DNA from: Anthoceros angustus
Lineage: Eukaryota; Plantae; Anthocerotophyta
DNA length: 64,000 nt
Assembly: GCA_010909165.1 (NCBI GenBank)
Contig: MU008160.1
Span: forward strand, 372,001-436,000
Reading direction: 5' to 3'
Shown: piece by piece, positions 1-64,000 of the stretch
Numbering within the stretch: the first letter of the stretch is position 1
How the letters are laid out: the number at the start of each line of letters is the position of its first letter
Notes under the pieces: generated by a model
The model's input: the letters and a program-made list of their open reading frames with translations, nothing else
What the model was told of the DNA's origin: nothing
Database searches by the model: none
Program-made: the position numbers and the translations under genes

Positions 1-399
1 GAGCCTGAGCAAGCAACTGTCACTGCTTCTCCTTCTCGAAAGCCAGAGTCCCCACACACGCAGGAGACACACAGAGACATGACTGCCTCGGGTGCACATA
101 TGTCGTCTTCTTCCGTCTCTCTGCGAAGATTGTGCCCTCTCATGCCATTTTTGGAATACTCGCTTCTATGGCCTCACGTTGTCTAGGGAGCCGCAGTTCT
201 CGAAGGATGACCTGAAAATGAATAGAAAATCAATATTTAGGTGGCTTTGTGAACGGCACTGTGAGATTATTAGTCTTTCACTGCACTTTGCAACCTTAAC
301 GGTAGCTTTCTAGCTTTCTTCTGTAGATTCTGGGCTGCCTAATGGATTCGTGTTGTCCAACACTGTGACCAGGAGGAGGAAATAGAGTGCGAGTCTGTC

Positions 400-2499
400 A
401 TGGCGCAGGCGGACCACCTCCTGGAGCAAGCGTATGACGACTCGGTCCTTCTCGCGAATTCTGAAAGGCGCAGCAGCAGGCTGCCTCTCTCGCACTCCGG
501 TCCGCTCACGAATGGATTGGGATTGTCTTCCAGACACCACGCCCTGAAGTCCCAGAGTTGCAGGTTCACAGCCCGCCAAGCTGATATTGTGCGGGCACTC
601 GAGGCTCGGGAGCAGAACAGGAGTTTTGGGCGCCACTCGGACCTTGTCAAGGCCCTCGAGGCCCGGCAGAGGAACAGACTATCGTCACAATCCGGGTCGG
701 CTACCAGCTCCGGGGCCGCGCCCGGGGAGAAGAGTAACGGAGCTGGTTCTGTTCCCATCGTCACCGTCTCCCAGCCGCAACAGCAACAAGAGCAGGAGGA
801 AGTTCAAGTGCAAGTGCAAGAGAAGACTGCAGTAGCCCAAGTGCAAGTGCAAGAGAAGACTGCAGCAGCCCAAGTGCAAGTGCAAGAGAAGACTGCAGCA
901 GTGCAAGTGCAAGTGGAAGAGAAGACTGCAGCAGCCCAAGTGCAAGCGCAGGAGAAGACTGCAGCAGCCCAAGTGCAAGCGCAAGACAAGCCTGCAGCAG
1001 GCCAAGCTCCAGCTCAAGCTCAAGCTCAAGCCGTCGCCGAGCCGCCCAAGGAGCCCAGGAAAAGCAACCTGAAGAGTTCCTCCATCAAGCAACCTGCTGC
1101 TGCAGTATCAGATGCTGCTCCGAGGGGTCGGGTGCTCATTCTCACAGCTCCGGAGTTGGATGTGGATCATCATCCAACAGGCAGCAGGCATCATGTTGAT
1201 GGGGATCACCATGCCCGAGCTTCTCCTTCTCAGCCCCTGGACGCCCGGGTTTCTTCTGCTCAGCCCCTGGACGCCAAGGACGAGAAGGAGGGAGGGGAGG
1301 CCGACTCTGCAGCGCCGGGGCCAGGGTCTGAGTTGCCTCGGCTTTCAGAGACCGCGATGGACCATTCTCTTGCCAGCCCCCTGGACCTGGAACACTCGGA
1401 GCTTCTGGGTGCAGACCTCCAAGCCAGGTTTCAACTGCTGAAAGCCGACCATTACTCGGCATCACCATCGTCCTCTCACACTGGACCACCTCCTGCTTCT
1501 CCTACTTTGACACATCAGGTACAGGCCTTGAGATTTGGTTCAACGGGCCCATTAGTCATCCGGCTTACATCGTCTGGATCTCCGTCTGCTTCTCAGTTGT
1601 CTGCCCGAATAGCGTCTCTCCAGCAGTCGTCAGGTAAAGCTCCTCCCGCCGCTCCTGCTGCTGCTGCTCCTCCTCCTCCTTCTGCTCCCGGTGCTGCGAC
1701 TACTGCATCAACACCTTCACCTCTTCCGCATGCTCCTGCTGTATCTCCTTCTTCGCCTCCATCGGATGATGCCTCCTCTGCAAATACTTGCTGCTCCTGT
1801 CTGCCCTCATGTTTGAAGCAAAAGGATCGCAAGCCTTCAACTGCTGACCCTCTCCCAAAATCTTCTCACCCTTCTCCTTCTCACCCGTCTCCTCCCTCAC
1901 CTTTCCACAAGCAGCTCCAAACGCCTATTGCCACTTCAAACAAACACGTGGCCGTGCCGGCTAAGGAGGAGGAGCCTCACAGGCACGAGGTTGACTCGGC
2001 AGCGGCAGCTCCAAAAACCCAGGATTTCCTGCAAAGTGTTGTGGACGAAGTGCAGCAGCAGGAGGGGGAGGACGAGGAGGAGCAGGATTGGCAGGACGAC
2101 ATAGAAGCCATGAAGGACAGCATTCATGGGCCCAACATCCTCAAGACGTTTTCTTTGAAGGATGTGAACAAGGAGTTGAGTAAGGCCACCCTTGACGAGG
2201 CAACCTTGGCCAGGGAGGCACAAAAGCTGGTGCAGCAGGCCCTGGATGTTGACCCAGCAGATGGTGAATTGCACAACGTGAAGAGGCGTCATATGAGATC
2301 TAAGAGCTTCCATGTCAAGGGCATGGGCAATGGTAGCAACGGAAGTGGCTATGGCAGCAACGCAAATGGCAATGGCCACGCTAGTGGCAGTGGGTTCAGT
2401 GAATCAGAAGACCAAGATAGCCTGGATGAGGACCAGCAGGATGACTCCGATGGTGCCAAGCAAAGGAGGAAAAAGGCTAAGAGGAGAGCCAGGAGGTGA
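400..2499 (+). CDS. Hypothetical 699-aa low-complexity (Ser/Pro/Ala/Gln-rich) protein, single exon
   Basis: Long uninterrupted ORF with ATG. It has an 11-aa repeat, a TCCSC cysteine cluster, an acidic block and a basic C-terminal KQRRKKAKRRARR NLS-like motif. No family recognised. Confidence 0.75.
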   Translation: MAQADHLLEQAYDDSVLLANSERRSSRLPLSHSGPLTNGLGLSSRHHALKSQSCRFTARQADIVRALEAREQNRSFGRHSDLVKALEARQRNRLSSQSGSATSSGAAPGEKSNGAGSVPIVTVSQPQQQQEQEEVQVQVQEKTAVAQVQVQEKTAAAQVQVQEKTAAVQVQVEEKTAAAQVQAQEKTAAAQVQAQDKPAAGQAPAQAQAQAVAEPPKEPRKSNLKSSSIKQPAAAVSDAAPRGRVLILTAPELDVDHHPTGSRHHVDGDHHARASPSQPLDARVSSAQPLDAKDEKEGGEADSAAPGPGSELPRLSETAMDHSLASPLDLEHSELLGADLQARFQLLKADHYSASPSSSHTGPPPASPTLTHQVQALRFGSTGPLVIRLTSSGSPSASQLSARIASLQQSSGKAPPAAPAAAAPPPPSAPGAATTASTPSPLPHAPAVSPSSPPSDDASSANTCCSCLPSCLKQKDRKPSTADPLPKSSHPSPSHPSPPSPFHKQLQTPIATSNKHVAVPAKEEEPHRHEVDSAAAAPKTQDFLQSVVDEVQQQEGEDEEEQDWQDDIEAMKDSIHGPNILKTFSLKDVNKELSKATLDEATLAREAQKLVQQALDVDPADGELHNVKRRHMRSKSFHVKGMGNGSNGSGYGSNANGNGHASGSGFSESEDQDSLDEDQQDDSDGAKQRRKKAKRRARR
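805..999 (+). repeat. Coding tandem repeat, ~33-bp unit (QVQVQEKTAAA) x ~6
   Basis: caagtgcaagtgcaagagaagactgcagcagcc repeated with few substitutions, in frame. Confidence 0.9.
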
Positions 2500-2877
2500 A
2501 ACTCCTTGTGACGTGGAGGAGATCATGCAAGTGTCGGCTTTATGTGTTTTCAGAGCATCTGGAGTTCTCCTGGTGATCTCGTATGACATCGAAGCACCTG
2601 TTCATGCCAGCCTAGAAGATTGTCACGATCATGTCACGTGTATGTAGCTCAGGCACAGGCTTCGTCAGTTCTACGACATTTTTGAACAAAATATAATATA
2701 GTACAATACTGATAGGATAAAGTATACGATATTGGGACTTTTGTTAAAACTGTGAGGATATCTGATCACTTACCTACATAGATATGTATTAGCCAAGCAC
2801 TTTATGCCAGCATTCCTATCCAGTGTCCAAAGGCCATAAAAGCCTCCCGTCCGACGGACTCCGACTACAGATGAGGA

Positions 2878-2939
2878 GACCGGAAGACCGTGAGACCGGG
2901 AGACCGGGTGACCGGGTGACCGGGTGACCGGATGACCGA
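2878..2939. repeat. 9-bp tandem repeat (GACCGGGTG-like) x ~7
   Basis: gaccggaa-gaccgtga-gaccggga-gaccgggt... read directly from the sequence. Confidence 0.85.
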
Positions 2940-3565
2940 GCACTGGCCTGAGGCAAGAACAACCCGTTGCCTCTCTTCAGAATCTTGGCAAACCAAGAGC
3001 TCAATTGCAATAGACCCCTGAAAACATTACGGGAGTCGCTAGCATAGATCTGCAGCAAGCCTAAAGTCTACCCACAGGTGAATTGGAATCTTTGCGCCAG
3101 CTGAAATGGATTTGCACCCAGAAAGAGTATCATGTCTTTTCTGTAGTTCCAAGGAGCAAACTCAACACGTCTTGTCCTGTAATCAGCAAGGAGCAAATTC
3201 AACAGATCAACAAATCGTACCTGGTAACTGAACGATGCAAACAGTTGTCATGAAAAGTGCTGAACGGCCATCGTGGACCAGCACTGTCGGTGGAACAGTC
3301 TGCAGCCAAGTCTTCTGCTCAGACAGAATGGCTTGCATCTGCATGTCCACAAATTGACGGAACTTCACTACTATTGGAAGAGCCGAGGCAGGAGGAAGAC
3401 CAGGGCATGGGTGATGGTTCACTTACAACTCTTGTTCCTCATTGAGACTGAGCATTTCCAAAAGCTGCTGGAACCATCAGAAATGCATCGAGCGTGGGAT
3501 GCATAGGTTTTCACAACGGGAATTGGGGTCCTCATATTGACTTGGTTAGATTAGATTCCTGCCCA

Positions 3566-5236
3566 TCACCAGATATGCCTGCCGGTTACGAGCTCAGATG
3601 TCGCATAATCCTCCTTCCCTGTTGAGGAGAAAGGCTCGCTCAGCCTTGCTCCGAGTCCAGGATGCTTCCTATCCTCGACCAAGAAACTATGCACAAGTCC
3701 ATCCATATCGGTCCACCAGCTCTGGCCTGGCTGCTTCCATGCCCTAATGCCTTTCCTCCTTGCCTGCAACTCCTGTGCCTGTTCCCACATTTGGGCATCA
3801 CAGTATATGTTTGACATCAAGACATATGCTGCAGCATCTTTTGTGTCTAGCTTCATGGCTTCATCAAAAGCATGGCGTCCCACCTCCACGTTGGTCCACT
3901 TTCGACAAGCACTCAATAGAGTATGCCATACTGTAGCGTCAGCGGAAACAGTCATTTTCCGTACTAAAGCTAATGCCTCGTCCAGCTGTCCTGCACGACC
4001 CAGAAGATCCACCAGGCCCGTGTAATGGTCCACTGTAGGATTGATGCCGTACTGCCTGCTCATAGCTTCAAAGTACTCCCGCCCCTTGGTCACAAGACCA
4101 GTATGACTGCATGCCATTAATATACTAAGGAATGTGATGCTATCTGGTAGGATGCCATCCTCTTGCATTCTGACAACCAAGTCAAAGACCAGTTCAGAGT
4201 TTCCTTGACGCGTGTAGCCTGCAATCAGTGCATTCCATGCAACAATGTCTCTCTCGGGCAATGTCTCAAACACCTCCTGTGCATCCACCATACTGCCACA
4301 TTTTCCATACATGTTTATCAAACTCCCAGCCACAAGAACATCACCTTGAAGCCCCTCTCTTTTGATCTGCGCATGAAGCTGCCTTCCAAGATGCAAAGCT
4401 GCCACATTTGCACATGCCTGCAGGAGGCATACAAATGTCACAGAATTAGGTGCAACAAGGCCTTCTTCTTGCATAGCCCTATAAAGACCAAGGGCTTCCT
4501 GCTCCATGCCCTGCTGCGCATATCCAGCAATCATGGTACTCCACGTTACCACATTTTTTTCACCAAGTCCATTAAACACTTCCCGGGCATCCTCTAGGCT
4601 GCTACATTTTGCATACATGTTTACCAAACTGCTAGCTACAAACACATCAGCCTGAAGTCCTTGTTCTCTAATTTGTGCATGAAGCTGCTTTCCGTCCTGC
4701 AAAGCCAGCATGCCCAGACTAGCACAGGCTTGCAGGAGGCACACAAATGTTACAGAATCGGGTGCAGCTAAACTGCCCATAGCCCTGTAGACATCAAGGG
4801 CTTCCTGCCCCATGCCCTGATGGGAATATCCTGCAATCATCGCATTCCATGTCACCACATCTTTCTCAGAGAGTCCATCAAACACAACCTGAGCATCCTC
4901 GAGGCTGCCGCACTTTGCATACATGTTTACCAAGCTGTTGGCTACAAAGACATCAGCCTGAAGCCCTTGCTCTCTAATTTGCCCATGAAGCTGCCTTCCC
5001 TTCTCCAAGGCTGGGGTGCCTACACTTGCACATGCCTGCAGCAGCGACACAAATGTAACAGAATTGGGTGCAGCCAAGCCTTCTTGTTGCATAGCAATGA
5101 AAAGACTAAGGGCTTCGGATCCCATACCCTGCTGGGAATATCCTGCTATCATGGCATTCCATGTGACGACATCTTTATGCGGAAGGTCATCGAACACGCT
5201 CTGTGCGTGCTTGAGGCTCCCACACTTTGCATACAT
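3566..5236 (-). CDS. PLS-class PPR protein, C-terminal part with E1/E2 and a truncated WW-type DYW N-terminus (organellar RNA-editing factor)
   Basis: P (DVVTWNAMIAGY..), L (SVTFVCLLQAC..) and S (VFVANSLVNMYAKCG..) triplets, then E motifs and the PG box KQPGQSWWTDMDGLVHSF. No HxE/CxxC deaminase site follows. The 5' end is interrupted at ~5322 by a copy of its own 3' flank. Confidence 0.9.
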   Translation of the reverse strand: MYAKCGSLKHAQSVFDDLPHKDVVTWNAMIAGYSQQGMGSEALSLFIAMQQEGLAAPNSVTFVSLLQACASVGTPALEKGRQLHGQIREQGLQADVFVANSLVNMYAKCGSLEDAQVVFDGLSEKDVVTWNAMIAGYSHQGMGQEALDVYRAMGSLAAPDSVTFVCLLQACASLGMLALQDGKQLHAQIREQGLQADVFVASSLVNMYAKCSSLEDAREVFNGLGEKNVVTWSTMIAGYAQQGMEQEALGLYRAMQEEGLVAPNSVTFVCLLQACANVAALHLGRQLHAQIKREGLQGDVLVAGSLINMYGKCGSMVDAQEVFETLPERDIVAWNALIAGYTRQGNSELVFDLVVRMQEDGILPDSITFLSILMACSHTGLVTKGREYFEAMSRQYGINPTVDHYTGLVDLLGRAGQLDEALALVRKMTVSADATVWHTLLSACRKWTNVEVGRHAFDEAMKLDTKDAAAYVLMSNIYCDAQMWEQAQELQARRKGIRAWKQPGQSWWTDMDGLVHSFLVEDRKHPGLGARLSEPFSSTGKEDYATSELVTGRHIW

Positions 5237-5321
5237 ACCAGCTGTTTGCTACAAACACATCAGCCTGAAGCCCTTGCTCTCTAATTTGTGCATGAAGCTG
5301 CCTCCCTTTTCCAAAGCTGCT

Positions 5322-8300
5322 GGAACCATCAGAAATGCATCGAGCGTGGGATGCATAGGTTTTCACAACGGAATTGGGGTCCTCATATTGACTTGGTTAG
5401 ATTAGATTCCTGCCCCATCACCAGATATGCCTGCGATTGAGCTCAGATGTCGCATAATCCTCCTTCCCTGTTGAGGAGAAAGGCTCGCTCAGCCTTGCTC
5501 CGAGTCCAGGATGCTTCCTATCCTCGACCAAGAAACTATGCACAAGTCCATCCATATCGGTCCACCAGCTCTGGCCTGGCTGCTTCCATGCCCTAATGCC
5601 TTTCCTCCTTGCCTGCAACTCCTGTGCCTGTTCCCACATTTGGGCATCTTTCAAGCTGCCACACTTGGCATACATGTCCACAAGGCAACTACAAACAAAC
5701 AAATCCGCTCAGCGCCAGTCGCCAACACATCAGCATGCACCTGCTGCCCAGACTTCAAGTCTGCCCCCTCGCACAAGCCTGCAGCGCTGCTACAAACACA
5801 TACCCATCCGGCTTCACGCTTGACCTGCATCTCATGATACAGTTCTAAGGCCTGACTATCCTGCCCCTGTCTAACATGCGCAGAAATGATAGCAGACCAC
5901 GTGAAGGTATCTGGTTTGGGAACCAGCGTGAACACATCCATAGCTTCTTGCAACCTGGCATGAGAGCCATACATTCGCATGATATTATTGCACAAGAACG
6001 TGTCCGATTCATATCCGACCTGCACGCTGAGGGCATGGACACGGCGACCCAGAAGATCCACCAGGCCCGTGTAATGGTCCACTGTAGGATTGATGCCGTA
6101 CTGCCTGCTCATAGCTTCAAAGTACTCCCGCCCCTTGGTCACAAGACCAGTATGACTGCATGCCATTAATATACTAAGGAATGTGATGCTATCTGGTAGG
6201 ATGCCATCCTCTTGCATTCTGACAACCAAGTCAAAGACCAGTTCAGAGTTTCCTTGACGCGTGTAGCCTGCAATCAGTGCATTCCATGCAACAATGTCTC
6301 TCTCGGGCAATGTCTCAAACACCTCCTGTGCATCCACCATACTGCCACATTTTCCATACATGTTTATCAAACTCCCAGCCACAAACACATCTGCTTCAAG
6401 TCCTTGCTCTGTAATTTGTGCATGAAGCTGCCTTCCAAGATGCAAAGCTGCCACATTTGCACATGCCTGCAGGAGGCATACAAATGTCACAGAATTAGGT
6501 GCAACAAGGCCTTCTTCTTGCATAGCCCTATAAAGACCAAGGGCTTCCTGCTCCATGCCCTGCTGCATATCCAGCAATCATGGTACTCCACGTTACCACA
6601 TTTTTTCACCAAGTCCATTAAACACTTCCCGGGCATCCTCTAGGCTACATTTTGCATACATGTTTACAAACTGCTAGCTACAAACACATCAGCCTGAAGT
6701 CCTTGTTCTCTAATTTGTGCATGAAGCTGCTTTCCGTCCTGCAAAGCCAGCATGCCCAGACTAGCACAGGCTTGCAGGAGGCACACAAATGTTACAGAAT
6801 CGGGTGCAGCTAAACTGCCCATAGCCCTGTAGACATCAAGGGCTTCCTGCCCCATGCCCTGGGAATATCCTGCTATCATGGCATTCCATGTCACCACATT
6901 TTTTCACCAAGTCCATTAAACACTTCCCGGGCATCCTCTAGGCTACATTTTGCATACATGTTTACCAAGCTGTTGGCTACAAAGACATCAGCCTGAAGCC
7001 CTTGCTCTCTAATTTGTGCATGAAGCTGCTTCCCTTTTCCAAAGCCAGGGTGCCCACACTGGCACAAGCCTGCAAAAGACACAGTCACAGAATCAAGCGC
7101 AACAATCCCTTCTTCTGCTTGCATTTCCCAGTGCAGAAGAAGGGCTTTCTGCCCATACCCTGCTTGGAATACCCTGCTATCATCGCACTCCAAGTCACCA
7201 AATCCTTTCGAGGAGCCCGTCAAACACTCTTTGGGCATCTTTCAAGCTGCCACACTTGGCATACATGTCCACAAGGCAACTACAAACAAACAAATCCGCT
7301 CAGCGCCAGTCGCCAACACTTGCACATGCCTGCAGGAGGCATACAAATGTCACAGAATTGGGTGCAGCCATGCCTTCTTGCTGCATAGCATTGAGGAGAC
7401 GAAGGGCATCCGTCCCCATGCCCTGCTGGGAATATCCTGCTATCATGGCATTCCATGTGACGACATCTTTATGCGGAAGGTCATCGAACACGCTCTGTGC
7501 GTGCTTGAGGCTCCCACACTTTGCATACATGTTCAGCAAGCTGTTTGCTACAAACACATCAGCCTGAAGCCCTCTCTCTCTTATTTCTGCATGAAGCTGC
7601 TTCCCCTTGTCCAGAGCTGTGGTGCCCACACTTGCACATGCCTGGAGAAGGGACACAAATGTCACAGAATTGGGTGCAGCCATGCCTTCTTGCTGCATAG
7701 CATTGAGGAGACGAAGGGCATCCGTCCCCATGCCCTTCTGTGAATATCCAGCTATCATGGCATTCCACGTCACGACATCTTTCCTAGGAAGTCCATCGAA
7801 AACACCCTGAGCATCATTTAGGCTGCCACACTTCGCATACATGGTTACCAAACTATTGGCAACAAACACATCTGCTTCAAGTCCTTGCTCTGTAATTTGT
7901 GCATTGAGCTGCTTCCCTTCTCCAAGGCTGGGGTGCCTACACTTGCACATGCCTGCAGGAGGCATACAAATGTCACAGAATTGGGTGCAGCCAAGCCTTC
8001 TTGTTGCATAGCAATGAAAAGACTAAGGGCTTCGGATCCCATACCCTGCTGGGAATATCCTGCAATCATCGCATTCCATGTCACCACATCTTTCTCAGAG
8101 AGTCCATCAAACACAACCTGAGCATCCTCGAGGCTGCCGCACTTGCATACATGTTTACCAAACTGTTGGCTACAAAGACATCAGCCTGAAGCCCTCTCTC
8201 TCTTATTTCTGCATGAAGCTGCCTTCCCTTCTCCAAGGCTGGGGTGCCTACACTTGCACATGCCTGCAGGAGGCATACAAATGTCACAGAATTAGGTGCA

Positions 8301-8780
8301 ACAAGGCCTTCTTCTTGCATAGCTCTGTAGAGATGAAGTGCTTCCTGCCCCATACCTTGCTGGGAGCCCAGCTATCATGGCATTCCACGTCACGACATCT
8401 TTCCTAGGAAGTCCATCGAAAACACCCTGAGCATCATTTAGGCTGCCACACTTTGCATACATGGTTACCAAACTATTGGCAACAAACACATCTGCTTCAA
8501 GTCCTTGCTCTGTAATTTGTGCATGAAGCTGCCTCCCTTTTCCAAAGCCAGGGTGCCCACACTGGCACAAGCCTGCAAAGACACACAAAAGTCACAGAAT
8601 TGGGTGCAGCCAAGCCTTCTTCTTGCATAGCTCTGTAGAGATGAAGTGCTTCCTGCCCCATACCTTGCTGGGAGAACCCTCCTATCATGGCATTCCACAA
8701 GACCACATTTTATGACAAGGTCCGTCAAACACTCTTTGGGCATCTTTCAAGCTGCCACACTTTGCATACATGTTCAGCAA
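5322..8780 (-). pseudogene. Mosaic, frameshifted PPR fragments (rearranged copies of the flanking PPR segments)
   Basis: 5322-5648 repeats ~3460-3799. 5648-6050 repeats ~10090-10500. 6050-6900 repeats ~4000-4900. The rest is a run of short ORFs (5651..6577, 6664..6897, 7300..7965, 7845..8114) with PPR motifs broken by indels. Confidence 0.75.
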
Positions 8781-9280
8781 GCTGTTTGCTAATGGCTGGT
8801 TCCTTGAAGTCAAGTGAGCGGGGGATCTGCCTGGGATGCCTGTTAGCTCACCACTTCGTTGGGTCCACAGGAGAATTTCCCAAAACGTGTCCTGTTGCCC
8901 TTTCCGTGGCTCGATTGCCACACTCAATACGGCCATAGCTCGCAGCAGCAAGCGCTACAGCCAACCGCCGTTCGTAATTCGTAATGGCGAGTGGACGTGT
9001 ACATACATACGTACTTCAGGCATGAGAATTCGAGTTTGATTTCCTTCATTTTACAAGCGGCCGCGGCGATCGAAACGTGTAAATCGCCGGACAGTCACAC
9101 CAATGTTTTGCGGGCGCTATTGTTCAAAGAGATTCGAACCATAGTTGTCAGGTTCTTAGCATTCCATGCTGACCAACGCTTCCGTTTCTCAGAGGACAAG
9201 AAAACCAATAGATTAAACCGGTGATAAGCACTGGTTTTGATGCTTCCTGCAAAGACAGCGGGAGCCAGAGGGTGTGGTGC
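8780..9280 (-). repeat. Duplicate of the PPR N-terminal/upstream block at ~11825-12310
   Basis: Near-identical to 11825-12310. It carries the start MAVLSVAIEPRKGQQDTFW fused in frame to a PPR S motif. Confidence 0.8.
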
Positions 9281-10653
9281 CCACACTTGCACATGCCTGG
9301 AGAAGGGACACAAATCACAGAATTGGGTGCAGCCATGCCTTCTTGCTGCATAGCATTGAGGAGACGAAGGGCATCCGTCCCCATGCCCTTCTGTGAATAT
9401 CCAGCTATCATGGCATTCCACGTCACGACATCTTTCCTAGGAAGTCCATCGAAAACACCCTGAGCATCATTTAGGCTGCCACACTTCGCATACATGGTTA
9501 CCAAACTATTGGCAACAAACACATCTGCTTCAAGTCCTTGCTCTGTAATTTGTGCATTGAGCTGCTTCCCTTCCTCCAAGGCCAGAGTGCCAAGACTTCC
9601 ACAGGCCTGCAGGAGGCACACGAAAGTCACCGAATTGGGTGTAACAACCCCTTCTTCTTGCATAGCTCTGTAGAGATGAAGTGCTTCCTGCCCCATACCT
9701 TGCTGGGAGAACCCTCCTATCATGGCATTCCACAAGACCACATTTTTATGACAAGGTCCGTCAAACACAACCCGAGCATCCTCTATGCTGCCACACTTTG
9801 CATACATGTTGACCAAGCTGCTCGCTACAAATACGTCGCCTTGAAATCCTTGCTCTCTAATTTGTGCATGAAGCTGCCTCCCCTTTTCCAAAGCCGGGGT
9901 GCCCACACTGGCACAAGCCTGCAAAAGACACACAAAAGTCACAGAATCAAGCGCAACAATCCCTTCTGCTTGCATTTCCCGGTGCAGAAGAAGGGCTTTC
10001 TGCCCCATACCCTGCTTGGAATACCCTGCTATCATCGCACTCCAAGTCACCAAATCCTTTCGAGGGAGCCCGTCAAACACTCTTTGGGCATCTTTCAAGC
10101 TGCCACACTTGGCATACATGTCCACAAGGCAACTACAAACAAACAAATCCCGCTCAGCGCCAGTCGCCAACACATCAGCATGCACCTGCTGCCCAGACTT
10201 CAAGTCTGCCCCCCTCGCACAAGCCTGCAGCGCTGCTACAAACACATACCCATCCGGCTTCACGCTTGACCTGCACATCTCATGATACAGTTCTAAGGCC
10301 TGACTATCCTGCCCCTGTCTAACATGCGCAGAAATGATAGCAGACCACGTGAAGGTATCTGGTTTGGGAACCAGCGTGAACACATCCATAGCTTCTTGCA
10401 ACCTGGCATGAGAGCCATACATTCGCATGATATTATTGCACAAGAACGTGTCCGATTCATATCCGACCTGCACGCTGAGGGCATGGACACGGCGACCCAG
10501 AAGCAGATCCTTCTTCGCCACACATTCCTTTAGCACCCAATAAATCAGAGATACCGAGATGCGACAGTCTGTGTCCACCATAATTCCCAGAGCCTCAACT
10601 GCCTCAGCAAGCCGCCCCTCCTGACATAGTCTGCTCACGGTATCAGCAGTCAC
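9148..10653 (-). CDS. PLS-class PPR protein, N-terminal PPR array (same locus as 3566-5236)
   Basis: VTADTVSRLCQEGRLAEAVEAL start of the array followed by regular L-S-P triplets. The frame breaks near 9300. Confidence 0.8.
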   Translation of the reverse strand: MTADTVSRLCQEGRLAEAVEALGIMVDTDCRISVSLIYWVLKECVAKKDLLLGRRVHALSVQVGYESDTFLCNNIMRMYGSHARLQEAMDVFTLVPKPDTFTWSAIISAHVRQGQDSQALELYHEMCRSSVKPDGYVFVAALQACARGADLKSGQQVHADVLATGAERDLFVCSCLVDMYAKCGSLKDAQRVFDGLPRKDLVTWSAMIAGYSKQGMGQKALLLHREMQAEGIVALDSVTFVCLLQACASVGTPALEKGRQLHAQIREQGFQGDVFVASSLVNMYAKCGSIEDARVVFDGPCHKNVVLWNAMIGGFSQQGMGQEALHLYRAMQEEGVVTPNSVTFVCLLQACGSLGTLALEEGKQLNAQITEQGLEADVFVANSLVTMYAKCGSLNDAQGVFDGLPRKDVVTWNAMIAGYSQKGMGTDALRLLNAMQQEGMAAPNSVICVPSPGMCKCGHHTLWLPLSLQEASKPVLITGLIYWFSCPLRNGSVGQHGMLRT

Positions 10654-11664
10654 CTCCCTTTCTTTTTCATCAGCTGCACTGTGCTTGAGACAGCATTGCC
10701 AGCTGGCTTCCAGTGTGTGCGTTTTGCTTGTTTCTGTATCGCATTCTTTTGCAAGTTGCTTTAGCTATGTCACTAATTTCCGCAAGGATGGGGTGTCTTC
10801 GTTGGTTCAGCTGCCTTTTGTAGCGGTTACAATTGACATCTGTTATCTCTGCTTTTGATCCCAGATGCGTCATAGAAATAGAACTTGCGCTGGAGCAAAA
10901 CAGAACAGCCAGGCGTAGCATCACACCGGACTTTTATGAAGAAGGAGGTAATAAATGAATGTGGACGTGACGTCTCCTTTCCTAGTCTTTCGTTTTCGCT
11001 ATCCAGAGCTCTGTATGCTTGCAGGGGCCTTGTCTAATCATTGTAGGTTTCTGTGCCTGGCAGTTGTCACAACTCTATAGGTCAGCGTTGAAATCTTGGT
11101 TGGATGGGTATCCCTTGGATTATGGAAGGTTGCTCCAGTTGAGAAATGCTGGCAATCCTTCTGATGAAGCTGAAGCTATTGAGCGGAAGTTCAATGTCAG
11201 AGTGATGTGTACGTGATTTGATCGTGGAGCTGCGGGGTGTAGGGTTTAGCACCTGTTTCTGTCAAATTAAGTAAAGAAGAAATTCCTATAGTGTACTTGG
11301 GTCATACTGTGTCGATCGATTGTGTTTCATGGGACTTTTGATCTGCAAGCAGGAATGCATGCTCCAAGTCTGCGTTCATGGGCTCCACACCTACAAGTGT
11401 CACAAACACGATTCAAGAACAACACTCATGGGATGCGATTCGTGAAAACGGATGAACATGATCGCCTTCAATCTTAGGAAAAAGAATTGATTACAGAATT
11501 GATTACTGAACGGGTTGACGTAACGCTGCGAAAACAGAGCCGCTGCCATGCTATCGGAAAGAAACCTGCCGAAGTTCAATGGCTGTAGCTGCTGCCTCAC
11601 AACTCGAATGCTGGTAAGGGTGAGCTCATGTTGAAGAGGAGGAGAAGGCATGTCACCTCCTTTC
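10649..11664. repeat. ~1-kb copy of 13697-14724 sitting inside the PPR gene N-terminus
   Basis: Near-identical to 13697-14724. Flanked by the direct repeat gtcacctcc(c)tttc at 10649 and 11652. Confidence 0.85.
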
Positions 11665-11964
11665 ATATCCTGCAGGCCTACGAGGGTCATGCAAATGCTG
11701 CATGCTACAGTTGGATGAAGTTGCTCGACCCATCTGCTTATCCACAGCAGGCAGCTCCGCATTTGCCATACATCCCCTGGGATGGGCTGGCTTTCTTGCA
11801 ATGCTGCTACACCTCGCGGCTTCGTTGTTTGCTAATGGCTGGTTCCTTGAAGTCAAGTGAGCGGGGGATCTGCCTGGGATGCCTGTTAGCTCACCACTTC
11901 GTTGGGTCCACAGGAGAATTTCCCAAAACGTGTCCTGTTGCCCTTTTCCGTGCTCGATTGCCAC
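11653..11964 (-). CDS. Separated N-terminal extension (probable organellar targeting region) of the first PPR gene
   Basis: GQQDTFWEILLWTQRSGEL...DPRRPAGYER aligns with GHKDRFWGQFFGTQQSGGL...DSRRPAGLER at the N-terminus of the 17389..20175 PPR ORF. Confidence 0.6.
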   Translation of the reverse strand: MAIEHGKGQQDTFWEILLWTQRSGELTGIPGRSPAHLTSRNQPLANNEAARCSSIARKPAHPRGCMANAELPAVDKQMGRATSSNCSMQHLHDPRRPAGYERR

Positions 11965-12372
11965 TCAATAACCAGCTCGCAGCAGCAAGCGCTACAGCCA
12001 ACCGCCGTTCGTAATTCGTAATGGCAGTGGACGTATACATACGTACTTCAGGCATGAATTCGAGTTTGATTTCCTTCATTTTACAAGCGGCCGCGGCGAT
12101 CGAAACGTGTAAATCGCCGGACAGTCACACCAATGTTTTGCGGGCGCTATTGTTCAAAGAGATTCGAACCATAGTTGTCAGGTTCTTAGCATTCCATGCT
12201 GACCAACGCTTCCGTTTCTCAGAGGACAAGAAAACCAATAGATTAAACCGGTGATAAGCACTGGTTTTGATGCTTCCTGCAAAGACAGCGGGGAGCCAGA
12301 GGGTGTGGTGCCGGTCGGTCGTTCCCGGCTGCGGCTGTGGGGGTGAAAGAGCTCTCGCTTCCCTGCCTCAAG

Positions 12373-12906
12373 ATGGCGTCCAGGACCGTCATGTCTTCTG
12401 CGCAGCTTCGGCTTACGTCGGGCTTGAAGGCCATCAATCAGGAGAAGCCCGAGGTAGAAAGAGTTCTGCCCAGCACATTTACTGGTTTGAATCGTTGTGC
12501 CGGTACGTGAATGTGTCGGTGTGATCTTGCGAGGTTTGCTTGCGATCTGTCATTGCAGGTGATTAGCACCGCGGTTGTGTGTTATTCAAGAGGTCACGCG
12601 ATCTGTGACCCCTGCTGGGGTCGTGTCTTGACTGGTCTTTTTTTGTTATTCCTTCATGTTTTTCTATGTAATGTACCGAGGAAATGCAGAGTCCTTGATC
12701 TCTTGCTGGATGAGTATGTCAGGATTGAAACGGTTCAGTGCGAGTCCATCAGTGGTTTGAAGCATTCTCTTGTCTCTCTGACCCTTGGCTGGTGCTGCAG
12801 GGTTGCAGTGCGAGTCCTTATGGGGTAACCTGTCTGACCGAGGGTAACTGCTGCTGAAGATGCTGTGAAAGCTTTGACGGCACGTCTTGGTGCTTTGGAG
12901 GCCTGA
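12373..12906 (+). CDS. Possible small spliced protein of unknown function (MASRTVMSSAQLRL...AVKALTARLGALEA*)
   Basis: ATG at 12373, coding-like segments and plausible GT/AG sites. The exon structure could not be resolved. Confidence 0.3.
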
Positions 12907-13166
12907 ACCCTGTGAATGTTCGGGTATATGTTGTTCATCTGTACTCATGTCATGAAATTGTGCTTTGGTGTCCTCATCGGACTCAGGCTTCCCCTGTCCC
13001 AGGCATATGCGCCCCGTTTCTGCCCATATTCGGGGGGCATCGTTTCACCCAGCTGGTGCGCCGGGGGCCTCTGCCCTGACGCGCCAAGTCTGGGAAAACT
13101 CCTCCACCTGGGAAGCAGCTGATGTTTTACTCAACAGACCAGCTTCAGACCTTCAATCTGAAGCCA

Positions 13167-14277
13167 ATGGAGCTCAGGCTACGAGCAGTCCGGGGATCGG
13201 ATATCGGAGGCTTGTGCACCTTGATGACAGGACAGGCTCAGCGCATTTCGTTCGTAGGACCATGGGCACAGCCTCCTTTGCAGCAATTTCTGCCCATACC
13301 TATAAGCCACCTCCCCAGCCTTTGGACAGGTGTGTGGCGGAAACAACTTTGGTTGCTTCTTTGGGAGCAGTAGTTGCTTGAGGCAGTGTAGGTACATCTT
13401 GACATGGTTTGTTTCCTTGCAGGCCAACAATAAATCCAGCATGGGTGACTGGTGGGGTTTTGCTTACAGCTGTAGCTGGGATTGCGTGGTTTATCCACCA
13501 GTCAGAGACATATGCCCGGCAACAACTCCTGTACGAGCGGACTGAGGATGTGATAACTCCCCCGCCATCACCGGAAATGCTTGAACGCTATGAAAGAGCA
13601 CTGGCATCTGTTGAGCAAACCGGGATGATCAATAGGGCTGTAGCTGCTCTTCGCTCCAACAATTTCATCAAGTAAGTGCACGATGGTGGATTTCCAGTCA
13701 CCCCTTCCTTTCTTTTTTCATCAGCTGCACTGTGCTTGAGACAGCATTGCCAGCTGGCTTCCAGTGTGTGCGTTTTGCTTGTTTCTGTATCGCATTCTTT
13801 TGCAAGTTGCTTTAGCTATGTCACTAATTTCCGCAAGGATGGGGTGTCTTCGTTGGTTCAGCTGCCTTTTGTAGCGGTTACAATTGACATCTGTTATCTC
13901 TGCTTTTGATCCCAGATGCGTCATAGAAATAGAACTTGCGCTGGAGCAAAACAGAACAGCCAGGCGTAGCATCACACCGGACTTTTATGAAGAAGGAGAG
14001 GTAATAAATGAATGTGGACGTGACGTCTCCTTTCCTAGTCTTTCGTTTTCGCTATCCAGAGCTCTGTATGCTTGCGGGGCCTTGTCTAATCATTGTAGGT
14101 TTCTGTGCCTGGCAGTTGTCACAACTCTATAGGTCAGCGTTGAAATCTTGGTTGGATGGGTATCCCTTGGATTATGGAAGGTTGCTCCAGTTGAGGGAAA
14201 TGCTGGCAATCCCTTCTGATGAAGCTGAAGCTATTGAAGCGGAAGTTCAATGTCAGAGTGATGTGTACGTGATTTGA
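13167..14277 (+). CDS. Hypothetical spliced protein with one predicted TM helix
   Basis: The first intron joins in frame (..WLLLWEQ|PTINPAWVTGGVLLTAVAGIAWFIH..). There is a GTAAGT donor at 13671, a polypyrimidine-CAG acceptor at ~13732, and downstream coding-like segments (RCVIEIELALEQN.., SALKSWLDGYPLDYGRLL..). Start and end are uncertain. Confidence 0.45.
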
Positions 14278-15603
14278 TCGTGGAGCTGCGGGGTGTAGGG
14301 TTTAGCACCTGTTTCTGTCAAATTAAGTAAAGAAGAAATTCCTATAGTGTACTTGGGTCATACTGTGTCGATCGATTGTGTTTCATGGGACTTTTGATCT
14401 GCAAGCAGGAATGCATGCTCCAAGTCTGCGTTCATGGGCTCCACACCTACAAGTGTCACAAACACGATTCAAAGAACAACACTCATGGGATGCGATTCGT
14501 GAAAACGGATGAACATGATCGCCTTCAATCTTAGGAAAAAGAATTGATTACAGAATTGATTACTGAACGCACGGGTTGACGTAACGCTGCGAAAAACAGA
14601 GCCGCTGCCATGCTATCGGAAAGAAACCTGCCGAAGTTTCAATGGCTGTAGCTGCTGCCTCACAACTCGAATGCTGGTAAGGGTGAGCTCATGTTGAAGA
14701 GGAGGAGAAGGGCATGTCACCTCCATTTTCACGGATTTGATGGAAGCTCATATGATTTCAGATACCATTACAAGTGTGTGGAGGGTATTTTTCACGAAAT
14801 ACCCTCCACACCCTGGTCATTTAGGGGTGAAGCTCCCTTCCGCTGCTCTGCAAAATCGCTGCCAATTCTACGTTCGTACTGCTTTCAAAAACACAGTGCT
14901 CTTCGTTGCTTGGCAGCACTTGAATCTGTCCTGACTCGTGAGCAAGAAGAGAGTTTCAACACACATCCTTTCCCTTGCCCTTTTCCATGTGGAGATGCTT
15001 GCCTCCTTGCTGCCTTTCCGTGACCTCACATGACTGCCCACCGCATTGCAGTACAAGTACTTACATGCCTGCATGCACCGTCCTGCCTCCTACTAGCCAT
15101 GCCTGTCACACTTGTTTTGCTCCATCTGCTCATCGTATCATCTTCCTCACGTAACAAACTGTGAGTGCCTGCGCTATCAGCCACTGTGCTTCTCTCTTCC
15201 ACACAATGGCTTCCTCGGCAAACCATGGGCCTGTGTCCCTTGCACATAATTCTTCCCAAGCAGCTGAAGTACACAGTAAGGTCTGTTGTAACTGGGAAGC
15301 AGCCTTTTGCAAGACACTGTGCCTCTGCACATGCACTAGTCCCATGATAGGGTTCATATCTTTCGCAACGAGCTTAGAGGCTTACGAAACGGCTTACGGA
15401 CAAAAAAACTCTAGCCTAGCTTGACAATATTGTGTGCTCCAGGAATCAGCGATTGCTGAGATACCTGTGGAAAGCATTTGCAGGTCCTAAATCTGTGCCA
15501 CCCTCTGTCAATGTCTCTTCTGGATCCAGCATGATATATACTGTGAAGATGCTCCTTCATGCTTGCCGTTCTACAAAGCTTTGTAATTTATCCTGAACGC
15601 TAG

Positions 15604-18600
15604 CTAGACTTCACTGAACGAATCCAAATTCTTCTCGTAACATACTGGGAAAGGGCTGTGCAGCCTCACTTCACTCCCGGGACGCTTTTTATCCCCGACC
15701 GAAAAAATATGCACCTGCCCGTCCATGTCTGTCCACCAGCTCTGGCCTGGCTGCTTCCATGCCCCCATTCTTATTCTCCTCGCCTGCACCTCTTGTGCTT
15801 GCTCCCACATCTGGGCACTGGTGTATATATTAGACATTAACACATATACTGCCGCGTCTTTCTGGTCCAGCTTCACTGCTTCATGGAAAGCGTGGCAAGC
15901 CACCTCCACATTGCTCCATTTTTGACAAGCACCCAGTACAGTGCGCCAAACTGCAGCCTCAGGCAGTACAGGCATTGTCCTAGCTAAAGCTAATGCCTCG
16001 TCCAGTTGTCCTGCACGACCCAGGAGATCCACCATGCATGTGTAGTGGTCCACTGTGGGAGTGATGCCTTGGAGTGACCTCATAGCCTCAAAGTACTCTT
16101 GCCCCTTGTTCACTAGACCCCTGTGACTGCATACTGTTAATATAGAGAGGAACGTGATGCTGTCTGGATGTGTACCATCCTCTTGCATCTTGACAAGCAA
16201 GTCGAAGACGAGGTCACTGTCTCCTTGTCGCATATAGCCTGCAATCAGTGCATTCCAGGTGGCTGTGTCTCTTTTGGGCAGTGCATCAAACACCTCAATT
16301 GCATCCGCCATGCTACCACACTTCCCATACATGTTTATCAAACTGCTGGCCACAAGCATATCGGATTCTAGTCCTTGTTTTTTGATCTGTGCATGAACCT
16401 GCTTTCCCAGATGCAGAGCTGCCACATTTGCACATGACTGTAAGAGGCAAACAAATGTTACATCATTGGGTGCAACGATGCCTTCTTGTTGCATAGCCCG
16501 GTAAAGACACAGGGCCTCTTGTCCCATGCCCTGCTGGGAATATCCTGCGATCATTGCACTCCAAGTCACCACATTTTTTTCATGCAGTCCATCAAACACT
16601 CCCCGAGCATCTTCTAGGCTGCCACACTTTGCATACATGTTTACCAAACTGCTGGCTACAAACACATCAGCTTCAAGTCCCTGTTCTCTAATTTGGGAAT
16701 GAAGCTGCTTTCCCTTCTCCACACCCGGGGCGCCCAAACGTGCACAGGCCTGCAGGAAGCACACAAATGTCACAGAATCGGGGGCAACAACTCCCTCCTC
16801 TTGCATAGCATTGAAAAGATCTATGGCTTCCTGCCCCATGCCCTGTTGGGAATATCCTGCTATCATAGCATTCCATGTCACCACATTTTTCCCACCAATT
16901 GCGTCAAATACCTCCCGAGCATCCACTAGGCTGCCGGACTTTGCATACATGTTTACCAAGCTGTTGGCTACCAACAACTCAGTCTGCAGCCCTCGTTCTC
17001 TAATCTGTGCATGGAGCTGCTTCCCCTTTTCCAAAGCCACCACGCCAACACTTGCACATGCTTGCAGGAGGGATGCGAATGTCAGAGAATTGGGCTCCAT
17101 CTTGCCTTCATTTTGCATAGCACTAAGAAGATGAAGGGCTTCCACACCCATGCCCAGCTGGGAGTATCCTGTTATCATGGCATTCCATGTCACCACATCT
17201 TTCTGAGGAAGTCCGTCAAACACGCCCGAGCATCCTCTAGGCTCCCACACTTTGCATACATGTTCACCAAGCTGTTGGCTACAAACACATCAGCCTGAAG
17301 TCCCTGTTCTCTAATTTGGGAATGAAGCTGCTTTCCTCTCCACACCGGGCACCCAAACGTGCACAGGCCTGCAGGAAACACACAAATGTCACAGAATCGG
17401 GGCAACAACTCCCTCCTCTTGCATAGCATTGAAAAGATCTATGGCTTCCTGCCCCATGCCCTGTTGGGAATATCCTGCTATCATAGCATTCCATGTCACC
17501 ACATTTTTCCCACCAATTGCGTCAAATACCTCCCGAGCATCCACTAGGCTGCCGGACTTTGCATACATGTTTACCAAGCTGTTGGCTACCAACAACTCAG
17601 TCTGCAGCCCTCGTTCTCTAATCTGTGCATGGAGCTGCTTCCCCTTTTCCAAAGCCACCACGCCAACACTTGCACATGCTTGCAGGAGGGATGCGAATGT
17701 CAGAGAATTGGGCTCCATCTTGCCTTCATTTTGCATAGCACTAAGAAGATGAAGGGCTTCCACACCCATGCCCAGCTGGGAGTATCCTGTTATCATGGCA
17801 TTCCATGTCACCACATCTTTCTGAGGAAGTCCGTCAAACACGCCCCGAGCATCCTCTAGGCTCCCGCACTTTGCATACATGTTCACCAAGCTGTTGGCTA
17901 CAGACACATCAGCCTGAAGCAGGCGTTCTCTAATCTGTGCATGAAGCTGCTTCCCCTTCTCTAAAGCCGGGGCACCCACACTTGCAAATGCCTGTAGGAG
18001 GGAAACAAATGTTGCAGAGTGGGGTGCAACCATGCCCTCTTCCTGCATAGTACTTAGAAGACGAAGGGCTTCCAGACTCATGCCCAGCTGGGAATATCCT
18101 GCAATCATGGCATTCCACGTCACCACATCTTTCTGAGGAAGTTCATCAAACACACCCCGAGCATCATCTATGCTGCCACACTTTGCATACATGTTTACCA
18201 GACTGTTGGCTACAAAGACATCCGCTTGAAGTCCTCTCTTTCTTACTTGAGCATGGAGCTTCGACCCTGTCTCCAAAGCGGGGTTCCCCACACTTCCACA
18301 TGCCTGCAGGAGGCAAACAAATGTCACAGAATCCGGTTTGACGTTGTCTTCTTGCATGGCCCTGTACAAATTAAGGGCTTCCTCTCCCATGCCTTGCTGG
18401 GAGTACCCAGCTATCATGGCATTCCACGTCACCACATCTTTTAGACCAAGTCCATCAAACAATGTCTGGGCGTCTTCCAAGCTGCCACATTTTGCATACA
18501 TGTTTACCAAGCTGTTGGCGACAAACCCATCACCTTGATGTCCTCGTTCTTTAATTTGTGCATGAAGCTCCTTCCCCCTCTCCAATGCCAGAGGGCCGAC

Positions 18601-20121
18601 ATTTGCGCATGCCTGCAGAAGGCATACAAATGTCACAGCATCAGGTGCGGCCACGCCTTCTTCTTGCATACCACTGTGAAGACGAAGGGCTTCTTCCCCC
18701 ATGCCCTTTTGGGAATATGCTCCTATCATGGCACTCCACGTCACAACATCTTTTTGACCAAGTCCGTCAAACACAGTCTGGGCATCTTCCAAGCTGCCAC
18801 ACTTTGCATACATGTTTACCAAACAGCTGGCTGCAAATACATCGCCCTGAAGCCCTCGTTCTCTAATTTCTGCGTGAATTCGCCTCCCTTTCTCCAAAGC
18901 CAGGGGGCCCACGCTTGCACATGCTTGGAGGAGGGACACAAATGTCACAGATGTAGGTACAGCAGTGCCTTCTTCTTCCATGGCACTGTAAAGATGAAGA
19001 GCTTCCTGCCCCATGCCCCGCTGGGAATATCCTGCTATCATGGCATTCCACATCACCACATCTTTCTGATCAAGTGCATCAAACACTCTTTGAGCATCCT
19101 CCAAGCTTCCACACTTTGCATACATGTCCACCAAGCAACTGGACACAAACACATTAGGCTCTATACCACTAGCCAGGACATCGGCATGCACCTGCTGCCC
19201 AGACTTCAAGTCCGCTCCCCTTGCACAAGCCTGGAGAGCTGCTACAAACACATGCCCATCTGGCTTCTCATTCGACCTGCGCATCAGATGATACAGTTGT
19301 ATGGCCTGCTTATCTTCTCCATGCTTAACATGCGCAGAGATTATGGCAGACCACGTGAAGGCATCTGGTTTGGCCACCGTAGTAAACACATCCATAGCCT
19401 CTTTCAGCCTGGCATAAGAAGCATACATCCGTAGAATGTGATTGCACAGGAACGTGTCCGATTCATACCCTTGCTTCACAGCGAGGGCATGAACACGGCG
19501 ACACAAAGGCAGATTCCTCTTAACCACACATTCCTTCAGCACCGTACAAAAAAGAGAGTCCGAAACATGGCAATCTGTGTTCACCAGAACTCCCATAGCC
19601 TCGACTGCCTCAGCAAGCTGCCCCTCCTGACAGAGTCTGCTCACAGTCTCAGCCGTTACGCCCCTTTCTAACCCTGCAGGCCTGCGAGAGTCACAACAAC
19701 CTTCTCTCCAATTAAGTGCCGTTCCACGACGACCCAAGTGCACATCCAGAGAACCCAGCTGCGCATCCACCCAAGCTGGCTTGTAGAAGTTGTCTGGGCA
19801 GAGGAAGTCCTGGGATTCCCAATGCATTGTCTGATGTTGCCTGTTATCCCACCGAAGCGTATGATCCAGAAAGAATTGCCCCCACAAGAGGTCCTGCCGA
19901 CAACCCTCGCTGGAACACCCGCCTGCATCCACACACCGGGCTTCCTTGCTTGCACAGGTGCTGCACCTCTCAGCTTCTTGGCTTGCCAGCAACTTGTTCC
20001 TTGAAGCCAAGCTCCCTGCAAGAGCTCTCAACCCACCACTTTGTTGGGTCCCAAAAAATTGTCCCCAAAACCGATCCTTGTGCCCACTCCGTGACTCCAT
20101 TGCAACACTCCGGCCCGCCAT
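15604..20121 (-). CDS. Large PLS-class PPR protein with E and truncated WW-type DYW; broken by frameshifts near 17250-17390
   Basis: ORFs 17389..20175 and 15604..17250 are collinear PPR arrays. Probable start MAGRSVAMES at 20121. The C-terminus has WKQPGQSWWTDMDGQVHIF and no deaminase motif. Confidence 0.85.
16678..17918. repeat. Internal tandem duplication of ~620 bp (two PLS triplets) within the PPR gene
   Basis: 16678-17298 is near-identical to 17299-17918; for example ggcaacaactccctcctcttgcatagc occurs at ~16783 and ~17401. Confidence 0.85.
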
Positions 20122-20189
20122 GAGCACCCACTCATCCCACGGAAACAAGAAGCACCACCGATCCTCCTGGAACACAATACGTGTCTAGG

Positions 20190-20560
20190 ACACCGAGCAG
20201 CCTGCAGGTCATCAGCATCTGGCATGGTTGACAGGAGCATGCCACCATCAGCGGCGATCAATTCACCTCTAACATCAAAACACACCACTTCTCCACTTTC
20301 GATAGACAGGCGGTTAAGCCCATAGTCGCACAAAAGCCAGCTCCTGAGATGAGACAAGTCTTCGATGACCAGTCCATATCCTCCTGCCTGCATGAATTCG
20401 GAAAAGAGCTTTCCCAGCCTTGCTTCACGTAGCCCATGTACATACACCACCTCCGACCTGGTTGCTTCCATGATCTCGTGCTTAATCTCCTCCCTTGCAT
20501 CTCCTTGCTGCTCGGCTCGCCATGTCTGCTCCACATCAATAAAACTCTCTAGCCGAAAGT
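20190..20560 (-). CDS. Orphan coding-like segment of unknown function upstream of the PPR gene
   Basis: Open frame LDFRLESFIDVEQTWRAEQ..EVVYVHGLREARLGKLFSEFMQ..VVCFDVRGELI with protein-like composition. No ATG and no family recognised. Confidence 0.3.
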
Positions 20561-21084
20561 CAAGCCCGGTCGACGAGGGTTATCCTCTCAGAGACGCCCA
20601 CGTTTTGACGTCCTTCAATGTTCGCTTGGCCGGCACGATCGTCTCTCCTTCAACTCCACGCAAGCGCGTGGGTCCCGTATAAATGGCACCGTGGAAAGCG
20701 ACTCGGGGGACATGTGCAGCGAGCCTACTTCTCTACATTTCTGAGGTGTGAGATCCGCCACACATTTGTGTTCGCATCTCCCGCGTGTTCTCCTCTGTCT
20801 GGACTGCATCAATGTACATGCTTCTGTAACGCTGTATTTGGAAGTGTCCTTAAGTCACTGCGCTGTGTGCAGCAGTTCAGCTAGTCATCTCCTGCAGCAG
20901 CAGCATTTTCAGCCGAAGAGCTCAAGACATTTTCTTCAGCTGCAAGATCTGGCATTCCGTTTTGCTTCAACCTGGTGTGTTTTGCCTGTCACATCCTGGT
21001 CTGAGGATTCTCTTTCTATGTAATTCTCCGTCTGTTTGCAGCAAGTGGGCTTCCTATCAGCACAAGCAGCAACTGGGTCGGAGC

Positions 21085-21600
21085 CGTAAGAACAATAATC
21101 AGTTTATGGAGCACACTTCTCCATCTCAAGAACATAAAGGATTTTTCCGCACTACATTGATGTACTAGGTAGAACCATCCATGAGTTCTGGATGTGATAT
21201 AAGAATCATCCATGAGTTCTGAATTTTTGAATATGATATAAAAATCATTCCATAAATCCCATCAATAGATATATATGACATCTTCCTTAAAGATCTTATC
21301 TACCTTTATATATTATTATATAAATTTTACGAAGCTTAGTATCGAAGCTTCATCCATATCCTATATAACATCGAATCCTCCTCTTCAAGGAGAAGTTGCC
21401 TTTTCTTTGGAAGTCCGACGCACTTGGCTGCTTTTCGGGCAATTCCGAAACTTGCCTTTCCCTTTGGATGTCCGGACTCCGATGAATGCTTGGGGACGAA
21501 ATGGATATCCGAAGCGTGCATTCAGCCTCTGTTTTGTTCCAATGTACCTTCCGTGGCCACTCAGGAACAAGAGACGTAGACAAGAGAACAGCGCAGGAAG
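21085..21600. repeat. ~515-bp AT-rich upstream block, duplicated at ~25275-25797
   Basis: gtaagaacaataatcagtttatggagcac...agcgcaggaagcg lies upstream of both the gasdermin-like gene and the SDH gene. Confidence 0.85.
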
Positions 21601-21644
21601 CGGGTTACATTATTCTGAGTGCCATTAATCCAGACCAGCGAGCT

Positions 21645-22529
21645 ATGGGGGCAAGTGCTTCCGTGCCCCTAGTGCTGTGGAACACGTTCGGGGCTGTTCC
21701 TGTGCTACCCGTCGGGCTCAAGCTGAAGGTGTTCAGTGTGCTGGTGAGAGACCGAGGATCCTTCTCGGTGATTGGTGATTTGGGCAGCCTGTGCGCAGAA
21801 GGGGAGTCTAAGGCCTTTCTGCAGAACGTCCTTGCCCAAGAAGATGAACGCTACATCACAGTCTCCGAGAAACCGGGACCGATTAACCAAACGGCAGCGC
21901 ATGATTCTCAATGGTTCAGGCGGCTTCTGATGCTTGAAGCGGGTCATGCTGCCGCTGTCAACGATGTGCATCAGTGGAAAATCGTGGTCCCCAGCCACCA
22001 GTTGGTATCTGCTGCAGAGGGAATCTTGAACGAGCTATTGCAGAAATTTGTTCCTGACATCGGAAATCCCCATTTCAGAGGGGGCAAGGCTCAGACTCTG
22101 TGGATCGTGACCGAGGTCATCACAGCCCATTCCCTGGACATGTATGCTTTCGACAAGAAGGGAGCCAATATCCGGTTCCCTTTGCCCCCTCTTGCGCCCG
22201 TGCCTGCGGATGTGCAAATCACCATCGGAGGCGAGGTTGCCGCACAGCAGTTCATCTCCATCCGAGGGCCACAATTGGGCGATACAGTTCAGCCCTTTGC
22301 CTTGGCCTTCAGAGGATGGAAATACAAATACGAGAACGGCTCCTTGACGGAGCCGAGAAGAGCCCGGTACGAAGCGGACTCGTTTCATGCTCCACCTCTC
22401 AATGGAGGACCCAGGAGACCTTTCCGCCATGTTAAATATGCAAGCCCCTTAGATGACCCAGACATGGCGGATTTTGTGAGGGAGAATGAATGGTTCACCA
22501 CCATCCTGGACGGTGAGGAACCCACATAG
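21645..22529 (+). CDS. Gasdermin-like pore-forming protein (294 aa, intronless; bacterial/fungal-type architecture)
   Basis: ATG at 21645 (MGASAS). Motif order matches recalled bacterial gasdermins: GAVPVLPVGLKLKVFSVLV ~ GINLILPPRDNIAPGDLII; LWIVTEVITAHSLDMYAFDKKG ~ FFVVTKVWRARGIRISVADKSK; FALAFRGWKYKYENGSL ~ IFGLTLREVTYKDGAI. A short ~55-aa C-terminal tail follows. Confidence 0.75.
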   Translation: MGASASVPLVLWNTFGAVPVLPVGLKLKVFSVLVRDRGSFSVIGDLGSLCAEGESKAFLQNVLAQEDERYITVSEKPGPINQTAAHDSQWFRRLLMLEAGHAAAVNDVHQWKIVVPSHQLVSAAEGILNELLQKFVPDIGNPHFRGGKAQTLWIVTEVITAHSLDMYAFDKKGANIRFPLPPLAPVPADVQITIGGEVAAQQFISIRGPQLGDTVQPFALAFRGWKYKYENGSLTEPRRARYEADSFHAPPLNGGPRRPFRHVKYASPLDDPDMADFVRENEWFTTILDGEEPT

Positions 22530-23029
22530 CTTTGGTGGTGGTCTTCACGTGAGGCATGGCATTGGAGTTTTGTGACACAATCAATACTCGAATGCGTTCT
22601 CACAAAACTGGAATGAGTATGGTGTAGCAATGGTAGCATCGTGGAGAGCACCTGTCGCATACTCTATCATGGATGCCGGAAATTGGTAACAGGTAGTGTA
22701 TGGGCTTTCCAGAAACGTTGTGGCTTTCTGGGAGATGGGACTAAAGAGGCTAGTTGGCAATGGATAGGCGGCAGCCGGCGTTTCCTACTAGGTAGAGTGG
22801 ATGGCTGGAAGTTGAATACGTCTCTAACTTTGTTTGCAGAATTTTCAAAGCAAACTTAGAGCGTGCTAGAAAACAAGAGCCATATCTATGTATATTCAAA
22901 AAGTAAGTTGTTATATATAAATATATTAAAATATTTTATATAAATTTCAAAAACATTTCGCAAAAGCATACAAGAAAGGGAATGTCACCTCTTCATCAAA
23001 CTTGTTGGAGCTTCCAAAGCTATAGGAAG

Positions 23030-23740
23030 GACTTCTTGCTGATGGTGTGCAGACACTCCGCAATTCAAGAGTTGCCATGAAGAGCCAATGGTCTTGGGCC
23101 ATGAGAGTGCCAGGATCGTCTTGGAGGTTGGTGGAAGTGTGACCCATCTTGCCGTCGGGGACAGGGTGGCTTTGGAGCCGGGATTCCCTGCGGTGACTGT
23201 GCAGTCTGTGAGTCAGGCAGCTATAATCTCTGCCGGAGTGTGATTCTTCGGGTCACCTCCTGTGAATGGGTCTCTTGCACAACAGGTGCTTTTATCGGAA
23301 AATTCCATGATATCCCATGGAGCATATGATTCTGCCCACCTGCAAGTGCCTTGGATACTAAGAAGCTGTGTGCCTGATCTGCAGGTTGTCCACGCTGCAC
23401 ACCGGTGCTTCAAGCTTCCAGACAACATGTCGTTGGAGGAGGGCGCTATGTGTGAGCCTCTCAGTGTTGGAGTGCACGCCTGTCGCCGAGCTGGTGTTGA
23501 GAAGGGAAGCCATGTACTCATCCTCGGGGCAGGTCCTATAGGCTTGATCACCATGATTGTTGCACGAGCACTGGGAGCCAGCAGGTTGTCTTGGCAGATG
23601 TTGATGCTCTGCGGCTTGACGTGGCGAAGAAGCTGGGAGCCGATGGCACTCTTCTTGTCTCTACTGAGTCACAGGTTCGGAGTTAGGTCAAGCAAGAACC
23701 ACATGTTTGCTCTCGGATTCCTGCAAACCTGCATTGAATT
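23030..23740 (+). pseudogene. Partial, indel-damaged copy of the sorbitol dehydrogenase gene (source ~26385-27100)
   Basis: Near-identical to the middle SDH exons and introns, with deletions (e.g. gtgtgattc versus gtgtgagattc). No 5' or 3' exons. Confidence 0.85.
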
Positions 23741-23744
23741 GAGA

Positions 23745-24442
23745 GGCTCCTTGACGGAGCCGAGAAGAGCCCGGTACGAAGCGGACTCGTTTCATGCTCC
23801 ACCTCTCAATGGAGGACCCAGGAGACCTTTCCGCCATGTTAAATATGCAAGCCCCTTAGATGACCCAGACATGGCGGATTTTGTGAGGGAGAATGAATGG
23901 TTCACCACCATCCTGGACGGTGAGGAACCCACATAGCTTTGGTGGTGGTCTTCACGTGAGGCATGGCATTGGAGTTTTGTGACACAATCAATACTCGAAT
24001 GCGTTCTCACAAACTGGAATGAGTATGGTGTAGCAATGGTAGCATCGTGAGAGCACCTGTCGCATACTCTATCATGGATGCCGGAAAATTGGTAACAGGT
24101 AGTGTATGGGCTTTCCAGAAACGTTGTGGCTTTCTGGGAGATGGGACTAAAGAGGCTAGTTGGCAATGGATAGGCGGCAGCCGGCGTTTCCTACTAGGTA
24201 GAGTGGATGGCTGGAAGTTGAATACGTCTCTAACTTTGTTTGCAGAATTTTCAAAGCAAACTTAGAGCGTGCTAGAAAACAAGAGCCATATCTATGTATA
24301 TTCAAAAAGTAAGTTGTTATATATAAATATATTAAAATATTTTATATAAATTTCAAAAAACATTTCGCAAAAGCATACAAGAAAGGGGAATGTCACCTCT
24401 TCATCAAACTTGTTGGAGCTTCCAAAGCTATAGGAAGGACTT
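23745..24442 (+). repeat. Duplicate of the gasdermin-like C-terminal 63 codons plus 3' flank (source ~22338-23032)
   Basis: [17 protein letters not shown]...LDGEEPT* is repeated exactly at 23745-23936, followed by the same 3' flank. Confidence 0.9.
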
Positions 24443-24494
24443 CAACAAGTTCATAAGATTACTATCCAAGCCTTCCACATACGTTTGTATGAAG

Positions 24495-24990
24495 CAAGAC
24501 AGCATGGCCTGCTGGGAACCTCCTAGGGATTACTGATGTTTCTGCTCCTTCTTGTCCTGGTAGCAACACAATATCGGAAGTTGTTTCCAAGACGGCGGAT
24601 CGTGCTCGCCGTGCTTTGAACTTGAGAATTTCTGGTCTTGGTAATGACATTGTTGCACCACTTGTGGCTGCAAAGGAGTTTCTCAATAGGCTAGAGGTCG
24701 ATGTGGTCGTTCCTCGACCCTTCGGGCTTGGAAAGGATCTTGATAGGGAGCGCATATTGATTATGACTTTTCACTCTATGGATGATCGCCTCCAGGTTAT
24801 AAAGGCTAGGTCTATGTTACAGACAACTCACTTATATATCAATGAGGATCTTACACCTTTGCAATGGAAGACTAAGAAGTTACCCGCTTTCAAAGCAGCT
24901 CGTTGTGCAGGTCAAGTGGCTTTCTTTCGTGGGGATGAATTGGTGTTGTTTGGCCCTCGTTCACGCAATTTCATTGACACTGTTGATTGA
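24495..24990 (+). mobile_element. LINE (non-LTR retrotransposon) ORF1-like remnant, no ORF2
   Basis: RRALNLRISGL...RERILIMTFHSMDDRLQVIKARSMLQ..LYINEDLTPLQ..FKAARCAGQVAFFRGDELVL follows the ORF1p RRM/C-terminal pattern. No ATG and no RT/endonuclease nearby. Confidence 0.65.
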
Positions 24991-25274
24991 TTAAAGATTA
25001 TTTGTCTTGTTTAAATTTTACCTTTACATTAGTCCATACTATTTTACCACAATCTATGTAGTTATCATATTTCAGTCCCATGACGGAAATCCGTCCTTAG
25101 TGGACTTAAATAAAATTCTTCTTCTTCTGCTGCTGCTGCAGGCTAGGGGTATCTATTGTTCTCTCAAAAGGTTCAGCATGTATAATTTTCAAATTGAAAA
25201 CCAATGTTGGGCGATCTTAACAACAATACCAATAGTAAGTACAACTTTTGAGATCCCAAGCTACAATATTGTAA

Positions 25275-25797
25275 GAACAATAATCAGTTTATGGAGCACA
25301 CTTCTCCATCTCAAGAACATAAAGGATTTTTTTTCCGCACTACATTGATGTACTAGGTAGAACCATCCATGAGTTCTGGATGTGATATAAGAATCATCCC
25401 ATGAGTTCTGAATTTTTGAATATGATATAAAAATCATTCCATAAATCCCATCAATAGATATATATGACATCTTCCTTAAAGATCTTATCTACCTTTATAT
25501 ATTATTATATAAATTTACGAAGCTTAGTATCGAAGCTTCATCCATATCCTATATAACAACATCGAATCCTCCTCTTCAAGGAGAAGTTGCCTTTTCTTTG
25601 GAAGTCCGACGCACTTGGCTGCTTTTCGGGCAATTCCGAAGCACTTGCCTTTCCCTTTGGATGTCCGGACTCCGATGAATGCTTGGGGACGAAATGGATA
25701 TCCGAAGCGTGCATTCCAGCCTCTGTTTTGTTCCAATGTACCTTCCCGTGGCCCACTCGGGAACAAGAGACGTAGACAAGAGAACAGCGCAGGAAGC
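25275..25797. repeat. Second copy of the 21085-21600 block, upstream of SDH
   Basis: Direct sequence match with small indels. Confidence 0.85.
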
Positions 25798-25979
25798 GTG
25801 TGTTTCACGAGAATGTCGGCTGCCGTGACGTCAGCAAGCAGTTCGGACAGTGAGTCAGTGAGGACACGAACACAGCAAGACGATCCTTGCCTGTGCTATA
25901 TTTTAGTGGCAGATGGAATCCACTCGCTGCTGATGCCCTCCTGCGAGCTCCGAAGCTGAAGTGGCTTCATCTTGCGGAA

Positions 25980-27580
25980 ATGGGCACCTTGAATGTCGAA
26001 GCTGCGGGAGGCAAGACCGAGAAGCATGACGCCCCGGAGGCGGACACTCCTGCCTGCTTCAGGCCCTTCTCCCAGGAAGAGGAGGCAGAGCTGGCGAAGA
26101 AGGGAGGCATTTTGGCTGTCTGGCTGTGCGGCATCAACAAGCTGCGCGTGCTCCCCTACTCCGTGCCCAACGCGTTGGGTTGGCTTTCGAGCTCCCGTCT
26201 CTGCGTTCGGATTGTTGAGGGACTGAGAGGTCTGAGTCGGAGAAACTGTTCTGCCAGGTGCCCAGGAGGTCAGAATCCAGATCAAGGCTGTTGGTATCTG
26301 TGGCAGCGACGTGCACTATGTGAAGGTATGTGGAAGAAGGAGACTAACCCGATGGAGTGGTGGGCTGGGGTGAGCTTGCTGAATGACTTCTTGCTGATGG
26401 TGTGCAGACACTCCGCAATTCAAGAGTTGCCATGAAGGAGCCAATGGTCTTGGGCCATGAGAGTGCCGGGATCGTCTTGGAGGTTGGTGGAAGTGTGACC
26501 CATCTTGCCGTCGGGGACAGGGTGGCTTTGGAGCCGGGGATTCCCTGCGGTGACTGTGCAGTCTGTGAGTCAGGCAGCTATAATCTCTGCCGGAGTGTGA
26601 GATTCTTCGGGTCACCTCCTGTGAATGGGTCTCTTGCACAACAGGTGCTTTTATCGGAAAATTCCATGATATCCCATGGAGCATATGATTCTGCCCACCT
26701 GCAAGTGCCTTGGATACTAAAGAAGCTGTGTGCCTGATCTGCAGGTTGTCCACGCTGCACACCGGTGCTTCAAGCTTCCAGACAACATGTCGTTGGAGGA
26801 GGGCGCTATGTGTGAGCCTCTCAGTGTTGGAGTGCACGCCTGTCGCCGAGCTGGTGTTGAGAAGGGAAGCCATGTACTCATCCTCGGGGCAGGTCCTATA
26901 GGCTTGATCACCATGATTGTTGCACGAGCACTGGGAGCCAGCAGGGTTGTCTTGGCAGATGTTGATGCTCTGCGGCTTGACGTGGCGAAGAAGCTGGGAG
27001 CCGATGGCACTCTTCTTGTCTCTACTGAGTCACAGGTTCGGAGTTAGGTCAAGCAAGAACCACATGTTTGCTCTCGGATTCCTGCAAACCTGCATTGAAG
27101 AGAGGCTCCTTGCAGGATACAGATGAAGAGATCGCAGCACTGGAGAAAACCATGGGAGCTCCTGTAGATGTGACATTCGACTGTGCTGGGTTCACAAAAA
27201 CGATGACCACTGCTCTGCAGATCACCAAATCGGGCGGCAAGGTTTGCCTCGTGGGAATGGGTCAGAGGAGTATGAACCTGCCGATTACCAATGCTGCTGC
27301 AAGGTGAGGCTGTCACAGGATGGATGGTGAGCCTGCAAATTCCTCAAATTCTGTTGAAATGGGCCTCTAACCTCTAGCGTTTTTCAGGGAGGTCGACATC
27401 GTCGGCGTCTTCAGATACCGCAACACATATCCTGAGTGTATTGATCTCATAAGCAGCGGTAAGGTGGACGTTCGACCTCTCATAACACACCGTTTCGGCT
27501 TGTCTCAAGCAGAGGTGGAGGAAGCCTTCAAAACAAGTGCCCGGGGAGGACATGCCATAAAAGTCATGTTCATTCTCTGA
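25980..27580 (+). CDS. SDH: Sorbitol (L-iditol 2-) dehydrogenase, zinc-dependent MDR family; 6 exons
   Basis: Spliced product contains [39 protein letters not shown] and FRYRNTYP, and ends HAIKVMFIL*. Canonical GT-AG introns. Confidence 0.93.
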
Positions 27581-27856
27581 ACAGACTCGCAGAGCAAACT
27601 CACGCTCTGTATTGGGAGGACGTTTCACATGGTAGACCTTCTGAAAATATTATTTACACTGCCGCTAACATTAACATTGATCACTTACCCTGTTAGCCGC
27701 GGGCCCTGAAAAACGGCACGTCCATGATAAGACGCCTAAAACCCATCGCTTCGCATAAAAGTATCAAAATCTCCCGAACTTCGTCTAAAAACTTACATCC
27801 TGAAGAGCTCCAACAATATCTGGCTTGTTTCTCCTTGCGCGTAAGTTCAGACGCAT

Positions 27857-27938
27857 CACCACCCAGAAGCTAACTGGACACCACTCAGAAGCTGACTGGA
27901 CACCACCCAGAAGCTAACTGGACACCACCCAGAAGCTA
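27857..27938. repeat. 22-bp tandem repeat (caccacccagaagctaactgga) x ~3.7
   Basis: Head-to-tail units without spacers, just 3' of the 27955..30111 gene. Confidence 0.85.
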
Positions 27939-27954
27939 CTAACTAGACTCCAAG

Positions 27955-30111
27955 TTATGCACTGGAAGAGTAGCCACAACTCGACCCCGACTCGTTACCT
28001 TCATAGAATTTCTGCAGTGCAGCTTTTGCCCTCAAAACCTGCGATCTAAGAGCCGGTGGAAGCTTGGGATCTGCAAGGAGTTGGTCATATCGATCCAGTT
28101 GCAATCCGTTGTTCACCCTCTCTGGTGACTGTTGCACATGTTGCACAGGAGCCTCAGTGGTGGACTGGACTCTTGTCTGGATGCTACTTGCCTCTTGAGC
28201 AGCTGTACCGTCTTGATAGACATAATCAAGGTCATCCTCTGCGTGTTTCTCCTCACTGCTAGAAACACTAGCATTCTCACCATCCACATTACTATGAAAG
28301 ACTCGGGCAGCAGGGCTGACGCTCGTAAGACTGTCACTGGAGGCCTGCTCCGGGTCACTGGAGGCCTGCTCTGGAACAAGATCCGGTATTGTCTCCTCTG
28401 CTCCACTTCCCTCTGGAGTCCACTCCCTTGCTAATTCCTCGTGCGGCTGTAAGTTTAGCTTAGCGTTGAGTGTGTGTTGCAGGGTTGGATTAACTTGATC
28501 TTCTGCATAATCTCCGTCACTTTCTGCAAAATCTTCTTCATTTTCTACAAAACTAGTCTCACCAAAGTTCTCCTCAAGATCTCTATCGTCCTTGCTTGAG
28601 TCCACTTCACTCTGGTCAGCCTCCTCTCTACCATGACCTCCACTTTGGTCAGCCTCCTCTCCGACATGACCTTCACTTTGATCAGCCTCGTCTCTCTCTC
28701 GTTCGTTGTGTTCAGAGTCTGTGTCAGGAGTGCCAGCATCAACGCTAACCTCAACTACACTGTCACAAACTGTGAGATCCTGTTGACCTCCCTGCCCATC
28801 CTTCTCATCACACTGCGAGTCCTGCACAACCTCCTCTTTGACTCCCTCATTACCACGGTGTAAATCCTTCCCGGCCTCCTCAAGGACAGGCTCAGGGACG
28901 GAGATAACAGCTTTCTCACCTACTTCACCACTGTCGAATCCCCTTGCAGTGTCTTCAGCAGGGGTGGCCTTGCACAGAAGGTCAGCAGCAGGAACATATC
29001 CTCCATCTACATGTCGATCAGCACTTCCACAGCAAATCCCCTTTGAATCTGCCGTCTCCCGAACATATTCCACCCGATTATCACTGGTATCTTCGCTCCG
29101 GTTATTCGCAGCAGATAAAAGCGACTCCGCATCTCCATGTAGCTCTTGTTGTTGTGAAAACCCGTCGCTAATCCCTTTCTTATCTGGACGGTCGGAAACA
29201 TCTTCAACCTGCTCATCAATAGTAGGATCTACTGGAGTGCCCTCAATATTCTCCTTCTTCACAACAAGAAAAGCTACATCACCGACCGGGCCTTTAACAC
29301 CTGATAACACAACGTCCACAGCTGGCGAGGTTGTCCTGCTCGTCACCTCCTCAATATCCCGCTCTCCACCTCTTACATCTCCGTCCTCAAATTCAGACAC
29401 CGAGCTCACAGCAAAGATATCCCTCTGCTCGCTCGACCCGCCGTCTTCACCATATTTAGCCCCCGAACCATGCACATGCAGATCTGCTAGCACTACGCTG
29501 CTACCAAACGTCCGTTCCTCCTTCACATCCTTCCCCTCCACCAATCCGACATCCCGTGGTTCAGACTCCGTCACCTCCTTCACAACCTCCCTCTGCGGAG
29601 AGAAAGGTCCCAAACCATCGCACACCGCAGGCTCGGCCGCCGCCCGCTCTGCAGAATCAGCCAAGCCACTCTCCACAATCTCACTCCGCGCTTTCACACC
29701 ATCCTCCGAGCCTGCCACCACAAGCGGAAGCCTTTGTACAGCATGCACCTCCGCTGCTGGAACCGCGTGCACATCATCGGCTCCTCCACTCAATCCATCA
29801 CCAGCCACTTTGCACACAACATCCTCACTCTCTGCTTCCTTACTCCGAGCTCCATCCCTCAAAGTCCCCGCCGTCTCCTCCTTTGTTTCTTTTCCCTTTT
29901 CCTTCTTCTGCCTCTCCTTCTTCCCCTTTTTCTCCTCCTTCCCCTTGTCCTTGCCTTTTCGGCAGTCTTCCTCACCTTGCTTCCCCTTGTTGGCCTTTCT
30001 GCGCCAGGTCCAGCCGAACAGGAGCGCAGCACCGCCTAGGAGCCCCAAGCGGAACTGGCGAGTCCTGAAAACGGCTAAAAGGACATCCATTTTCTCCTCC
30101 GTCATCTCCAC
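27955..30111 (-). CDS. Hypothetical 718-aa acidic, largely disordered protein with an N-terminal membrane anchor
   Basis: Single long ORF: hydrophobic LGLLGGAALLFGWTW followed by a basic stretch, a Glu/Asp-rich body with EEADQS repeats, and a short helical C-terminus. Confidence 0.7.
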   Translation of the reverse strand: MEMTEEKMDVLLAVFRTRQFRLGLLGGAALLFGWTWRRKANKGKQGEEDCRKGKDKGKEEKKGKKERQKKEKGKETKEETAGTLRDGARSKEAESEDVVCKVAGDGLSGGADDVHAVPAAEVHAVQRLPLVVAGSEDGVKARSEIVESGLADSAERAAAEPAVCDGLGPFSPQREVVKEVTESEPRDVGLVEGKDVKEERTFGSSVVLADLHVHGSGAKYGEDGGSSEQRDIFAVSSVSEFEDGDVRGGERDIEEVTSRTTSPAVDVVLSGVKGPVGDVAFLVVKKENIEGTPVDPTIDEQVEDVSDRPDKKGISDGFSQQQELHGDAESLLSAANNRSEDTSDNRVEYVRETADSKGICCGSADRHVDGGYVPAADLLCKATPAEDTARGFDSGEVGEKAVISVPEPVLEEAGKDLHRGNEGVKEEVVQDSQCDEKDGQGGQQDLTVCDSVVEVSVDAGTPDTDSEHNERERDEADQSEGHVGEEADQSGGHGREEADQSEVDSSKDDRDLEENFGETSFVENEEDFAESDGDYAEDQVNPTLQHTLNAKLNLQPHEELAREWTPEGSGAEETIPDLVPEQASSDPEQASSDSLTSVSPAARVFHSNVDGENASVSSSEEKHAEDDLDYVYQDGTAAQEASSIQTRVQSTTEAPVQHVQQSPERVNNGLQLDRYDQLLADPKLPPALRSQVLRAKAALQKFYEGNESGSSCGYSSSA

Positions 30112-32190
30112 CTCGCTCAGCGTCCCACACTTGTCATGTTGCTCGCAGGCAGGTGTCAGCTGGGCCGAGACAGCGCAGCTGTGCGGCGCAATCTACAGTC
30201 TGCCTCCCGATGTGAGGCACTCACTTGTTGCCTTGCCAGATACCCCACGCCTGTCCCACCACTGTGCAAAGCGTTTCCTCATGAGAGCTGTCAGAGCTTG
30301 TGATTACCGCCGGCTGCTTTACTACCTGGATCCGATCAACAGTCAAGAAGCCCGCATTCAGAGCCACAACAGGCTCCAGGCTCCCTCGGTGCATCGTCTT
30401 TCTCGCGTACCGTGACCACAGTCGGCGAAGCCCGATGCCTGATTCGGGCTTGGCTCCAACAATCATGTGCCCGAAACTTCACTCCAAGTGAACTGCAATC
30501 AGGATAAATCATAGTAAATATTTGTGATCGAAAGTTACCCCTTCATTTATTTGTGGCTGAAACTTCCTCAAATCCGTTTTTGTGTCCAAGACTCCGAGAT
30601 GCTAGGCTAGGCAATGCATTTCTCCACTGCCTGGACTGCTCCTTTGCTTTCTCGATGCCTTCTTGTTTGTGTTTAGTGACTCCCTCTTCATCTTCTTCTT
30701 CACATATCGACGCCGAGACACAAACTTATCTCACAGTTTGATGAGAGGTGATAGCTTCCTTATCCTTGCATGGCTGTTTATTACAAGGATGAGGTGGGAG
30801 CTGTTCATGCATGGCTGTTTGTTCCAGGATGAGGTGCAAGACCACCTTTTGAGGTGCAAGACCGTCTTTTGAGGTGCAAGCCTTGCTTTGAAGGACGAGA
30901 CACCTTTCAGTATTCATGCATGGCTGTTAGTTACAGCAGCTTGATAACCATTACTTTGGTTCATGGAGTAAAAGGTTTCACCGCTCATGGAAGGCTCAGC
31001 ACTGGCAGGTTGTCGTCTTCCTGTGTGCATCTCAGTCAGTGCGTGGGCTCCAGTCCAGTCTCTGCCTCAGGGTACCTTTCCTTGCAACAGGTGGCTTTCC
31101 TGCACTGACGCTGATGGGATGGCTTGAGTCACTATACAACGATCGAAGCCTTCGGTACACCGCGTTATCCCTGGCCTGGCCCGCACTTCCTGTTCCTGCC
31201 ACAATCCCACTTTTGGCTTCTTTGGACGAGCTCTGCAGGAGCTGCACAGATTCTATAAAATGCGGCCGGCGCAATTATCTATCCTATTTAGAAGCAGTAT
31301 GTAGTCTCAAGCCTCGGGAGAAGGAGAATGTGATGGAGATCTGAGGAGGAGGAGCAGGAAGAGCAGGAGGAAGATTTGTTCTTGGTGCATGCATTCTTGG
31401 AGGAAGGGAAGTCGGGGACTGGCATAATGAGGGAATTCACGATAGCGCTCATCGTTTGCTGGTGCCTTGTCATCCTCACGCGCGCGCTGTCCAACACGGT
31501 GGCAGACTACGAGAAGCAGTTGGCGCGCGCAAGTAATGGATCTCCTTCTCCTGCTTATAATCTCTGCTTGCTCTCCAAGTTACGCGGGATCTGAGTACTT
31601 GTGGTTGCATGTGTGCGTGCAGGAAGGGAGGCGGAGGAGGGCATGAGAATGTCGCTATGGTCAAGGGCAGAGTATCAGAGCTCACGCTTTTGTGATTGAG
31701 AATTTGCGGGAGGATTTACTCTTACGTCCTACGGTTTGTGGCATGTGCAGTCTCCGACAGCCTCACTTCTACTGGAGCCGCTTGGCATGGCAGGCATGAC
31801 CAAGCTGGTTGCCGCGCTGATCTCTGTGAGCCTCTTCATCGTCTTTGCGGCTCAGTGCCGGCTCTAATTCGAGCTGCTACTCTCCATGGCCAGGACTTTC
31901 ACTTCTGCATGTGTCTATTTGGATGTCAGATCTGGTCAGCAGATCCGTGAACTTCATCAGACCACATTTGTGCATAAGAAGCTTCCAGATCAGAACGTCG
32001 GGTAGAGGTGGTTGGCCGGAGAGGCAGACGTGGGCTTTAGTTGTCTGCAGTGCGTGATCAAGGCTGCCGGCAGCCAGCTCATCGAGGTCCATCGGTACAA
32101 GCTCTTAGTATTGAAAGATTTACTTCCAAGACTGAATTTGACACACCAGATGTACATAAAAGACTCTAATACTGTTGCTGACTATTAGCG

Positions 32191-33978
32191 TTATGTGACG
32201 AAGATGAATTCTCTGTCCAGACCACAAGGCTGGTAAGGAGTCGGGTTCACAATCTTTCTGCCTTCCAGGATGGGCAGGTCATCTCGAAGGGGTATCTTCT
32301 CTCGCCATACGAAATCATTCTCATGCTCAAATTTGCGGAACATCTCGGCTAGGGCATCGGTTTCCTGCCTCAAGATGAGTCTCCAGTCATCCTCACCTGC
32401 AGCAGTACATTCTCAGTTCCCGTGTTTGTGAAAGACTGTAAAACCAGCAACACGTACTTATCGACAGCCACAAACCTGGAATTTTTTGTAGCTGTATCCT
32501 GGTCATGGCATATTTCAGGACCCCAATTGCTACTCCCAACTTTTCTTGCTGCTTCAGATCATTAGCGATGTATCTTTGGCTCCTGGCTTCGTGCAAAGCA
32601 GAGCAGATGGCTATGTATCTCTAGAAGCAGAGGCTAGTTAGAGCTACAGAATGCCAGATCAGGTTCAGAAGTATACTACGTCGCGGAATATTGAGTTTCA
32701 ACTTAAAACATGATGCCTACCCGGAGTCTGTCCGACACGTCGTTCCAGTCGGAGGCACTGGACTGCAGCACCAGGTTCACTTCCTCCAGAATCTGTACCA
32801 CCCCATAGTGTAGCTTTGCTAACAAGCCTCCACTTGTTGCCTTCTCCTCTGCTTTCCGTACAGTAACAGCCTGGACCGGGAGATACAGGCTTGTGAGAAC
32901 CAGAGCATCATAGGCATGACTTGTTGGGGTGCAAGAACCCATGGACACAAGGGCAAACCTGTGCTTCTGCCAAGCATATTAAGCTCATAATGGACGCCAT
33001 CGACGCGGTAGCTTCTGGGGGCCTTTCACCAGTCAAAACCGACTGCAAGTCAGGTAGCAAATTCTCCGCCAGGTGCTGATAAACACCAGCCGCTCGTCTA
33101 AACAAGGCTGCAGATTCCACCAAGTCTGTAACACAAGCCAAATCCGACATAAGACCTTATTGGCATTTCAGCTAGTTATCGGCTGCTACGGGCGATGAGG
33201 AAAAAATGCCTTGCAGATCCACCACCTGAATCAAGAACTTCCAATGCCCGTTCTCTCAGAAGAGCTCCATAGAGGGACAACATCATCCCCAGCTCAAATC
33301 GAAGATCATCCACGCGGAAATATTTTGGGCCACCCAGGCCCATGCCACTGTAACCACTCAAAGGGCTTGTCCACCTGATTTTCAAATCTATAGTCCACTG
33401 AAGTATTTGCTCATTTTCCTTTTGATCCGCAACTCGCACAAGCAGGTTCTCCATGTGTGGCAGGTAGCGTTCTACTCGCTGAATGTCCTACAAGGGAGCA
33501 CAACAAAAGTTAGGCTTCATAGTTGTAGCTTCAGGGAAGACTTGTGGGAAGACTTCATGCTTTCTCGTTTCAGCAATGCAAATTTCATCCAAAGAAAGAA
33601 CTGATTGAAGCTATGCCAATGTACAAGTGCCGAGGCCCAGTACCTACCTGCAAGACTGGAGATGTAACCCCACCTGCCATTTCTCTGGCTATGGCGGCTG
33701 CGATTTGGCTAACGCCATTGATTGATTCTTCAATCGCTTTCCTTTTGCTACTTAGCTCCTTCAACTGTTCCAGGGTACCAGAGTCTCGAGCATAGTACGT
33801 TTCCTCGAAGACAACCTACAGATGGGTACAACCAGTCCTTCATTGCTTGAGTTTGATTTCTGGGAAGACGTGAGAGGGCCACTACACCACTTTGGAACAA
33901 ACTATCAGGACTGACGAAAAAGAATGAGCTTACTTTCCGTGTCTTCAACTTCGCAGGGTCTGAGAAATGAAGCAGCAT
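32191..33978 (-). CDS. BRO1-domain protein (BROX-like, endosomal/ESCRT-associated), multi-exon
   Basis: Exons read MLLHFSDPAKLKTRK, IRWTSPL..DDLRFELGMMLSLYGA, FRRAAGVYQHLA, LICLAEAQAV, LAKLHYG and HENDFVWREKIP. GT-AG introns. Confidence 0.88.
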
Positions 33979-34096
33979 CTTGATCACGTTCGACGGATGC
34001 ACTTGTGCCAAGACACCAGCACTCTGTTGACTCAAGGAGCAGAGACATACACTTGTAGAATTCCTCTAAACAAGCCTAGAGCCAAGCAGTTGGTTG

Positions 34097-34502
34097 TCAG
34101 AGCCGTTCTCCGTCACCTTCTACCGGCCTATCCTCAACAACGTCTTCCTTCGGAAGCTTGGCAATCTCTTCTCTAATCCTTTCCTGCAGCAATCGGAATG
34201 GAAACCATAAGTAACCCTCGATGACACAGGACTCCCGAGAATGCCACGCACAATCCTTGTGCTGAGGCAAGATTACTGCAACTGGATGCATACTAAGTCA
34301 GCTGGACTGGCCGCCAAGCTTGTGATACCATTCCAAAACACCAAAGCCGCCTTCCTGGTATTGAAGCTGAGTGGCCAAGAGACAGGATGCTGCGCAGACA
34401 AGGTACCTTGTAACTTTCCTCAACGCTATGCATCACTTTGAACCCAATGGCGCCACCAGCCAAAGTGCCCAAAATGATCCGAAATGTTCCCCAGTTGCTC
34501 AT
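34097..34502 (-). CDS. Small (~60 aa) single-TM protein, two exons
   Basis: MSNWGTFRIILGTLAGGAIGFKVMHSVEESYK|ERIREEIAKLP... joined through a GT..CAG intron. Resembles conserved small plant membrane proteins. Confidence 0.65.
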
Positions 34503-34924
34503 GGTCCAGTATCAGCGGAGTACCCTGCCAACAAAATTAAGGTCAGATCCAATACGAATTCCTTAAAAGACTTACACCAGGGCAGATGGCGTCACGCAGC
34601 TGGGCAACTAGCTTGGGAGAGAAAATTTTGGAAGAAGTCAAGACTTACAGATTCAAGGAATCGACAGAAACCTCAAGAGCATGTCTTCAGTGATCGTCAC
34701 TGGGTCCTCGCATGAGGAATGAGGAGGAAGGCAAGGATAGGTTGGAATTGCCAGCTGCCAATGGCACCAAATCTGTATAAACCTTTAGGGCTGCAGGCAC
34801 GTGGCCTCAAATTGTTATCACTTCCATCTGGCAAGACTTACAGGATTGGAATGCCTAGGGTTTAGGGGTTAGATCCGCTGCTGGTGCAACCGGGCAATGG
34901 AGCTCTAAGTGCTGGATGACATAG

Positions 34925-36063
34925 ATGGCTGGACCTCCTGATCTGCCAGGTCAGTCCTCATACATAACTTTCCAAATTGAGTTCGATTGTGGATGTGAGG
35001 TTTCTGGTCTCGAGTCTTGATGGTCCAGACTGGCATGTGCAGGGAAGGAGGACATCAAGCAATTGCCATCAGGGCCAGTGGATCTTTCACCCGCAGTCAC
35101 GACTGTGGCTTTTGAGACTGTGCTCCCCCTGCTGAGAGTGCCATTGCCTGCTGGTGAGGATGATGATCCTCCAAAGGGGCCCTATGTGCTTGCCTTCAAG
35201 GACGAGGACAGCTGGCGACGAGCTTGGCGCAGATGTGAGGACAAAGTGGCTGCTCAGTGCGAGGTATCCTCCCTGAGAGAGGTGGAAGGATTAGTATTTG
35301 GTTCTGAAGTCACCAACTTCTCGCAGCTCTGCAGTTTTCTTCCTTAACTCTACAGTTTTTTCAGACTGGAGCAAGAATGGGTTGTTCAATCAGTGCAGCC
35401 AACATATGCAAACCCCCGTGGTGGAAAACCATGCTCCCTTTTTTCAAAGCATCTGATGCAGAGGAGGCAGAGAGGGAGGCCTGTGAGGAGAGGGAGATGA
35501 TGGCCTGCCTGGCTGCTTCCAAGGAGAGTTGCATCAAGTATGCGCAGGAGACATGTGAGCCAGTGTTTGCAGAGCTGAGAATCGCAAATCCTGACCAAGT
35601 CATCGACCCCAGGTTCAATGGAAAGAAACCTCCGAGACTGAGGAGGCCCCCAAATATCCAAAGACCCAACTCTGTGCACAAGGCAGGAGAGAGAAGTCCA
35701 GGTGCAAGGCTAGCAGAGGCACTTGCTTCCCTTGAGCAGGTCCAGCAGGATACTGGGGAGACGCATGAAAAGAAGAGATCTACAAACTTCAGGGGGAGAC
35801 AACTAATGGAAGGAGGGAGTCATACTCGAGCGTGGGAGGGTCCTATTTGGAGTGATGCTGAGGAACATGCAGACATCGCAGTTCCCAAGGGGCCTATCAT
35901 CGAGGGATGGGAAGGAGGTCTCATAAGGCCTAAATTTGATTCCAAAAAATCCGAAGAGGCAGACCAACCAGAGCAACCAGCAGAGGTTGCCAAAGTCCCA
36001 TCCTTTTGGGAGGCACTAGATCTGAAAATAAGGAGCAAGCTAAAAGAATTCGGGTCTGGCTGA
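34925..36063 (+). CDS. Conserved plant protein of unknown function (Cys-motif GCSISAANICKPPWW...CEEREM..CL), 3 exons
   Basis: ATG at 34925 (MAGPPDLP) splices in frame to GKEDIKQLP.. and then to TGARMGCS.. through canonical introns. Confidence 0.75.
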
Positions 36064-36334
36064 CAGTCTTTCAGAACTGTGCTTTTGTCGAGACAACTCT
36101 TGTGTGTAAACGACATCATGTTTCTACATTGCGTCCTAAAAATATTGCGGACTCTCCCAGCTGACTGGAGTGCTGAGAGGCTTCAGATCTGAATAGGAAA
36201 CGCGAAACGCATTTGATCCTTGCTCCCCGAAATGTGGACATTTGGCTGCTAGTGCATTAATCTGGCTGAGGAAACGTCCGTGCCTAGTTAACAAGATGAC
36301 TGTTCCGTGTAAGATATTCACTAACATAATATGC

Positions 36335-39300
36335 TTAGATTGCAATGCTTTCTACCTGCAATTCCGACAAGGATGAGTCAAGGTTCTCGATCTTCACTCG
36401 CGGGTGCTCTACGTCAAGGCTTCCTACCTCTAGCTGCACGTCGTTCAATGGCAACTGGTCCGATTTAATTCTTTCTACCGGCACAGGCTCACGGCCTAGC
36501 TTGACAACTCGCACCTCCACTTGGGAACTGGTTGATTCAACGATATCCGCTTTCACTTCCTCTTCCTGACGAGCTTCTACCTCCACGGCTGCATCAGCTG
36601 ATTCTACCTCCCTTATCGAATCTGCTACCTCCACCTTTGAATGGTCTGCTTCTACCTCCCCTTGCGAACCGTCTGATTCCCGACTTTCCGCCTCAACTTG
36701 CACAGGATTTACGTCTCCGCTCTTGGCCCTGTTGTCAGCATCACCTGATTCAGGATTTTCTCCTCCCTCCAGTTGAATACTCAGTTCGTCCAACGAATCA
36801 TATATCCGCTCACTTTCAGGATATGTTGTATCTCCAGCAACAAATGACTGCACCTGTCCCGCATGCTCAATCCAGGAGACGCCTGGCTCCTTCTTCGCTG
36901 CTACTTCCTCCATCTCCTTCGTAACCCTAGCAGAATCATCCAATCTACCAGCTGAGGCATAGATATTAGCCATCAAGAGGTAAGGAGAAGGATTTGTAGC
37001 ATCTATCTTGAGGATGTTCTCAAATGCAAGGGTTCCTATCTCAACATTTGAATGCTTCCTGCAGGCAGCAAGCAGACTCATCCAGATAGGAACACCAGGG
37101 TCAAGCGGCATGCTGTTGATCAAGTTCAAAGCCTCCGCGACATGGCCTCCACGGCCCAGGGCGTCGACCAGGCAGGAGTAGTGCTGCACGGTCGGTGGCA
37201 GACGATACACTTCCATCATCTGTTTGAAGTAGTGGAAACCCTTGTCAACTGCCCCTGCATGGCTGCAGGCTGACAGGATGGTAGTGAACGTGACTTCATT
37301 TGGCGTCACTCCTTCCTGCTCCATCTTCGCAAACAATAGCAGAGCATCTTCTAATTGTCCTTGATGTGCATATCCTGACATTAATGCGGTCCAAGACACC
37401 ACATCTCGTTCAGGCAACGAATCAAATATTGTCTGAGCATCGTCAATACACCCACATTTCCCATACATGTCAATGAGGGTGCTGCCCAAAGTCAGATTGG
37501 ACTCCAAGTTACGTTCCCGAATCTCGGCATGCACTACTTTCCCTTTCTCAAGCAGTGACAACTGGGTGCAAGCTTTGATAACATTCACGAACGTAACTTC
37601 ATCGGGTTGGATGCCGGCATCTTGCATCTCGTCAAACAGTTGCAACGCAGTCTCAGCATTGTCATCCTGTACATATCCCGAGATCATTGTTGTCCAAGAT
37701 ACAACAGTCCTCTGGCCAAGACTGTTGAACACTTCTTTCGCCTCCTCCATGGCCCCACACTTGACATACACATCCAAAATGGCATTACCAACGTAAGTAT
37801 CCATCAAAGAAGGATGCTCCTTGACATACTTCTGGATCTTCTTGCCTTTTTCCAAATCTTGTGAGCTTGAACATGCTTTAAGCACAGCCATTATGGTGAT
37901 TGTGTCTGGTTTCAAACCATTGACTTGCATCTGATCAAACAGGTTAATGACATCCTCCACCTGATCCAGAAGTGCATACCCAGCAATCATTGAATTCCAA
38001 ATGGCCAAATTTCCATCACGCCATTTCTCAAAAACAAGAACTGCATCTTTCAGGTCACCACACTTGCAAAACATTTCTATAAGTGTGCAGCCAATGTAGA
38101 GCTCTGAATCATACCCCTGTTTATGTATATGTTCGGAAATCCACCTCCCATGATCACCTGCTTCCAGAGTGGAACATGCTTTGAGGATGATTGAACAGGA
38201 GAACTTATCTGGCACCCCACCCTTTTGCCGCAACTCCTCAAACTTTTTCAGCTCTGCTTTGGGATCGGTTAGCTCAGCAAATGCGATGTTAATCGCATTC
38301 CAGGCCATCATGCTCTTTTCGGTCATGTTGCTGAATACATTGTATGCATCTCTCAGGCTGCCGCATTTTGCAAACATGTCAATGAGAGGGCAGGCGAGGA
38401 CCAAACTTGAATATAATCCACACTCTCTGATCCATGAGTGAACCTGTCTAGCCTCTCGCAACTTACCAAGCGCTGCACAAGCCTTGATTGCACTACAAAA
38501 TGCCAGCTCATTGGGCCTCGGACCATTCTGGTGCATCTCCTTGAACAGAGTCAGCGCTGCTTCAGGAAAACCATCTTCTGCCAATGCAAATATCATTGCA
38601 GTAAAAGCAAACACATTCTGGCTGGGTAGATTGTCAAACACCAGCTGAGCTTTCTCCAAGCTACCGCATTTGGCATACATATCCACAAGTCCACCCCCAA
38701 CAAAAGAATCTTCTGCTAAGCCGCAGGAGATGATCTTTTCATGGATCTCTACTCCACGGTCAAGATCCTGTAAGGTAGCACAGGCTTTGAGGAGGCTGGA
38801 AAAGGTGTAGGCATCTGGATTCGTTTTTGCTTCTACCATCAAATCATAAAGGCTGAGTGCTTTCCTGGGATTCCCATGATCTATGTATCCCCTGATAAGC
38901 GTACTCCACAACACAACATCCCGTTCAGTTACCTTATCGAACACCGCCTGTGCTTGCTGCATCCTTCCACATCGGGCATACAGATCAATGATGGCGGATG
39001 CAACATGCACATCTGTTTCTAGCTCGTTGCCCACCGTCATCTCATAGATTTCCTGCCCTCGATCCCAGTCCCCCAACCCAACACAGGCTTTCAAAGCGGT
39101 AACAAAACTGTAGCTATTCGGCTCAACATCTGCCGCGTCCATCCTCTCAATCACTTTTATAGCTTCCTCAAACTGTCCAAGCTTGGCATGACCCTCAGCA
39201 AGTGCAGTCCAGCAAAACGCACTCTTTTTCACTGTCTTCTCAAAAGCCAGGTTTGCGTCTCTCATCAAACCAGCCTGGGCATACATGCGGACAAGAGTGC

Positions 39301-39595
39301 TCATTAAGTAGTCATTATTTTCTAAGCCCCTCTTGACGATGGCGTCGTGCACTTTCTTGCCTTTCCGTACATCAGCCAACTTGATGCACAGCTGCAACAG
39401 GTGGGCAAACACACTGATGGACGCCTGCGCACCTTTATCGTGCAAAAGTAGTAAACCCTCCTCCAGTCGATCCTCTGAGACAATCCTCTTCAACTCCTCA
39501 TCAACGAACACTCTCACAGGCAGACCCAACAGCAGCGGCTCTTCAAACCTACATCCAGAACAACAGCAATCCTCTGAGCAAAACAACGAATGCAC
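36335..39595 (-). CDS. PLS-class PPR protein, E+ with PG box (PGVSWIE), acidic C-terminal extension, no catalytic DYW
   Basis: Many PLS triplets, E1/E2, then KKEPGVSWIEHAGQVQSFVAGD. The true start is probably in an upstream exon (39643..40044 frame looks like a transit peptide). Confidence 0.88.
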   Translation of the reverse strand: MHSLFCSEDCCCSGCRFEEPLLLGLPVRVFVDEELKRIVSEDRLEEGLLLLHDKGAQASISVFAHLLQLCIKLADVRKGKKVHDAIVKRGLENNDYLMSTLVRMYAQAGLMRDANLAFEKTVKKSAFCWTALAEGHAKLGQFEEAIKVIERMDAADVEPNSYSFVTALKACVGLGDWDRGQEIYEMTVGNELETDVHVASAIIDLYARCGRMQQAQAVFDKVTERDVVLWSTLIRGYIDHGNPRKALSLYDLMVEAKTNPDAYTFSSLLKACATLQDLDRGVEIHEKIISCGLAEDSFVGGGLVDMYAKCGSLEKAQLVFDNLPSQNVFAFTAMIFALAEDGFPEAALTLFKEMHQNGPRPNELAFCSAIKACAALGKLREARQVHSWIRECGLYSSLVLACPLIDMFAKCGSLRDAYNVFSNMTEKSMMAWNAINIAFAELTDPKAELKKFEELRQKGGVPDKFSCSIILKACSTLEAGDHGRWISEHIHKQGYDSELYIGCTLIEMFCKCGDLKDAVLVFEKWRDGNLAIWNSMIAGYALLDQVEDVINLFDQMQVNGLKPDTITIMAVLKACSSSQDLEKGKKIQKYVKEHPSLMDTYVGNAILDVYVKCGAMEEAKEVFNSLGQRTVVSWTTMISGYVQDDNAETALQLFDEMQDAGIQPDEVTFVNVIKACTQLSLLEKGKVVHAEIRERNLESNLTLGSTLIDMYGKCGCIDDAQTIFDSLPERDVVSWTALMSGYAHQGQLEDALLLFAKMEQEGVTPNEVTFTTILSACSHAGAVDKGFHYFKQMMEVYRLPPTVQHYSCLVDALGRGGHVAEALNLINSMPLDPGVPIWMSLLAACRKHSNVEIGTLAFENILKIDATNPSPYLLMANIYASAGRLDDSARVTKEMEEVAAKKEPGVSWIEHAGQVQSFVAGDTTYPESERIYDSLDELSIQLEGGENPESGDADNRAKSGDVNPVQVEAESRESDGSQGEVEADHSKVEVADSIREVESADAAVEVEARQEEEVKADIVESTSSQVEVRVVKLGREPVPVERIKSDQLPLNDVQLEVGSLDVEHPRVKIENLDSSLSELQVESIAI

Positions 39596-40430
39596 ATCAA
39601 ACTCTGCTCAGAGACCAACAACCGCATAGAACAACATTCCTTTCAAATCAAACAATGTGCAGAAGGATGGAAGCACCTCTCCAGAGACACCCTGTGCCAA
39701 GTCTGCTGTGCGTAGATATCGTTCTCCTCCGGCGGAATCTCGCTTACAAATTCTTTCTTGCCTATGGGTGCGGCGGCTGCACATATAGTTCGGTGCATTC
39801 CACGTCTCCGCCATTGCACCTGTCGTATCTTCTGGCGAGGGAAGGCTGCAAGCCTCAGCCTGCCTCCTTGTCTATGAGACGCATTTACTGTCAGCCAGGG
39901 AGTCTTCCGCTGCCTCCACTCCAAACCAGCCACAATAGGCCTCACGAAAACGGACACCTCCTTCGAGCTGATGGAAGCAGCTGCATTGCAGCATGAGCTC
40001 ACAGAGAACACTTCAGGAACAGCCCCACTCACATCCATCTTCATCCTACTCGAACACCCTTTTGAATGCTCAGAATCTGTTGGAGCTGAAACAGAAGGAG
40101 CCGGAAGAGGACGCAGCGGAGGTTGCAGACTCCTGGAACACCATGCTGGAGGCCCCAGTCAGACAATGCGCGCCTCAGCTAGGTGCAGCTCAAATCAAAA
40201 TTGCCAACTCCCACAAACTCCAGCCGGAGTCTGGGAAACCCAGCAGTCTCTAGTCTCGACTGTAGTCAGCCGTGGCATTCGCAGGCCTAGGGCAACGCTA
40301 GGTCAAAAACCCAGCTTCTGGATCCTTCGGCTCCGGCTTGGATGTGTTTGATTTTTGTCTTTATGCGTGTTTCCGCAGAATCCACCCGATACTGATCTGG
40401 GTTTTTTCGGGTTGACTGGATCCAGCTGCC

Positions 40431-41039
40431 ATGGCTTGCACCCATCAGCACGACTGCGCGCAGCACGAGTGTGCCAGGGAGTGGTCGCTCCACGAGTTTG
40501 TGGACAAGCCCAAGGTGTGGGCACTGAACGAGGCAGTGGAGGGCAGCGCCAAGTCTGTGATCAAGCCGTGGGAGAAGCGGCTGGACCTGGATTCCGGGCT
40601 CCTGGAGAGCAATGCGGACGACCCTGAGCTCATTGTCTTCATCCCTTTCACGACCGACGTCAAGATCAAGAGCATTGCCGTGGTGGGCGGTGCAGAGGGC
40701 AGCAGCCCTGCCAAGATGAGAGCCTTTCTCAACAGGCAGGACATCGATTTCTCCAATGCTTGGGACCTGACGCCCGTGCAGGAGTGGGAGGTTGCGGAGA
40801 ATCTGCGAGGGGAGCTGGAGTACCCTACCAAGTACCCTCGCTTCCAGGGGGTGGCCAACATCACCCTGCATTTCCCGGAAAATCACGGGGCTGCATCTTC
40901 CCGCATCCACTTCATCGGATTGAAAGGGGAAGGAACGCAGAACAAGAGGGATGCTGTCACCACAATTGTGTACGAGGCCGTGGCGAACCCGTCGGAGCAT
41001 AAGCTGCCGGCTGAAGGAGGTGTTCCTCAGATTTTGTAG
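40431..41039 (+). CDS. PITHD1: PITH domain-containing protein 1
   Basis: MACTHQHDC..SL...ALNE..ESNADDPELIVFIPFT.DVKIKSI..RIHFIGLKGE, the typical PITHD1 signature. Confidence 0.92.
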   Translation: MACTHQHDCAQHECAREWSLHEFVDKPKVWALNEAVEGSAKSVIKPWEKRLDLDSGLLESNADDPELIVFIPFTTDVKIKSIAVVGGAEGSSPAKMRAFLNRQDIDFSNAWDLTPVQEWEVAENLRGELEYPTKYPRFQGVANITLHFPENHGAASSRIHFIGLKGEGTQNKRDAVTTIVYEAVANPSEHKLPAEGGVPQIL

Positions 41040-41675
41040 GGGAATTGGAGCTGGAAAGCAAGAAAAGAATCCATCCCACCAGTTTTGTGTTCAGTGTAGT
41101 AGCAAGAAGGCAAGAAGAGACTCAAGCAAAGAGAGGAGACTCGCAGCACTGTCAGTGCTCACGGTAGGCATGTTTTTCTCACTCCGGACTTTGCAATGGG
41201 TTGTGACTTCTTGTGATAATCGTATGGGTGTTGTGTAGAATTGGCCTGCAAGAATATGTACAGCATGAGGCACTAATGGAACCACATTAATGCAACATGG
41301 TCTCTGGGTGGCATGCTTTGCACTTGCATCTGGTAGTGATGCCAGCTGGGCATTCAGTAGACTCAAAGCACTTTCTTGAATCAGATCTCAGTACACATTC
41401 CTTCAGAATCCGTGACATGCCCACCTGCCTGAATCTGTGAGTGGCTACGTCACTCCTATTGAGCTCTCCGAAAATTGCGCCCAGCCTAGCCCTTGTGGCT
41501 GTTTCTCCACCTGTCTGATCACGTCCACATGCCAGACTCTGAACCGCCTGCCTCGAGCTTGATGATGCGGGGTCTTCGCAAGCTCTTACATGTTGGGAAA
41601 GGAAACGGATATAGCTGTCTCGGGTGAAAGATGCGCTAAGGAACAGAGCGTGGGATGCAGCGTGGTCTATGAGCC

Positions 41676-44569
41676 ATGGAGTCGAGAGCCATACTCTGGT
41701 TCCGCAAGGGCCTGAGGCTGCACGATAACCCAGCTCTGCACATCGCTTGTGACGGTGCCAAGCATGTGTTCCCTCTCTTCATCTTGGACCCCTTTTTCCT
41801 GGCCCCGGATCTCACAGCACCGTCCCCAGGCTCAGCGCATTGCGGGGTGAACCGTATTCGATTTCTCCTGGAGTCATTGAAGGACCTGGATTTGAGACTG
41901 CAAGCCCGAGGGTCGCGCCTTCTCTTGCTACATGGCAATCCGGTGGAAGTTCTGCCGACTGTCATTCAGAAAGTACGTTGTTTGTTTCCTCCTTTCAATC
42001 GGTGAGCTTGCTGTAATGTTTGCTCACCAGTGCAAGTTTCCATAAGATCTTGGAACCTGATGCAGTTGAATTGGTGGGCACGATTTTCTTGAACGATTGC
42101 TGCAGTGGAGGATCAGCAAACTGTGCTTTGAGTACGATACTGAGCCCTATGCAGTTACACGAGACGGCAAAATCAAGGTGCGGCTAGCCAGGCTCTCGTT
42201 CTGGATCAGTCACAAGTCTGTCCCCAGTGTGCCAGTAACTTAACTCTTTCCTGCAGGAGATGGCAAGTAAATCTGGGCTGGAGGTACATTGCCCTGTCAG
42301 CCATACACTCTTCGATCCGAATGACACCATCAAAAAGGTCAAACCGAGTGCTATCTTGTGGTAAAGAAAGGGAGACTTCTTCGTTCAATCCTGAGGAGAA
42401 CGAGTATGTTGATGTATAGTATGGTGTGGTTGTGTAGAATGGTGGACATGCTCCATTGACATATCAAGCGTTTTGCAAACAGCTTGGCAAGCCGCCATCT
42501 CCCATTGGTGATCCTCCAGTCGGTATGCCTGGACCACCAGACAATTTGAGTGATGTGGAGGTGGTTCCTGTTCCGACTTTGGAGGATCTCGGGTATCGTG
42601 ATCTCAACTGGGTGAGGACGAAGTGATTCTTCTGGTTGTGAAGTTATTTGCTGGTGCTCTTTTTATAAATCAGGATTACCCTCTGATCCTGGAGCGTGTC
42701 AGGAGTTCACCCCATTCCATGGAGGAGAGACGGAGGCTTTGAAGAGGCTGGATGAAAGCCTAGCTGATAAAGTACATGCATTGTCCTTCTTCATCTGTAA
42801 CGTGTTGTTAAGGGTTGCTAGTATTTGAAATCCTTGTCGTCATTGCTTGCTTGCTCAGCTTGCTGTGTCTGTAGAATTGGGTGTGCAAGTTTGAGAAGCC
42901 AAAGGGGGACCCAACTGCGTTCCTCAAACCAGCAACCACCGTCTTGTCTCCTTATCTAAAGGTATTTCATGTCAGTATGAGAGTCCTAACAACCATGCCA
43001 TGTGTGGCATTGTAAAGGTAGTTTATTCACTAATTTAATCTTGCTCTGTCTTGCAGTTTGGTTGCCTCTCTCCTCGCTTGTTCTATGCACGGCTCCATGA
43101 GATTTACTCTGATGCTAAGACCCACACAAAACCTCCTGTTTCCCTTGAAGGACAAGTAAGTCTTCCCTTCACTGTCTCAGGCAGAGTACCGTCTTTGCGT
43201 TTCTGTTCTTGAATTCAGGTTTGATGATATTGTGCTGCAGCTATTGTGGCGTGAGTTTTTCTACACAGTTGGATATGGAACGCCACACTTTGACTCCATG
43301 GAAGGCAATGCCATCTGCAAGCAGGTTCACATCCTGTTTAGCTAGATCGGAGTAGCTTGAAGAACTGCTCAGGTCCTAGGCATGTGTGTTCCTCTTTCGC
43401 TTTCTCTGCCTTACCAACAACATCATTGCAGATTCCTTGGAAATACGATGAGCGTCTCTTGGGTTTGTGGAGAGATGGCCAAACTGGATATCCATGGATA
43501 GATGCTGCCATGGTTCAGGTAACGGACTTCGTTTTTCTGAAGATATGAATCCTCAGCTCAAATATTGCAAGCTTCAGTGATCTGACAGTTGATTTCTCCT
43601 GCTTCCTGCAGCTCAGGAAGTGGGGTTGGATGCATCATCTTGCTCGGCATGCTGTTGCCTGCTTCCTCACTCGTGGGGACATGGTACGTACTGCATTTTA
43701 AGAAACACACTCAGACCTGGTTACCCCTAGCCCTGAGCATTTTGTCGCGCTCTTCGTGCAGTTCGTGTCCTGGGAATTGGGTCGAGATGTGTTCGACAGG
43801 CTGTTGATTGACGCCGACTGGTCCATCAACAACGGAAACTGGATGTGGCTTGCAGCCTCCGCATTTTTCTTTCAGGTACACAACTGGTTTTTCTTTCTAC
43901 GCTTCTCTAAAACTGACGGTATCTCGATGCAGAGAAAACTCACTTATCTTTGCATGCTTTCCACAGTACCATCGCATATACTCCCCAGTAACATTTGGGA
44001 AGAAGTACGATCCTGATGGCAAATATGTCAAACACTTCCTCCCAATCCTCAAAGGTAGGGCACAACACACCAGACTCCACCATTACGAGCAGGATGACTT
44101 AATTGCCTACGCTGTTGCATGCCGAGCAGACTTTCCGAAACAGTACATCTATGAGCCATGGACAGCACCTATTGAAGTCCAAAGGAGAGCAAAGTGCATT
44201 ATTGGCAAGGATTATCCTAAGCCAGGTGGCCTCCACCTCTTGACTCATTCCTGTCGCTTAGTATCCTCTCTGCCATCATCAGTCTCATCCCTTCCCTAAT
44301 GTCAATGTGCAGTGATAGATCATGCAAGCGCCAATAAGGATTGTCGAGCAAGAATGGCTGCAGCCTATGCACTGAACAAGACCACAGGAGGGCATCCTAC
44401 ACATGACCAGCTGGATATGCTCAATGGAGAACTCCAGGACATTGCAGACCCTGCGAAGTCTAATGAGAAGGCCAAGGAGAAAGCCAAGGCTAAGGCTAAG
44501 CTCAATCGCAATCCCAGGTCATCACCCCCTGCAAAAAAGCAGCGCAAAATCACTGACTACAAACAGTAG
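41676..44569 (+). CDS. UVR3: (6-4) DNA photolyase, multi-exon
   Basis: [84 protein letters not shown] and YIYEPW motifs. Confidence 0.95.
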
Positions 44570-44914
44570 GATTTAATGTTAATCCGTTTCAACGCTTTGC
44601 ACTGCAATGGATTCTTAGATTCATACATACAGTACTATCAGCACCAACCTTAAGTTCTATTTTAGTGGCTGACCTCGCTTAGGAATATTACACTTCACCG
44701 ACCTCGCATCTACTTTCGGCGATCAGATTTCGGGTTGCGACCGGCGGTTTTGCCATCGTCGTTGTTGCCGCGGAGCTGTTCGAATTCCAGGGACTCGAAG
44801 TCGTCACTTGAAGCTGTTCGGATCAGCTGTTTGCCAGGGGCGTGGAAAAGCTGGTCGTCAATCGGTTAGCGGGTTTGGCTTCTGCGAGGTTAAGGATTTG
44901 CAGGAAGCTTCAAC

Positions 44915-45867
44915 ATGGATGCTGTGCTGGGGAAGGCTGGGAGTTTTTTGTTTGCAAATCGGGCCAAGAAGGAGATGGACTCCTTCACCAATGATATCAA
45001 TGTAAGAACTTGCATCTTGGATGATTGGACCGTGGGATCTGGCTCCCCTTTTTGCATGTGTTGTATGTGCTTTGATGCAGATCCAATTCTGCCGTACGGT
45101 TAGATCTTGAGGATTGGATGCAACCAGTTAGCTTTTCCGTGTCCGATTTGATGAACGCTTGCGCTGTGTTAAGAGATCATGGAATTGGTTTCGATTGCAT
45201 TTCAGTCCATGTCCACGAACTTGGAGAGCAGCGCAAAGAATTTTTTCAACAGGATGAAAGGTGTGTGTCTCTTTGAAAGCCCCAGGCCTGGTCTGTGTAG
45301 TGCCACCTGATAGTGGATGTCATCTTGACAGAGCTTATGCCTGAAGCAATTATGCATGACTCTCGTCTCGGTTCCTGCTTTATAGCCAGTTGTTTGTGTG
45401 CTGAGAGCAGGAACCCTTTCAGGAGTTGGCTCGATGGTCCCTTCGCTGTTGGATTGCAAGAGGCTGAGAAGTTGTGTGTGATTGCAGGCAAAATTCAGAA
45501 ACCCTTGCCAGAGTTGCTACAAAGCTTTGACCTCCCGAAGGGTCTTTTCCCTCGGACTGCCACCAACTATGAATTTGATGAAACTTCAGGGAAGATAACT
45601 GTTTTCATACCAGGAATCATTGAGGTCGGTTTTCGGGATGGATCTATTGTGAGATACAATACCAAAGTCACTGGAATACTTTCTAAAGGGAAGTTCTCTG
45701 ACATCGAGGGTCTGAAGACGAAACTGCTGTTCTGGATAAAGGTGACGATGGTTTCAATGGATGATCCTCCAGCTGACAAGGTGTATTTCCATATTGGCGT
45801 GAGGAAGGGCAGGCCCAAAGTAGCATATGATACAGTTCGTGATGGTGTTGAAGTCGATGAATTCTGA
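44915..45867 (+). CDS. DUF538 family protein, 3 exons
   Basis: MDAVLGKAGSF..RAKKEMDSF / LPELLQSFDLPKGLFP..NYEFDE..GKITV..IEGLKTKLLFWIKV. Confidence 0.88.
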
Positions 45868-46199
45868 GAAGCGAATGAATCCGGGTGTGCAGTCGCTAGA
45901 TTGTGCGTCATTGCTCCTGAAGTCGTGCCATACCCTGCAGACTGTGGGGAGAGTATTCCACACCATGGAAACTCTGTGCTTTAGGAGCCAGTCCCTATGT
46001 ATACTAGGAGTTTGCAATTCACTGTGTTGCCATGTAACTACATACTTTTAAGCTTCTGTCCAGTCTAAGAAATGAGGGAGCCGTCTAGTCCAAGCAGTTG
46101 ATCCTGCAGCACAACGATGCTATTTTCTGCTGCGCCAGGAAGGCCCTTAATTGTAGTATCCCGGAACATTTTGTGAAAGAAATTGAGTGGAACAGTATA

Positions 46200-64000: not shown

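What the first reader, a model, noticed from the sequence alone, without database searches (positions are those of the whole stretch)
21645..22529. Gasdermin-like pore-forming protein gene in a land-plant genome
Seen: an intact, intronless 294-aa ORF. From my recollection of the family, it carries the bacterial/fungal gasdermin pattern in the right order and spacing. That is an N-terminal helix plus G-x-x-x-hydrophobic-P..L segment, alternating beta-strand segments, the conserved (F/L)(F/W)VVTxV..A core (LWIVTEVITA), the terminal (F/L)(G/A)x..x(Y/F).NG.L strand (FALAFRGWKYKYENGSL), and only a short tail. Established: gasdermins execute lytic cell death in animals, fungi (RCD-1, HET-Q1) and bacteria, while land plants are generally considered to lack them and use NLR/MLKL-type pores. 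Inference: this could be an undescribed pyroptosis-like immunity or cell-death system in a bryophyte-type plant.
Basis: partly seen in the sequence, partly recalled or inferred. Interest (0 to 1): 0.95.

Follow-up and report, generated by a model that had tools for sequence, protein, structure and literature searches.

The report
Gasdermin-type pore protein gene in plant
An intact gene in a plant genome encodes a gasdermin, the hole-punching cell-suicide protein of animals, fungi and bacteria that plants are said to lack; its moss relatives lie next to immune-receptor genes, two of which carry a caspase-type protease.

Summary

The interpretation also holds.
- A full HMMER scan found a small family of uncharacterised eukaryotic proteins (best E 1.7e-17). 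One is a hypothetical protein of the moss Ceratodon purpureus.
- An AlphaFold2 model built on 12 members (pTM 0.72) matches bacterial gasdermins best: Foldseek E 5.7e-10, Z 12.3. The top 12 of 48,161 PDB representatives are all gasdermins.
- Bacterial gasdermin HMMs hit the protein directly (PADLOC E 2.2e-6).

Family features:
- An N-myristoylation-type MG start in 11 of 12 members.
- A disordered linker with Asp followed by a small residue in 11 of 12 members (YEAD|S here).
- A conserved C-terminal helix.

In four relatives' contigs the gene lies beside NLR-type genes. Two of those contigs also carry a caspase domain. This window has no protease or NLR gene. The gene sits among plant PPR genes, inside recent local duplications of a neighbouring alcohol-dehydrogenase-family gene.

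Expression and pore activity were not tested. The searched literature says plants lack gasdermins.

The scan noted gasdermin-caspase pairs earlier on other pieces of this genome. Those notes are unverified here.

The parts
21645..22529 (+). Gasdermin-family coding sequence, 294 aa, with no intron in the CDS
   Evidence: Intact ORF. Homologues at E 1.7e-17. Gasdermin fold. Matches to bacterial gasdermin HMMs.
21645..21665 (+). N-terminal MGASASV, which fits the N-myristoylation consensus G-{EDRKHPFYW}-x(2)-[STAGCN]-{P}
   Evidence: M1 and G2 are invariant and S6 nearly so in the 12 members. 11 of 12 fit the pattern. That the site is actually acylated is inferred.
21645..22358 (+). Predicted pore-forming core (aa 1-238), including LWIVTEVITA (22098-22127) and the last strands FALAFRGWKYKYENGSL (22296-22346)
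   Evidence: The model has pLDDT mostly 70-94 over the core. It aligns with bacterial gasdermin chains residue 3-9 onward. The LfiVqkV motif aligns with LYVITQV of 8SL0/7N51 and with FFVVTKV of 7N50.
22359..22433 (+). Disordered linker (aa 239-263) with a candidate cleavage site YEAD|S. The Asp245 codon is at 22377-22379.
   Evidence: pLDDT is 31-35. Asp followed by G/S/A/C is present in 11 of 12 family members. Cleavage itself is inferred.
22455..22496 (+). Conserved tail motif [14 protein letters not shown] (aa 271-284), a candidate autoinhibitory helix
   Evidence: Conserved as D-x-x-M..(F/L)....WF in relatives. The model shows a helix at 272-279 with pLDDT 57-66. The structural alignment to bacterial gasdermins runs through to model residue 290 and to the chain ends.
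21086..21602 (+). Copy A of the region upstream of the neighbouring alcohol-dehydrogenase-family gene. It ends about 40 nt before the gasdermin ATG.
   Evidence: 97.4% identical to 25271-25798. Breakpoint near 21608.
22338..23035 (+). Repeat B: the last 64 codons of the gasdermin gene plus about 500 nt downstream
   Evidence: 99.3% identical to 23745-24443.
23026..23753 (+). Fragment C: a copied piece of the dehydrogenase gene. It joins B on both sides with 9-10 nt of overlap.
   Evidence: 98.6% identical to 26381-27112. ADH_N and ADH_zinc_N are found in the parent exons.
23745..24443 (+). Repeat B', a second copy of the gasdermin 3' end. It is fused in frame to fragment C, giving the chimeric ORF 23262-23936.
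   Evidence: The last 61 residues of the two ORFs are identical.
25271..27112 (+). Parent locus: the upstream region (A') and first exons (including C') of the Zn-dependent alcohol/sorbitol-dehydrogenase-like gene

Best explanation
The ORF is a genuine plant nuclear gene for a gasdermin-family protein, closest in fold and sequence to bacterial gasdermins.

Shown:
- It belongs to a small, deeply diverged family of 287-429-aa eukaryotic proteins that includes a moss protein.
- It has the gasdermin fold.
- It matches bacterial gasdermin profiles.
- It lies among plant genes.

Inferred mechanism:
- The protein is N-myristoylated on Gly2. This would be a eukaryotic counterpart of the N-terminal palmitoyl-cysteine of bacterial gasdermins (from my own knowledge of the 2022 Science paper listed as Johnson et al.).
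- The C-terminal helix (aa 271-284) folds back on the core and keeps it inactive.
- A caspase-type protease cuts the disordered linker after the conserved Asp245 (YEAD|S).
- The freed core (about aa 1-245) oligomerises in a membrane into a beta-barrel pore and kills the cell as an immune response.

In two relatives' contigs a candidate protease is encoded beside the gene: fused to NB-ARC-LRR receptors in Ceratodon, and as a separate 275-aa product between two NB-ARC-LRR genes in the metagenome contig. This window holds none, so this copy would depend on a protease encoded elsewhere in the genome.
For: - Homologues: P0001 E 1.7e-17 over aa 9-229, plus four others. Seven proteins, six of them new, came from a profile search, including Ceratodon purpureus KC19_5G008600.
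- Profile against PDB sequences: the three best of 177,635 are bacterial gasdermins, co-linear, at marginal E values of 0.015-0.11.
- Direct HMM matches: PADLOC bGSDM E 2.2e-6 for this protein, and 9 of 12 members match with best E 9.8e-10. NCBIfam prok_gasdermin matches 9 of 12, best 2.7e-6.
- AF2 model pTM 0.72. Foldseek 7N51 E 5.7e-10. Z 12.3 for 7N50, and the top 12 of 48,161 chains are all gasdermins. The best ESM Atlas match is a Bact_GSDM cluster at TM 0.64/0.66. Language-model features point to Ascomycota and Bact_GSDM clusters at 0.95-0.96.
- Myristoylation pattern in 11 of 12 members, Asp plus a small residue in the linker in 11 of 12, and a conserved tail motif.
- Neighbourhoods. 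On the Ceratodon chromosome the gene lies beside two Peptidase_C14-NB-ARC-LRR genes; the C14 domain scores E 2e-19 and its nearest solved sequences are animal caspases 8, 4, 11, 3 and 1. A metagenome contig carries NB-ARC-LRR genes and a Peptidase_C14 gene. Two further contigs have a convergent LRR-ARM gene end.
- Plant context in the window: seven PLS-class PPR ORFs, a photolyase/cryptochrome-type FAD-binding domain, DUF538 and ADH genes.
Against:
- No protease or NLR gene lies within the 64-kb window.
- The locus has been rearranged recently. The promoter-proximal region is a copy of the neighbour's upstream region, and the 3' end is duplicated.
- In-frame ATGs lie upstream (21486 and another six codons later); use of one would abolish myristoylation.
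- Pfam's Gasdermin and Bact_GSDM models give no hit.
- The test of tail-core docking gave no verdict.
- In the one Ceratodon caspase domain I could read, the catalytic His aligns with Tyr.
- Plant metacaspases cut after Arg or Lys, not Asp (established knowledge).
- Some eukaryotic gasdermins (the Trichoplax gasdermin, RCD-1) are activated without cleavage; this is from my own knowledge, since the PDB entries only appear.
Confidence: 0.6

Rival explanations
1. It is a real gasdermin homologue, but this copy is a silent or decaying solo paralogue. It was moved or reshuffled by recent local duplication, is cut off from any protease partner, and has stayed intact only because the event is young.
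For: Flanking duplications are 97-99% identical, and their junctions overlap by 9-10 nt. No caspase or NLR gene lies in the window. No RNA evidence exists. The protein lacks the long acidic C-terminal extension of the moss clade. Unverified notes from the scan place the gasdermin-caspase pairs on other pieces of this genome.
Against: There are 294 codons without a stop or frameshift. All family-invariant residues are kept (M1 G2 W12 P22 L33 C50 G53 K56 L59 F135 L152 A221). The start context is good. The tail motif and the linker Asp are intact. Bacterial and animal gasdermins need not be adjacent to their protease.
Confidence: 0.2
2. It is a gasdermin-fold protein that works without proteolysis, or is not lytic. 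It could be switched on by redox or lipid signals, as in the Trichoplax gasdermin and RCD-1 heteromers, or it could have a membrane role like pejvakin.
For: No protease lies nearby. The structural matches include the Trichoplax gasdermin (Z 10.2-10.7) and RCD-1 (Z 7.3). There is an invariant Cys50. That those relatives are activated without cleavage is from my own knowledge.
Against: The family keeps a disordered linker with Asp plus a small residue and a separate conserved tail helix. That is the layout of cleavage-activated bacterial gasdermins. Two relatives are linked to caspase domains.
Confidence: 0.13
3. The segment is bacterial or fungal contamination, a misassembly, or a very recent foreign insertion, and not a plant gene.
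For: The best structural and HMM matches are bacterial. GC3 is slightly above the neighbours (0.61 against 0.46-0.56). The flanks are rearranged.
Against: The flanks on both sides are copies of an adjacent plant gene, and PPR genes lie within 1.5 kb. The closest relatives are eukaryotic proteins with MG starts, including one on a 20-Mb moss chromosome. Identity to solved bacterial gasdermins is only 8-17%. Two runs filed under two studies, both from one sample, hold the stretch; one may be the assembly's own source.
Confidence: 0.03

Closest known systems
Bacterial gasdermins (bGSDM; PDB 7N50 Bradyrhizobium, 7N51/8SL0 Vitiosangium, 7N52 Runella; Pfam PF26164, PADLOC bGSDM, NCBIfam NF051890)
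   Same: - Same fold, with the best scores of any family (Z 12.0-12.3; Foldseek E down to 5.7e-10).
- Same size class: about 230 aa of core plus a short C-terminal peptide rather than a large C-terminal domain.
- HMM-level sequence similarity.
- A lipid-type N-terminus.
- In relatives, a caspase-like protease gene alongside.
   Different: - Only 8-17% identical.
- It is eukaryotic, with an MG-type myristoylation motif where the bacterial proteins have a palmitoylated Cys.
- The linker and tail are longer (about 55 aa against about 20), with a conserved Asp.
- In the Ceratodon relative the partner protease is fused to plant-type NB-ARC-LRR-ARM receptors.
- This copy has no adjacent protease.
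- Scores fall below NCBIfam's curated cut-off, and Pfam's model gives no hit.
Animal gasdermins (GSDMA3 5B5R, GSDMD 6N9O/6VFE, GSDMB, GSDME; Trichoplax gasdermin 8JYV)
   Same: The N-terminal pore-forming fold (Z 8-10.7). The proposed logic is also the same: a caspase cuts after Asp in a linker.
   Different: It has no roughly 200-aa helical C-terminal repressor domain. Pfam PF04598 and PF17708 give no hit. Language-model similarity to a pejvakin cluster is only 0.88.
Fungal gasdermin-like proteins (RCD-1, 8JYZ/8JYY; HET-Q1)
   Same: Gasdermin fold (Z 5.8-7.4), similar length, and top language-model neighbours that are Ascomycota clusters. Genetic linkage to NLR and protease genes is a known fungal theme (PMC12881547).
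   Different: The structural scores are lower than for the bacterial proteins. RCD-1 acts through heteromers of allelic variants and HET-Q1 through a subtilisin (own knowledge). No such partners are seen here.
Cholesterol-dependent cytolysins and MACPF pore formers
   Same: They share the bent beta-sheet architecture and appear as weaker structural matches.
   Different: Z is only 5.4-6.7 for the cytolysins and about 4 for MACPF, well below the gasdermins. There is no sequence signal.

Membership tests
Gasdermin superfamily | The fold of the gasdermin N-terminal pore-forming domain | tested here: met
   AF2 model pTM 0.72. Foldseek 7N51 E 5.7e-10, and ranks 1-19 are all gasdermins. Z is 12.3 over 211 residues at rmsd 3.8. 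The top 12 of 48,161 PDB representatives are gasdermins. The top Atlas match is Bact_GSDM at TM 0.64/0.66.
Gasdermin superfamily | Sequence homology detectable with family profiles | tested here: met
   PADLOC bGSDM E 2.2e-6, with 9 of 12 members matching and a best E of 9.8e-10. NCBIfam prok_gasdermin E 0.0018, 9 of 12, best 2.7e-6, all below the curated cut-off of 100 bits. The family profile's three best PDB hits are bacterial gasdermins at E 0.015-0.11. Pfam PF04598 and PF26164 give no hit.
Bacterial-type (short-tail) gasdermins | A short C-terminal autoinhibitory peptide after a flexible linker, in place of a large C-terminal domain | tested here: inconclusive
   The tail is about 55 aa. 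The linker has pLDDT 31-35 and is followed by a conserved helix at 272-279 with pLDDT 57-66. The structural alignments reach model residue 290 and the chain ends. The separate core-plus-tail fold gave no verdict.
Bacterial-type (short-tail) gasdermins | An N-terminal lipid anchor (palmitoyl-Cys in bacteria) | tested here: inconclusive
   There is no N-terminal Cys. A myristoylation-type MG..S motif is present in 11 of 12 members instead. Acylation cannot be tested with these tools.
Gasdermin-protease defence modules | A gene for an activating protease linked to the gasdermin gene | tested here: not met
   This window has no Peptidase_C14 or NLR gene, by Pfam on ORFs and by tblastn at E up to 10. 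The feature is met in relatives. It is claimed for other copies in this genome only by unverified notes.
Gasdermin-protease defence modules | Cleavage in the linker releases an active pore-forming fragment | not testable with these tools
   Only the conserved Asp plus small residue in the linker was seen.
Gasdermin superfamily | Membrane pore formation and lytic cell death | not testable with these tools
   This needs expression and liposome or microscopy assays.

The most novel reading that the evidence does not exclude
Non-seed land plants have a pyroptosis-like death pathway. Intracellular receptors (NB-ARC-LRR in mosses, possibly ROCO-type in this genome) carry animal-type caspase domains. 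These cut N-myristoylated, bacterial-type gasdermins after a conserved Asp, and the released fragment punches membrane pores. The gene in this window would be one executioner paralogue of that pathway.
Probability: 0.4. Interest if true: 0.95.

Novelty: new variant of a known kind. Interest (0 to 1): 0.85.

Why it matters
Reviews and primary papers state that plants have neither caspases nor gasdermins, and that they execute immune cell death with NLR resistosomes and MLKL-like proteins (PMC12521494). I found no paper in the searched library that describes a plant gasdermin.

A bona fide gasdermin family in land plants, linked in mosses to receptor-fused caspase domains, would have three consequences:
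- It would extend the gasdermin-protease death module to the plant kingdom.
- It would bear on whether the module was inherited or acquired from bacteria.
- It would give a directly testable executioner for cell death in bryophyte-grade plants.

The myristoylation motif standing in for the bacterial palmitoyl-cysteine is also a neat test case for how lipidation controls gasdermins.

Tried and rejected
- Pfam on the ORF and on all 12 family members: no gasdermin hit.
- phmmer of the single protein against PDB sequences: nothing.
- Word-indexed protein search with the single protein: nothing. With the four most divergent members it returned only one of the query's own members.
- AF2 without an alignment: pLDDT 30, unusable.
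Read support, junctions and expression are therefore untested. Local scripts used the window only as a BLAST subject.
- Exact look-up of ten window proteins: none is in the collection, so the organism stays unidentified.
- Complex prediction of the core (aa 1-238) with the tail (aa 255-294): no verdict (score 0.02). This is evidence neither for nor against docking.
- tblastn with the moss caspase and NLR proteins against the window: no hit better than E 1.6.
- Search of earlier findings by sequence: blank, which means nothing.
- A Science Advances 2026 paper that seemed to link gasdermins with mosses matched only on an author's name.
- An L1-ORF1-like look to ORF 24616-24990 was not confirmed by Pfam.
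- A chance ORF is rejected on length and homology. MACPF and cytolysin folds are rejected on Z scores.

Full report
**The observation.** Window 21645-22529 (+) is an open reading frame of 294 codons plus a stop. The stop-free frame reaches back to an in-frame ATG at 21486, giving 347 codons. From the local base composition, a stop-free run of that length is expected about 0.0004 times in the whole window.

**Local anatomy.** A self-comparison shows that the gene lies in a recently rearranged stretch.
- 21086-21602 (A) is 97.4% identical to 25271-25798. That second stretch lies just upstream of a Zn-dependent alcohol/sorbitol-dehydrogenase-like gene (ADH_N and ADH_zinc_N).
- The similarity ends near 21608, about 40 nt before the ATG.
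- 21603-22337, which covers codons 1-231, is unique in the window.
- 22338-23035 (B) recurs at 23745-24443 (B', 99.3% identical).
- Between B and B' lies a 730-nt copy (C, 98.6% identical) of dehydrogenase exons from 26381-27112. The B/C and C/B' junctions overlap by 9-10 nt.
- B' is fused in frame to C. This gives a chimeric ORF (23262-23936) that ends with the same 61 residues as the gasdermin-like ORF.

I first suspected that the tail was foreign to the gene. It is not. Relatives from other organisms carry the same tail motif, so B is the native 3' end and B' is the copy.

**Relatives.**
- Pfam, a single-sequence search of PDB sequences and the word-indexed protein search all found nothing.
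- The exhaustive HMMER scan of 1.84 billion representatives found six proteins at E up to 0.001. Five align with the N-terminal part of the query or most of it. The best is P0001 at E 1.7e-17, 31% identity, aa 9-229. The sixth is a repetitive protein that matches only a short stretch and was set aside.
- A profile search returned seven proteins, six of them new. One is "hypothetical protein KC19_5G008600" of the moss Ceratodon purpureus.
- The twelve sequences are 287-429 aa long and 22-30% identical to the window protein.
- They share the invariant residues M1, G2, W12, P22, L33, C50, G53, K56, L59, F135, L152 and A221.
- In a tree the moss-type sequences form one group, while the window protein, P0001, P0002 and P0004 sit on long separate branches. 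The family is therefore old and diverged.

**Is it a gasdermin?** Five lines of evidence agree.
- The family profile searched against 177,635 PDB sequences puts three bacterial gasdermins first (7N50, 8SL0, 7N51; E 0.015-0.11).
- Bacterial gasdermin HMMs hit the window protein directly. PADLOC bGSDM gives E 2.2e-6, with 9 of 12 members matching and a best E of 9.8e-10. NCBIfam prok_gasdermin gives E 0.0018, with 9 of 12 members and a best of 2.7e-6, all below its curated cut-off.
- An AlphaFold2 model made without templates from the 12-sequence alignment reached pTM 0.72 and mean pLDDT 69.9. Foldseek against the PDB returned only gasdermins in ranks 1-19, led by 7N51 at E 5.7e-10.
- VIA-align gave Z 12.0-12.3 for bacterial gasdermins (211-227 residues aligned), 10.2-10.7 for the Trichoplax gasdermin, 8-9 for mammalian gasdermins and 7.3 for RCD-1. 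Cholesterol-dependent cytolysins scored 6.5 and MACPF about 4. In the search that does not rely on Foldseek, the first 12 of 48,161 representatives are all gasdermins.
- The best ESM Atlas model is a Bact_GSDM cluster at TM 0.64/0.66. Language-model features point to Ascomycota hypothetical-protein clusters and a Bact_GSDM cluster at 0.95-0.96.

**Family-specific features.**
- Eleven of the twelve proteins fit the N-myristoylation consensus (MG, no charged or aromatic residue at position 3, a small residue at position 6). The moss clade has MGNLCSS, which also offers a Cys.
- Model residues 239-263 are disordered, with pLDDT 31-35.
- In that linker, eleven of twelve members have an Asp followed by G, S, A or C. 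The window protein has YEAD|S; others have YRAD|G, FQAD|S, SQAD|A and so on. P1 Asp with a small P1' residue is the classical caspase preference (established knowledge).
- After the linker comes a conserved motif, [14 protein letters not shown] in the window protein at aa 271-284. The model shows it as a helix with pLDDT 57-66.
- The structural alignments to full-length, inactive bacterial gasdermins run through this tail to the chain ends.

From this I infer a bacterial-type arrangement of lipidated N-terminus, pore-forming core, cleavable linker and short inhibitory C-terminal peptide. A separate fold of core plus tail gave no verdict and counts neither way.

**Gene neighbourhoods of relatives.**
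- On the 20-Mb Ceratodon chromosome, the family member is followed by two genes whose products combine Peptidase_C14, NB-ARC/NACHT, LRR and ARM domains. I confirmed the C14 domain (E 2e-19) and the NB-ARC-LRR-ARM part on ORFs of that locus.
- The nearest solved sequences to that C14 domain are animal caspases 8, 4, 11, 3 and 1. In this one copy the catalytic His aligns with Tyr, while the Cys is kept.
- A 30.7-kb metagenome contig carries two NB-ARC-LRR genes and a separate 275-aa Peptidase_C14 product upstream of P0005.
- Contigs carrying P0004 and P0009 each end in a convergent LRR-ARM gene of the same type.

Four independent neighbourhoods therefore link this family to NLR-type genes. Two of them also include a caspase domain.

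**The window itself.**
- It holds no such partner. Pfam on the long ORFs and tblastn with the moss caspase and NLR proteins, even at E 10, found nothing.
- The neighbours are seven PLS-class PPR ORFs (three of them with an E motif), a photolyase/cryptochrome-type FAD-binding ORF, a DUF538 gene and the dehydrogenase gene.
- This is the make-up of land-plant nuclear DNA. That reading is an inference from the known distribution of PLS-class PPR genes. The organism is coded and I could not name it.
- The ORF's GC3 of 0.61 is somewhat above the neighbours' 0.46-0.56, but it is not alien.
- Contamination is very unlikely, because both flanks are copies of the adjacent plant gene.

**Earlier notes of this scan.** Notes from other pieces of the same genome describe further gasdermin-like ORFs paired with LRR-Roc-COR-caspase genes, some said to be transcribed. 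I could not check them. If they are right, the present gene is a solo paralogue of a family whose proteases are encoded elsewhere.

**What was not possible.** Expression, read support for the duplications and the true start codon therefore remain untested.

[quoted passage not shown] Ten full-text searches that combined gasdermin with plant, moss, bryophyte and related terms found no description of a plant gasdermin. One apparent hit matched only an author's name. The library does not cover most subscription journals, so absence there is not proof.

**Verdict.**
- That the ORF encodes a gasdermin-fold homologue of bacterial gasdermins: about 0.93.
- That it is a working, protease-activated, myristoylated pore former: about 0.6. 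The main alternative is a silent or decaying solo copy.

It is a new variant of a known kind: the gasdermin family in land plants, with its own N-terminal and tail features and, in mosses, receptor-fused caspase neighbours.

Noticed in passing
window 23262-23936 (+): A chimeric ORF of 224 codons. Copied exon and intron sequence of the dehydrogenase gene is fused in frame to a second, identical copy of the gasdermin linker and tail (61 residues, including YEADS and the tail helix). It is probably a by-product of the duplication. A free copy of the cleavable tail could act as a decoy, but that is pure speculation.
   Followed up: partly
window 3566-20175 and 36335-39595 (-): Seven long ORFs without introns encode PLS-class pentatricopeptide repeat proteins, three of them with an E motif and one of those also with an E+ motif (3566-5236, 5651-6577, 7300-7965, 9148-10653, 15604-17250, 17389-20175, 36335-39595). 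Such density fits a plant lineage with a greatly expanded family of RNA-editing factors.
   Followed up: partly
window 46000-50000: An AT-rich island (GC 0.34-0.35, against about 0.50 around it). It holds short exons, one of which matches the cyclic-nucleotide-binding domain (47816-47971, Pfam E 5e-5).
   Followed up: partly
window 50000-62000: An abrupt switch to GC 0.59-0.65 with strong C and T excess on the + strand. It contains a (CCT)n run and degenerate 65-131-nt tandem repeats (50978-52543), plus many long overlapping ORFs on both strands with no Pfam hit. It looks like repeat or low-complexity DNA.
   Followed up: partly
L005 12504-18244 (-), Ceratodon purpureus CM026425.1: The gene next to the moss gasdermin-like gene combines a caspase domain, a segment with a lipase-like AHGLGG motif (no Pfam hit), and NB-ARC, LRR and ARM repeats. 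In the caspase domain the position of the catalytic His (SHG in caspase-8) reads SAYG, so this copy may be inactive.
   Followed up: partly
L009 and L010 (one sample); L006/L007 and L011/L012 (neighbouring run accessions): One sample yields two different family members (P0008 and P0009). P0004 and P0011 come from runs with neighbouring accession numbers. The family is therefore multi-copy in at least one source organism.
   Followed up: no
The tool itself says the filter also trips by chance. I worked beside it.
   Followed up: no
window 41673-44299 (+) and 45337-45867 (+): Exons of a photolyase/cryptochrome-type gene (N-terminal [21 protein letters not shown]; FAD_binding_7 E 8e-16) and a DUF538 gene (E 1e-25). 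Both are ordinary plant genes downstream of the locus.
   Followed up: partly

Follow-up and report, generated by a model that had tools for sequence, protein, structure and literature searches.

The locus described here raises the question of whether a hornwort encodes a gasdermin that is lipidated at its N-terminus, restrained by a short C-terminal tail and opened by a protease that cuts between the pore-forming fold and the tail. The window, by which we mean the whole 64,000-nucleotide stretch of Anthoceros angustus DNA that was analysed, contains an intact 294-codon reading frame that a sequence-only reading had called gasdermin-like, with the string RRARYEAD|S as its candidate activation site and MGASAS as a lipidation motif. 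On re-translation the coordinates and residue numbers of the site, the tail and the start proved correct: the protein of 294 amino acids begins MGASAS, RRARYEAD occupies residues 238-245 (nt 22356-22379) with S246 next, and residues 246-294 form a 49-residue C-terminal tail that closes on an aromatic and hydrophobic stretch, the 13 letters of which are residues 276-288 (nt 22470-22508). The elements of the gene are as follows.

21645-22529, plus strand: intronless gasdermin-like gene, 294 codons and a stop, from the open reading frame and its translation.
21645-21662, plus strand: MGASAS, candidate N-myristoylation motif (Gly2, Ser6), from its conservation in the family.
21657-22367, plus strand: gasdermin pore-forming fold, residues ~5-241, from the alignment to the active Vitiosangium bacterial gasdermin (bGSDM) chain.
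22356-22367, plus strand: RRAR, residues 238-241, suggested metacaspase site that the relatives do not conserve.
22368-22382, plus strand: YEAD|S, residues 242-246, candidate cut after Asp245, from conservation.
22380-22526, plus strand: 49-residue tail, residues 246-294, candidate inhibitory peptide beyond the gasdermin fold.
22455-22508, plus strand: tail motif D-x-x-M-x-x-F...N-x-W-F-x-T-[IV], residues 271-288, conserved in relatives.

The surroundings are land-plant DNA, with pentatricopeptide (PPR) reading frames and an intron-containing sorbitol-dehydrogenase-like (SDH) gene just downstream of the gasdermin-like gene. Six long PPR reading frames lie on the minus strand at 3566-20175 and 36335-39595, and Pfam finds E or E+ motifs in three of them; PPR proteins with E/E+ motifs are typical of land-plant organelle RNA-editing factors. 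Downstream of the SDH gene, at 27955-30111 on the minus strand, is an acidic low-complexity reading frame of 718 amino acids with no Pfam match. The last part of the window (46001-64000) shows an abrupt shift in composition, from 34% GC at 46-50 kb to 59-65% GC at 50-62 kb; this GC-rich block has a strong negative AT skew and overlapping reading frames on both strands, without Pfam matches.

Relatives of the protein are few. An exhaustive phmmer search of 1.84 billion protein representatives yielded six true relatives with E-values from 7e-19 to 6e-4 (P0001, P0002, P0003, P0005, P0006 and P0007), and no significant sequence match to fungal proteins; a further hit, P0004, was rejected as spurious, being a repeat protein that matched over 28 residues only. 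A word-index search found no match for the single protein, not even itself; the same search with the family profile matched only P0008 and P0006, of which P0008 was new. Two metagenome locus scans, one with a moss-like subgroup profile and one with the query plus P0001, gave pattern matches and no confirmed relative. The family alignment used below thus holds eight sequences, the query and seven relatives, from about five lineages. Seven of the eight are intact. The exception, P0006 (L015:274-1137), reads RPED and then immediately shifts frame, with the +1 frame continuing as in P0008, which points to either decay of the copy or a faulty assembly. All 13 invariant positions of the family are kept in the window reading frame, which is intact over its 294 codons.

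Several independent comparisons place this family among the gasdermins. The PADLOC profile for bacterial gasdermins matched the query with an E-value of 2.2e-6 and five of the eight family members, the best at 9.8e-10. When the eight-sequence family profile was searched against the PDB, only three chains were returned, all of them bacterial gasdermins (7n50 at E 0.006); the single protein as query gave no PDB match, and Pfam gave no gasdermin match for the query or any of the eight members, even at E 10. An AlphaFold model built on the single sequence was unusable (pLDDT 30), and the model used here rests on the eight-sequence alignment, with a middling pLDDT of 68.7 and a pTM of 0.67. Foldseek comparison of this model with the PDB placed bacterial gasdermins in the top eight positions (E 7.9e-9 to 3.3e-5, probability 1.00), followed by fungal RCD-1 and animal gasdermins. 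In VIA-align, model residues 5..241 superposed on residues 6..233 of the active Vitiosangium chain with Z 12.3 and an rmsd of 4.1 over 172 residues; inactive bacterial gasdermins gave Z 11.6-11.8 (Z 11.8 over 220 residues), with the aligned range of the model ending at 249-251. The Trichoplax gasdermin scored Z 11.3, and the match to mammalian GSDMD, at Z 8-10, was weaker than the bacterial ones. The agreement of PADLOC, the PDB profile search, Foldseek and VIA-align bears out the proposed gasdermin-like identity, and its profile homology and model fold make the window protein a bacterial-type gasdermin. By language-model features, the nearest Atlas clusters are hypothetical proteins of Ascomycota, with a score of 0.97.

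We then asked where this fold ends and what lies at its boundary. In the model the last long strand covers residues 218-230 and is followed by short bridges at 233-234 and 238-239 and a helical turn at 242-245; residues 247-268 are disordered. In VIA-align the active-form bacterial chain ends opposite model residue 241. The predicted fold therefore ends at about residues 241-249, a boundary that coincides with YEAD|S (242-246). At this point all seven intact sequences carry an Asp, 24-26 residues past an invariant Ala-Phe (A221-F222 in the query), followed by G, S or A; the aligned sites read YEAD|S, YRAD|G, FQAD|S, LQFD|G, SQAD|A (twice) and AQPD|G. The Asp is the sole conserved residue between fold and tail, in sequences that are 22-30% identical and whose flanks around the site are not conserved. 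This is the pattern of a caspase substrate, a conserved Asp at P1 and a small residue at P1', placed where the fold ends, in a region that is modelled with low confidence and is probably flexible. To judge how readily such an arrangement arises, the 70 residues after Ala-Phe were shuffled in five lineage representatives: an Asp common to a 3-residue window appeared in 8.9% of cases and an Asp followed by G, S or A in 3 of 20,000, values that are only indicative, since such a test is made post hoc and takes no account of shared ancestry. The proposal that YEAD is an Asp-specific site is thus strengthened by the conservation of the Asp and of the small residue after it.

The same reading had offered RRAR as a site for an Arg-specific metacaspase, and this part fails for want of conservation: in the relatives the positions of the basic residues are taken by unrelated ones (SQ, TS, VD, TR, TQ, TH). 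Metacaspases are C14 proteases known from plants, and P0002 likewise has a basic run before its Asp; on the other side, P0001, P0003, P0005, P0007 and P0008 lack the basic residues, and residues 238-239 belong to the last beta bridge of the modelled fold. We regard a cut inside RRAR (residues 238-241) by such an enzyme as very hard to credit.

Beyond the candidate cut after Asp245, the tail has a conserved element of its own. The motif at residues 271-288 is common to the query, P0003, P0005, P0007 and P0008 and looser in P0002; the tails of the family range from 48 to 110 residues and are often acidic. The model forms a helix at residues 272-280, with a pLDDT of about 56, so that its placement is of low confidence. 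Bacterial gasdermins carry tails of 17-67 residues that are removed by proteolysis for activation, and their N-terminal region is lipidated (PMC13475620); the 49 residues of the query fall inside this range. The tails of bacterial gasdermins and of fungal HET-Q1 (38-43 residues) are inhibitory (PMC13475620). Of the earlier claim about the tail, the stretch of ~50 residues beyond the fold stands, and its hydrophobic motif is conserved in most relatives; in our reading this bacterial-type gasdermin is probably kept inactive by the C-terminal tail that it carries.

At the other end of the protein, all eight family members start with Met-Gly and seven of the eight have Ser6, the exception in quality being P0001, whose Phe3 and Lys6 make a poorer match to the N-myristoylation motif. 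Apart from this, residues 3-20 differ among the members in both sequence and length. MGASAS agrees with the substrate pattern of N-myristoyltransferase (Gly2, a small uncharged residue 6, no Pro or charge at 3), and Gly2 with Ser6 is also what is seen in plant membrane proteins that are N-myristoylated or dual-acylated (MGxxxS, MGxxCS), pointing to a predicted lipidation; two relatives add Cys5, which gives the classic myristoyl-plus-palmitoyl pattern of the dual-acylated plant proteins. The bacterial type of N-terminal Cys palmitoylation site is absent, as the query has no Cys before Cys50 and the family conserves none N-terminally. Since Met-Gly and Ser6 are conserved and a conserved N-terminal Cys is lacking, myristoylation of Gly2 is a plausible substitute for the Cys-palmitoylation of bacterial gasdermins. 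Thus the MGxxxS motif proposed from the sequence is borne out by conservation, and the proposed replacement of palmitate stays at the level of plausibility. All eight members have Cys50 itself (nt 21792-21794), which lies in an L-C-x-x-G-x-x-K motif and is a candidate second acylation or redox site. Our search of the full-text literature, which leaves most subscription journals outside its coverage, found no myristoylated gasdermin.

Whether Met-Gly is the true N-terminus can be asked of the genomic loci. In all seven homologue loci a stop codon lies 2-20 codons upstream of the Met-Gly ATG, and no other in-frame ATG falls between the two. In the window, two in-frame ATGs, at 21486 and 21501, lie upstream and are not separated from 21645 by a stop. 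These ATGs are supplied by a copied piece of the SDH gene (A', below), so that Met-Gly as the N-terminus of the window copy hinges on where transcription starts; translation from 21486 or 21501, if used, would abolish myristoylation.

A cut after Asp would call for an Asp-specific protease, and the relatives offer a candidate. The P0005 homologue was found on 13 metagenome contigs (JGI) of a second plant-like lineage, where it is preceded by genes of caspase and NB-ARC-LRR type.

L010:1855-12748 and L003:6060-7121, same strand: caspase and NB-ARC-LRR(-ARM) units of the P0005 lineage with the gasdermin homologue, joined through contig overlap.

On the joined contigs (L010 and the L003/L011 overlap) the order along one strand is caspase, NB-ARC-LRR, another reading frame, caspase, another reading frame, NB-ARC-LRR and gasdermin, so that the gasdermin lies downstream of two tandem caspase and NB-ARC-LRR units, ~1.9 kb beyond the last NB-ARC-LRR. 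The first caspase exon (L010:1855-2643) matches human caspase-6 with an E-value of 7.5e-22, and the PDB matches listed for it come from caspases, with no metacaspase among them. Both catalytic residues, His (in SAHG) and Cys (in NACRG), are retained in this exon, as are the two S1 arginines (R-x-G, S-x-R) that bind the substrate Asp in animal caspases. From its sequence this first caspase looks active and is predicted to be Asp-specific; in the second copy, a Tyr replaces the catalytic His. The caspase and NB-ARC exons were analysed separately. The intron after the first caspase exon has an AG|GTAAGT donor and a TTACAG| acceptor before the NB-ARC exon in compatible phase, which makes a single caspase-NB-ARC-LRR protein likely. 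Two other reading frames of this contig, u236 and u238, were considered as gasdermins and ruled out. The association recurs on the P0003 contig, where the gasdermin has as its tail-to-tail neighbour the LRR-ARM end of an NLR from that family (41% identity over 349 residues). The proposal that a caspase-like enzyme acts at YEAD therefore gains a concrete candidate, a predicted Asp-specific caspase domain genomically linked to the gasdermin in the P0005 lineage.

The window itself holds no such partner. Neither tblastn nor Pfam on the long reading frames found a caspase or NB-ARC gene in its 64 kb, and tblastn of the L010 caspase, the NLR and two further reading frames against it gave nothing below E 0.79. 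The bacterial-type arrangement, in which the gene for the activating protease is adjacent, is thus seen in the P0005 lineage and not in the window. As the window encodes no protease, any enzyme that cuts its gasdermin would have to act in trans.

The window gene also sits in a complex rearrangement, composed of the following segments.

21086-21602, plus strand: A', copy of the SDH 5' region (25271-25798), 97.4% identity, with in-frame ATGs at 21486 and 21501.
22338-23035, plus strand: B1, last 64 codons of the gasdermin and its 3' flank, 99.3% identical to 23745-24443.
23026-23753, plus strand: S', partial SDH copy (26381-27112) with exons and introns, between B1 and B2, 98.6% identity.
23745-24443, plus strand: B2, an orphan repeat of the B1 segment (site, tail and 3' flank) fused to the SDH fragment, 99.3% identity.

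Across 21086-27112, the promoter region and an exon/intron block of the SDH gene have been copied to either side of the gasdermin gene. The copy A' ends 43 nt ahead of the gasdermin ATG and has displaced the native upstream region of that gene. Since B1 begins at codon 232, it spans the complete site and tail along with the 3' flank; this 0.7-kb segment has its second copy, B2, 1.4 kb downstream, and the two are identical in their coding part, which indicates a recent rearrangement. The relatives carry the same site and tail, and we therefore take the gene body with B1 as the native gene and B2 as an orphan fragment. The junction of B1 with S' has a 6-bp microhomology, GACTTC, and that of S' with B2 one of 9 bp, GGCTCCTTG. 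Such junctions suggest an origin by template switching during replication or repair; a plain tandem duplication is excluded as the origin of the repeat, since only parts of the SDH gene were copied and the junctions carry microhomology. A reading frame at 23262-23936 runs from the copied SDH fragment into the B2 gasdermin tail. Its SDH part is out of the native frame because of two extra bases in the copy, and although site and tail would be encoded here apart from the rest of the gasdermin, the frame looks like a dead chimera.

Taken together, these observations are best captured by the following mechanism, to which we give a probability of roughly 0.6. An N-myristate on Gly2 would tether the protein to a membrane, or would stay buried until activation, standing in for the bacterial Cys-palmitate (Cys3/Cys4). 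The amphipathic motif of the tail (residues 271-288) would clamp the fold. An Asp-specific caspase-type protease, acting in trans on the window copy, would cut after Asp245 (YEAD|S) and free the 49-residue tail, upon which residues 1-245 would oligomerise into membrane pores and the cell would die. Because the proteases of bacterial gasdermins are not Asp-specific, the Asp rule in this scheme is drawn by analogy to animals.

It is conceivable that the window gene is instead a stranded and possibly silent duplicate, one that inherited its motifs from a functional ancestor and is now unexpressed or unregulated and heading to decay. Such a fate would suit its position among A', S' and B2 with their microhomology junctions, a foreign promoter copy 43 nt ahead of the ATG, a 64-kb window with no protease or NLR gene, a protein that is missing from the protein collections (no self-match) and a relative, P0006, that is frameshifted at the site. 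Yet the reading frame is intact over 294 codons with 13 of 13 invariant positions, the identity of the tail copies in their coding part dates the rearrangement as recent, and the duplicated promoter could equally drive expression, so we consider a silent copy unlikely. The role of the tail could also be different: its motif may be a docking site for a protease or a sorting signal rather than a clamp, and activation may need no cleavage, as some eukaryotic gasdermins (the Trichoplax gasdermin, fungal RCD-1) are activated without it. The low-confidence placement of the tail helix, the long (48-110 residues), acidic tails of the family and the good fit of the model to the Trichoplax gasdermin (Z 11.3) speak for these readings. 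These possibilities have to contend with a conserved Asp and small residue placed exactly at the fold boundary and with a short-tail architecture shared with bacterial gasdermins and HET-Q1, whose tails are inhibitory (PMC13475620), and we judge them improbable.

There remains the identity of the enzyme. Phytaspases, which are subtilases, are the established Asp-specific proteases of plants, and with no caspase gene in the window one of them might cut at Asp245 in place of a caspase-fold enzyme. The known genomic partners of this family are nevertheless caspase-fold domains fused to NLRs, and no subtilase gene adjoins any family member in the loci examined, which leaves a phytaspase as a rather poor prospect. 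We therefore keep to a caspase-type cut after Asp245 as the preferred reading.

Among known systems, the bacterial gasdermins of Runella, Vitiosangium and Bradyrhizobium, which have caspase-like proteases encoded next to them, are the best match by profile and by structure, and share with the hornwort protein a single pore domain followed by a short C-terminal peptide. The differences are several: the hornwort gene is eukaryotic and nuclear, among plant PPR genes; it has a Met-Gly...Ser motif where the bacteria have a Cys3/Cys4 palmitoylation site; its tail is longer and has its own conserved motif; and no protease gene is adjacent in the window. The candidate P1 residue is a conserved Asp, unlike in the Runella gasdermin, which is cut at Leu247-Gly248 (PMC13475620). 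Fungal HET-Q1/HET-Q2 is a eukaryotic short-tail gasdermin system in which the product of a linked protease gene removes a 38-43-residue inhibitory peptide (PMC13475620), and the hornwort family resembles it both in being eukaryotic and short-tailed and in that the loci of relatives are linked to protease genes. The partner differs, being a caspase-fold domain fused to NB-ARC-LRR in the relatives and a subtilisin in HET-Q2. Likenesses to the mammalian GSDMD system, a distant one structurally (Z 8-10), are of another kind. GSDMD is cut by caspase-1/4/11 at FLTD|G, so that both proteins have an Asp at P1 and a small next residue just past the pore-forming domain, and in both cases an NLR is coupled to a caspase upstream. 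In contrast to GSDMD, the hornwort protein has no large helical C-terminal repressor domain, and sensor and caspase are likely one polypeptide in the P0005-lineage relative.

Current papers state that plants lack caspases (e.g. PMC12521494), and plants go unmentioned in a 2026 survey of primitive gasdermins (PMC13475620). The same full-text search as above, again with most subscription journals outside its coverage, found no paper on a plant gasdermin, which is weak evidence. We raise tentatively, and with more doubt than confidence, the wider idea that non-seed land plants, meaning hornworts and one or more further bryophyte-like lineages, possess a complete pyroptosis-like pathway, in which an NB-ARC-LRR-caspase or a Roco-caspase would cut myristoylated bacterial-type gasdermins after the conserved Asp and release the tail clamp, with myristate as the switch that replaces palmitate.

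What the analysis provides is a plant gasdermin-like gene tied to named candidate positions of lipidation (Gly2), cleavage (Asp245) and autoinhibition (271-288), and a gasdermin family linked to Asp-type caspase domains that are fused to NLR sensors. If the proposed mechanism is true, land plants would join the groups that have protease-gated gasdermin pores, and the family would present a new mode of gasdermin lipidation.
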